Shown here: one piece after another, positions 1 to 64,000 of the stretch
How positions within the stretch are numbered: the first letter of the stretch is position 1
How the letters are laid out: every line of letters starts with the position of its first letter
Assembly: GCA_964057225.1 (NCBI GenBank)
Contig: OZ059900.1
Span: 9,796,001 to 9,860,000, forward strand
Source of the DNA: Auanema rhodensis
Taxonomy: Eukaryota; Animalia; Nematoda
Reading direction: 5' to 3'
DNA length: 64,000 nt
The notes under the pieces: generated by a model
What the model saw: the letters and a program-made list of their open reading frames with translations, nothing else
The model's database searches: none
Told to the model about the DNA's origin: nothing
Program-made: the position numbers and the translations under genes

Positions 1-316
1 CTAATTAGATAATGAGCCAATGGAAAATAATATTTGTGCCAGGCCCTCTCTATACTCCATCTGACTCTATGATTATGCTATAAATCTGGCAGCCTCTCTT
101 TTGAAGAAGAGGCCAACAATAGTTGATTCAGCCGACAAACAAGTCAATTGTTCGCTAAGCAACTATCATTTTTTCAGTTTTTCACTCATTTTAGTTTATA
201 ATTTATTTAATTTAGCGATAAATTATATAAATATATGTATATATATGTTATAATATTCGAACAACATGCATTATTGCTCAACTAAAAATTGCTTTTCACG
301 ACGTATTTCTAAGCAA

Positions 317-630
317 TCAGCCGTACTCATCGATATGTCCAAATAAAATTTTTTTGAGCTAACAATTTAAAACATATCTCCGCTATATAATAGTGTAGAA
401 ATACAGGAAATGTCGCCATTCGGCATGCTATTTCATCTATTTCACATTCAAAAATGTCTAAATTGTCATTATACTTGTCATATTTCAAAGTATAAGTATT
501 ATTTTATTGTTGTATTATACTTTTTTTATTTATTTTATTTATACTTACTTCAACAATTTCTTCGTAAATTATGCGATCTGAAACAATGCCTCCACCAAAT
601 GGACATGGAACAATTGAAGCATATCCTTGA
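317..630 (-). CDS. Possible 3' exons of an unknown gene (…GYASIVPCPFGGGIVSDRIIYEEIVEV / IFECEIDEIACRMATFP / LKKILFGHIDEYG*)
   Basis: On the minus strand, exon 457-405 and exon 358-317 (ends TGA) are joined in frame by a 46-nt GT..AG intron (404-359). The upstream exon and its phase are uncertain, and I recognise no homologue. Confidence 0.35.
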
Positions 631-3600
631 GCGCTCTTTTACAAACCTACACACGTAGTACGTACAACACGACTGTTACACAGCTATGCATTCATTTATC
701 CATTTTCTTCATCTTTAACTCTTTTTTCCCTTACTTACTTACTTTCCTCTCATTATTCTTCATTATCTACTTCACTCTCACTACTTATATCTTCAGCGAG
801 TTTCATGTTTTCCTCTTAGTTAATAGTTTTCTTCTCAATTTTTGTTTTTTTCTTATTCTATATCTCTTTCAAAATACAATATTTTACCTTCAAAGTATAC
901 CCTTAATCATGGAAAGTTTACATAATTCCGTTATTTCCACGGCTAATACATGAATTAATCTCAGTTATGAACATCTTATCTATTTTCTGAACTTACCATT
1001 TTCAATATTGTGAAGTAAAAAAAATGTTTTTTTCCACATTTTTCAACCAAAACAATCTTTTTCATTATTCATTATATTTACAACATATGGATGTATGTTC
1101 ACACATGCTGTCGTTTACCTGCATCACGCTTTTTTTAAGAAAAAAAGTATTTTAAGTTATACACATCTAATCATTAGCTTGTTTTCTTTATTTGGCTTAT
1201 CAATTTATAATCTTTTTCTTATTATTTCATTAAATATTCACTAATTTCGCCAATCATCTTCATAAACGACTATGGCAGGTGCTTATGATGTTTGTGTTTC
1301 ATGCTTTTCGTCATGTCTACCACCAGAATCATCAGATCAACAATTGAAATTCTGCACCGATTCGCTATTCTCGTTCTTGTGACGTGAAGAATGATCTTTC
1401 GAATTGCAATCTGACGCCATAGTATATACCCTTTATGTTAGTATTCGGACAACAAATAGTAATAATCAACATAGAGATACAAAAATAATTATCTTATTTT
1501 AAGATAAACTTTTTTTTGGAATCCTATTTATATTCACATAATCTATAATTTTCGATTATTATGCGTACTTTCATGTACAAAAATGTTCAACAAATATATA
1601 TATATGTAAGATTTTGCGTATTTCTTCCTCTTTTCAAATATGTTCAAATTTTGCCTAAGGGCATATAAGCTTATCCAAATCTTGATAGACCTATTCATCA
1701 ATTTGAAATTATGACTGAAGAACAATCTACAATTGTCATACATTTATATCTGTGTCTCTTGAAAATCATATTGCCGTTTATCTTTCCTTTTTTTTTCTCA
1801 AAAAATTTGCTCAATTTGTGTTTGGTGGTGCCTATGGCATTTTTGTCATGTTTCAAGCCGAAAAACGATACGAAATGGCTATATTTCAAATCGAAACAAT
1901 TGACCTAAGTACATTTCATTATGATTCTCCTTTTCTTTGAATTATACTTGTGTGCTTTAGAATATTTCGTTATTTATAGTTTGTAGTAGATTTCTTGAAA
2001 ACGCCAGAGCCCAGAGTTCGTACTAGAATGGAACGCAGTAGCACCAGACTAGGCATGTCTTGCAGTATGAACTGCATCATGCAAATCTGTAATAGATGAC
2101 AGATGTTTGCGCTTGAAGTGTGTGTATATGTGTGTCCTGCGAGTGAATAAAGAGGAATTTCGGCGCAAGGGAATGGAAGAAAAACTGAGTGAAAGTTAGT
2201 TTTGTCTATGTGTGAGCCGTCAACTCAATTCGTTTAAATGGTCAAACCAAAATTCGAGTCATTTTTCACGCCAACTGATGATTTATTGGGCATATTTCCG
2301 GTGGCTACTACACACAAATCTCACAAACCCAATACGAACTTATTGGGGGGGGGGCAGTTTTTAATGGGTGAGAGGGAGAGGGTTGAACAGGGAGAGAGAG
2401 TAAGCTCGGGGGTGTGAACGAGCAAAGTGAAGAAAGAGTTCGCTAGCCATTTTAGAGTAATAATGAAAATATATTTTATAAAACGCACTGCATTGTATAG
2501 TTTTATCAATTTCTTGTATTTTTATAAATAACTTTCAAGTTTCCTATATGATAGCTATGATAACTATTCCAATTTTTCTAAATTGAACTCATTTTCAATG
2601 TTGTATTTATGATAATTTTCACTATATTTAAATATATTTGTAATTTTTTGTTGTTATTTTTATGAAATTTCTATTTCTTTCAGAAATTACTCAAACAAGC
2701 TGTGACTACACCACCACGCTTCTTTCCTACAATATACTTCGAATTGCAGCTGAACTCTTTTAGGTACGCTAATTTTCAAAATTTTTGAAAATTCTCACAT
2801 TTTGAATTAAAAATGTTTTTGATTTTGAAACGAAAAATATGTTTCTAACGTATGTTGGCTTATATATTTATGTTTTTTTTAACTGTTTTTGTGCTTGTTG
2901 TTAGTAGTTTTGACAAGGTAAAGTTTATCTGGCATGTATATGTCGTGCGTGATGGTTGAATGTATGAAAATGTAAACATGTTGCTTCACAGAAACAGATA
3001 ATAAAGTCAGAATTTGTTGATAAACTAGCATTTTCTTTAGCTTTTTTCAACAAAAAAAATAATTTTGGCAATTCTACAAATTATTTTCTCTGTGTCCTTT
3101 CACATAGATAAGATAATTATATAATTTATTAAACTTGATTCTCAGTCAGATGTCTTAATCAATATTCTGTATCAACTAAAAAGCTGTTTGAAAATATGAA
3201 ACGGCTACAAACATTTGAATACAATGTTGTTAAATTTTGGCTCGAATTGATCACTTCATTCAATGTTCTACGAATGTATGTACCTGTATTTTTTGTATAT
3301 TTGCGATATGAATGGAAACATTCACATTCTTTTTTTCGAACTAGAAAGATAGGGGTACAATAATATTGTTTTATGTCATTTTCAAATAAACCAACATAGA
3401 TATTGATTTGTCACTTTATAAATTTATTTATATTCAACAAAATTCTGCTTCAAATATACAGCAGAATTACTTGAAAAACTTATCCACATGGCTGTACTGG
3501 CCACAAGTAATATGAGAGCAGAAAACAGAAAATGAGCCATTTCCTGTTTGTGTGAATGACCGAACACAGGCTGTAAGCGATCTTTCGATATTTTTTTTCA

Positions 3601-6600
3601 ATTTTTAATAAGAATAAACAACTTGTTATATAAATTTGTCTTTTTTGGATGTTAGCCGACTTAATGTGGACATAGGAAAAGTCGTTTTCTTGATGAGAAG
3701 CTACTGGTAAGATTCTTAGAAGCAGGAGCTCAATGACAATTCTGAAGATATTCGATGGAAGGTAGTCGGGAAACGTTTTTTTTCCATTTCGTCTTTCATG
3801 AAACCAGACGTTAGAACGGAAATTATTGGAGACAACTTAAGAGGGAAATTTTCAGTTGCAATAGCCGGAAAGGGAGCGAACAATGTTTCGATCTTTCACT
3901 TTCTTATTTTGGCCTCCGTTCTTTGTGTGATAATCTGAGATGGTGTTCAAATAAACGGAAAACGATTTTCATTGTTGCCAATTGAAAATACCCGGAAACG
4001 ATACTTTCCATTTCCAGAAATTTCTTGTTTTACTTCTCTTAGATGTAGATATTCAACAAATAGCTCTCAGGATATCTTTTACATACATTTGACTTCATCA
4101 AAATAAGTTGATACGTCTTATTTAGTGAGATGGCAGATACTAAACTCAGCGACAAAGTCAAATTAAAAAAATGACATTGTATCAAGTGTTACATGGTTCC
4201 AATACATTTGTAACAAACAGCGTGAATTGGTGGGCTCATGGCTAATTAATGATGTTCACATGGTACGAAGAACGTTGCCAAATTATATGAAGAAGGCTCT
4301 GCCTAAGTAAGCAGATCATTTCAAGTGTCATTATCTCTATTCTCCTCCTATCTTCTCACTAAAACAAAAAAACTGCATGTTTCGCAAAAGAAAATAAATG
4401 TATACGAGAATTGAAAAAATATGTTTAAGCAGCTGTAGCATTGAAAAAGTTCAAATAAATTTCGACTAATTTCTTCCTTTTTTTGTTTTTTTTCTGAAAG
4501 AAACAGAAAAAAAAACTCTCAAAGATCTATATCCTTACCTCAGTTTTCCTTCAAGTTCTAATCTCAGCATGTATATAAATGATTATGATTGAACATAGTG
4601 CATAAAACGCAAGCTGAAGCTTAATTGATGTTAAGGCGTTCACAGGGATTTTTACGCTTGATGAGAAATTAAGGACAATAATTTAGTTGTCATATGAGCA
4701 AAGAAGCTCAAGTTCACTTTCAGTTAGAACATCGCGTCCAGGTTTCTATGTAACTTATTATAGGACTGGTATGTATATGTTAGTGGATTCGTGGCTGAGT
4801 TAGAAGTAGAAGTTTTATGAAAGAATACACAAATACCTCAAGTTTTCTGAGAAATTTTGATTGAAAAAAGAATATTCGTGTCAACATATTTAACTTTGGA
4901 CTGTTCTAACACTTTCAAACTGATTTCTTTTTATGCAAATGAATACATTGCTGTTGAATTATTAATTCACAATATGCAGTTTGGAAAACAAACATTTTTC
5001 GTTACGCAGATGGGAATCTAGCAAAGTTGCTGGAGCTATATCCTGCTGATGGTTCCACTGTTGTTCGGAGGGCAGAAAAAAATTCGCATAAAAAAAAAGA
5101 GAAGAAATTAAGCAGGAGAGACAGGACTCAATGAATAGACTAGAGACACTGGCTGTATGAAAAGCATGTTGCGAGATAAAAATTTTGACAAGTTCACCAA
5201 TGACTTTAAGCACCTCCCTTTTCATCCATTTGACGAAATACTACAATAGTAATTGTGCATTCACAAGTTGAACAAAACGGCTAAAAGGTGACGGAAGTTG
5301 AAGAAGGCGACTAAAAAGAAGAGTGTGAGAAAGGTGCAATACTAGACGAAGACGACAAGTAAGCACCAACGCCTAGCCACCAACTTGTGCTATTTGGAAG
5401 TGCCTTACAACATTCAGTAGAGCTCTTCCTTCCCATCACTATATATCTACAGCCAGTCGCTTGGCAGCCTATTATTTTCTGATATATTTATACAGAAATA
5501 TATATATATTCTCATCTAATTTGGCCTTGTCTACCTATTTTAAAACTCTATTATATTCTTGGAAGCTGAGTTCTAAATGATGTGCTATGTGGGTTCTTGG
5601 ATCCGAATCCGAATCTCAGGAATTCTCATCATCTAGATCGTCGGAGTTTGAAAAAGTAAGCGAAATTCATGTTGATTTTACTTTCTACGTTTTTTTTTAA
5701 AAATTACTGAAGATAAAGGAATATTATTGAAAGTTATTTGTGAGTTATGAAAGAAAAAGAATGTGTAGATCATGGTTGACTAGTTATTTCACGCTTATTT
5801 TTATAAAAAATTAAAATTAAAATAATGCCATCTGACCCCTAACTCGTATAAGTGGCACGAAAATATATTTTCTATCTGTTTTCAAAACACAAGTTTTGAC
5901 TTTTTTTCTTGAGATTCATTCCGATGAAGTTTTTTTACTTAACAACTTACTCTTTTTTTAATTTCCAACGAGGATGCTGTATATAATGAAAATCGTCGCT
6001 CAATTCGAATTGTTTTACAAATATTACGAACAGTTTATTTTTTTGTATTTGATTTTCTCAAATTGTTTCGATTTTACAAAAAAAAAAGAATTTTGAAATA
6101 GTTTCTTGAATAAAATTTTTTTGAAGAATAATGATCGGGTTAATCACCGTTGTATCTTACATTTTAAAAATTTCTGTTGATTTTAAACGGAAATTGTTTT
6201 TCCAATAATTGCTCAAAAAAAATTTTTTTTCGTAAAGTTACAGAAAGTGTAGACAGTTTTGTTTCCAATTTTACTGCATTTTATTTGATTTTATAAGAAA
6301 AAAGGTCTTTCTTTCTCAATTCTAGTATAATTAATATACTTTTTCTGTTGGCATTGAGTTTTGTTCTCTCATTCTTGCAGTAAGAAATAAGAGAAAAAGA
6401 AAATATTTGAAAACAAATTAAAATGCAATGCTTATATATGTAGCTGTTCCTGAGCAATGTTAAGTATGGAAACGAAAATTAGCAGTTAGAATAATCTGTT
6501 GTTTGTTTGTTTAGACTAGTTGGTAATTTACTTTTCAAGCTTACAACTTTCTTTCTTTTTTATTTCAAAAATACATTAAGCACATAGCTACAAATTATAT

Positions 6601-9600
6601 ATCATTCATAGATAGATATATAACCTAATTATTTTATTTTATTTACAATACATAGTTTGACTTACTTTTCGTGCTCAGATAAGTGTTTGATTTTCAATCT
6701 CAAATCTATACTAATGCAGTGTGATTAAGCTGCCTGAATCAAAAGCCTATAGTTATACCTATAGTTAATATAAATTTACTGGATTGTCTTGAACTTATTT
6801 AATTTATTTACATAACTCTTGGAGCTAGACTGTTAGCTTGAATTGGTCAAAAACAATGGCAGATAGTTCCATCATCAGTCCAACTAGTGGGCTACATCTC
6901 TAGAGGCCGATAATAAATCAGAATTGTTTATTGCTGGCTAACATCATTTTGACTTATGCATATACACATATCCTCTTTTACACACTTTATCCCATATTTT
7001 CTTTTCTTCTTTTTTTTGCTCAACTCCTCTCCTTTACCGGACTTTCTTTTGGTAGAATATTAACACGAAGATGTATTGAACAGTTTGAGAAATATCTACT
7101 TATTCTCAACATAAAATGAAGAATCTTCTCTTGAAAACCAAATTTCTAGAATAGTATGTATATAAAAGAAATCCTTTTTTTTCTCTTTTCTCTCTTGTTG
7201 CATTTAAGACGAAATATTTAAACAAGTGGTATAGCCATTGTTAACTACTATAGCTATTAAGCGTAATTACGTTGAGTACGAGAAAATACAAAAACATCTT
7301 TACATTTTGAACAGCAATTTTATATTATCTTTAAAAATGTTTTTTTTGCCACCTTCTTCCGTCTTATCTTTGCCGACGAAAAAAAGAAAATGAATGAGAG
7401 TATTTTGCTAAGAAATCTTTCTCATTTTCTAACGCAGAATATCTTTTCTGCATTCATTCTGCCAGTTCACCTCATTTTTTTTCTTTCGTTGCAATGTCTT
7501 TAATGCTTAATCTTTTAATTCTCATTCATTGTATCGAAAATATTACGTAGAATTAAAATGTCCGGGTCAAAGCTATCTAAAAACCAGCTTGTTCTTTGAT
7601 TTGTCAGCAACTTTAAAATTTAGATAAAAAAAGAGTTAATGAAGCTTTTATAAAAGCCATATAACAATATGATTTATGTATCTTTATCTTTGCTCATCAC
7701 CTAGTCTCTATCTTGTTCAATGTGAAAAAGCTGTTCAGCAATTGCGAACGATGCGTCAATTGATCACATCCGTCTGGGCTAACTGTCGATGCTCCTGATA
7801 TTGACATGCAGATCGACAGAACGTCAATTCTAGCAGCAAAATCGTTTTTCTCTTGTCACCCGCTTTACACAATTTGTCTTGATCTAACACCTTCGAGTGC
7901 TATTTTGACGACAAAAGAGATAAATGTCCAATATGCAAGTAGAGACGAAAAGCTAGTAGTAGTGTCATCACAGCATAATTAACTAATTTGTTGTTTTCAA
8001 TCTGTTTATTTCATTCTTCCTCTAGTCGTAACAATCCCACAATGTAGACGAAATGTGTCTCTCTCTTCAGTAATCAGAAAACTGAGTGTGAACGCTATAG
8101 AAAGCTATCAAACTTAGTAAACTATTGATTCCAATTGATTACTTTTATGCAATTTTAATGTTATATTAATTTCATTTTCCTTTAATATTAGAATGCTCAT
8201 AATATTATTATTTATTATCAAATTAACGTGAAAAGCCATGATTTCAAATTTGAATTTTGTTTGGTTCTAGTAGAATATTCTAAAATAATTTTTTGTTCTT
8301 TTCACTTTTCATTAAAAAAATTAAAGTAATGATTTTTTCATTATTATTCTATTACCTTGTTCTTCTCTACCATTGTCATGCCTTTTACATTAAGCTGATT
8401 ATTAGAGATTGTGACATATTTGACGATTTTGAGCAGCAAATACTTACAATGACTCTTATTCTTTCTTGTTTTTCAACTATTCTTATCTATTAGCAAAATT
8501 TTTGGTAATATAATAAAAGAACAGACTGATTTCTATTTAATATTTTACCTTGTTTGCTATTCAACATCTCATTTGTCTTTTTTGAAAGACATCAGCAAAA
8601 AAATATTAATAGCTTGTTGTACATGAAATGCGCGCATATGACATGCTCTTCAACAGCTGCTTCAGAAATGCTATAAGGAAGCGACGCAAAAATTGAGCGA
8701 ACTAACCAAACTCACTGGGAGGGAGAGAGAATGCACAGAGAGGTGTGAAAGAACTGGAGAGAACGAGAGCGGGTAAGAGAGATGGACGAACAGAAAACAA
8801 GAAGAAGGCAGAAGATTAGATGTGGAAGCAGGAACATGCTGATGAAGCTGACGTTGTGGAAACCGTTGAAAGTTCCCATCTCTGTCGTCAGTGGCCAATA
8901 GCTCTCTGTGGATGGTGCTCGAAAGTAATAAGATTTGAATTCAATTCTGCATACACATCTTCAGCTAGTGGCCTTGCCTCCTTCGTATGGAAGTCTGATT
9001 TACATATCGCCCCGTTTAGTAGCCCATTACTCGCTACTCGGTCATCAGCATACTAGAACAGAACGAGGCGACAGCTTGGGCGTCGACAATGAAGCAAACG
9101 TTGCATTCATTGTCCAACATGTTGTTCACTCACCCCCGTCTATTTATCAACAACTTTTAAAAGTTTAATATCTATTTCCTTCTGTTTTTCTCATTGTTTT
9201 CAAAGTCAATATCTTTTTCGTTCTCTCATACTTTGCCAATCTGATCATTTTCTTCAAATTATGTGTGAATGACTCAATTGTATTCAAAGGCAATCTCAAT
9301 CCTATAAGGCATACAGAGATAGAAATGGAACGATTATATGAAGCAACACATAGCTCTAAGAATAAGAGAGAAAAAGAGATTGTGTGAGAGAGAGAGACAT
9401 TGTGAAACCATTTGCTGTCTCAATCTCTTTTACTCTTTTGTTTCTCACATGTTGTTACTCTATTCTTCCTCCTTGCTTTCGTTTAAGAGGCTAAGTCGTC
9501 AATCGGTTCCTATTCAAAATGAATTACTAATTACATGCCTCATCTCATCAGTCCTCAATACAAGATGCTTTGACATTTTAACTTGCGGTCAACTACCATT

Positions 9601-10349
9601 TACCACTATATACACTAATCTTTTTTGAAATTATCATCAATTTTGAAGGTATTTTTAGCCAAAACGTCACACTTTAATAGTTTTTTGTTTTGTTTTTTTT
9701 TTATTTTTATGCTTTCTTCATTATTCAATTGCATGCTAATTCATATTTCAGTTTCTCAGCTTAACTCACTTGCTCAATATATTTCTTTAATCTTTTCAAC
9801 ATATTTGATGTTGACATCAACATCTTTTCAACTTTCACACATCGACTCAGTTCAGTGTACTTCAGGCTCTGTCTTTGATTATTTCTCAAAGCTAAAGTTT
9901 TTATTGAGCTTTGATTCATGAATCATTCTTCTTCCTTGTTTCATAATTATTATCTAGATGATATTTGCTAAGAATCTTTTATTTCAAATTATAATAGTTG
10001 CTAGCTATCTGGCTATTACGTTACAACCACCTCTAACGTGAACTGTACCCTTCTGAGCTTGAACTAATAATAAATCGCCTTTTCTTGAATTTTATTCAAT
10101 ATGTTGATATAATTAAAATTTTTCTAAACTGTATATAAGATTATATTGCATATTTTATGGAGTTTGTGAAAGAGAAGACGATTAAGTGACTAAGTGTTAG
10201 AACATGATTGCCAAAATGAAATTGTAACCTAGACATGGCCATCCGATAACGACATTTTGTTTGATGAGGATTTCAATAGAGAGCTGAACTAAATAAGTCA
10301 GTGAAATAGAACACAGTGAGAGATGTGTAAGAGGACAAAACAGAAGAAA

Positions 10350-10540
10350 TAATGTGGAGAGAAAAAGAGAGAGAGAGAGATAGAGATAGAGAGAGATGTA
10401 GGAGTAGAATGATTTGACGTAGAGAATAGAAATTTTTAAAGGATAGCTGAAAACTGCCAAAAGGATTGAAATAGAGGGAGGATAACATTTTAGGTTTGAG
10501 AGAGAAAGGAGAGAGAGGAAAAGAGAGAGAGAGAAAGACG
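10350..10540. repeat. GA-rich low-complexity tract (similar tracts at ~12140-12270, 20660-20700, 21480-21510, 22270-22400, 27480-27510, 30640-30670)
   Basis: (GA)n/(CT)n runs are directly visible. Confidence 0.8.
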
Positions 10541-12169
10541 AGAAGACTTGAGTCTTTGGAATAGAAGGAAAACGATGAGAGTTGTCCAACAAAAATGCGG
10601 TAAGTCCATCAATTTTGGATTAAAGAAGCCGTGAAAGCATGCAGGACTTTTCTCGTCATCCGGTTCTTAAACGTATTCGTTTGACGGTTCTCGTTAGACT
10701 TTACGCTTTTCCAGATTATTTTTTATTTTACATTGCAAGTAGTTTCATTTTTAACCTATTATTCGATTTTTGAATATATTTTCAAGAAATATTGGCGATA
10801 GATCTTTGCATAGTCCAAAAACACCAATTGAATGTTGCTTACTCCATCCTAGTCTGAAGTTTCTTACACTTTGTAAATTATTTTTCTTCAGTTCATATCA
10901 TGAGAAAAAAAATTGTCGTCTTCGCTCGGAAGGCCATGCAGCTCATTAAATATGAGAAAAATATGTATAAAACCCGTATTTCTTACTATTCATAAATTGA
11001 AAATTGAGTTCGTTTCTTATGTAGCAATCGAGTAGCGTATGTTCGTTGCTCTATGCAAGTGGACGTGAAGTCCATTCACATATTTGATTATTTGGCACCA
11101 GATCTACATATTATAAACTATATGATATAGTATTTTCAATATAGTATATGGTTCTATTAGATATGCACATGTACATGTAACTCTTTTTCTACAATACTTT
11201 GTGCAATTTCTTTTAAACGAACATCATTTACTCAATATAAATATGTGTATTCACGATATATAAATATATAATATTCTATATATACTATATCTACATATCT
11301 CTATATGTGTGTACGTGCCATCAGCATAGACATACATATATTTATATTTGTTATCTAAGAAGAATTATATAAATATAAATTGTATTTTCTTGCTGCTCAT
11401 CATTTTGCTTATTCTTGAATCATTCACGGCATTTTCTTTATTTTTCTTTTTATTCTTTTTTTTTGGCACACAAGAAAGCAAAACAAGACAATTGCATTAT
11501 ATGCTATAGTCTAGCATCCGTTTATACTATAGTACCTTCTAACGTATAGTTTAACTTAACTTTTATTGTCTATCAGTCATAGTAAAATACTAGAAAAAAA
11601 GACGAAATAACACTAGAAAAAGTTAGAAACTCAACACTCATATGCTTCCAAATCATCATGAGCATCTGCATTTCATAATCTTCGGCTTGTGTTCTAAAAC
11701 TTTTTATGTTCTAAACAATAAAACCGTATGATATTTGAATATTTTGCTAGCCATATGGCTTTGATGCATGATTCTGTCTCAACATGTCTACGAAACTATA
11801 TGGATGATTCGCTTGTTACTACTTTTATTCTGTTTTAATTTATTTCATGGGAGGGCGAGTACGAGTAAGTATCATATTCCATTTTCGTTCTATAATTTCT
11901 ATGCGCAGTGGTATTGAGCAGCTTAGTACAACAAATAATCAGGCTGTTCAATTCTTATTTCACTCAATACTTGCAATTAGTAATGTTTTGTAATTTGCCA
12001 CGTCTTTTTGTCGATTACGTAGTTTTAAATGAGGCGAAATGGCAGTCAGCAGCTGCTATTCCGTTCCGTAAGACAAAGGCAGACAAAAAACCGATAAGAA
12101 AATGCAAGCTTAAGAGAGAATGACAGATGAAAGGTAAGAAAAAGAGAGAGAGGCAAAGGTCAGAAAGAA

Positions 12170-12202
<33 letters not shown>

Positions 12203-15200
12203 GAAAGCATCTGTAGTATACGAAGAATAACAGAGAGAATAAGGAAAAGGAAGAGAATGAAAGGAGAAACAATAAAAGATCTTCTCTTCCTTTTAAGGCT
12301 ATTCATTCATTCATTCGGTTTGTGTCTGAAGACACGGAATCATTCTAGAGCGGAAGCGTTGATGTACCTCAACGTTGTACTCTATTGCATTTTCTAGAAA
12401 TAGCAAAACAAAAGAATGAATTATAGCATCAAAGCGTCTTTAAATAAGACTTTTTTCTTTCATTTTCCCTATTTTTTTTCATAAAAGTTAGAACCAGCTA
12501 GATGTATGTATATCTATGATGTATCCTATGTACTCTAATCTCCAGCTAAAATCCAAATTGAATTATATGCTTATTTATTTTTTATATTTTTTTCAATTTC
12601 ATTATTTTCGTAACACTCTTTTTCACTTTTTTCATATTTTTCTCATATTTTCAACACTATACATCGATATTTTCTTTTTTTCTTGTCTTAAGAAGTACTA
12701 TTTTGAAAAGTTTAATCATTTGAAATTTCGTGCTTCAGCATTACTTATAAAGAAATTAATTTCTCTTTGCCTTGCTCTATTTTACAACCCAAATACTCAT
12801 AAATGCTCAGATTTTCATTATCGCATCCGAATCCTCCAATGCAATAGTATTTTGATCTTCTCTTTCGTTGTGTCAGTGAGATTTATGAATCAGCGGTTTT
12901 CAATCTACTGATTTCGTTTCTTTAGCACTTCCATATCGTTTCGTTGGTCATATGTCATATTGCTGTCATTCTATAAGATTATACACACATAGGGGGGCTT
13001 GGCATTGTAAGCATTTTTTCTGTTCCTCTTTGTTGGGTTGTGCTCCTTCACTTACATGTTCATCCTCACACGTCCCTACTTTGACTTATTTAGATTTTCG
13101 TTTTGGCCTTTTGCTTGTTATGTATCCTTTTCATCTTTTCTCCTTCTTCCAACAACTCCAACAACTGAGCATGGCATCGTGAATGTCCACACGATTTTCA
13201 AGCTGGTCATCAGTTCAGCAGTTTGACGATGCTAGCATCTCCCTAAAGGCTTGTTGCCCGCACAATACATAAGAACAGCAGTAAGCAGTCATATATTGCC
13301 CTAGTGGCAAGGAGGGTGATGCAGATGAGGAATATAAATAGGAAAAAGATGTAGAGAAGGCGTTCTATGAAGTTTAAAACTGAGAACAGAGAATTGCCAA
13401 AAATCTTGAACAATTACTCGCAAGTTTTGGTCTCTATATTTTCTTTTCAAAATGAAAAAAATGTACGAAAAACTTGTAGTTAAACTTCTCTACTCAAGTA
13501 TTTTTCTTTTGTTTTTCTTTAATCTTTGAATATTCTTTGTTCTCAATTATCTTTTTCAATCTTGTTTATTTTTTCGCAACTTCTTGACCATTTATCGGAG
13601 TTGAATATCGGTCACATATGGGAACATATGTTCAGGTGTCTCATGGGATTGCAATCGCACACATGATAAGATGTGCGTGATGAAGATCCTCATATTCTTA
13701 TGAATACATTATCACTAAATGTTTCTTGTAAACCTGAATGTTTTATATTTTTCGCCAAAATTTTAATTTTCAAATATTTGTTTTTTAGTATTTTTCATCA
13801 TTTTTTTTCAAGAATTGATAATAATTTCATGTTTTTCTCACCTATGAGTCTTATTTCAATATTTTCAAAAATATAAACACAACCCATCAATTGAAATCGA
13901 AAAAATTAGAGAAATTTCAATGTATTTGACAATTTGACAATAGAAATTGCATTGATTTCTCTTTTTCACATTTCTTCGGAAGCCATCTTTCTATTAGATT
14001 TTTTTTGATAAAACTCATCTTAAGTCGTTATGACATTCATCAAATTACCATTTTTTACATGTAAAGCTTTAAAATTTTTTATTGCAAACGCATTAAGATC
14101 CTCTTTTTTTCTTCTTTCATTTGCTCAGATCATTGTGTTCATCATCAAATGTTCGTCATCTATTTTGACGAGTATGACCGCAAAAATCAGGATTGACTGA
14201 AAAGACGGAAAATTGACAGCTCATTTTTGCTTTTTCTGTTTTTTTTTTTCGTTTTTTTCTCTGTTGCTCAATAATGGCTTAAAAAACTTGGAAGATGTAC
14301 CAGTCCAAAAACTGTCACAAACGAATGTTCTAGTGATATGTAACTGAGGACTTACACTCTTGCTCGATTTCAGCTTTGTATACTCATTTTGAAAATCATC
14401 AACTTTATCAGAAACTGGAACACAATTCTAAAACTTTAGTCTTTTTCCGCCCATGCCACCTCGTTTTTTCAATCTAGTTTTATGAGTTTTTCCAACTGTT
14501 GCCACTTGGGTTTATATAATTAATAGGAATTGTTTTAAAAAAAGTATTAATGGCATGACAACTTCTGTCCATGCTGTCTTAATCTCCTGCTGCCAGCCTG
14601 AATCATTAGTTTTCCTCTCTTTTCTTTTGCAATTCTAAGCCTAGCATTATCACTTTTTCTTCACTAAAACACAAAAAAAACAGCAAAATCTAAAAAAAAT
14701 TTGGAAGTTTTCTTTGACTTGACAAATGTTTCATGAATTTTCTATTTAATTTTAAAATCCAAATTTTTAGCTAGCTTTTCCTGAAGTTATTTCTTACTCA
14801 TCTACTTTTTCTCATGCTAGTCTGAGATGTCTGATTTTGATTAGAAAATTAAAATTTTAAATAAATTTTCTGAATCTGTCATTGTTTTTCTATGTTTCCA
14901 TATGTACCACGCGATCGTATTATATATTAATCAAAAATTCTTTATCTATTCGAAGTAAATTCAGATAGGGGATAGGCTTATCAAATGAGTAGGCTTCCCG
15001 CTTCCAGGTTCAATGTTCAGGCCACCTAAAGTAAGTTAAATCACGTTTCGAATTCAGTGTTGTAGAAGAGAATATCATAATTCGTTCATCTATTGCCAAA
15101 CATATTTTACAATTTGAGATGAACCTTGAGAAACAAATATATAAATTGTGTGAGAGATAGTGCGTGTTGGAAAGCATGCACTGAATGACATGAAGTAGAT

Positions 15201-18200
15201 CGAATTAAGATAATATTATTTTGAAATACAGGAATAATATTCTGTGAGAGTAACAACAGCTACTTTTCCTTGTTCGTCTCCTCACACACTTTTCACCAAA
15301 AAAAGAATTAATTATCCAGCAAATGTGAAGCAAATGTTCATTTTCTAATTTTCTACTTTATGTTTATGTCGTGTTGTGAGTATATATTGAGTGCATGTTA
15401 TTGATAACCAATTTTATTTGTTGTAAATATATAGTTTGAATTATAAGATATATATATATATATATAGTTAATCTTTAAATTCAAACTATATATATAAAAT
15501 AAAACATAAACTATAAATAACTAAATATTAGATTTATCATATAATATGTAGAATAATGAGTTTATTGGACTATAAAAAAATATAATATATATATACATAT
15601 ATACTAGTTTATGTTATAAATTCTAATCTATATTAGATAGTTTATGATTATTATTAAACATTTTATAATATTTTTACATATTTCAAAATATTATTATTGT
15701 TCATGAAAATTGCCAGCTGCATAGTTCTTTGTTGATAGAGTATCAATGTGACAGCTATTTGATTATATCATGTTTTTCGGCAATGATATCAATTCTGATA
15801 ACTTCCTCTTTATACTCGTATTTCTTTCTACTATTTATATACTATATGCATATATGTATCGAAAGATATTCTTATAAATATATTCACATAGTTAGCTCAG
15901 AGATAGCTCATGTATTGAGAAAAATATTGTTACTTTCCCATCTCCGTCCCTTTCCTTTGCTCACTGTCTATTTTTCCATTCATAAGCTTCGATGATCAAA
16001 GTAAAATTTCCATTGTAGCTGTTAACATCATTTTCATTATTCATAGACATCTTATATGTTTACAATTGACCAAATTCTACTATATAGTTAAGCATTTTTA
16101 GTTATTCAAACAAGTACTATACTATATAATTAAAATGAAAACTAAAATATCTATTTATATAATATTAAATCTAAATTTTTTATTATATTTGTATATATTT
16201 TAACTTGTATTATATAGTTATACATCTATTTTTTATATATTCTCTTTTATAATCTTCTAATATTGTATTATAAGTATCTTTTATTATTATTTTAAGATAT
16301 CAGAAAAAAACCAGAACTGTACTCATATCCTTATATTTCTTTTTTTTAATTTGGGCTAATATCTTAACATCTATGGCCCATGCTGTCTATTTTGTTGGCC
16401 AATGGAAACAGCCATCGAAAAGAGTGTTCAAGCAGTCCCAACGGATTTTATGTAAGTCGCCAATAGATATGATAGAATATACATATTGGAAGAAAGTGTG
16501 ATTCGGCTCCTAAGCTCTGTTGTTTGATACTCTTTGCTCCCTGAATGTCATATACACAAGACATTCATATCTTTTTCTCTCTATATATGTTTAACTATAA
16601 TATATAGTATATGTGTAAAACATATTCTGTCATACAACGTTTATGCTGCTCACTAAAGAACAAGGAAAACGAAACGAAATGGAGTAAAAGCAGAAGAAGC
16701 TTTTCTTCATTTTTTTTTCTTGGCTTATATGCTCAGCTATTTCTTAGGGTTCTTTCTTGTGTATGTTCTAGAAAATTATGCATTAGAGCTTTTAAAAGAG
16801 TTGCAAATACACATATACTTATACATATATAGGCATATACACAATAGATATATAAGCAATGCAATAGAGAGATATCCAGCAAAAGTTGCAAAGCATTGAA
16901 AAATTGAGTAAAAGTTATAAAAATTCTCTCAATAATCATCATTTCTTCGCAAATTGCATGTGAAAAAGTGGTCAAATTTAATTATTTTATACAATTATTA
17001 ATATAATTTAATTAATATCCTCTAATGATGATTGTTAGAATTTCAAATATCTTTTCCTGAGCATTGGTGAATAGTACATTTTCAATATTTTGCAGAAATT
17101 CTCTGATTTCTGTTTGGAAAGATCCCCTTGTTACTTTGATTTCTGCAATATTGTTCATGTTGTCTTTTTGAAACTTTTTTCGGAAAAATGTATGCTGCAT
17201 ATCCCGTGAGGACATTACTATCTGTTCTTAACGTGCAGTCAACCTTATTTGATGCGTTAGACATTTTGTGCAACTCTTCAGATTATGCAGCTCATTTCGG
17301 AAAACATGAAGTTAATGCTTGTCTGCGCAAGACAGACGTTTACATTATGCGTGAACGTTGATGCTAAGATGTAGCAAAGCTGCTTTACTGCACATGTCAA
17401 TTGAATGCAAAAGTCCATCAACCAAGTAGGCCGTACGGCTTTAAATATATGAAAACGAAGTTCATTCTGACGGATTAGAACAGGAAATGAGACCAAATTA
17501 CATCATCATTATCATCATCTTCATCATACTTGGCTGTCATGTGGTATTTACGAGCAATCGCATGCTCTCTCGTATATGCTGCTGTCTATAAGGCACTGTC
17601 TCATCCACTTCGTTATTGTTGACCATAAGCCATTATTGCATTCATTTGAATACAGATGTGCGATGGATAATAAGCTTAAGAATTTGAAGATACAATCAAT
17701 GAAAATCGTAGAATAAGAGAAATATTCAATCTCAGCATTACTTTTCTTGAAAATTTGTAATGTAAGTATCGTAATTTGAGCCTTTTTCAATTTTTTTTCA
17801 TACCAAAGTAGAAAGCTGAAGACGGTGAACATTTTTTTTCAAGAAATTTAATGCATTCAAGGAATGGACAACAGAGTGAACAGACGAATAAATATTTCAT
17901 TTTGTTGGAAGAAAAAATGGAGAAGCCTAACGTTTCGCGTTCTTCAAGCTTTGAACAAACGTCATGAAAAGCTCTTTTCAAGGATTTATCTCTAATAACT
18001 AGGAGACGAAGAAGTTATGCAGATGGAATATTCAAGGTGACCTAAGCAACTAATCTGCCTATTGGTCGCGAAAATGAAAAATTACTTCTTTTTCAATATT
18101 TCAAAATGATCTTTCAAAAGAGGATCTAAAGAAAAAAATAATAATTTAGCTAACCATGAGAGAAAAAAACTGATAAACTGCTAACTTAGACAATACAAAT

Positions 18201-21200
18201 GCTCTGCTTTCATTGAAAAACTGATCAAAGCACCTACTTCAAAAGATGAAAGCTATGAAAGAGCAGAGTTGAGTTAATTGAAAGTTCATGCGCACCCTCT
18301 GATTTCTGCACTCCCTTTGTTTGCCTTAAACAAGCTTTTTTCTTTTTATTCTTCTTAGATTTATCAAATGAAACATTAAATCTAACCTCGTGGGGGTTTT
18401 ATTCAATTGCAGAATATAAGCTTCACTTTTAGCACACGCAGAACGATTAAGCTCTCTTCCGAATAGCATTAACTACTTGAAATCTACAGATCAAATTTCC
18501 ATCTAACAGTCATTTGAAACATTTATTCAATTGTTCTTGGGCACAGATTACACAATCTTATTTCACGTCAACAAACTGAGTTCAACATCAATGAATGAAT
18601 TCAATTCACAAAAAGGGAAGTAAACTATGTTGTGTAGAGTTTTGAATAATTGACATTTGACTGTAATGATCTCATTTCATTGCTCAACACAGTATGATTT
18701 CTATTTTTTTAATTCAAGTTAAAGATGACTGAACCGTTTCAAATAATGCGTTTTTTCTCAAGTGAAATTTCGCAATTTTCCAATCGAATAGACTAATGCC
18801 TGGTTCACAATTGCATTTTGAACACATTGCGAGCTCTGACCCCGTTTAGTGACCTATGAACTAGTGAAGAGAATGAGTAAGGTCCAGGCAGAGTGTATGA
18901 GAGAGCTAGATTGTTAGAAAGCAAGTTGCAATTGAATCTGTGACCAATAGAGCTACATCATCTTAACCCGTGTGACAGAGAAATGGTCCCATGGCGAGTA
19001 TGATTTCGACGAGCAAGTGTCCCTTTTGCTGTCTCATCCTCTTCTCTTGTCTTGCTCAAATTGGTCATCACACACTTGTTCGACGATATCTAAGCAGAGG
19101 GAAACTAAAGAACATCGTATATGGTCCTATATCTCATTCTGTCTGTATGATGAAAATATGAAGAGAGAGGATGAACGAAGAAGATCTTAACTTGTAGGAA
19201 AGATATGAAGAATGCAGAGTTGGAGAACATCTCCTTATCGCTTTCTCCTATTTCATTTTGGTCATTGTTATGGCTCATGGGGGTTAGAAACAACAATCTC
19301 TACAGAGAGCAATCTTTCAGTTATAATGCATGAATACTGCTTATGAATGATGGGCAACAACAAAGAATTTCCAATGAAAGTTCAGAATAAATGTCTTCCA
19401 TGCTGCAGATCTTAAGTTTTGCTCAAGTTCTAAGATCAGATATTGGAGAAGTGAAGATAAATATTCTGAATACTTGTTGTATATTTGCTATACAAGCTGG
19501 TTGTCTCTGCTCATTATGGCAGCTACAAGCAAGGAATGAAGCTTGAAAAGTAATTAAAAGTTTTTAACTGAATACGCATAGGTTTTTCAAAAAAAAAAAT
19601 CTCTTAGCGTCTTAAAGCTTGCCATATCAGCATATTCGGACCTAGATGTGTGTAATAATGAATAATACCTTTCATATCGAGTTTAGGTATTCTTTTCTTC
19701 TTTTTTCTCCCCTCTGCATTTATTTATTCAATTTTCTTTTACATATTTCGGGAAGTCAACAAATATTATTTGATGAAAGTCGAGAGAACAATGATTTATC
19801 TGACATGTTGCATTTAGAAGATATTTTTATATACAAGAATATGATAAAATTTGAAATATACATACAAACTTACAACAAAATATTATTATTTTTTGCATTT
19901 TGTTGAACCTTATACCAATATTTCATATACATGTACATAACCATGCGTTTTTGTTTTTTTTTCTAAAATTTCTTTCGTGAAAAATGCTCAAAAATCTATG
20001 ATAAATGACTCATATAACATAGGTTTCAAATTATAAAAATTTATACTAACTTTAACTTGAAACTTGAATATATTTATATATTTTTTTGATTTTGTATAAA
20101 ACATTTCACAAGAAATATATCATTTGTTCATTCAAGTCATTAGGGAACAAATGGTGTGAGCTGCTAAATGGTTGTCTTGGCAATACACGAAATAATGAGC
20201 ATGATGTGCTAAAATAAATATCTGACCGATTCAAACAAAGGTGACAGGTTTAGAGGAATACTCAAACAATTTCATCTTTTTTTTTGATTTTTTATGAATT
20301 TCGAGGCGAAAATAATTTAAATTTTGCCTTTTCGTCATGCGAAGTCGGAAGTAAAAACACGTTCTAGCATGATAAATGCTTTCTATAAATGGCATTAATA
20401 TAGGTTTATGGTGTTATACATGGTTATATTAGCTTTTTGACAGCATGTTCACTAGCCGTAGTATACTTTGAGAAAAAAAGTTTAAAACAAAGAAGCAGCT
20501 AGGCTGTACTTTTATAATTATATTTATAAATAATGAATATTGTTGTTATAATATTCATTAAATGTTATTATTTCAACTAAATGTTATCATTTTTGACAAG
20601 AGTGAATAGAAGAATGAATGAATCAATTGGCAAGTTTCCAAGCATTAAATGTCATAATGAGAAAGAGAGAAAAAGAGAGGGAGAGAGAGCAAAAGAGAAT
20701 TAGAAACTAGTGAAGTGTTAGAACTCAGAAACCGAAAGAACAAACGAATAGACTGGTAAAAAGATGAAAATATTCAATTTAATTAATAAAAATTTTGAAA
20801 TAGTCGCACAGGTTCATGCTTGACTGCATCGCTCATCCATCTTAATACTTCATATGTATTCATTAGGGCCTAAACGTATTACACTTCTTATATGTCAATT
20901 TTTGGCGTTAAATCGTTAAGACAGAAAGACATTTAATGAAACTATCGGCGGAAGCAGAATATGCTATCTATATTCTTTGAATAAAAACTACTTTTCTGCT
21001 CAAAATACCGCCACAGTTATTTTAATTTAGTAGCAAGTCTTCTGAAACAATCAGTTATTAAACGGAGAGCAGTTGCATTACAGCAGATTCTATTTCCTCA
21101 CGTACGTTCACAACTAATAGACGTTAGTGAATTAAAAAATTATTTACAACCAGGAAGAATAAAAAAATAAACAAAAAGTGAAAAACTCAATAAAAATGCT

Positions 21201-22743
21201 CAAAAGGCAGATATGATAGATGAGATAATCGTTGACAGCGCCAGCTTTTTAATCTTTTCAAACCATCTTCATATCTTGTTTTCTCTCTCTACCTCCCTCA
21301 ACCTTTTTCTGGATTTGAATATTAGCCGTCTGATAAATAATCGTTTGTTATATCTTTCAATCTTCCATAAGCTATTCGTATACAATGTTATGCTAATTGA
21401 AGTAAAAGCTAAGTATTTGATCTCTCCTTTTTATATTTCATATAGTTATATTGCCATTTTTCTATTCTCCTCTTTCCCCTCTCTCTCTCTCTTTCTCTCT
21501 CTCTCTATTTTCTTGAGTAGAATACTTTCAAGATGTGCTGAAGTAACAATGAGAGAAAGAGAGAATGTACTTGGCTCTTAAGTCAGCTGCAACTACTAGT
21601 TTGGCCAAAAATTCCCAATGACCACCTTGCCATTAATGCATATTGCATAACCTATACCTAGTTTATTCTACGCTCAATCCTGAATATTTGTTCTACTACG
21701 CTTTATACATTACTAATTCAGAAAGAGCAGTTGCAAAATCTTGATAAACAACATGACGATATAGAAGGGTATGACTTTATTTGAATTATCTCAAAGATTC
21801 TGCTGTTCGCGTGATGCAGAAACACAAACCTATAGTTTATAACGCATTGTTGTTATTAGATTCACACCTGATTGCTATGAAATCAATCAAATTTCATTGA
21901 AAAAACTAAAAAAATGTTTATATATTACAGAATCTGTCACTAGACATGCGTGTGAGCATGCGCGGATGGACATAAGTATACATGTAAGCTCATAAGCTTG
22001 TCACTCGTCAATTGCGATAATGCTCGATATCTCATATTATTTTAAAATTTTGAATCGCTTTTTCGGTGTTTCTCCAGAATTTCTTTTTTGGTATACATCT
22101 CAACTACTCTGAGTTGAACCTTTTTGAAGTAAAAATATGAAAAATACAATGAAGAGCGATCAAGAGCAATGAATATGAGGAAAAATGGAAGTTGGTGAGA
22201 AGGAAATGTCAAAGAAGTGAAAACGTGCTTTGCCAATGACTCTGCTTCTCCCTTGCCTTTCAATTTATTCCTCTCGTGCTCTCTCCTCATCTCCCTCTCT
22301 GCTCTTTCTGCCCTCCTCTTCATCACATTTGGTTCTTTCGTTCTCCTCTAACCCAGATCGGGCTACCCCCCCCCTTTTCCCCTTCTTTGCCTCCTTAACG
22401 TCCGCCCCCAACCAGGACGTGCCCGCCAGCTTCCACTTCACCGAGACTCGTTGTAGTACGTTGTGAACGTTTATCCCTAGCATTAAATCTGATATCACTT
22501 GTCAGTAAATTCAAAATATCTATTGAATCTATATTATTATTTCAATCAAAGCTAAGTATATCTCTTCCTTCAAGCTATTTTTATTGGCTTGAAGCAAGAA
22601 GTGCATCGTCAGCATAATCCTAATATATCGCAACATTCTCGATTCGGAAACGAGCTTTGCTAATTTGGTCTGACTTCACATCCTTAGCGAAGGTGTTGGA
22701 GATTTCATACCTGCTGATTAAAAGCATCTTCATTTTGTTTCAG

Positions 22744-23589
22744 CTATAGCTTCTACTTTGATTTCCTTTGAGTCACATCAGCTGATCTTCTGATTTCTCT
22801 TCCGATTACGTCTTTGTTTCGATTCTTTATATAAATCAGTCTCATCTGATCGTCTCTATCGGAGTTAAAGACAACATCTTCGTGACAACCACGTGTTTCT
22901 CAGATTGTACAACGTTTGTTGCCAATCAAGACATATCATCCAGTCGTCAATAAGTCTACGTAAATTGAATTAACGAAATGTATGCATACAGCCGTATGTT
23001 TCGCAACTGATTCATCACATATTCGCAAGATTTCGTCCAATTTCGTCTTCATAAGTCAGAGCGCCAAGCGTCTTCACATACTCAACTGCATTTCTATCAG
23101 AAACATTGCCACTTGCACATTATTATCAACATTGAAAAAGCCGTAGCGCAGCTGCAGCTGTAGCATATTCACTTCTTTATATACGTCTTATTGCTAACTA
23201 ATTATATTATATAATAATATAATCAACGTGTCTCTGCTTATTCAATTATTGTGGACTCGAAATGCCCTGAAGGCATTTATATAGATATTCTGATATTAAG
23301 AGAAGATACACATATATAGCATATACGCATAACGCATAAACTATATCTATATATCTCACTACTTTACCAACTTTTGTATTATCATATTCTTATAACTAAC
23401 TATATACTATTCATATATATATATATATACTTTTCGATTATTTTTTCGAAAAACTCTTCTTATATTCATTTCTGAATTGAAACAAAAAACTGTCCGGCTG
23501 TCGTGATATAATCATGATATCCGGTCCGGTCATATGAGATGCACGGCAATGCTGCTCGCGGAGTTGCCATTAGACTCGGAAAGGCCAAG
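22744..23589 (+). other. Candidate non-coding 5' UTR exon of unc-7
   Basis: It is bounded by a TTTGTTTCAG acceptor (ends 22743) and an AAG|GTAAAT donor (23590), and lies downstream of a CT-rich promoter-like tract at 22270-22440. It has no long ORF. This is inference only. Confidence 0.3.
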
Positions 23590-26500
23590 GTAAATCTTTT
23601 CAAATCTTTACTGCTTGTACTGTTGAAGGACTACGTGTTGAGAGTAAAGCTTGTTTTTATTAATTCTAGAAGAAAAGTCCCTTCAAAAGCTAAATTTTAA
23701 GTGTTTCTAATGAAAGAGCGATATTGATAAACCTAATATTTCGCCTCCCCCCCCCCACCCTCGTGGCAATTATTCTTTTTTTTCCAAAATTAATATGAGA
23801 ATTACGGAAGTAATTGGCTTTTTTTCATATATAAATTAACAGATAAGCGCATAATCAAATAATTCTTGTTTTTTACCAGTGAGATTAAAACTGAATATGC
23901 CAATGTATTATTGTCAAATAAAGTGATATCCATATAAACGTATAGTTTTAATATTATTGGCTATTGTCTTAAAAACTAGAAAATTTTGAATTATTGTTGT
24001 TACATTTTCATTCACAATTGTCTCAAATGTTACTACAACAGTTTCCGTCCTTACCACGTAATTCCTCTTCCAAAATATTATAAACTTTGGAAACATTTTG
24101 TATTTGTTTTAAGAAGTATTTCTGTATTGTTTCATATATTTTGAGTTTTTGTTTTGTTTTTAAAACCTTTTATTGTTTTTTCTCCCCCCCCCCTCCCCAA
24201 AACAATCTGCTCAAAAGACACATATATATACACACATATACACGTACAAATTCCAAAAAAAAAAGACGCAAAGGAATTTTTTTTTTGATTCCCTGCCACT
24301 TGTTGCTATATGAATCAGAGATTGAAGTCTTACTTCATTTAATCCTCTTATTTGCATACAGCTCAAAGCTATAGACCGATTGACGTTAAGCTATAGACTA
24401 TTATAGCTGATGGTCTATATGATCAGGAAGAAGAAGAAGAAGAAAAAAAGAAAAAGTTAAAGTTAAGACAACAAAGTGAAAGAAAAACGTAGTAATTTAA
24501 AAGTATTTCTCTTTTTTTTTGAAAAACTTTACTTATTATGCATTAAAATATTTAAATTTTATACAAGTTTTCCATTCAATTAGCATGAAACTGGTAGTGA
24601 TGATAGCAATATAAATTTTTATTCTATACAAATTAAATAAGAACATTACAAGTGCAAGAATATATATATATATAACTATATCTATATACTTGACAATGAT
24701 TTTTTACTTACTTGAATGCCATTCCGTTAAAGCATCAAAATGATTTTCTACCACTTTTTCTGCAAAGAATTGGCTTGTATAGTCAAGTTGCTTATTATGT
24801 ATAAAACTTTAACTACTTCATCCTAGCCTTCTTCTAAAGTTGTTGAATAGATGAACCTGTTATTGTAATTATACAGCATTTTCATCAAACTTCACATTTT
24901 TTTCCCATTAGTCTGTACTATATAATATTGAAATTTGAGCAGAATATTTCATTTATTTTTCTCCAAGATATCAATCTGTTAATCAAATTTCACTAACACA
25001 TTTATCTGAAAAATTAATAATTTTCATATTTAAAAAAATAATGGAAAGCTCGCATATTATAGAATATATAGGCGTGAACATATAGTTATATATATATATA
25101 TATAGTTGTACATATATATATAACTTTATATATGTTTTCTATTCTGAATTGACCAAACAAAAAATATTGAAAACAATATCTTCTGTTTGGCATATTAACA
25201 AAAGATTTAAGTATAGGCTATGTATTGTAATCAGAAGTTTTTGGAAAGAACAAAAAATGAGAACAAGAAAATGAATTTAACGTCAATTTATTTATATAGT
25301 TATACAGCATTTTTTGCCTACTCAGTTATGCCTTGCTTGAAAAACTTTTTTTTTCTCCGTTTTTTTGATATATTTGACTACGTTTTCATCGTCATTTCAT
25401 TACATATAATGTTTAATCAAAACACTGGATTATCTATTTAGATTTAGTCTCAGTTAATTTATAATTTAATCTTCGATTTATGATTCTTATGGAAACAAAA
25501 CTGATTTATCAATGCTCAAGGTATTTCCTTGTTTCTTATTATGTTATGTAAAGAAGAGATAAGTAGTATGTTGAAATAATATAACTTTGAAGAAAACTTT
25601 GTTGAAAAAATCTTTTTTTAATACATAAGCTATTAGTTGAAAACTATAATGTGTATAACCTTATGCTATATATATATATATATTTCTTTGTCTAATATAA
25701 GTACAAATACTTCAACATAATTCATAGCTTTATTAAAACTTTATGTAGCCCACTAAGTGAGAGAAATGTAGCAGAAAAAAGGTTTTGTCGTCAACTTTGT
25801 GACCTTACTATTGAGCGAAAAAAGTTAATTTTTGGACTTTATCTTATATGTTACAACGCACTTTGGTCAACAAGACATAGATATTAAGTGAAAAGTATCA
25901 ATGTTCTAAATGACTGACTGAAACAAGTATTGAATAGCCTTCTTTCTGTCAACAAATATATGTATCGATGGAATAACTTTAACAAGCTTCAAAGGTACAT
26001 GGAATAAATGCTTAGCTGCATTTTCTCTGTCTTTCTTTATGAAAAACGCATGTTTCAACGGACATATTGATGTTCCAACAATTGACAGATTGACCGACAT
26101 CTCGTCTTTAGCGCCAATGCTGTCTGAATTCATTTGGCTGGCTTATTAAGTGGGAAACTAATATACTTTTGTGTTTTATTAATTTAGTCAAGTTATAACC
26201 TCTTAGTTTATAAGCAGCAATTCAATAATATTGATTTTTTCGTTTTGGGATCAAACAATAAACGCTGAGTCCACACATCAAAAGTGGCTAGCTGAATATT
26301 CAGTACAGAAACTAAGAATAGCATTTTGATGTCATGGAAAACGAAAGCTCATGTTGATGAGCTCTATGAAATCACCGAATATTCTCTTCTAAATCGAATA
26401 TCATTAGCGCCTTGCGAAGTCGTCATCGGTAACCTCATTATCGTGAAACGTTCAGCTTTTCCTGATAAATGACATGAAAGTGACCAATCGTTAGTTGCGC

Positions 26501-28758
26501 TCAAACAAAAGAAGAATTGAAGCAGAGAGAGGGGCAGGCCAAGTTGTTGATCGCTATAGAACGTTAAATGAAAACAAACAAGTCTTCTTCTTCCTTTTTT
26601 TGCTTAAAATTTTGGCTCAGACCATCTAATTATTTATTTCTTAAATGACCCATTTACTCCATTTCTTGTCGGCACTGAATAAATTTGCTAAGAAAAAGCA
26701 AAGCATTTCGAACTCTGAACTGACTGATACAACTAGAAGTTTACGAAAATAAGAGTGACTTTCTCAAAATAAAACTTTTGTGAGGCTTAACCCGTTTAAA
26801 AACAATAAGATTGCTAAAAGAAACGGCAGCTCAATTTTGGTCAAGCCTTTCATGTAAGTTGCAAATTTCATAGTATATTCAGTAATATTTTGTTGTTATA
26901 TTTATACATCTTCGTGCGACTTTTGTTTGAAAAATGTAATTATTCAAGTAGAAAAATGAATAAAACAAGTAAAAATTTGTGATAATTTGTTTTTGGGGCA
27001 TTTTTTTCAAAGAAATAATGATATTTCATTCTGATGACTAAGAAAAAGATCATATATTCAATGAATTGATTACAAATTTAGTTATTATTTTAGTCTTATA
27101 CATGCATACATATCTTTTCCTTTCTCTGCAAAAAATACTTTTTTCTTTTTCTACATCAAACTCCTTTTTTTTCGATGATAAGAGGTTAACCTATGATTAT
27201 TTGCTATTTTTGTTTTTTTATTTTTTTGCTCTAACAATTTTCGAAAATATACGTTCATGAGCATTTTCGTATTGGCATTTATAAAATTCCACAAGACGCT
27301 GTTATTATTGTTTTCTTTACTTTAGTATTGTTTTCTCTAAGAATTTAACCTTTTTTTCATCCACTACTAGCTAACCGAAGCTTAAAAAACGAGAAAAAAA
27401 ACAGAAAAAATTTGAAGAAAAAAAAAGATTTAAAAGGGGAAATATCCATATGATTGTGACATAGAGAAAACGAGAGTAGAAGAGAAAAAAAGAGAGAGAG
27501 AGAGAGCTTAAACCTTGCAGCTCCAAATAGATTTGGCTGATATGCACAACAGGGGTCTAGTCTCTTTACTCTTTTTAAGTAATTATTTCTACTACTTACA
27601 CATCAAATACAAAGAAAATCTAGGCGAATATGGGAAAAAAAGCCTGAATTTGAAATATTTGAATGTTAAGTAACAAATAAATTATTACGGCACCCTCTAA
27701 TTCGGGAAAAAGAAAGAAACGAAGCAAATAATAATAAATAAAGTTCGTGAACGTCTGTCAATTAATAGAATTATCAGATGGTTTTGACATATTTTTCGAA
27801 TTTTTTTTTGTCAAATTTCAACTTTTTCTTTTGTTTTCTTTCTCTTTTCATGTTGTTTTGGAAAAGAGCGGAATGAGTGAAGATCTAAGTTAATCTATCT
27901 AACTATAAGCATCACTACACCTTTCATAGTATCCGTGACAACATTAAGATCAACTTCGGCTTTGATAAATATATGTTTTTCATTCGAATAAACATGCAAA
28001 TTCATGCTAAACGCTAATTATATTTTTCGATGCCATAGCCGAAACATGCACGTCAACTGTTCAAAGTATTGTCTGCTCATTCTATGTTAATATGAGTTAG
28101 AAAAAGAAAACAAAAAATAATAAATAAATATATTTTCTTTGATTATATTTCTTCTTTTTCTGCTTTCTTCATATTTTATCAGTATTGACGTTGCTATATA
28201 ATATTTACTAATTTTTCAACAATTTTGGTATGTTTCTCTTCATTTCGTTTGGAAATATTCCCATTTTATATATGAAATATACAATTAACATCATTTTTCT
28301 TTCAAACTCTGTTATAATTCCAATTTTCAAAAAAAATGCCGAAGAGCTAATCAAATTATTTATAGTTTTGTAAATATTCTTTCTGAACTTGAACATTTAA
28401 ATGATTGGACTTTATGAGATTTATCTATATTCAACATAGTTACGACAGTTCATATATGTACAATAGGGATAAGCACGTTTTTCTGTTTCAGCTCCTATGT
28501 TTTATGTGAAATATTTTGTGTTTTGTGTTTGCCATTTTACCTTATTTAAGTGTAGTTTGATGTATCTATATACCTTACCCTATCATTCATATCAAACCCC
28601 TATGTGTTGTGAAAAAACATGCGCCAAATACATACATACGTTAGAAATCGGCTTCAAAATCATCATTGTTTTGTCCAAAAAAAAAACAAAATACGAAAGA
28701 TTTCTTTTTTTTTGCATCAAAACCAATCCATGAACAAACGTATTGTCTAGATGAATGT

Positions 28759-34293
<5,535 letters not shown>

Positions 34294-36003
34294 TAGCTAT
34301 TTCTCCATAGAACTAAGCTATACATCCGAGCTTTCTTAAGCTATTCTTGTTTGTTTTCAATCTTATTAACTGTTTTCATTATTTTTTATTGTAATTTTTC
34401 TATATCTTCATTTTGATTTCAACACAACACCTCTTGTTTTCATTTTAATAATTCTGAATTCTATGATAATCTGCTTATTCTTTTGCGCCCTTCTGATATA
34501 TAATATAGCCATGGCTTTTGCCCTACACAAACTTCTACTCCAACGTATGTACTAGTCCGAAAAAAAACAGAAAAAGATTTCTCTCTGTCATACACGTTAA
34601 ATCCTAATATCCAAAATTCTTTCGAAATCTATTCAAGTAATGATCTCATACGCTAAATCAAAGATATTAATTTCTGAGTCTAGTCACGACGTCATCACTA
34701 ATCTCGGTTATTCTTACTTTTATATCGCATGATATATATTATAGTTTACAATTTTTTCATTTTTTTTTATTCAAAAATATTCAAAATCGAAAATCTTTTG
34801 TTATGAGCTTATAGTCTGATTGAATATAATTTATTGGTATAACTAACTTATACATTCATTTTGTTAATGAAAGAAAAATATATTTCATCCGAGCTTAAAT
34901 CAAAAGATATCTCAGCTATATAAATTAACGTCTATATAATTATATCTAATAATTAGAGACAAATTTAGGACATGCATCCAATTTCATTCAATCAAATTTT
35001 GCTTGTAAATGTTACCAACACAAAATACAATATTTCTTATCGATCTCAAACAATTAAAACTATAGTTCAGATGACATAAAGCTCAGATTTTTATATTTTT
35101 TTAATTTCAATTTTTAATCAAATCTTTTTGCATGTTTCCTATTTGTTTCAAACAAACCGGTACAATCCAATCAGATTGCATAGTCCGTAGTCATATAGTT
35201 GAAACCTGTTTTCCTTAATTATCATATAATAATTCAAGACAATTTATTGTTTTCAAAATCCAACTGATGACAATTATTGAGATTTAACGTGAAGTACACT
35301 GCCTCAATTTACCATCATACAATCCTATTATACTTTATTCCCTATGCTTCTTTTTTCATTACTTGTTCTCATGCTTTATCACCCATCTGACTGTCGCCAT
35401 TCAATTTGAATTCAGTCTCAACTTCTACACTCATATATGTTGGCTTTAACGTTACCTACCTATGTTTTTCAACATTTTCTTTTTGAAATGTTATAATTTT
35501 CAAAATTATAATATTACTCTGCTTGTTCCTTGACTCAATTTTTCTCAATTATCAAGATTAGATATGTATTGTTCCAGACATTCTTTCCATCTTTGAAAAT
35601 TTAGTTAATTGTTTTCTCGAAAGCTTGCCAAGAATTATAAATAGCATTTATGATATTGTATTCCATATATAATTCGTCTGCTTCATTCAATAGGATACAG
35701 CCATCAAGCCATTTTCAGCACATTTTTCATGTTTTCTTATTATTTTTTTTTATAATTATTATGCATTATCTTAATTTTAATATTATTATAAATTTATTAT
35801 AATTTTTTCTATACTTTTCTACAATAATCCATTCGATAATTATCAGTTCTAATGAACTTGCTTTTATTTCGAAGAGGATATGTAATAACCATTGCTGAAC
35901 AAACAACACGGATATATGAATAATGTTGTTTACGTTATGAATTTCATAACGTTGCCAATCTCGAATATTCAATCTTACACGGATTTCAAATGAAATTTAC
36001 TAA

Positions 36004-36038
36004 TCAGAAGAATGACACATGTTCTAACTACTAAAAAG
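36004..36038 (+). pseudogene. Diverged remnant of the 3' coding end of the 39732-40400 gene
   Basis: TCAGAAGAATGACACATGTTCTAACTAC matches the reverse complement of 39821-39848 at 23 of 28 nt (peptide IRRMTHVLTTKK vs LRRMKEALTTRR). It abuts the left arm of the inverted repeat. Confidence 0.5.
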
Positions 36039-37699
36039 TCACCGACCAGACGTAAATTCACGTCTCTAAATGTTTTTGTTGGATTATGAATATGAAATTT
36101 GTTCTGTTCAAATAAAATTTGTTGTTGTTTATTAAAATGTTCTCTTAATTTCTAACAGAGCAAACATACTGGGAAATTGGGTTTGCATTTAATCTTCGAC
36201 AAAATAATGAACACACGTATGAGATACGATGAACTGTTTCATGGAGATAAACATTTTACTTTGACTATTAAAATCTTCATCATAAGTAGTAGTCTATCAA
36301 GACTCTCTATTTTATTTTTGGATCCTCACAAGTTAAACGGTGAGGAGAAAGTTGGTTCAGATTCTTATGATGTTTGCATGAATGTCTGTATAAATAGTTG
36401 ATCAGTGCTTGGATCATAAAATAAAACATTACAATATCTTTTCATTAAAATACTATTTCATGAAACATTTCAATACTACTCTTTTCATAGCAGTTTCTAC
36501 CTTTAATTTTCGTTTCTATGAGAATTTCAGATAGAAACAGAATTGAACTGTACTTTCAATTCCATAATATTGATTTTTGCTCTGTTATATATTGTATTTT
36601 AACATCAAATAGTATAACATCTTGGTGTAATGGTTGTATTCCAGGTTAGTTGATAAACTCTCCTTGGATCATATCCTCTCCAGGTAAGTTACAAAAATAA
36701 AAATATTCACAACTCTCTCTCTCTCTATCCCTCTCTCTCTCTAATTGACACACAATTTCAATCTTCCTCATCTATTCTCTCTGAAGGACTGAACACCTTA
36801 TATCAGCTAAACAATTCTTCGGACACTTCGTTCTGGTGTATACAACGATTTCCTCCATTTTCCGGTTACCTATCGTGTCTATCACCTGATTTATGAGAAT
36901 TAAACAATATTAGTATGAACATAGTGGTCTAGTGGTCCGAGCATTGGATTGCATTCTACACGAGCAAGTACAATCCCTTTCTGCGTTTTTTAACAAAATC
37001 GATAGCAAATCGAAAATCCAAAAAACGCTCGGATGGATTTTCAACAGGAAAAAGTGTTTATTTTGGTATTTAAAAGCTGATATCTCTGTTCAAACTCAAT
37101 ATTTTTGAATTTTGATTGAGTTCTTCTGTAGTTCTGATTCATCTCTTCTCGCTCACAGAGATTTCAAAAACTTTCTCTTTTGGTTTGAAAGTTATAGCTT
37201 CATGAATATGAGACATGAAGCCTAAAGTTAGACTTTGAACAGCTCTATCTCCTTAACCATTAAGATTTTCAACAATTTTCAATCGGATTCGGAATCTACG
37301 TAATGAGATCTATTCAATGAACTGTCTATATTGAAGTTTGGAGCACTTTGAAATTTTGAAAACTAAAGAAATTAGCCAGTTTCAGGTTTGAGAAATACAA
37401 TTTTCGAGTTTTCTAAGTTTTAACTAGCTTATACGATAGAGTTGAACGTGCTGATTTCAAATTTGAAAATCCCGATTCTCAATTTTCACTTCTGAAGGAG
37501 TTACGAGACTTTAAAGTTTTTGACGTTGAGCATTCAGAAGGATATATCTCCGTTCAGACGAATTTTCAGAAGTTCGAAATTATCAGAATGTACTTCTATG
37601 AGTTTGTTTTACCTATGCAATCAATTTCAAACCTTTTGCTTAAAAATTTTAGTTTTTGAAGAAATCATCCCATTCCATGTACTCCCCCCTTACCTACTT
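36039..37699 (+). repeat. Left arm of a 1661-bp inverted repeat
   Basis: It is the colinear reverse complement of 38070-39730 (end coordinates sum to 75769 at both ends). The same 74-aa ORF appears mirrored at 36177 (+) and 39592 (-). Confidence 0.95.
36918..36985 (+). pseudogene. Degenerate tRNA-like / SINE-head-like sequence (mirror copy ~38784-38851, -)
   Basis: It has an A-box TGGTCTAGTGG (36925-36935), then GAGCATTGGATTGCA resembling the tRNA-Cys D/anticodon arm, then a degenerate B-box AAGTACAATCCC. It does not form an intact cloverleaf. Confidence 0.35.
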
Positions 37700-38069
37700 T
37701 TAGATTGAAAACATTCGTCTTCATGGGAAGATTTTGAAAATTTCTAATTTTTTTGTTAATTATATGATATAAACTATAACGAATTAAAGTGTTAGAGATG
37801 AAACAACGTAAAGATTGCTCTTCTTATACTTGGAATCTTAGTTTTTCATTATATTCTTCTTTGTAAAACCTTTGAACATCAAAACGAGATTGACAATACA
37901 TTGGAAGATGAAACAAGGATAATCTTAGAATATATATCTGAGTTCATATCACATAGTTAACTATGACATATAAATAACGTCAAATACTACAATTATCTAA
38001 AACTCTTCTGAACCTATAAAAGTAAAAAAACTTCAGAGTAGACGGTTTATCGATCGATTTTAGGTCGAC

Positions 38070-39730
38070 AAGTAGGTAAGGGGGGAGTACATGGAATGGG
38101 ATGATTTCTTCAAAAACTAAAAAATTTAAGGAAAAGCTTTGAAATTGAGCACATAAGTAAATCGAACTCGTAGAAGTAGATTCTGATAATTGCGAGTTTC
38201 TGAAAATTCGTCTGAACGGAGATATATCCTTCTGAATACTCATTGTCAAAAACTTTAAAGGCTCGTAACTCCTTTGAAAGTGAAAATTGAGAATCGGAAT
38301 TTTAAAATTTGAAATCAGCACGTTCAACTCTATCGTATAAGCTAGTTAAAACTTAGAAAACTCGAAAATTGTATTTCTCAAACCTGAAACTGGCTAATTT
38401 CTTTAGTTTTCAAAATTTCAAAGTGCTCCAAACTTCAATATAGGCAGTTCATTGGATAGATCTCATTGCGTAGATTCTGAATCCGTTTGAAAATTTTAAT
38501 AAACATCAATGGTTAAGGAGATAGAGCTGTTCAAAGTCTAACTTTAGGATTCATGTCTCATATTCATGAAGCTATAACTTTGAAACCAAAAGAGAAAATA
38601 TTTGAAAATTCTGTGAACGAGAAGAGATGAATCAGAACTACAGAAGAACTCAATCAAAATTCAAAAATATTGAATTTGAATAGAGATATCAGCTTTTAAA
38701 TACCAAAATAAACACTTTTTCCTGTTGAAAATCCATCCGAGCGTTTTTTGGATTTTCGATTTGCTATCGATTTTGTTAAAAAACGCAGAAAGGGATTGTA
38801 CTTGCTCGTGTAGAATGCAATCCAATGCTCGGACCACTAGACCACTATGTTCATACTAATATTGTTTAATTCTCATAAATCAGGTGATAGACACGATAGG
38901 TAACCGGAAAATGGAGGAAATCGTTGTATACACCAGAACGAAGTGTCCGAAGAATTGTTTAGCTGATATAAGGTGTTCAGTCCTTCAGAGAGAATAGATG
39001 AGGAAGATTGAAATTGTGTGTCAATTAGAGAGAGAGAGGGATAGAGAGAGAGAGAGTTGTGAATATTTTTATTTTTGTAACTTACCTGGAGAGGATATGA
39101 TCCAAGGAGAGTTTATCAACTAACCTGGAATACAACCATTACACCAAGATGTTATACTATTTGATGTTAAAATACAATATATAACAGAGCAAAAATCAAT
39201 ATTATGGAATTGAAAGTACAGTTCAATTCTGTTTCTATCTGAAATTCTCATAGAAACGAAAATTAAAGGTAGAAACTGCTATGAAAAGAGTAGTATTGAA
39301 ATGTTTCATGAAATAGTATTTTAATGAAACGATATTGTAATGTTTTATTTTATGATCCAAGCACTGATCAACTATTTATACAGACATTCATGCAAACATC
39401 ATAAGAATCTGAACCAACTTTCTCCTCACCGTTTAACTTGTGAGGATCCAAAAATAAAATAGAGAGTCTTGATAGACTACTACTTATGATGAAGATTTTA
39501 ATAGTCAAAGTAAAATGTTTATCTCCATGAAACAGTTCATCGTATCTCATACGTGTGTTCATTATTTTGTCGAAGATTAAATGCAAACCCAATTTCCCAG
39601 TATGTTTGCTCTGTTAGAAATTAAGAGAACATTTTAATAAACAACAACAAATTTTATTTGAACAGAACAAATTTCATATTCATAATCCAACAAAAACATT
39701 TAGAGACGTGAATTTACGTCTAGTCGGTGA
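38070..39730 (-). repeat. Right arm of the 1661-bp inverted repeat; the inner part resembles long palindromic non-autonomous DNA elements of nematodes
   Basis: It is the reverse complement of 36039-37699, with a 370-bp unique spacer at 37700-38069. No transposase ORF or TSD is visible. Confidence 0.95.
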
Positions 39731-39731
39731 T

Positions 39732-40400
39732 CTAATCGGTTTCTGCCATGCCGAAGTGCCTACGAATTTCACCTCTGAAAACAATATTTTTTTTGAGAAA
39801 CCTAGCATGCACACCTTCTTGTAGTTAGAGCTTCTTTCATTCTCCTGAGATGGGCCCGAGTTTCATCAAATTCTTTCAAGAAACCTTCCGGAAGATGGTA
39901 AATATCATTTGGTAACTGTTCCGCCTGATTTTTTACAAAATATACGTAATCGACTATCAAGTCATGAACTTTGCGATATTCCTGGTGCATATGAAGATAA
40001 TATCTCTCCTCAGGTTCCAGCAGACACGATCTAGTTTCCAGCAGTCTTCTAATATTAGCTATAGACTTCCTCATTTCATAAACATTCTTCAACTGATCAG
40101 TATAAGCAATTGTTCTCTCAATGAGTGTAGTTTCAACATCAGTCATTTTATTGCTCAGTGCTTTCATATCGTGAGCCATCTCCGTATTTGCACGTGGAAT
40201 CATATTAATAATGTTGTCACGGTGGGATTTGTAACTCTTTATCTTCTCAAGCTCTTTGTTTTGATCTTTCAAAATCTTTCTCAAATTCACATCAAACAAT
40301 TCCCCATTTCTCACATAGAAATCAAAATCTCCAAAGAATGTAATAGGAAACTCCTGAAAATATATAAATAGGAATACAGTAATCTGGATTTCATTACCAT
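39732..40400 (-). CDS. Unknown helical/coiled-coil protein, ~195 aa (exons 40400-40398, 40353-39815, 39774-39732)
   Basis: ATG|GTAATG is followed by a 44-nt intron ending TTTTCAG, then a 539-nt open exon (EFPITFFGDFDFY…). A 40-nt intron probably leads to …GEIRRHFGMAETD*; if unspliced, the stop is at 39802. There is an upstream TTTTTCAG acceptor at ~40451. Confidence 0.7.
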
Positions 40401-41051
40401 ATTCCAAATTACTTATTAAAACAAGATTGCAGAAATTTTATGAAGAATTCCTGAAAAATGTTTAATTAAATAATAAAAAATAAAAGTAATTAATTTATTA
40501 TTAAAAGGTGAAAAAAATTCAAATTTTGAATTAAGCTAATGAGAAATTTTGGCGCCTAGCAATAGAGCACACATTCAGATAACTGGTACTAATATTAAAG
40601 TTAGTCCTATATTAGCCATAGTCCATAATTATTTATACCAGTATAACTATTTTTATTTATCGTTCACATCGTTCTTTTATTTTTATTTTCGTTTTTTATT
40701 TGTTTTGAAACCTTTTCTATTAAGTCATTTTATTCAATTGATTATAAAATTGATAATATCTGGTACTAATAAAGATATTTGTCAACAGTGATTTATTTAA
40801 ACTCAATCACATTAAAATATCTATGAAAGCAATAAAAATCGTGTATGGTTTAAAAAATATTCATTTTTAAGATGAAATACAATCTTCAAATAATAAAAAT
40901 TTCAAACAATATGAAAATAATAGGATAAAATTTAAAATGCTTTCATATTATTAAATTTGATCAAAATAATAAAAAGTCTCATAAAACTATAAAATCTGAA
41001 CAAAGACAATGATAACATCACTGTTATAATATAGAATATTCTATAATTGTT

Positions 41052-42877
41052 TTATTTTTCTTCTATTTTTCTTCTTTTTGCATTCTGATGTAAATCATCA
41101 TCGTTAGAACCATTGTCCTTGTTCTTGTCATCATCCTAAAACATTAACTAGAAAATACTAATCAGGACTTTCTCACTTACAAGTAATTGTTTTGTTTTGA
41201 GTAGTTGGTTTTGGTTCGAATTCATTTTTTCTTTACCAAGCTAAACACTAAAACCATCAAAAAAAACCAAATATTCTCGCTTACAATATCTGCTGCCGAG
41301 TGTTGTGCATTTGAATTAGATTTCACATCATTCACGCGCAAATTAAAGCCCACGAGGAATGCAGATTTTCTTTTGATCTTAAAAATAAATTATATACTCA
41401 AACGACATTATGAATTCAAGATACCACAGGTTTAGGTTGTGCAAACACATGTTTACTACCATCACTATCGGAGAGTTTTGTAGTTTGCGAATCTTTGATC
41501 TATTTTTGCCTTATTAGAAGGAAATGAAAAATGCTATACTCACAACCTGATCAAATTGGAGCTTCCTTCTAACAACACGGGGAGTAACACCTGAAGCATG
41601 CTCGTTAGAAATGAAACTAGTAGTATTATTGAGAAATTGCTGGAAAAATGAATTATTTGTTGTTTTAGATTACATCAAAGAAATGCTTACCTGCTTATTG
41701 CAATGATTAAATATATTCTCAATTTTTAAATTAGATGACAGAGTATCAGTGCTTTTCTTTTCAAATATGCTGGTCTTAACGTCGTTAGGGCACGTTTCGC
41801 GATAGCGGGTTGATAAGGATTCAAGTACAGTATCCATATTCTCCATCATTTTATTACAGAGAGAACTCATTTTATCTAGTTTATCTGCATTGCATGAACG
41901 ATCTGATGAAATTTTGATCTCAGAGAAATCACATGAAGTCAGATATTCATATTCTTTCAGATAGATCTTGAAACATTCATCATATTTTTGTTTTGTGATA
42001 TGAAGACAGTGATTAATATGAAGTAGGTGACGCATCTCATCTTTACGTCGCTCGAGTTCTTCATTCAAAGTTAAAATTTCTTTTGAAACAGATTGTTGCT
42101 GAATCAGAGCTGAATCTTTGAATTTTCCCAGATCTTAAATGAGTAGCTCATGGGGCAGTACAAACATAGATAACTTACCAGATATTTCAATAACGTTAGC
42201 ACGATTAGGTTGACTGATCTGAATACACAGAAAACATTAATATAAGATACGAAAGAACAATTAATTACCGTTTTATTGAGAGCTACTTTTGGCAAGATAT
42301 CAGCATTATTATTAGATAGTTCACGTAGACGTGAAATATTGTTATTCAGTGAACTATTTGATGTGATGGAAAAACATTTCGTTGAGCTAGAACGAGAACC
42401 GACTAACTTAACCATTCCAAGAGTCTCTTTGTTATTCGGCTCATCGTTTTCATCAAGTGTTTCAGTTTCTATCAGACTACGTAGAACAGAATCAGGAGAA
42501 CAGTTGTCAACTTTCGTATCCTTCAGCAAACGATTACTTTTTTTTCCAATCTGAGCTTCTGGTAATTTATTAGGAATAGTTTTGGATAGTTGTTGTAGAG
42601 CTGAGAAACTGTTGAACGACGACTGGTTCAATACGGTGGAAACATCTGTCATTACGTTAGAATCCGCCGCAGATGAAGCGTGCGCAATAAAAGTATCTTG
42701 GATATCAGACAGACTATCTCCGTCAAATAAATCTATTTCTGCAGGTTCGGGTATAACATTATCAGGGAAATATATACGGACGAAGTCATCAATATCAATG
42801 CAACTCATGTCTAGCCGTGAGTTTGTTGTTTCCTTTAAACAGTATTGTATATCAGAAAAATTGTAAAAACTAACCAT
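41052..42877 (-). CDS. Multi-exon gene for an unknown protein with an acidic/Ser-rich N-half and a coiled-coil segment
   Basis: ORFs 42104-42877 and 41670-42068 plus short exons are linked by short GT-AG introns. The first donor is ATG|GTTAGT and the last exon reads DDDKNKDNGSNDDLHQNAKREKIEEK*. I recognise no domain. Confidence 0.7.
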
Positions 42878-43150
42878 AATTTAGTAGAATTACTAACAAA
42901 GTAAGTGAATCAAATATGCTGTCAATTCTAAAAATATTCGAATTCTAAGAAGAAAAAATATTATATATAATAAATATATGAAGTATGTTAATATATGTTG
43001 TTCTTTGAATTTAAGTGTGATCTCGTAAGGAAATCCCATTGAATTTATACCATAATGCATTACCCACTACACATTTGCCATATCTCTTGTCAATAGATAA
43101 AACATCTGACATTAGAAATTTTAAAAATTATATAGGACTTCTTACGTTAT

Positions 43151-43438
43151 AGGTCCCGTTGCGGAGTAACCGTAATTGCACCGGTTTGTAATACAAAAAA
43201 AAATACCGCAAATAGCAATATAGCACAAAAATGGTTAAAAGGTCCCGTAACGAAGTTACTGTAATTAAACAGAACAGTAATTCAAAATAACAATTACCGC
43301 AAAAACTAATATAGTACGTATTAAGGTAAAAGGTCCCGGCGCGCAACAACCGTAATTTTGAAGTAGAATCCAGAAAAAAATTCCCGCTCAATAAGGACAT
43401 ATTAGTTCAAAGGTCCCAAGACGCAATTACCGTGTTTT
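43151..43438. repeat. Four diverged ~80-91 bp units with core AGGTCCC-N11-AC(C/T)GT(AATT)
   Basis: AGGTCCC occurs at 43151, 43240, 43331 and 43411, each followed at fixed spacing by ACCGTAATT, ACTGTAATT, ACCGTAATT or ACCGTGTTT. Confidence 0.75.
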
Positions 43439-43772
43439 TCTAGAATTTTCTAGAAAAACAAACAAAAAATGAAGTTAAAATGGTTAGAATACTAATTAGA
43501 TTAAGAAATCAGTAAGAATGATAGCTTATATGATTATACAAGATATGGATCCTACATCAATTGAGATTAAAAATAAAACAGTATAAACACAACACAAAGG
43601 GAATAAAAAAAATAATAAAAAGAGAAAATATAATTTAGGAAGACAATAACAACAGTTGTTTGAATGGGTTGTGATAAGTGATAATCCCGCGTAGTATTAG
43701 GGCAAATACGTATTTACTGATAACTGTTTATTTACCATATCTTTTTATTTCTTGGAAAGAGTTAATAAAAAA

Positions 43773-43891
43773 AGCTTACGGCACCCGGGATTCCCAAGCC
43801 GTCTCCGATCCAAGTACTAACCGGGCCCAACGTTGCTTGACTTGCCAGATCGGACGGGATGGCGTACTTTCAACGTGGTATGGTCGTAAGC
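43773..43891 (-). rRNA. 5S rRNA gene, copy 1
   Basis: 119 nt, GCTTACGACCATACCACGTTG…AGTACTTGGATCGGAGAC…GTAAGCT, closely resembling C. elegans 5S. It is followed by an oligo-T Pol III terminator. Confidence 0.97.
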
Positions 43892-43912
43892 GAAACTTTG
43901 AATCGCTTTGTC

Positions 43913-43971
43913 TGTCGCGGTTAGCGATTATTTTTTATCCTTTTTTCTATGTTTTGTTCCATTTCAGTTTT
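43913..43971 (+). repeat. Host element 5' LTR, first 59 bp (interrupted)
   Basis: Matches 61889-61947 and ends in the nested element's TSD GTTTT. Confidence 0.95.
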
Positions 43972-44273
43972 TGTCGCTTCGGCGAAGGTATTCGGTTGTC
44001 GGTATTCCGCTGAGAATTAATAGAACAGATAGTTAGTGGTAGAATGCTTTATTAAAGAGAAAGTTAACAATTCAACAAAATATAGATCGTCTATACTCCG
44101 TTGAGGTTTGGTTGAGGTATGTCTTGTATTTTCCGATCCCAAAGATGAAGATATGGGAAGGCGGGCCGAAAAGTACAATCTGAAATAGACAAAGTAAAGG
44201 AAAACGATAAAAACAAAACTGAAATGGAACAAAACATAGAAAAAAGAATAAAAAATAATCGCTAACCGCGACA
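43972..44273 (-). repeat. Nested element 3' LTR (302 bp)
   Basis: Appears identical to 52579-52880. Confidence 0.95.
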
Positions 44274-44381
44274 CTGCCGCCGCAGCTAAGCCATTGGCCT
44301 TTTGCGACGTTGTCCGTCGCATAATGACCCATGATGCTTATATAGTAAGATTTTTAAGGATAGTACGGAATTAGTTCAATG

Positions 44382-47300
44382 TTAAAATCTTCTATCAAAA
44401 CAAAGATTTCTAAGAATAAAGAAAAACTTGGTTGTTGTATCTATTATGATTTTAATAGTACGGAAAGCTGTGATCAAGAAAAAATAAATGGCTGGAGTAC
44501 AACCTAGGTATCCCAAAAAACATATGATGATCAGAAAAACAACGCAGATTGAAAACATCATCCAGTGTTCTTTAAAAAGTTTCAAAAAAGGAATTATGTC
44601 AGGTATTATAACTGAATTCTGATTTGAATGAATTTCATTTGGTTCATTAGTAGATGAATTAAAATATAATTGTCCCGTTACAATTATATCAATTTTTTCA
44701 TGATTACATTTAGTATGACAAACTTCATTTATAATTGAATTATCTCTTTTAATATTGATATTTGTAATTTCATTGAAGGGTGAACATTTAATCATGAATA
44801 CATCTTTTGAACACTCGATCGGTATCCATGTTTCTTTAGATGACATACAAGAAAACAATGCAGATGCACCCTGCCCACAGGAATAACATCCGGAGAGACT
44901 GATCAATAAGGGACGACAAGGTATATCATAGGAAAATGTATTACTGTCATATAAAAGTTCAGAATCAATTGAAACTGTAGTTTCATCATACTGAGTTCGA
45001 AAAGTTAAGGATGTATCGGGTTTATAGATTGTCTCCGTGTTTGCCATATACGGAGGTAAAATATGAGAAAAATGTGTGAAATTATGTTGTGGACATATAC
45101 AGCCAGCAACATCATTATTGATTTTGTTACAAGTACAATCGATAACCGTTGTACATCTTGAAAAATTGTCGGAAGTGTCTGCCTTCGAAATACATTGTAC
45201 CATAAATGGAAAATGTGGTTCAACAGCAAAGATTTGATTGTTTGAAGCAACAAAATAATAATTATGAAGTGGAGTAGGAGGTTTGTCTTGTGTATTGATC
45301 GTCATATTGAAAAAAGAGTAATTCATCTTCAAATATGGTGGAATTGTGATATTATAAATATTTTTATCTTTAACAATATGTGTTGTAATTTCAAAAGTTG
45401 AAGATGTTGTCCAATCTTCACATTTAAATACTTCAAATATGTCGTCCGAAGTAGGTACATGTTCTAATTTGTAGAAAAGACAAGGGTTTTCCCAAAATGT
45501 CAAACAACGCCATATATGTGCTGAGGACCGGACACATTTGGATTGTGTTGGATAATTATATGGTTCGAATTCAGAAATACGAGAGCGATGATTCATAGTT
45601 TCACAAGTTTGATCACAAGATCCCATATGAGCACATCGAAAATCAACAGTTAGTTTAGGCAAAGTAGCCTTTGTAAAAAATTTTGTGGTTTTCTTACATT
45701 CATAACTTGTATATAATTTTCGAATTTGAATATAGCCAATAGAATGATTTTTAAATTTTATATCCAGGCATAAATCTTTAACTCCAGGAGAAAAAACTAT
45801 TTGATCACTATATTGGTGATAACATTGAGTACGATTCAGACAATGTGTAGAAACCGAATGAATAACGTGATGATCGGTACAAGCAGTAGCATTATTAATC
45901 AGAAATATCGTTAGTATACTGATAATTGATAATCGAGAACCTCTTTTCCAAAATGGAGGATATAATTTAGGTTCTATATGTGGAATATTCTCAGATGAAG
46001 TTGGAGGAGGTTCAATAACTCCTAATTCAATATCATTCTGTTCCGGAGTATGAGGTCTAAGTGTGAAAAAAGAAGATATGTAACGAATAGTATTAGACCA
46101 GGAATTATATCGATATTGATGGAATCCTATGCGTATACAACAACAAAGGATGCCAAATAAACAACAAAGTGGTAAGAACAATGACCACATGGCAAGATGA
46201 GGAGCACAATGTGGGTTTCCAAGCAAATGTATGGATAAAAACTTTGCCTCATCACATACTACAGAATTTGCAGATGCTACGGGTAAAAATATCGATATTA
46301 TTGTAAAAATTAAAATTGCAGACGTCATTGCTGATTTGAAATTCTTTCGCGAAGCGTATGTGATGTGATCCCGTAAAGGTAAGGTGCGAACACGTTTTTC
46401 GTTTGTTTCAGTAGATGGTTTTACGTCGTTTTGGTCAATGGTAGGCAAAATTATGGTTTGTTTTGCTTTACTTATGTTTTTCTTTTGTAATTTTTTACGA
46501 TTATCGTCAGGCGTATGACCTGGACCCCATAATTGTAATTCAGCTTCTTCCTCAAGGATCGGATTATGTATCGAAGAAATTTTGGACGTAGGTATGTAAA
46601 TTTTTTGAGGATTATTAATATCTATTGGTTCAGGACATGTAACCACATTGTTCGTTTCATGGATTGAAGGTACAGGTGAGTTTGATCTTATAATATATTC
46701 CTGTATTGGTTGAGCATCAAGGTTCATCATATCCGAAGCAGATCCTACCTTCAAAGACAATGAAGTGTCTTCGGAAGGAGTAGATCGAGGAATTGATGTC
46801 ATATCAGGTAAAACACTTCGTAATTCAAGTGGATATAGATGATTTAAGGAACGAGATATGATGTTCCCAGCTGGAGTGAGAACTTTAGCTGTACGAATGA
46901 ATCCATCAGAACTACTTATAAGTTCTGTGATTCGACCAAGTTTCCATTGACCACGAGGTAAGTTATCGTTATGTATAACTACAATTTCACCAATATTAGG
47001 TTTATTGGCATTTGCTGAAGGTTGTTTTCGGGAATGTTTGTATATATCACGAATATATATCAAATATTCTGTTTGAAATTTATCCCAAAACATCGTAGCT
47101 GCATCAGAAGTAAGTTGTAAAGTTTTTAATGCTTGTTCAACGTTTTGTATTACAGGAATATCAATGGAATTATTATAAACTCGAGAACCACAATCATCCG
47201 GTAGGGAAAGAACAAGACCAGGCGAAATGAAATCGACAGGACGAATAGGTACGTGATTTATATTATTTGGATCTGGATGTGTTAAAGGCCTTGTGTTAAT

Positions 47301-50300
47301 GACTGCTTCAATTTTGACAATTAAAGTTAATAATTCATCAAATGTTAATTTATTTCTTTGTATTGCCTTTTTCATTGCATTTTTAGTAATTCCCACCATT
47401 CTTTCCCAAGAACCTCCTTTCCATGGAGACTTAGGTGTGTTAAAGAGCCAATTTATGTTATTTTTGGCTAGATGGACTACAATATCAGCTGGGGTGAAAT
47501 TAAATTCAGCTGATTTTTGTATTGTCTCAATTAATTGAGCTCCGAGAATAAAATTACCCCCACAATCACTTCGCATTGTGGTTGGTAAACCTCGTCGGGC
47601 TATGAAACGAGTGAAAGCGTTCATAAATGAAGTCGCTGTTTGATCATAGACCATTTCAAGATGAATGGCACGTATGGTTAAGCAAGTAAAAAGACATACA
47701 TAGACCTTATGTCCACTTTTAAGCATAATAGGTCCAAATAAGTCGCAACCAGTGTTAAGAAATGGTTTAGTTAATATCACTCTATCTTTAGGCAATGAAG
47801 GCATATCAGGAGTGCCATATGGTAAAGATTGATATTTATTGCATAAATGACATTTCTTCAAAGTTTGTTTTATAATTGCTGCAGCGCGAGCAATAAAATA
47901 AGTTTGACGAAGATGTGTGATCAAAAATTCTTTTCCTTGATGAAAAGATGCGCGATGAGCGTCCATAATTATGTGTTGAGTGAATAATGAGTTGCGAGGA
48001 AGATAAATTGGGTTTTTTGTATCATAGGATAGTAAAGAATTTTGTAATCGGCTTCTTACTCGAATTATCTCGTTATCATCATGATAGAAATGATAACCAG
48101 GATATTGTCGTCGTAAATCATTAATAATGAGATGATCTTGAGCTTGTCGAATTAAAATAGTACGTATTATCTTCAAATCAGTTGTTAAAACGGGATATGA
48201 TGTTGATATTTGTGAAATATTTCGTAATTTATGTCCATTTTGATTTTTAAATGTTTTTAAATGCCAAATTTTTATAATTTTAGCCAAACGGGCTAACAAA
48301 CGTAAAGTTGCAAAATGACCGTTATGATAAGCTAGGTTATGTTCCAAAGGTACAGATATAGCTTGAGCTATAAGTAATGATACAGGTGAAACATGCATCA
48401 CTTGCAAGGAACCATATGGTGTTAAAGCTTGAACGGTTCTGTTAAGAATCCACTGTGGTCCAAGAAGCCACATAGATTCCTGAAGTTGATATTTATTGGC
48501 TCCTCGTGAACCAATGTCAGCCGGATTATAATCCGTAGTAACATGGTAAAATTGAACATTAATCGAATGTTCTTCTAATACACGGGTCATATGTTGTACA
48601 TTTTGAACTTGTTTTGCTATGAAGTCAGGTAATTGCTTATTTGTTAAAATCCATGATAACGCAATGCTGCTATCACTTACAATATTTAGTTTTTTACATG
48701 GTAATTCCATTAATATTGTGTGAGAAAGTCTCATAGCTAATCGAATAGCTAAGAGTTCCATGCGTGGAATTGTGATTGGTGTTTTAGGAGATAAGCGGCT
48801 TTTACCTGCTAGAATAGAACTCATTTTGTTGTTTGTCTGTATGTAAGCACACACAGCTAACGCTGTTGAACTAGCGTCAGCAAAGACCCATAATGTACCT
48901 TCTTCAATAGATGGTGATAGTACACGAGGTACAGTAACCTTAGCATAATTAATCTCGTTAATTATTGATGTCCAAGAGGCTGATAATTCAGAAGGTATAG
49001 TATCATCCCATTCTGTTTTAAGTGCAAAAATATCTCTAAGAATAACCTTCAAGGGTAAAATTAATGGATTTGTTATACCCAAAGGATCATAAACTGAATG
49101 TAATTGTTGTAATGCGTTTCGTTTGGTTACTGTTGAGAGTTCCGGTATATTGAATCGAATTGAAAGGGAATCACTTAGAGCATTATAAGGTACTCCAAGA
49201 ATTTTTAGTGGACAATCAGAGAGAATATCATCTTTATGAAGGTGCTGAAGAGCTTCTGACTTATTTGATGCGAATTCACGAACATGCATCGAAATATTTT
49301 GAAATAATTGTTGTGTAAGTGAACATTTTTGTTGAGCTTCATCTATACTATCAGCAAATAATAGAATATTATCTACATATAATGTATTTAATATTTCATC
49401 TGATAAGTCAGTATTCAAAGAGCTTAAATACCAATTTACACTCATGTTTAGAATGCTAGGTGAGGCAGTCAATCCAAATGGTATGCGTTTGAATCGAAAA
49501 ACCTTAGTATTACTTGAGTTACAACTTCCTTGAGGATCCTTTACCCAAAAGAAACGGCAAAGATCCCGATGTTGCTTCTGTAAGCCTACTTGTAAAAAGG
49601 CTGATTGAATATCACAAGTAATAATGATTGGTTTTATTCTTGAAGCAATGAGAATGTTGAAAATATTGTTCACAAAACTTTTTCCAGTATATAGTATGTC
49701 GTTAAGGGATAATTTACCCTTAGTTTTAGCTGAAGCATCGAAAACAACTCGTAAAGGTTTATTCGGCTTGTTTGTATTCCATACCCCATGATGTGGAATA
49801 TAATGACATATAATATCAGAATTATGATTATGGTTGGAAGTTTCAAAAGGAACTTCTTCAATGATACCGTTATCGATATAATCATCAATAATTTTCCTGT
49901 ACATTTCCAATTTCGAAGGATTTGCTTGTAAAGTTTTGAACAATGCCAAAAATCGATAAAAGGCTAAACCTTTATTATCTGGTAATTGATGATAATTTGA
50001 TTTCAATGGTAAAGGAGCTTCAATACGATGATTGGTTAGTGTCAACTGTTTTGAATAATCTTCGTAATAATCAATAGTTGTGTCAATTCCAGCTTCAGAA
50101 GTATTAATTCCTAAGCTATCAATTTCAAATATGTATCGAAGCATATCATTATGTTGTAATGGTTTATCATTAATTGTTATTAACGTAACAGAATGATTTT
50201 GATATGGTATTTCCCCATACAAGGTATAACCGAAACTGGTATTCTGCATTCTTAATGTAGAGGGTAACTCAAGTTCAGAATTCATATGAACGAATAACTT

Positions 50301-52295
50301 ATAGCGATCTAATCCAATTAGAATATCTGGTTCAAATGCCTGACCATCAATCATTGGATTAGCTAAAGTTATATTGTTTCTTTTAATGAATGAACGATCA
50401 TTATTGTCTAAAAGTGGAGCTCTTAATGATGTAGCTATGAATGGTTTCGTAAGCATGTTGGTTATGATGATACTGCCATTAGAAGTATAAAAAATAGTTT
50501 TCACTTCTTTACATTCATGTGTTTCGCTGAGGCCACCTATTCCAAAGAATGTGCGATGTTGAACTTTGTTAATAGGCAATTGAAGATCCTTAGCTATATC
50601 ACTACGTATGAAAGACCGCATAGAGCCACTGTCAATCACTACCTTTACTGTGATATATTTATTTTGACTGTAACTGAATATATGTGTCATAGCTGTTTTC
50701 AATACAATTTGACTCATCTCGATATCATGGGTATCCTCGGTATGTGTGAGCAATTGTAATTGTGTATTCTTAGGTTCAGTAACTATTAATGTTACTGGTA
50801 GATGATTGAAAAATGCTGGTTGTACTGTAGGTACTGTTTGTGATACAGTTGGTGTAGAAATGATGTCATTTTTATTTTGTGAGACTGTAAGGTCTGGAGT
50901 TTGTTGTCCTGCACTTTCTGTTATGATCATGCTTGTGGACGATATAGGTTTTACAGGACTCTTTGTTTCACGATCTAAATTTAGACATAAGCAACTGTTA
51001 TGCTCATTTTTGCATTTCGGGCATTTCGGTCGAGAACAATCACGACTGCGATGTGAAGTAGAGAAACAAAGCCAGCATACTTCTTTGTTCTTTAAGATTT
51101 CACGTTTTTTCTGTGGTGTGTCATAAGTACGGCAATAATAAGATGGATGTCCTTCTTTACCACAAAAAACACAAGTCCAAATTTTTTTAGTGGATTTGTC
51201 GAAAGTTTTATCAACATGTTTTCCACGATTTGGTGAATTATGTGAGTCATGTTCTGAATTTCGTTTTCTAGTGTCCATTAAACTGAATTCATAAATTCGT
51301 GAAGAGAGATGTTGATAAATGTCATCCATTGATTGATCTAGAGGATCTGGTTGACGATATAGTTCACTCATTATATAATGAGGAAATTTTTCAGCGCAAA
51401 TAGCAAAGAAAAATTCAGGACCAATATGACTTCCAGCGGCTGTAATTTGACGATCATAGCTTTGGATCAAATCAAATAATTGCTTACAGCTTTTTGCATC
51501 AGAAGCAGGAGATAAATTTTTCATTTTCCTCAATAATTGAAGTTTATCTGTAGCATATCTCATATATGCATTTTCAAGTGCTTTTCTCAGTAAGAGATAG
51601 TTGTTTTCATTAGGTTCAATACCCCTTATAACGACCAAAGCTTTATCGGATAAGCCTTCGAGTAAAATGTTCACTTTATCAAGTATGGAATATTGTGGAT
51701 TTTGATGTATCATGTTATTAAATCTTGACCAATACAGTTTGAAATTTTCGGGTGTACCATCGAAAGTCGGTATTTGTGTTACCGGACGTTGAATATGATT
51801 GCTTGTTTGTAACAATTGTAATAAATTTGAATAAATTTGTGTTGTTTCGGTACCAGTGCTTTCGATTACTTTTTCTTTCTTTTTCTCGGGAAGTAGTGAT
51901 TCCACGAATGCAATTGCTGTTTTAATATGACTGATACGGTCAAGGAGTAATAATCTTTGTTCGTCAGCTATATTGTAAGCTTGACGATTGTTTGGATTTT
52001 CTTCAAGTTCTTCGTATAATGCTTTCATTTCGTTTCGAAGATCCTTATCAGAATCTTTGAAAACGGTTTGGTATTTTTCTATGTTTCTGTTCACTGTGTC
52101 GAGAGCAGTAGAGAGCTCGTTCAATACCAATTCATGATTGCGTAAAGTTGATTGCAGTAAAATAATTCTATCGTATGTTATTTCTGAATCAGATACCCCG
52201 GCGGGTTCGTTGTCGAGAAGATTTGCGTAACGTTTCAGCAAAACGGATAAGAAGTCGTATGAACGACGAATGTCGCCAACAAATGAGGAGGCCAT
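44382..52295 (-). CDS. Gag-Pol-Env polyprotein, 2637 aa (nested copy)
   Basis: It has the same domains as 53412-61325. I count about 11 amino-acid differences between the two translations. Confidence 0.96.
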   Translation of the reverse strand: MASSFVGDIRRSYDFLSVLLKRYANLLDNEPAGVSDSEITYDRIILLQSTLRNHELVLNELSTALDTVNRNIEKYQTVFKDSDKDLRNEMKALYEELEENPNNRQAYNIADEQRLLLLDRISHIKTAIAFVESLLPEKKKEKVIESTGTETTQIYSNLLQLLQTSNHIQRPVTQIPTFDGTPENFKLYWSRFNNMIHQNPQYSILDKVNILLEGLSDKALVVIRGIEPNENNYLLLRKALENAYMRYATDKLQLLRKMKNLSPASDAKSCKQLFDLIQSYDRQITAAGSHIGPEFFFAICAEKFPHYIMSELYRQPDPLDQSMDDIYQHLSSRIYEFSLMDTRKRNSEHDSHNSPNRGKHVDKTFDKSTKKIWTCVFCGKEGHPSYYCRTYDTPQKKREILKNKEVCWLCFSTSHRSRDCSRPKCPKCKNEHNSCLCLNLDRETKSPVKPISSTSMIITESAGQQTPDLTVSQNKNDIISTPTVSQTVPTVQPAFFNHLPVTLIVTEPKNTQLQLLTHTEDTHDIEMSQIVLKTAMTHIFSYSQNKYITVKVVIDSGSMRSFIRSDIAKDLQLPINKVQHRTFFGIGGLSETHECKEVKTIFYTSNGSIIITNMLTKPFIATSLRAPLLDNNDRSFIKRNNITLANPMIDGQAFEPDILIGLDRYKLFVHMNSELELPSTLRMQNTSFGYTLYGEIPYQNHSVTLITINDKPLQHNDMLRYIFEIDSLGINTSEAGIDTTIDYYEDYSKQLTLTNHRIEAPLPLKSNYHQLPDNKGLAFYRFLALFKTLQANPSKLEMYRKIIDDYIDNGIIEEVPFETSNHNHNSDIICHYIPHHGVWNTNKPNKPLRVVFDASAKTKGKLSLNDILYTGKSFVNNIFNILIASRIKPIIITCDIQSAFLQVGLQKQHRDLCRFFWVKDPQGSCNSSNTKVFRFKRIPFGLTASPSILNMSVNWYLSSLNTDLSDEILNTLYVDNILLFADSIDEAQQKCSLTQQLFQNISMHVREFASNKSEALQHLHKDDILSDCPLKILGVPYNALSDSLSIRFNIPELSTVTKRNALQQLHSVYDPLGITNPLILPLKVILRDIFALKTEWDDTIPSELSASWTSIINEINYAKVTVPRVLSPSIEEGTLWVFADASSTALAVCAYIQTNNKMSSILAGKSRLSPKTPITIPRMELLAIRLAMRLSHTILMELPCKKLNIVSDSSIALSWILTNKQLPDFIAKQVQNVQHMTRVLEEHSINVQFYHVTTDYNPADIGSRGANKYQLQESMWLLGPQWILNRTVQALTPYGSLQVMHVSPVSLLIAQAISVPLEHNLAYHNGHFATLRLLARLAKIIKIWHLKTFKNQNGHKLRNISQISTSYPVLTTDLKIIRTILIRQAQDHLIINDLRRQYPGYHFYHDDNEIIRVRSRLQNSLLSYDTKNPIYLPRNSLFTQHIIMDAHRASFHQGKEFLITHLRQTYFIARAAAIIKQTLKKCHLCNKYQSLPYGTPDMPSLPKDRVILTKPFLNTGCDLFGPIMLKSGHKVYVCLFTCLTIRAIHLEMVYDQTATSFMNAFTRFIARRGLPTTMRSDCGGNFILGAQLIETIQKSAEFNFTPADIVVHLAKNNINWLFNTPKSPWKGGSWERMVGITKNAMKKAIQRNKLTFDELLTLIVKIEAVINTRPLTHPDPNNINHVPIRPVDFISPGLVLSLPDDCGSRVYNNSIDIPVIQNVEQALKTLQLTSDAATMFWDKFQTEYLIYIRDIYKHSRKQPSANANKPNIGEIVVIHNDNLPRGQWKLGRITELISSSDGFIRTAKVLTPAGNIISRSLNHLYPLELRSVLPDMTSIPRSTPSEDTSLSLKVGSASDMMNLDAQPIQEYIIRSNSPVPSIHETNNVVTCPEPIDINNPQKIYIPTSKISSIHNPILEEEAELQLWGPGHTPDDNRKKLQKKNISKAKQTIILPTIDQNDVKPSTETNEKRVRTLPLRDHITYASRKNFKSAMTSAILIFTIISIFLPVASANSVVCDEAKFLSIHLLGNPHCAPHLAMWSLFLPLCCLFGILCCCIRIGFHQYRYNSWSNTIRYISSFFTLRPHTPEQNDIELGVIEPPPTSSENIPHIEPKLYPPFWKRGSRLSIISILTIFLINNATACTDHHVIHSVSTHCLNRTQCYHQYSDQIVFSPGVKDLCLDIKFKNHSIGYIQIRKLYTSYECKKTTKFFTKATLPKLTVDFRCAHMGSCDQTCETMNHRSRISEFEPYNYPTQSKCVRSSAHIWRCLTFWENPCLFYKLEHVPTSDDIFEVFKCEDWTTSSTFEITTHIVKDKNIYNITIPPYLKMNYSFFNMTINTQDKPPTPLHNYYFVASNNQIFAVEPHFPFMVQCISKADTSDNFSRCTTVIDCTCNKINNDVAGCICPQHNFTHFSHILPPYMANTETIYKPDTSLTFRTQYDETTVSIDSELLYDSNTFSYDIPCRPLLISLSGCYSCGQGASALFSCMSSKETWIPIECSKDVFMIKCSPFNEITNINIKRDNSIINEVCHTKCNHEKIDIIVTGQLYFNSSTNEPNEIHSNQNSVIIPDIIPFLKLFKEHWMMFSICVVFLIIICFLGYLGCTPAIYFFLITAFRTIKIIIDTTTKFFFILRNLCFDRRF

Positions 52296-52564
52296 TTCTA
52301 ACGCTGTGTGAGGCGTAATAGGTAAGCTTCTATAGCTGATAATGATGAATAAAATTCAGAAAATGAGAGAGAACAAGAAATGAAAGTTGTACAAAGTACA
52401 ACAAATGAGTATGAGATATACGACTTGTCGTATCTTGGAGCGTTATTATGCTCCGAAATTATATCGATTACTGCAGGCAAATTCACGCCTGAGCTGATGG
52501 ACTTAAGAGTCGCCACCAAATTAAATGATAAAGTACCTGTTGAAGCAGTGACCTGAGTCGTGAT

Positions 52565-52577
52565 GGTCGATGCACCA
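52565..52577 (-). promoter_or_regulatory. Primer-binding site (tRNA-Gly GCC), nested copy
   Basis: TGGTGCATCGACC lies 1 nt inside the 5' LTR and is complementary to the nematode tRNA-Gly(GCC) 3' end …GGTCGATGCACCA. Confidence 0.88.
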
Positions 52578-52578
52578 A

Positions 52579-52880
52579 TGTCGCTTCGGCGAAGGTATTC
52601 GGTTGTCGGTATTCCGCTGAGAATTAATAGAACAGATAGTTAGTGGTAGAATGCTTTATTAAAGAGAAAGTTAACAATTCAACAAAATATAGATCGTCTA
52701 TACTCCGTTGAGGTTTGGTTGAGGTATGTCTTGTATTTTCCGATCCCAAAGATGAAGATATGGGAAGGCGGGCCGAAAAGTACAATCTGAAATAGACAAA
52801 GTAAAGGAAAACGATAAAAACAAAACTGAAATGGAACAAAACATAGAAAAAAGAATAAAAAATAATCGCTAACCGCGACA
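52579..52880 (-). repeat. Nested element 5' LTR (302 bp)
   Basis: TGTCGC…GCGACA termini; adjacent to the PBS. Confidence 0.95.
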
Positions 52881-52885
52881 GTTTT

Positions 52886-53128
52886 GTTTTTATCGTTTTC
52901 CTTTACTTTGTCTATTTCAGATTGTACTTTTCGGCCCGCCTTCCCATATCTTCATCTTTGGGATCGGAAAATACAAGATATACCTCAACCAAACCTCAAC
53001 GGAGTATAGACGATCTATATTTTGTTGAATTGTTAACTTTCTCTTTAATAAAGCATTCTACCACTGACTATCTGTTCTATTAATTCTCAGCGGAATACCG
53101 ACAACCGAATACCTTCGCCGAAGCGACA
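52886..53128 (+). repeat. Host element 5' LTR, remaining 243 bp
   Basis: Matches 61948-62190, and 59+243=302 bp. Confidence 0.95.
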
Positions 53129-53129
53129 T

Positions 53130-53142
53130 TGGTGCATCGACC
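53130..53142 (+). promoter_or_regulatory. Primer-binding site (tRNA-Gly GCC), host copy
   Basis: TGGTGCATCGACC lies 1 nt after the LTR end. Confidence 0.88.
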
Positions 53143-53411
53143 ATCACGACTCAGGTCACTGCTTCAACAGGTACTTTATCATTTAATTTGGTGGCGACTC
53201 TTAAGTCCATCAGCTCAGGCGTGAATTTGCCTGCAGTAATCGATATAATTTCGGAGCATAATAACGCTCCAAGATACGACAAGTCGTATATCTCATACTC
53301 ATTTGTTGTACTTTGTACAACTTTCATTTCTTGTTCTCTCTCATTTTCTGAATTTTATTCATCATTATCAGCTATAGAAGCTTACCTATTACGCCTCACA
53401 CAGCGTTAGAA

Positions 53412-56400
53412 ATGGCCTCCTCATTTGTTGGCGACATTCGTCGTTCATACGACTTCTTATCCGTTTTGCTCAAACGTTACGCAAATCTTCTCGACAACGA
53501 ACCCGCCGGGGTATCTGATTCAGAAATAACATACGATAGAATTATTTTACTGCAATCAACTTTACGCAATCATGAATTGGTATTGAACGAGCTCTCTACT
53601 GCTCTCGACACAGTGAACAGAAACATAGAAAAATACCAAACCGTTTTCAAAGATTCTGATAAGGAACTTCGAAACGAAATGAAAGCATTATACGAAGAAC
53701 TTGAAGAAAATCCAAACAATCGTCAAGCTTACAATATAGCTGACGAACAAAGATTATTACTCCTTGACCGTATCAGTCATATTAAAACAGCAATTGCATT
53801 CGTGGAATCACTACTTCCCGAGAAAAAGAAAGAAAAAGTAATCGAAAGCACTGGTACCGAAACAACACAAATTTATTCAAATTTATTACAATTGTTACAA
53901 ACAAGCAATCATATTCAACGTCCGGTAACACAAATACCGACTTTTGATGGTACACCCGAAAATTTCAAACTGTATTGGTCAAGATTTAATAACATGATAC
54001 ATCAAAATCCACAATATTCCATACTTGATAAAGTGAACATTTTACTCGAAGGCTTATCCGATAAAGCTTTGGTCGTTATAAGGGGTATTGAACCTAATGA
54101 AAACAACTATCTCTTACTGAGAAAAGCACTTGAAAATGCATATATGAGATATGCTACAGATAAACTTCAATTATTGAGGAAAATGAAAAATTTATCTCCT
54201 GCTTCGGATGCAAAAAGCTGTAAGCAATTATTTGATTTGATCCAAAGCTATGATCGTCAAATTACAGCCGCTGGAAGTCATATTGGTCCTGAATTTTTCT
54301 TTGCTATTTGCGCTGAAAAATTTCCTCATTATATAATGAGTGAACTATATCGTCAACCAGATCCTCTAGATCAATCAATGGATGACATTTATCAACATCT
54401 CTCTTCACGAATTTATGAATTCAGTTTAATGGACACTAGAAAACGAAATTCAGAACATGACTCACATAATTCACCAAATCGTGGAAAACATGTTGATAAA
54501 ACTTTCGACAAATCCACTAAAAAAATTTGGACTTGTGTTTTTTGTGGTAAAGAAGGACATCCATCTTATTATTGCCGTACTTATGACACACCACAGAAAA
54601 AACGTGAAATCTTAAAGAACAAAGAAGTATGCTGGCTTTGTTTCTCTACTTCACATCGCAGTCGTGATTGTTCTCGACCGAAATGCCCGAAATGCAAAAA
54701 TGAGCATAACAGTTGCTTATGTCTAAATTTAGATCGTGAAACAAAGAGTCCTGTAAAACCTATATCGTCCACAAGCATGATCATAACAGAAAGTGCAGGA
54801 CAACAAACTCCAGACCTTACAGTCTCACAAAATAAAAATGACATCATTTCTACACCAACTGTATCACAAACAGTACCTACAGTACAACCAGCATTTTTCA
54901 ATCATCTACCAGTAACATTAATAGTTACTGAACCTAAGAATACACAATTACAATTGCTCACACAGACCGAGGATACCCATGATATCGAGATGAGTCAAAT
55001 TGTATTGAAAACAGCTATGACACATATATTCAGTTACACACAAAATAAATATATCACAGTAAAGGTAGTGATTGACAGTGGCTCTATGCGGTCTTTCATA
55101 CGTAGTGATATAGCTACGGATCTTCAATTGCCTATTAACAAAGTTCAACACCGCACATTCTTTGGAATAGGTGGCCTCAGCGAAACACATGAATGTAAAG
55201 AAGTGAAAACTATTTTTTATACTTCTAATGGCAGTATCATCATAACCAACATGCTTACGAAACCATTCATAGCTACATCATTAAGAGCTCCACTTTTAGA
55301 CAATAATGATCGTTCATTCATTAAAAGAAACAATATAACTTTAGCTAATCCAATGATTGATGGTCAGGCATTTGAACCAGATATTCTAATTGGATTAGAT
55401 CGCTATAAGTTATTCGTTCATATGAATTCTGAACTTGAGTTACCCTCTACATTAAGAATGCAGAATACCAGTTTCGGTTATACCTTGTATGGGGAAATAC
55501 CATATCAAAATCATTCTGTTACGTTAATAACAATTAATGATAAACCATTACAACATAATGATATGCTTCGATACATATTTGAAATTGATAGCTTAGGAAT
55601 TAATACTTCTGAAGCTGGAATTGACACAACTATTGATTATTACGAAGATTATTCAAAACAGTTGACACTAACCAATCATCGTATTGAAGCTCCTTTACCA
55701 TTGAAATCAAATTATCATCAATTACCAGATAATAAAGGTTTAGCCTTTTATCGATTTTTGGCATTGTTCAAAACTTTACAAGCAAATCCTTCGAAATTGG
55801 AAATGTACAGGAAAATTATTGATGATTATATCGATAACGGTATCATTGAAGAAGTTCCTTTTGAAACTTCCAACAATAATCATAATTCTGATATTATATG
55901 TCATTATATTCCACATCATGGGGTATGGAATACAAACAAGCCGAATAAACCTTTACGAGTTGTTTTCGATGCTTCAGCTAAAACTAAGGGTAAATTATCC
56001 CTTAACGACATACTATATACTGGAAAAAGTTTTGTGAACAATATTTTCAACATTCTCATTGCTTCAAGAATAAAACCAATCATTATTACTTGTGATATTC
56101 AATCAGCCTTTTTACAAGTAGGCTTACAGAAGCAACATCGGGATCTTTGCCGTTTCTTTTGGGTAAAGGATCCTCAAGGAAGTTGTAACTCAAGTAATAC
56201 TAAGGTTTTTCGATTCAAACGCATACCATTTGGATTGACTGCCTCACCTAGCATTCTAAACATGAGTGTAAATTGGTATTTAAGCTCTTTGAATACTGAC
56301 TTATCAGATGAAATATTAAATACATTATATGTAGATAATATTCTATTATTTGCTGATAGTATAGATGAAGCTCAACAGAAATGTTCACTTACACAACAAT

Positions 56401-59400
56401 TATTTCAAAATATTTCGATGCATGTTCGTGAATTCGCATCGAATAAGTCAGAAGCTCTTCAGCACCTTCATAAAGATGATATTCTCTCTGATTGTCCACT
56501 AAAAATTCTTGGAGTACCTTATAATGCTCTAAGTGATTCCCTTTCAATTCGATTCAATATACCGGAACTCTCTACAGTAACCAAACGAAACGCATTACAA
56601 CAATTACATTCAGTTTATGATCCTTTGGGCATAACAAATCCATTAATTTTACCCTTGAAGGTTATTCTTAGAGATATTTTTGCACTTAAAACAGAATGGG
56701 ATGATACTATACCTTCTGAATTATCAGCCTCTTGGACATCAATAATTAACGAAATTAATTATGCTAAGGTTACTGTACCTCGTGTACTATCACCATCTAT
56801 TGAAGAAGGTACATTATGGGTCTTTGCTGACGCTAGTTCAACAGCGTTAGCTGTGTGTGCTTACATACAGACAAACAACAAAATGAGTTCTATTCTAGCA
56901 GGTAAAAGCCGCTTATCTCCTAAAACACCAATTACAATTCCACGCATGGAACTCTTAGCTATTCGATTAGCTATGAGACTTTCTCACACAATATTAATGG
57001 AATTACCATGTAAAAAACTAAATATTGTAAGTGATAGCAGCATTGCGTTATCATGGATTTTAACAAATAAGCAATTACCTGACTTCATAGCAAAACAAGT
57101 TCAAAATGTACAACATATGACCCGTGTATTAGAAGAACATTCGATTAATGTTCAATTTTACCATGTTACTACGGATTATAATCCGGCTGACATTGGTTCA
57201 CGAGGAGCCAATAAATATCAACTTCAGGAATCTATGTGGCTTCTTGGACCACAGTGGATTCTTAACAGAACCGTTCAAGCTTTAACACCATATGGTTCCT
57301 TGCAAGTGATGCATGTTTCACCTGTATCATTACTTATAGCTCAAGCTATATCTGTACCCTTGGAACATAACCTAGCTTATCATAACGGTCATTTTGCAAC
57401 TTTACGTTTGTTAGCCCGTTTGGCTAAAATTATAAAAATTTGGCATTTAAAAACATTTAAAAATCAAACTGGACATAAATTACGGAATATTTCACAAATA
57501 TCAACATCATATCCCGTTTTAACAACTGATTTGAAGATAATACGTACTATTTTAATTCGACAAGCTCAAGATCATCTCATTATTAATGATTTACGACGAC
57601 AATATCCTGGTTATCATTTCTATCATGATGATAACGAGATAATTCGAGTAAGAAGCCGATTACAAAATTCTTTACTATCCTATGATACAAAAAACCCAAT
57701 TTATCTTCCTCGCAACTCATTATTCACTCAACACATAATTATGGACGCTCATCGCGCATCTTTTCATCAAGGAAAAGAATTTTTGATCACACATCTTCGT
57801 CAAACTTATTTTATTGCTCGCGCTGCAGCAATTATAAAACAAACTTTGAAGAAATGTCATTTATGCAATAAATATCAATCTTTACCATATGGCACTCCTG
57901 ATATGCCTTCATTGCCTAAAGATAGAGTGATATTAACTAAACCATTTCTTAACACTGGTTGCGACTTATTTGGACCTATTATGCTTAAAAGTGGACATAA
58001 GGTCTATGTATGTCTTTTTACTTGCTTAACCATACGTGCCATTCATCTTGAAATGGTCTATGATCAAACAGCGACTTCATTTATGAACGCTTTCACTCGT
58101 TTCATAGCCCGACGAGGTTTACCAACCACAATGCGAAGTGATTGTGGGGGTAATTTTATTCTCGGAGCTCAATTAATTGAGACAATACAAAAATCAGCTG
58201 AATTTAATTTCACCCCAGCTGATATTGTAGTCCATCTAGCCAAAAATAACATAAATTGGCTCTTTAACACACCTAAGTCTCCATGGAAAGGAGGTTCTTG
58301 GGAAAGAATGGTGGGAATTACTAAAAATGCAATGAAAAAGGCAATACAAAGAAATAAATTAACATTTGATGAATTATTAACTTTAATTGTCAAAATTGAA
58401 GCAGTCATTAACACAAGGCCTTTAACACATCCAGATCCAAATAATATAAATCACGTACCTATTCGTCCTGTCGATTTCATTTCGCCTGGTCTTGTTCTTT
58501 CCCTACCGGATGATTGTGGTTCTCGAGTTTATAATAATTCCATTGATATTCCTGTAATACAAAACGTTGAACAAGCATTAGAAACTTTACAACTTACTTC
58601 TGATGCAGCTACGATGTTTTGGGATAAATTTCAAACAGAATATTTGATATATATTCGTGATATATACAAACATTCCCGAAAACAACCTTCAGCAAATGCC
58701 AATAAACCTAATATTGGTGAAATTGTAGTTATACATAACGATAACTTACCTCGTGGTCAATGGAAACTTGGTCGAATCACAGAACTTATAAGTAGTTCTG
58801 ATGGATTCATTCGTACAGCTAAAGTTCTCACTCCAGCTGGGAACATCATATCTCGTTCCTTAAATCATCTATATCCACTTGAATTACGAAGTGTTTTACC
58901 TGATATGACATCAATTCCTCGATCTACTCCTTCCGAAGACACTTCATTGTCTTTGAAGGTAGGATCTGCTTCGGATATGATGAACCTTGATGCTCAACCA
59001 ATACAGGAATATATTATAAGATCAAACTCACCTGTACCTTCAATCCATGAAACGAACAATGTGGTTACATGTCCTGAACCAATAGATATTAATAATCCTC
59101 AAAAAATTTACATACCTACGTCCAAAATTTCTTCGATACATAATCCGATCCTTGAGGAAGAAGCTGAATTACAATTATGGGGTCCAGGTCATACGCCTGA
59201 CGATAATCGTAAAAAATTACAAAAGAAAAACACAAGTAAAGCAAAACAAACCATAATTTTGCCTACCATTGACCAAAACGACGTAAAACCATCTACTGAA
59301 ACAAACGAAAAACGTGTTCGCACCTTACCTTTACGGGATCACATCACATACGCTTCGCGAAAGAATTTCAAATCAGCAATGACGTCTGCAATTTTAATTT

Positions 59401-61325
59401 TTACAATAATATCGATATTTTTACCCGTAGCATCTGCAAATTCTGTAGTATGTGATGAGGCAAAGTTTTTATCCATACATTTGCTTGGAAACCCACATTG
59501 TGCTCCTCATCTTGCCATGTGGTCATTGTTCTTACCACTTTGTTGTTTATTTGGCATCCTTTGTTGTTGTATACGCATAGGATTCCATCAATATCGATAT
59601 AATTCCTGGTCTAATACTATTCGTTACATATCTTCCTTTTTCACACTTAGACCTTATACTCCGGAACAGAATGATATTGAATTAGGAGTTATTGAACCTC
59701 CTCCAACTTCATCTGAGAATATTCCACATATAGAACCTAAATTATATCCTCCATTTTGGAAAAGAGGTTCTCGATTATCAATTATCAGTATACTAACGAT
59801 ATTTCTGATTAATAATGCTACTGCTTGTACCGATCATCACGTTATTCATTCGGTTTCTACACATTGTCTGAATCGTACTCAATGTTATCACCAATATAGT
59901 GATCAAATAGTTTTTTCTCCTGGAGTTAAAGATTTATGCCTGGATATAAAATTTAAAAATCATTCTATTGGTTATATTCAAATTCGAAAATTATATACAA
60001 GTTATGAATGTAAGAAAACCACAAAATTTTTTACAAAGGCTACTTTGCCTAAACTAACTGTTGATTTTCGATGTGCTCATATGGGATCTTGTGATCAAAC
60101 TTGTGAAACTATGAATCATCGCTCTCGTATTTCTGAATTCGAACCATATAATTATCCAACACAATCCAAATGTGTCCGGTCTTCAGCACATATATGGCGT
60201 TGTTTGACATTTTGGGAAAACCCTTGTCTTTTCTACAAATTAGAACATGTACCTACTTCGGACGACATATTTGAAGTATTTAAATGTGAAGATTGGACAA
60301 CATCTTCAACTTTTGAAATTACAACACATATTGTTAAAGATAAAAATATTTATAATATCACAATTCCACCATATTTGAAGATGAATTACTCTTTTTTCAA
60401 TATGACGATCAATACACAAGACAAACCTCCTACTCCACTTCATAATTATTATTTTGTTGCTTCAAACAATCAAATCTTTGCTGTTGAACCACATTTTCCA
60501 TTTATGGTACAATGTATTTCGAAGGCAGACACTTCCGACAATTTTTCAAGATGTACAACGGTTATCGATTGTACTTGTAACAAAATCAATAATGATGTTG
60601 CTGGCTGTATATGTCCACAACATAATTTCACACATTTTTCTCATATTTTACCTCCGTATATGGCAAACACGGAGACAATCTATAAACCCGATACATCCTT
60701 AACTTTTCGAACTCAGTCTGATGAAACTACAGTTTCAATTGATTCTGAACTTTTATATGACAGTAATACATTTTCCTATGATATACCTTGTCGTCCCTTA
60801 TTGATCAGTCTCTCCGGATGTTATTCCTGTGGGCAGGGTGCATCTGCATTGTTTTCTTGTATGTCATCTAAAGAAACATGGATACCGATCGAGTGTTCAA
60901 AAGATGTATTCATGATTAAATGTTCACCCTTCAATGAAATTACAAATATCAATATTAAAAGAGATAATTCAATTATAAATGAAGTTTGTCATACTAAATG
61001 TAATCATGAAAAAATTGATATAATTGTAACGGGACAATTATATTTTAATTCATCTACTAATGAACCAAATGAAATTCATTCAAATCAGAATTCAGTTATA
61101 ATACCTGACATAATTCCTTTTTTGAAACTTTTTAAAGAACACTGGATGATGTTTTCAATCTGCGTTGTTGTTCTGATCATCATATGTTTTTTGGGATACC
61201 TAGGTTGTACTCCAGCCATTTATTTTTTCTTGATCACAGCTTTCCGTACTATTAAAATCATAATAGATACAACAACCAAGTTTTTCTTTATTCTTAGAAA
61301 TCTTTGTTTTGATAGAAGATTTTAA
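53412..61325 (+). CDS. Gag-Pol-Env polyprotein, 2637 aa (host copy)
   Basis: Gag has IPTFDG and three Pao-type zinc knuckles (CVFC..H..C, CWLC..H..C, CPKC..H..C). Downstream motifs are protease IDSGS, RT LRVVFDAS / IPFGL / YVDN (56328-56339), RNase H FADAS, and integrase H-H-CHLC with D(GCDLFG)-D(SDCG)-E(WERMVG). The C-terminal Cys-rich phlebovirus-Gc-like Env runs from 59826 and has a TM anchor. Confidence 0.96.
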   Translation: MASSFVGDIRRSYDFLSVLLKRYANLLDNEPAGVSDSEITYDRIILLQSTLRNHELVLNELSTALDTVNRNIEKYQTVFKDSDKELRNEMKALYEELEENPNNRQAYNIADEQRLLLLDRISHIKTAIAFVESLLPEKKKEKVIESTGTETTQIYSNLLQLLQTSNHIQRPVTQIPTFDGTPENFKLYWSRFNNMIHQNPQYSILDKVNILLEGLSDKALVVIRGIEPNENNYLLLRKALENAYMRYATDKLQLLRKMKNLSPASDAKSCKQLFDLIQSYDRQITAAGSHIGPEFFFAICAEKFPHYIMSELYRQPDPLDQSMDDIYQHLSSRIYEFSLMDTRKRNSEHDSHNSPNRGKHVDKTFDKSTKKIWTCVFCGKEGHPSYYCRTYDTPQKKREILKNKEVCWLCFSTSHRSRDCSRPKCPKCKNEHNSCLCLNLDRETKSPVKPISSTSMIITESAGQQTPDLTVSQNKNDIISTPTVSQTVPTVQPAFFNHLPVTLIVTEPKNTQLQLLTQTEDTHDIEMSQIVLKTAMTHIFSYTQNKYITVKVVIDSGSMRSFIRSDIATDLQLPINKVQHRTFFGIGGLSETHECKEVKTIFYTSNGSIIITNMLTKPFIATSLRAPLLDNNDRSFIKRNNITLANPMIDGQAFEPDILIGLDRYKLFVHMNSELELPSTLRMQNTSFGYTLYGEIPYQNHSVTLITINDKPLQHNDMLRYIFEIDSLGINTSEAGIDTTIDYYEDYSKQLTLTNHRIEAPLPLKSNYHQLPDNKGLAFYRFLALFKTLQANPSKLEMYRKIIDDYIDNGIIEEVPFETSNNNHNSDIICHYIPHHGVWNTNKPNKPLRVVFDASAKTKGKLSLNDILYTGKSFVNNIFNILIASRIKPIIITCDIQSAFLQVGLQKQHRDLCRFFWVKDPQGSCNSSNTKVFRFKRIPFGLTASPSILNMSVNWYLSSLNTDLSDEILNTLYVDNILLFADSIDEAQQKCSLTQQLFQNISMHVREFASNKSEALQHLHKDDILSDCPLKILGVPYNALSDSLSIRFNIPELSTVTKRNALQQLHSVYDPLGITNPLILPLKVILRDIFALKTEWDDTIPSELSASWTSIINEINYAKVTVPRVLSPSIEEGTLWVFADASSTALAVCAYIQTNNKMSSILAGKSRLSPKTPITIPRMELLAIRLAMRLSHTILMELPCKKLNIVSDSSIALSWILTNKQLPDFIAKQVQNVQHMTRVLEEHSINVQFYHVTTDYNPADIGSRGANKYQLQESMWLLGPQWILNRTVQALTPYGSLQVMHVSPVSLLIAQAISVPLEHNLAYHNGHFATLRLLARLAKIIKIWHLKTFKNQTGHKLRNISQISTSYPVLTTDLKIIRTILIRQAQDHLIINDLRRQYPGYHFYHDDNEIIRVRSRLQNSLLSYDTKNPIYLPRNSLFTQHIIMDAHRASFHQGKEFLITHLRQTYFIARAAAIIKQTLKKCHLCNKYQSLPYGTPDMPSLPKDRVILTKPFLNTGCDLFGPIMLKSGHKVYVCLFTCLTIRAIHLEMVYDQTATSFMNAFTRFIARRGLPTTMRSDCGGNFILGAQLIETIQKSAEFNFTPADIVVHLAKNNINWLFNTPKSPWKGGSWERMVGITKNAMKKAIQRNKLTFDELLTLIVKIEAVINTRPLTHPDPNNINHVPIRPVDFISPGLVLSLPDDCGSRVYNNSIDIPVIQNVEQALETLQLTSDAATMFWDKFQTEYLIYIRDIYKHSRKQPSANANKPNIGEIVVIHNDNLPRGQWKLGRITELISSSDGFIRTAKVLTPAGNIISRSLNHLYPLELRSVLPDMTSIPRSTPSEDTSLSLKVGSASDMMNLDAQPIQEYIIRSNSPVPSIHETNNVVTCPEPIDINNPQKIYIPTSKISSIHNPILEEEAELQLWGPGHTPDDNRKKLQKKNTSKAKQTIILPTIDQNDVKPSTETNEKRVRTLPLRDHITYASRKNFKSAMTSAILIFTIISIFLPVASANSVVCDEAKFLSIHLLGNPHCAPHLAMWSLFLPLCCLFGILCCCIRIGFHQYRYNSWSNTIRYISSFFTLRPYTPEQNDIELGVIEPPPTSSENIPHIEPKLYPPFWKRGSRLSIISILTIFLINNATACTDHHVIHSVSTHCLNRTQCYHQYSDQIVFSPGVKDLCLDIKFKNHSIGYIQIRKLYTSYECKKTTKFFTKATLPKLTVDFRCAHMGSCDQTCETMNHRSRISEFEPYNYPTQSKCVRSSAHIWRCLTFWENPCLFYKLEHVPTSDDIFEVFKCEDWTTSSTFEITTHIVKDKNIYNITIPPYLKMNYSFFNMTINTQDKPPTPLHNYYFVASNNQIFAVEPHFPFMVQCISKADTSDNFSRCTTVIDCTCNKINNDVAGCICPQHNFTHFSHILPPYMANTETIYKPDTSLTFRTQSDETTVSIDSELLYDSNTFSYDIPCRPLLISLSGCYSCGQGASALFSCMSSKETWIPIECSKDVFMIKCSPFNEITNINIKRDNSIINEVCHTKCNHEKIDIIVTGQLYFNSSTNEPNEIHSNQNSVIIPDIIPFLKLFKEHWMMFSICVVVLIIICFLGYLGCTPAIYFFLITAFRTIKIIIDTTTKFFFILRNLCFDRRF

Positions 61326-61405
61326 CATTGAACTAATTCCGTACTATCCTTAAAAATCTTACTATATAAGCATTGTTATTCTCATTTTTGAAATTATTTG
61401 TTGTC

Positions 61406-61876
61406 ATGGATTCTGATTCTATTACAGTTCATAATGAACCATCTTTTGAGGAAGAATTGAAAGATCCTTCCTATTCTAACCTTCCTACCTCTATTCGAAC
61501 TCTTGTTCTCGTTGAAAATCGTTTAAATCGAAAGTTCCAATACATGAGTGAGTATTTGGACAATCACTTCAGAATCATTTCTGAAGCTATGAAAATTCTG
61601 AATGAAAATCAGAATTTGATTCGATTACAAACGCAACCAACGAAAACTTGCCTATTTTGCGATCAAGTGACTACTGATGGTCACCGCACAGGCAATTGTC
61701 CCATCTATTCATCTGTTATGGAGCGTGGAATCCGCGCTCATCAACTGAAATTATGCTTACGATGCTTATCGGCTCTACACGAGCATCCCTGTAGCACTAA
61801 CTGCTACAAATGCAACTCTGATAAGCATCATGGGTCATTATGCGACGGACAACGTCGCAAAAGGCCAATGGCTTAG
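61406..61876 (+). CDS. Retroelement 3' accessory ORF, 156 aa: coiled-coil plus three zinc knuckles plus basic tail
   Basis: ATG at 61406; motifs CLFC..H..C, CLRC..H..C and CYKC..HH..C; ends QRRKRPMA*. It lies between the env stop and the 3' LTR. Confidence 0.85.
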   Translation: MDSDSITVHNEPSFEEELKDPSYSNLPTSIRTLVLVENRLNRKFQYMSEYLDNHFRIISEAMKILNENQNLIRLQTQPTKTCLFCDQVTTDGHRTGNCPIYSSVMERGIRAHQLKLCLRCLSALHEHPCSTNCYKCNSDKHHGSLCDGQRRKRPMA

Positions 61877-61888
61877 CTGCGGCGGCAG

Positions 61889-62190
61889 TGTCGCGGTTAG
61901 CGATTATTTTTTATCCTTTTTTCTATGTTTTGTTCCATTTCAGTTTTGTTTTTATCGTTTTCCTTTACTTTGTCTATTTCAGATTGTACTTTTCGGCCCG
62001 CCTTCCCATATCTTCATCTTTGGGATCGGAAAATACAAGATATACCTCAACCAAACCTCAACGGAGTATAGACGATCTATATTTTGTTGAATTGTTAACT
62101 TTCTCTTTAATAAAGCATTCTACCACTGACTATCTGTTCTATTAATTCTCAGCGGAATACCGACAACCGAATACCTTCGCCGAAGCGACA
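61889..62190 (+). repeat. Host element 3' LTR (302 bp)
   Basis: TGTCGC…GCGACA termini, AATAAA at 62109-62114, followed by the TSD TTGTC. Confidence 0.96.
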
Positions 62191-62422
62191 TTGTCCCTTA
62201 TATTCCAGTGATGTTCGGGTGGGTTTCTACTAGTCTTGTAGTGCTTTTATAATGAAACGGAAATATACCAAATGTTAAAGAATAAAAACTTGTATATATA
62301 TATATATATATATAAATATATATAAGTAGGAATTGTTAGATATAAATGTTTATTATAATAAAAAAACAATAGTTAAAATTCAACAAACAAATTTCAAGTA
62401 GATGCCGGTCATTTGTTAAGTT

Positions 62423-62782
62423 TTATTCAGGTTCATTGAAAACCTCGGCGCTGAAAACAAAATTCAATACAAATCAGAATTACAACACTTACGTTTTCAT
62501 CTTCAAACTGTCATTTAATCCCCTGAATCTATACTTTTGGTACTTAAACTCGGCCAATTCATCAGAAGAGACAAGACATCCATCGCGTAAGCTTTCTTTT
62601 ATTTCCGTAAGCATTGCTCTCATTTTATCAAACATCATACAATGAAGTTTGAGATGTTTCACTTGTAAGGTGTGAGTTAGCCGTTCTTCTACTTGAGTAT
62701 GAGAAGCAAACTCGGTTAACTTCTGTTCACAAAGATCTCTGATTTGTTCATCACTGAGATCGTTTTCGTTGTTCATGCTCAT
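62423..62782 (-). CDS. Small unknown helical protein, ~105 aa (exons 62782-62493, 62450-62423)
   Basis: A TTTCCAG acceptor lies just upstream of the ATG. The open exon MSMNNENDLSDEQIRDLCEQKL… is followed by a 42-nt GTAAGT…TTTTCAG intron and ends AEVFNEPE*. Confidence 0.7.
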
Positions 62783-62996
62783 CTCTTTAACTGGAAATAG
62801 GTACTTAACTTTAAAAACAACAGCAATTCCAATAAAATGATCAAAAACATTAAAAAAACATATAAAATTGTTATACAGAAGAATAATTAAATCGATATAG
62901 TGTTTGAAATTCTCGCAATATCTAATTATCCCGCGTATCATTAGAGCACCGATAACTATTATCTCATAGGTTTTTCATTTCTTCAAAGGATAAAAA

Positions 62997-63115
62997 AGCT
63001 TACGGCACCCGGGATTCCCAAGCCGTCTCCGATCCAAGTACTAACCGGGCCCAACGTTGCTTGACTTGCCAGATCAGACGGGATGGCGTACTTTCAACGT
63101 GGTATGGTCGTAAGC
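62997..63115 (-). rRNA. 5S rRNA gene, copy 2
   Basis: 119 nt, differing from copy 1 at one position that I can see (63076). It has an oligo-T terminator. Confidence 0.97.
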
Positions 63116-63526
63116 GGAGTTAACGTTTAGTTTTGTGCTTATGATAGTGAACTTCACTGACCGTGGTGTCAGAAAGCGTTCCATTTTGTTACATATATGT
63201 CTCAAAGGAAGGCAGCTGACCATGTCAGCTGCTATTATAAAACTAAAGCGGATAGTTTTGAAGACATTGTGAGAACTTTCTAGATAAACTTTTTATAAGT
63301 ATTGTAACATTTTGTGTAAACTGAGTAGGAGTTGTATGGATATATAAGCCTGAGTCTTCAAGACTAAGGCATCTCATTCTCGTCTGTTTCTTATCTTTTC
63401 TATAGCCTAAATTTTTGTGTAGTGATATTATAATACGAACAATAAAATTTATATATTTTATAGCTTGTTTCTTATTTCACCATACATTACACACTTATAT
63501 TTAAAATCATACTCATCTTCTCATAG

Positions 63527-63883
63527 TCTGTTTGGATCTCTCAACTTGGAACCATTGAGAATCTAAATGGAACGCACATAATGTTGGGACAACCCGCCAG
63601 AACGAAGACCACAGCTGACATCTACAAAGCAATGCCGACGTGGACAACACAGATGACACAGCAAGCTGTAGGAAATAGCGAAACCGAAGAAGAAGCATCG
63701 TGGATAGAGATAGGGCAAGACCTATCAGTAGTAATCAAAAAACTACTGGCAAAAAGGACTACCAACATGTCCGCATCAAAAAGAAAGGCGAAAGCAGTTA
63801 GCCAAACAATCAGAACAATGGAGCTGCTTGGAATTGCACACATATCGGAAATGATCAGCGGAATAGAGCAACTGACGGATTAA
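63527..63883 (+). CDS. Possible coding exon/ORF of an unknown protein (ATG at 63581, 100 aa)
   Basis: The frame is open from an AG acceptor at 63526 to TAA at 63883, with higher GC than its flanks and TATATAA at ~63342. I recognise no homology. Confidence 0.4.
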   Translation, partial: SVWISQLGTIENLNGTHIMLGQPARTKTTADIYKAMPTWTTQMTQQAVGNSETEEEASWIEIGQDLSVVIKKLLAKRTTNMSASKRKAKAVSQTIRTMELLGIAHISEMISGIEQLTD

Positions 63884-64000
63884 CGAGAAGAGGGAAGGTT
63901 AAAACCACTTTTTCAAATTTTATATATCTCTCAAAATTTTTTTTATTAATAGTTTGTTTATCTTCAAAAATTTTTTTTTTATCATGTCTATTTTATTTTT

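What the first reader, a model, noticed from the sequence alone, without database searches (positions are those of the whole stretch)
43773..43971. Enveloped BEL/Pao retroelement inserted in the 5S rRNA Pol III promoter, a candidate Pol III-targeting belpaovirus
Seen: the host element's TSD (TTGTC) occupies -17..-21 relative to the 5S start at 43891. Rejoining the empty site puts TATAAG (62197-62202, minus strand) at -28..-23. The uninterrupted 5S copy has CATAAG (63138-63143) at exactly the same position. Integration therefore fell between the TATA-like element and the start site. A second, independent copy then landed at -76..-80 of the same gene. Established: yeast Ty3 and Ty1 and Dictyostelium DGLT-A/TRE elements target Pol III genes through the Pol III machinery. 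I know of no such targeting for BEL/Pao elements. Inference: this family's integrase is tethered to Pol III promoters. Two events at one locus are suggestive but not proof.
Basis: partly seen in the sequence, partly recalled or inferred. Interest (0 to 1): 0.9.

Follow-up and report, generated by a model that had tools for sequence, protein, structure and literature searches.

The report
Nested retrovirus-like elements upstream of 5S gene
Two young, intact copies of an enveloped retrovirus-like element, probably in a nematode genome, sit one inside the other within 80 bases upstream of a single 5S rRNA gene, which hints at, but does not prove, a preference for genes read by RNA polymerase III.

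Summary
Two full-length 5S rRNA genes lie on the minus strand (43773-43891 and 62997-63115). A 9.4-kb BEL/Pao element (43913-62190, + strand, TSD TTGTC) is inserted at -17..-21 of the first gene. It separates an ATAAG-containing TATA-like hexamer (-28..-23) from the start site, and the second 5S copy has the same block at the same place. A second copy (43972-52880, - strand, TSD GTTTT) later entered the first copy's 5' LTR, now at -76..-80. Each copy has identical 302-bp LTRs and an unbroken 2637-aa Gag-Pol-Env reading frame. The copies differ at 30 bases and by one 455-bp deletion, so they are independent and this is not an assembly artefact. The element is a new, distant relative of the hookworm 'Atlas virus' group. 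The claim that its integrase is tethered to Pol III remains unproven: there are two events at one locus, at two different distances, and the neighbouring 5S copy is unoccupied. The second site is also the LTR's best match to a 5S upstream element, so a sequence or TATA-bend preference is a live rival. I found no report of Pol III targeting by BEL/Pao elements or by any animal LTR element. A genome-wide tally of insertions would decide the question, but fetching further copies was barred here.

The parts
43773..43891 (-). 5S rRNA gene, copy 1 (start at 43891)
   Evidence: Rfam RF00001, 107.5 bits, model 1-120. A T run follows the 3' end.
43908..43912 (.). Left target-site duplication of the outer element (TTGTC), at -17..-21 of 5S copy 1
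   Evidence: Identical pentamer at 62191-62195.
43913..62190 (+). Outer BEL/Pao (Atlas-like) element, 9364 bp of its own sequence, interrupted by the inner element
   Evidence: LTR termini TGTCGC...GCGACA, TSD, and a PBS-like TGG just after the 5' LTR.
43913..43971 (+). Outer 5' LTR, first 59 bp
   Evidence: 0 differences from the first 59 bp of the outer 3' LTR.
43967..43971 (.). Left target-site duplication of the inner element (GTTTT), at -76..-80 of 5S copy 1
   Evidence: Same pentamer at 52881-52885. It occurs once in the intact LTR, at 61943-61947.
43972..52880 (-). Inner element, 8909 bp, nested in the outer 5' LTR in opposite orientation
43972..44273 (-). Inner 3' LTR (302 bp)
   Evidence: 0/302 differences from the inner 5' LTR.
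44274..44381 (-). Inner element: stretch between the polyprotein stop and the 3' LTR. ORF2 is broken here by one deletion (455 bp shorter than in the outer copy).
   Evidence: blastn of the internal regions.
44382..52295 (-). Inner Gag-Pol-Env polyprotein ORF, 2637 aa, unbroken
   Evidence: 2626/2637 residues identical to the outer copy.
52579..52880 (-). Inner 5' LTR (302 bp)
52881..53128 (+). Outer 5' LTR, remainder (LTR positions 55-302). Its first 5 bp are the right-hand TSD copy of the inner element.
   Evidence: 0/248 differences from the outer 3' LTR.
53130..53147 (+). Primer-binding-site-like stretch beginning TGG, 1 nt after the 5' LTR
   Evidence: Read from the sequence. The primer tRNA was not identified.
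53412..61325 (+). Outer Gag-Pol-Env polyprotein ORF, 2637 aa, unbroken
   Evidence: Pfam hits: DUF1759, RVT_1, Peptidase_A17, Integrase_H2C2, DUF5641, Phlebovirus_G2.
53943..54287 (+). Gag capsid-like domain (DUF1759, aa 178-292). Three zinc knuckles follow at about aa 374-437.
   Evidence: Knuckles read from the alignment.
56064..57038 (+). Reverse transcriptase (RVT_1, aa 885-1016) and Pao-type Peptidase_A17 domain (aa 1057-1209)
   Evidence: 2.8e-12 and 1.5e-36.
57726..58877 (+). Integrase: zinc-binding domain (aa 1439-1489) through the BEL/Pao C-terminal domain DUF5641 (aa 1727-1822)
   Evidence: The best relatives are 45-48% identical, from strongylid nematodes.
59826..60722 (+). Envelope: phlebovirus Gc-like class II fusion domain (aa 2139-2437)
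   Evidence: Pfam PF07245, 8e-43. PDB 7a4a (Atlas virus Gc), 1.9e-19.
61406..61876 (+). ORF2, 156 aa counted from its ATG, with three zinc-knuckle-like motifs. Present only in the outer copy.
   Evidence: weak likeness to the element's own Gag NC, E 2e-4. No Pfam hit and no homologue.
61889..62190 (+). Outer 3' LTR (302 bp, uninterrupted)
   Evidence: 3/302 differences from the inner LTRs.
62191..62195 (.). Right target-site duplication of the outer element (TTGTC)
62197..62202 (-). TATA-like hexamer TATAAG, at -28..-23 of 5S copy 1 before the insertion. It now lies 18.3 kb from the gene.
62997..63115 (-). 5S rRNA gene, copy 2, uninterrupted upstream region
   Evidence: Rfam, 106.1 bits.
63138..63143 (-). 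CATAAG at -28..-23 of 5S copy 2

Best explanation
Shown: an Atlas-like belpaovirus (a BEL/Pao LTR retroelement with one Gag-Pol-Env reading frame and a phlebovirus-type fusion glycoprotein) integrated twice, independently and recently, into the 80 bp upstream of one 5S rRNA gene. The first event cut at -17/-21, directly 3' of the gene's TATA-like box. The second event cut 59 bp further upstream, inside the first copy's LTR, in the opposite orientation. Inferred: this family has an integration bias for the promoter-proximal upstream region of Pol III-transcribed genes. The likely route is that the integrase-cDNA complex captures target DNA that is held open or bent by the Pol III initiation machinery (TFIIIB/TBP on a TATA-like box, or Pol III itself). 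Under that reading, nested pile-ups at one gene arise as they do for Ty1/Ty3 in yeast and DGLT-A/TRE in Dictyostelium. The window is probably loose (tens of bp) rather than a Ty3-like single-site ruler.
For: Both integrations are genuine: each has 5-bp TSDs, TG...CA termini and identical LTR pairs. They are independent: the copies differ at 27 of 8245 internal positions and 3 of 302 LTR positions, plus one 455-bp deletion. Both lie within 80 bp upstream of a high-scoring 5S gene. The first lies exactly between the shared ATAAG block and the start site. The host part of the window holds no other LTR or element fragment, so this is not a general dump of this family. The two insertions have opposite orientations, as seen for DGLT-A. 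The distance of the first site is in the range of DGLT-A and close to those of Tj1 and Ty3p, and Ty1 shows a broad upstream window. Rough arithmetic with assumed figures (100 young copies in a 100-Mb genome) gives about 0.01 expected pairs within 100 bp under uniform integration. That figure is my inference, not a measurement.
Against: There are only two events at one locus, and the window was picked because it looked striking. The two distances differ (-17/-21 against -76/-80), so no single ruler is seen. The first site lies within the stretch that TFIIIB is expected to cover, whereas Ty3 cuts at its edge. The second 5S gene, 941 bp away in the empty state, has no insertion and no LTR remnant. 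The second target is the element's own LTR and also resembles a 5S upstream motif, and either fact could explain it without Pol III. The copy number of the family, the number of Pol III genes and the identity of the host are all unknown. No paper I found reports such targeting for BEL/Pao elements.
Confidence: 0.4

Rival explanations
1. Local DNA sequence or shape preference. The integrase favours sites just 3' of a TATA-like A/T block followed by ACAAA(A)C, or DNA bent there by TBP or by its own flexibility. The 5S promoter was hit because it carries such a site, and the LTR carries one by chance. No link to Pol III as such.
For: In the sense of the 5S gene, site 1 reads TATAAG-G-[GACAA] and site 2 reads GATAAAAAC-[AAAAC]. 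The unoccupied copy 2 has CATAAG-C-ACAAAAC. The best match of the copy-2 upstream probe (-32..-12) anywhere in the 302-bp LTR, on either strand, is 14/21. That match covers the inner element's TSD, with the register 2 nt off. Matches of 14/21 or better occur at only 26 of 87,504 host positions.
Against: The probe was chosen after I had seen the sites. A probe from site 1 itself does not pick out site 2 (best 10/16, elsewhere). The loose motif ATAAR-N5-AA occurs 98 times in the window, as often as in shuffled sequence, and none of the other sites is occupied. With thousands of such sites in a genome, two hits 59 bp apart would still be odd.
Confidence: 0.2
2. Only one event relates to the 5S gene. 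The second copy entered the first because it was a copy of itself. Either the element's LTR is a favoured target (for example open chromatin at an active provirus), or one DNA copy integrated into another before the composite entered the chromosome. The 5S location of the first event would then be chance.
For: The second target lies in LTR sequence, not host sequence. The outermost 59 bp of the split LTR are intact, so a composite would still have had normal ends.
Against: Integration of one DNA copy into another is not a known route for BEL/Pao elements. A single chance hit exactly between the TATA-like box and the start of a 119-bp gene is itself improbable. Nesting into LTRs upstream of Pol III genes is what known Pol III-targeting elements do.
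Confidence: 0.2
3. No targeting at all. Integration is near random, and copies persist where they do little harm. One 5S gene of a multigene family is such a place, and an existing element is another. This locus came to notice because of selection and because the scan looks at many windows.
For: TE insertions in 5S spacers are described as relatively frequent in plants and fish (review PMC10946416). The window around the locus is gene-poor and A/T-rich.
Against: Both copies have identical LTRs and unbroken reading frames, so there has been little time for selection to sort insertions. The host part of the window holds no other copy. The chance of two young copies within 59 bp is very small for any plausible copy number (my arithmetic, with assumed figures).
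Confidence: 0.15
4. Assembly artefact: a fold-back (palindromic) chimera made by the sequencing or assembly process.
For: The two copies form an 8.5-kb inverted repeat with only 50 nt between the arms.
Against: The arms differ at 27 internal and 3 LTR positions and by a 455-bp deletion. The junctions are exact LTR ends flanked by a 5-bp duplication of LTR sequence. An artefact would not produce these features.
Confidence: 0.03

Closest known systems
Atlas virus and the Atlas clade of nematode belpaoviruses (Ancylostoma ceylanicum; PMC9094657 and preprint 10.64898/2026.03.22.711591)
   Same: About 9 kb long with identical LTRs. A single Gag-Pol-Env polyprotein without stops. Gag has three zinc knuckles. 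BEL/Pao Pol domains. A phlebovirus Gc-like class II fusion protein: the best PDB hit of the env part is 7a4a.
   Different: Only 38-48% identity to the nearest database proteins in RT-IN. 2637 aa against 2828 aa, and 302-bp against 271-bp LTRs. An extra 3' ORF2. Those papers do not mention integration sites, 5S or tRNA.
Ty3 (S. cerevisiae) and Tj1 (S. japonicus), Ty3/gypsy elements
   Same: LTR elements that integrate just upstream of Pol III start sites. Tj1 also integrates at the 5S gene.
   Different: A different family (Metaviridae), in fungi. Sharp positions of 1-4 bp (Ty3) or 1-10 bp (Tj1) from the start site, at the edge of TFIIIB. Here the sites are -17/-21 and -76/-80. The Ty3 integrase-TFIIIB contact is proven, and nothing of that kind is known here.
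DGLT-A (Dictyostelium discoideum)
   Same: An LTR element with one Gag-Pol reading frame. It inserts 13-33 bp upstream of tRNA genes in either orientation. This is the closest match in distance and in lack of orientation bias.
   Different: Ty3/gypsy clade, in an amoeba, with no envelope gene, and known from many insertions.
Ty1 (S. cerevisiae)
   Same: A broad upstream window at Pol III genes including 5S, with repeated and nested insertions at one gene.
   Different: Ty1/copia. The window is about 1 kb. Its integrase binds Pol III subunits.
Cer7 (C. elegans) and Tas (Ascaris), BEL/Pao elements with phlebovirus-like env
   Same: The same combination of a BEL/Pao core with a G2-like env in nematodes. 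This is from my own knowledge and from the discussion in PMC9094657.
   Different: Not compared here, because fetching them was barred. I know of no reported Pol III association.

Membership tests
BEL/Pao LTR retroelements (Belpaoviridae) | LTRs with TG...CA ends, a 4-6 bp target duplication, and a PBS next to the 5' LTR | tested here: met
   302-bp LTRs TGTCGC...GCGACA, 5-bp TSDs for both copies, and TGG 1 nt after the LTR.
BEL/Pao LTR retroelements (Belpaoviridae) | Pol with RT, the Pao-type Peptidase_A17 domain, and an integrase with DUF5641 at its C-terminus; Gag with DUF1759 | tested here: met
   Pfam E-values: PF05380 1.5e-36, PF00078 2.8e-12, PF18701 1.6e-14, PF03564 4.4e-09, PF17921 2.3e-05.
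Atlas-like clade (nematode belpaoviruses with class II env) | Single Gag-Pol-Env reading frame with a phlebovirus Gc-like fusion domain | tested here: met
   One 2637-aa ORF. PF07245 8e-43. PDB 7a4a 1.9e-19, with phlebovirus and bandavirus Gc chains below it.
Atlas-like clade (nematode belpaoviruses with class II env) | Three CCHC zinc knuckles in NC | tested here: met
   Three Cys/His knuckle motifs at about aa 374-437, read from the alignment.
Atlas-like clade (nematode belpaoviruses with class II env) | Capsid core more than 50% identical to Atlas CA (the criterion of the 2026 preprint) | not tested
   RT-IN identity of 38-48% to hookworm proteins makes more than 50% in CA unlikely.
Atlas-like clade (nematode belpaoviruses with class II env) | Nematode host | tested here: inconclusive
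   The nearest proteins come from strongylid nematodes. Host ORFs have no homologues and host look-ups found nothing.
Pol III-targeting LTR retrotransposons (Ty1, Ty3, Tj1, DGLT-A type) | Most insertions genome-wide lie upstream of Pol III genes | not testable with these tools
   This needs other copies of the element. The family is absent from the protein database above 48% identity, and fetching copies was barred.
Pol III-targeting LTR retrotransposons (Ty1, Ty3, Tj1, DGLT-A type) | A characteristic distance from the start site | tested here: inconclusive
   Two sites, at -17/-21 and -76/-80. Two events are too few, and they do not agree.
Pol III-targeting LTR retrotransposons (Ty1, Ty3, Tj1, DGLT-A type) | Repeated or nested insertions at the same Pol III gene | tested here: met
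   Two independent copies upstream of 5S copy 1. The neighbouring 5S copy 2 is empty.
Pol III-targeting LTR retrotransposons (Ty1, Ty3, Tj1, DGLT-A type) | Integrase or Gag binds TFIIIB or Pol III subunits | not testable with these tools
   No sequence signature for such binding is known. ORF2 and the integrase C-terminus carry no informative domain.

The most novel reading that the evidence does not exclude
An enveloped, apparently intact belpaovirus of an animal (probably a nematode) has evolved integration directed at the TFIIIB/TBP-bound upstream region of Pol III genes. This would be the first such case for BEL/Pao elements and for any metazoan LTR retroelement. It would be convergent with Ty3, Tj1, Ty1 and DGLT-A in compact fungal and amoebal genomes.
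Probability: 0.35. Interest if true: 0.8.

Novelty: new variant of a known kind. Interest (0 to 1): 0.55.

Why it matters
Targeting of Pol III genes is the textbook 'safe haven' strategy of retroelements in compact genomes. [quoted passage not shown] A BEL/Pao element doing the same in an animal would show a further independent origin of that strategy. It would extend the strategy to the third major LTR lineage and to a virus-like element that still carries an envelope gene. It would also give a natural case for comparing how different integrases read the same transcription machinery. If the genome-wide tally is negative, the locus is still a clean example of a very recent nested insertion by a new Atlas-like family that split a 5S gene from its TATA-like box.

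Tried and rejected
1. Assembly palindrome: rejected. The copies differ at 30 positions and by one deletion, and the junctions have exact TSDs.
2. Host identification: look-ups of three host ORFs, with flanks kept short so that no element DNA would be fetched, found nothing. Pfam on seven ORFs gave nothing above threshold. A full HMMER search of a 201-aa host ORF against 1.84 billion representatives gave 0 hits. The host remains 'probably a nematode', judged from the element's relatives only.
3. ORF2: no Pfam hit and no homologue. The only signal is a weak likeness to the element's own nucleocapsid knuckles.
4. A generic TATA-like motif as target: ATAAR-N5-AA is as common as in shuffled sequence (98 against 96 expected), so it cannot alone explain the sites.
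5. The idea that each 5S gene was duplicated together with a paralogous downstream gene: not supported. Only the 5S gene and about 50 nt of its 3' flank are shared.
6. Rfam 'miRNA' matches at 52733-52974 are below their gathering scores and simply reflect the hairpin formed by the head-to-head LTRs.
7. No tRNA, U6 or SL RNA gene is present in the window, so no second class of Pol III target could be examined.
8. Literature: four searches and three reviews gave no report of BEL/Pao or animal LTR elements targeting Pol III genes. That is absence from this library only.

Full report
WHAT IS THERE. Rfam finds two complete 5S rRNA genes on the minus strand, at 43773-43891 (107.5 bits) and 62997-63115 (106.1 bits; gathering score 38). 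They differ at one base, and each is followed by a T run. The window holds no tRNA gene or other known small-RNA gene. Between the two genes lie 18.3 kb made of two copies of one LTR retroelement, one nested in the other.

THE TWO ELEMENTS. The outer copy runs from 43913 to 62190 on the + strand. It is flanked by TTGTC at 43908-43912 and 62191-62195. Its 5' LTR is split after 59 bp by the inner copy (43972-52880, - strand), which is flanked by GTTTT at 43967-43971 and 52881-52885. In the uninterrupted 3' LTR that pentamer occurs once, at the matching place (61943-61947), so the inner copy came second.

I compared the LTR pieces apart and never joined them. The LTR is 302 bp. The two inner LTRs are identical (0/302). 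The two pieces of the outer 5' LTR are identical to its 3' LTR (0/59 and 0/248). Outer and inner LTRs differ at 3 positions. The internal regions differ at 27 of 8245 aligned bases with no small indels. The inner copy is 455 bp shorter near its 3' end.

State of the genes: the polyprotein gene is unbroken in both copies, with 0 stops and 0 frameshifts in 2637 aa, and 2626/2637 residues are identical. The small 3' ORF2 is whole in the outer copy and broken in the inner copy by one deletion.

These differences, the exact LTR ends and the target duplications rule out a fold-back assembly artefact.

WHAT KIND OF ELEMENT. Pfam places the polyprotein in BEL/Pao: DUF1759 (Gag), RVT_1, Peptidase_A17, Integrase_H2C2 and DUF5641. 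It also carries a C-terminal Phlebovirus_G2 fusion domain (8e-43). Against solved structures, the env part hits best 7a4a (1.9e-19), followed by Gc chains of phleboviruses and bandaviruses. I recalled from memory that 7a4a is the Gc of the hookworm 'Atlas virus'. The depositor's molecule name is uninformative, and the paper passages I read confirm a cryo-EM structure of Atlas Gc but not the entry code.

Atlas virus is a 9204-nt element with identical 271-nt LTRs and one 2828-aa Gag-Pol-Env frame (PMC9094657). A 2026 preprint defines an Atlas clade in nematodes with three NC zinc knuckles, and three such knuckles are present here. The nearest database proteins are from Ancylostoma, Necator and Oesophagostomum. 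Identity is only 38-40% over RT-IN and 45-48% over the integrase. This is therefore a new and rather distant member of that kind, and the host is probably, but not demonstrably, a nematode.

ORF2 (61406-61876, 156 aa) has three knuckle-like motifs and a weak likeness to the element's own NC (E 2e-4). It has no Pfam family and no homologue. Since the inner copy lacks it, either it is not needed in cis or it is not a gene.

THE TARGET SITES. Counting upstream from the 5S start at 43891, the outer TSD is at -17..-21. Reading the far host flank on from 62196, TATAAG falls at -28..-23. The second 5S gene has CATAAG at -28..-23 (63138-63143). The two upstream regions are otherwise unrelated: 21/60 identical, with ATAAG at -27..-23 as the only block. 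Alone, that block is about a 1-in-10 coincidence. Its position matches the TATA-like boxes known at about -31/-24 of Pol III genes with internal promoters (PMC7279448 and PMC10137851, listed). From my own knowledge, 5S genes of nematodes, insects, fungi and plants also carry such boxes.

The insertion replaced that box by the G+C-rich LTR end. The nearest A/T-rich run in the LTR now lies at about -36..-47. I infer that copy 1 may be weakened. The inner insertion is at -76..-80 in present coordinates, within LTR sequence.

IS IT MORE THAN CHANCE? The integrations themselves are certain. Their clustering is striking. The host part of the window holds no other trace of the family, yet two very young copies lie 59 bp apart next to a 119-bp Pol III gene. 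With assumed figures (100 young copies, 100 Mb) uniform integration predicts about 0.01 such pairs per genome. That figure is my illustration, not a measurement, and the window was selected for looking odd.

Known Pol III-targeting elements show exactly such nested pile-ups, and their distances bracket the first site. Ty3 integrates 1-4 bp, Tj1 1-10 bp, Ty3p about 6 bp and DGLT-A 13-33 bp (either orientation) upstream, TRE5 integrates 37-54 bp upstream, and Ty1 uses a window of about 1 kb.

Several points argue against a simple tether. The two distances disagree. The first site lies inside the region TFIIIB should occupy rather than at its edge. The second 5S gene is empty.

A SECOND LEAD. In the sense of the 5S gene, both cuts lie just 3' of a TATA-like block: TATAAG-G-[GACAA] at site 1 and GATAAAAAC-[AAAAC] at site 2. 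The empty copy 2 reads CATAAG-C-ACAAAAC. I slid the copy-2 upstream probe (-32..-12) along both strands of the LTR. The best match (14/21) covers the inner TSD, 2 nt out of register. Matches that good occur at 26 of 87,504 host positions. The probe was chosen after the fact, a site-1 probe does not find site 2, and a loose version of the motif is common and unoccupied elsewhere. The result keeps open a preference for a sequence or a TBP-type bend that is independent of Pol III. It equally fits TFIIIB settling on a substitute box in the LTR after the first insertion.

VERDICT. I put about 0.4 on a real bias for the upstream region of Pol III genes and 0.2 on a sequence or shape preference. I put 0.2 on the second event being due to the element's own LTR or a composite, 0.15 on chance plus tolerance, and 0.03 on an artefact. 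No paper in the library reports Pol III targeting by BEL/Pao or by any animal LTR element.

STEPS LEFT OUT. I did not fetch other copies or relatives of the element from public collections, whether by look-up of its protein, by LTR pattern or by related-locus scan. I did not scan collections for 5S loci in order to read virus-host junctions. I did not fetch the Atlas, Cer7 or Tas sequences. The three host-ORF look-ups used flanks short enough to take in at most about 65 bp of an LTR, and they returned nothing. The nested insertion was never cut out: the LTR pieces were compared apart and the uninterrupted 3' LTR served as the reference.

Noticed in passing
window 44334-61373: The head-to-head nesting makes an 8.5-kb near-perfect inverted repeat with only 50 nt between the arms. 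Read-through transcription would give a long hairpin RNA, a possible source of small RNAs against the family. The junction draws spurious below-threshold Rfam miRNA matches at 52733-52974.
   Followed up: partly
window 61406-61876: A 156-aa ORF2 between env and the 3' LTR of the outer copy. It has three zinc-knuckle-like motifs, a weak likeness to the element's own nucleocapsid, and no homologue in any search. It is missing from the otherwise intact inner copy.
   Followed up: yes
window 36039-37711 and 38058-39730: An inverted repeat with 1.67-kb arms, 97% alike, 346 nt apart. It holds only short ORFs and I saw no recognisable transposon ends. Its nature is unknown.
   Followed up: partly
window 43716-43892 and 62948-63116: The two 5S genes are not part of a uniform tandem array. 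Only the gene and about 50 nt of 3' flank are shared (89% over 178 nt). They would be 941 bp apart without the insertions, and an ORF of unknown function (62492-62782, minus strand) lies between them.
   Followed up: partly
window 43913-43941: After the insertion, the -22..-35 region of 5S copy 1 is the G+C-rich LTR end, and the nearest A/T-rich run sits at about -36..-47. The single-base difference between the two 5S genes would allow their transcripts to be told apart in RNA reads.
   Followed up: no
window 39802-42877 (minus strand): Three ORFs (257, 132 and 201 aa) that look like exons of a coiled-coil protein have no Pfam family and no homologue among 1.84 billion representative proteins. 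The host appears to be poorly represented in public protein data.
   Followed up: partly
window 62293-62324: A (TA)16 microsatellite about 100 bp beyond the outer element's right end.
   Followed up: no
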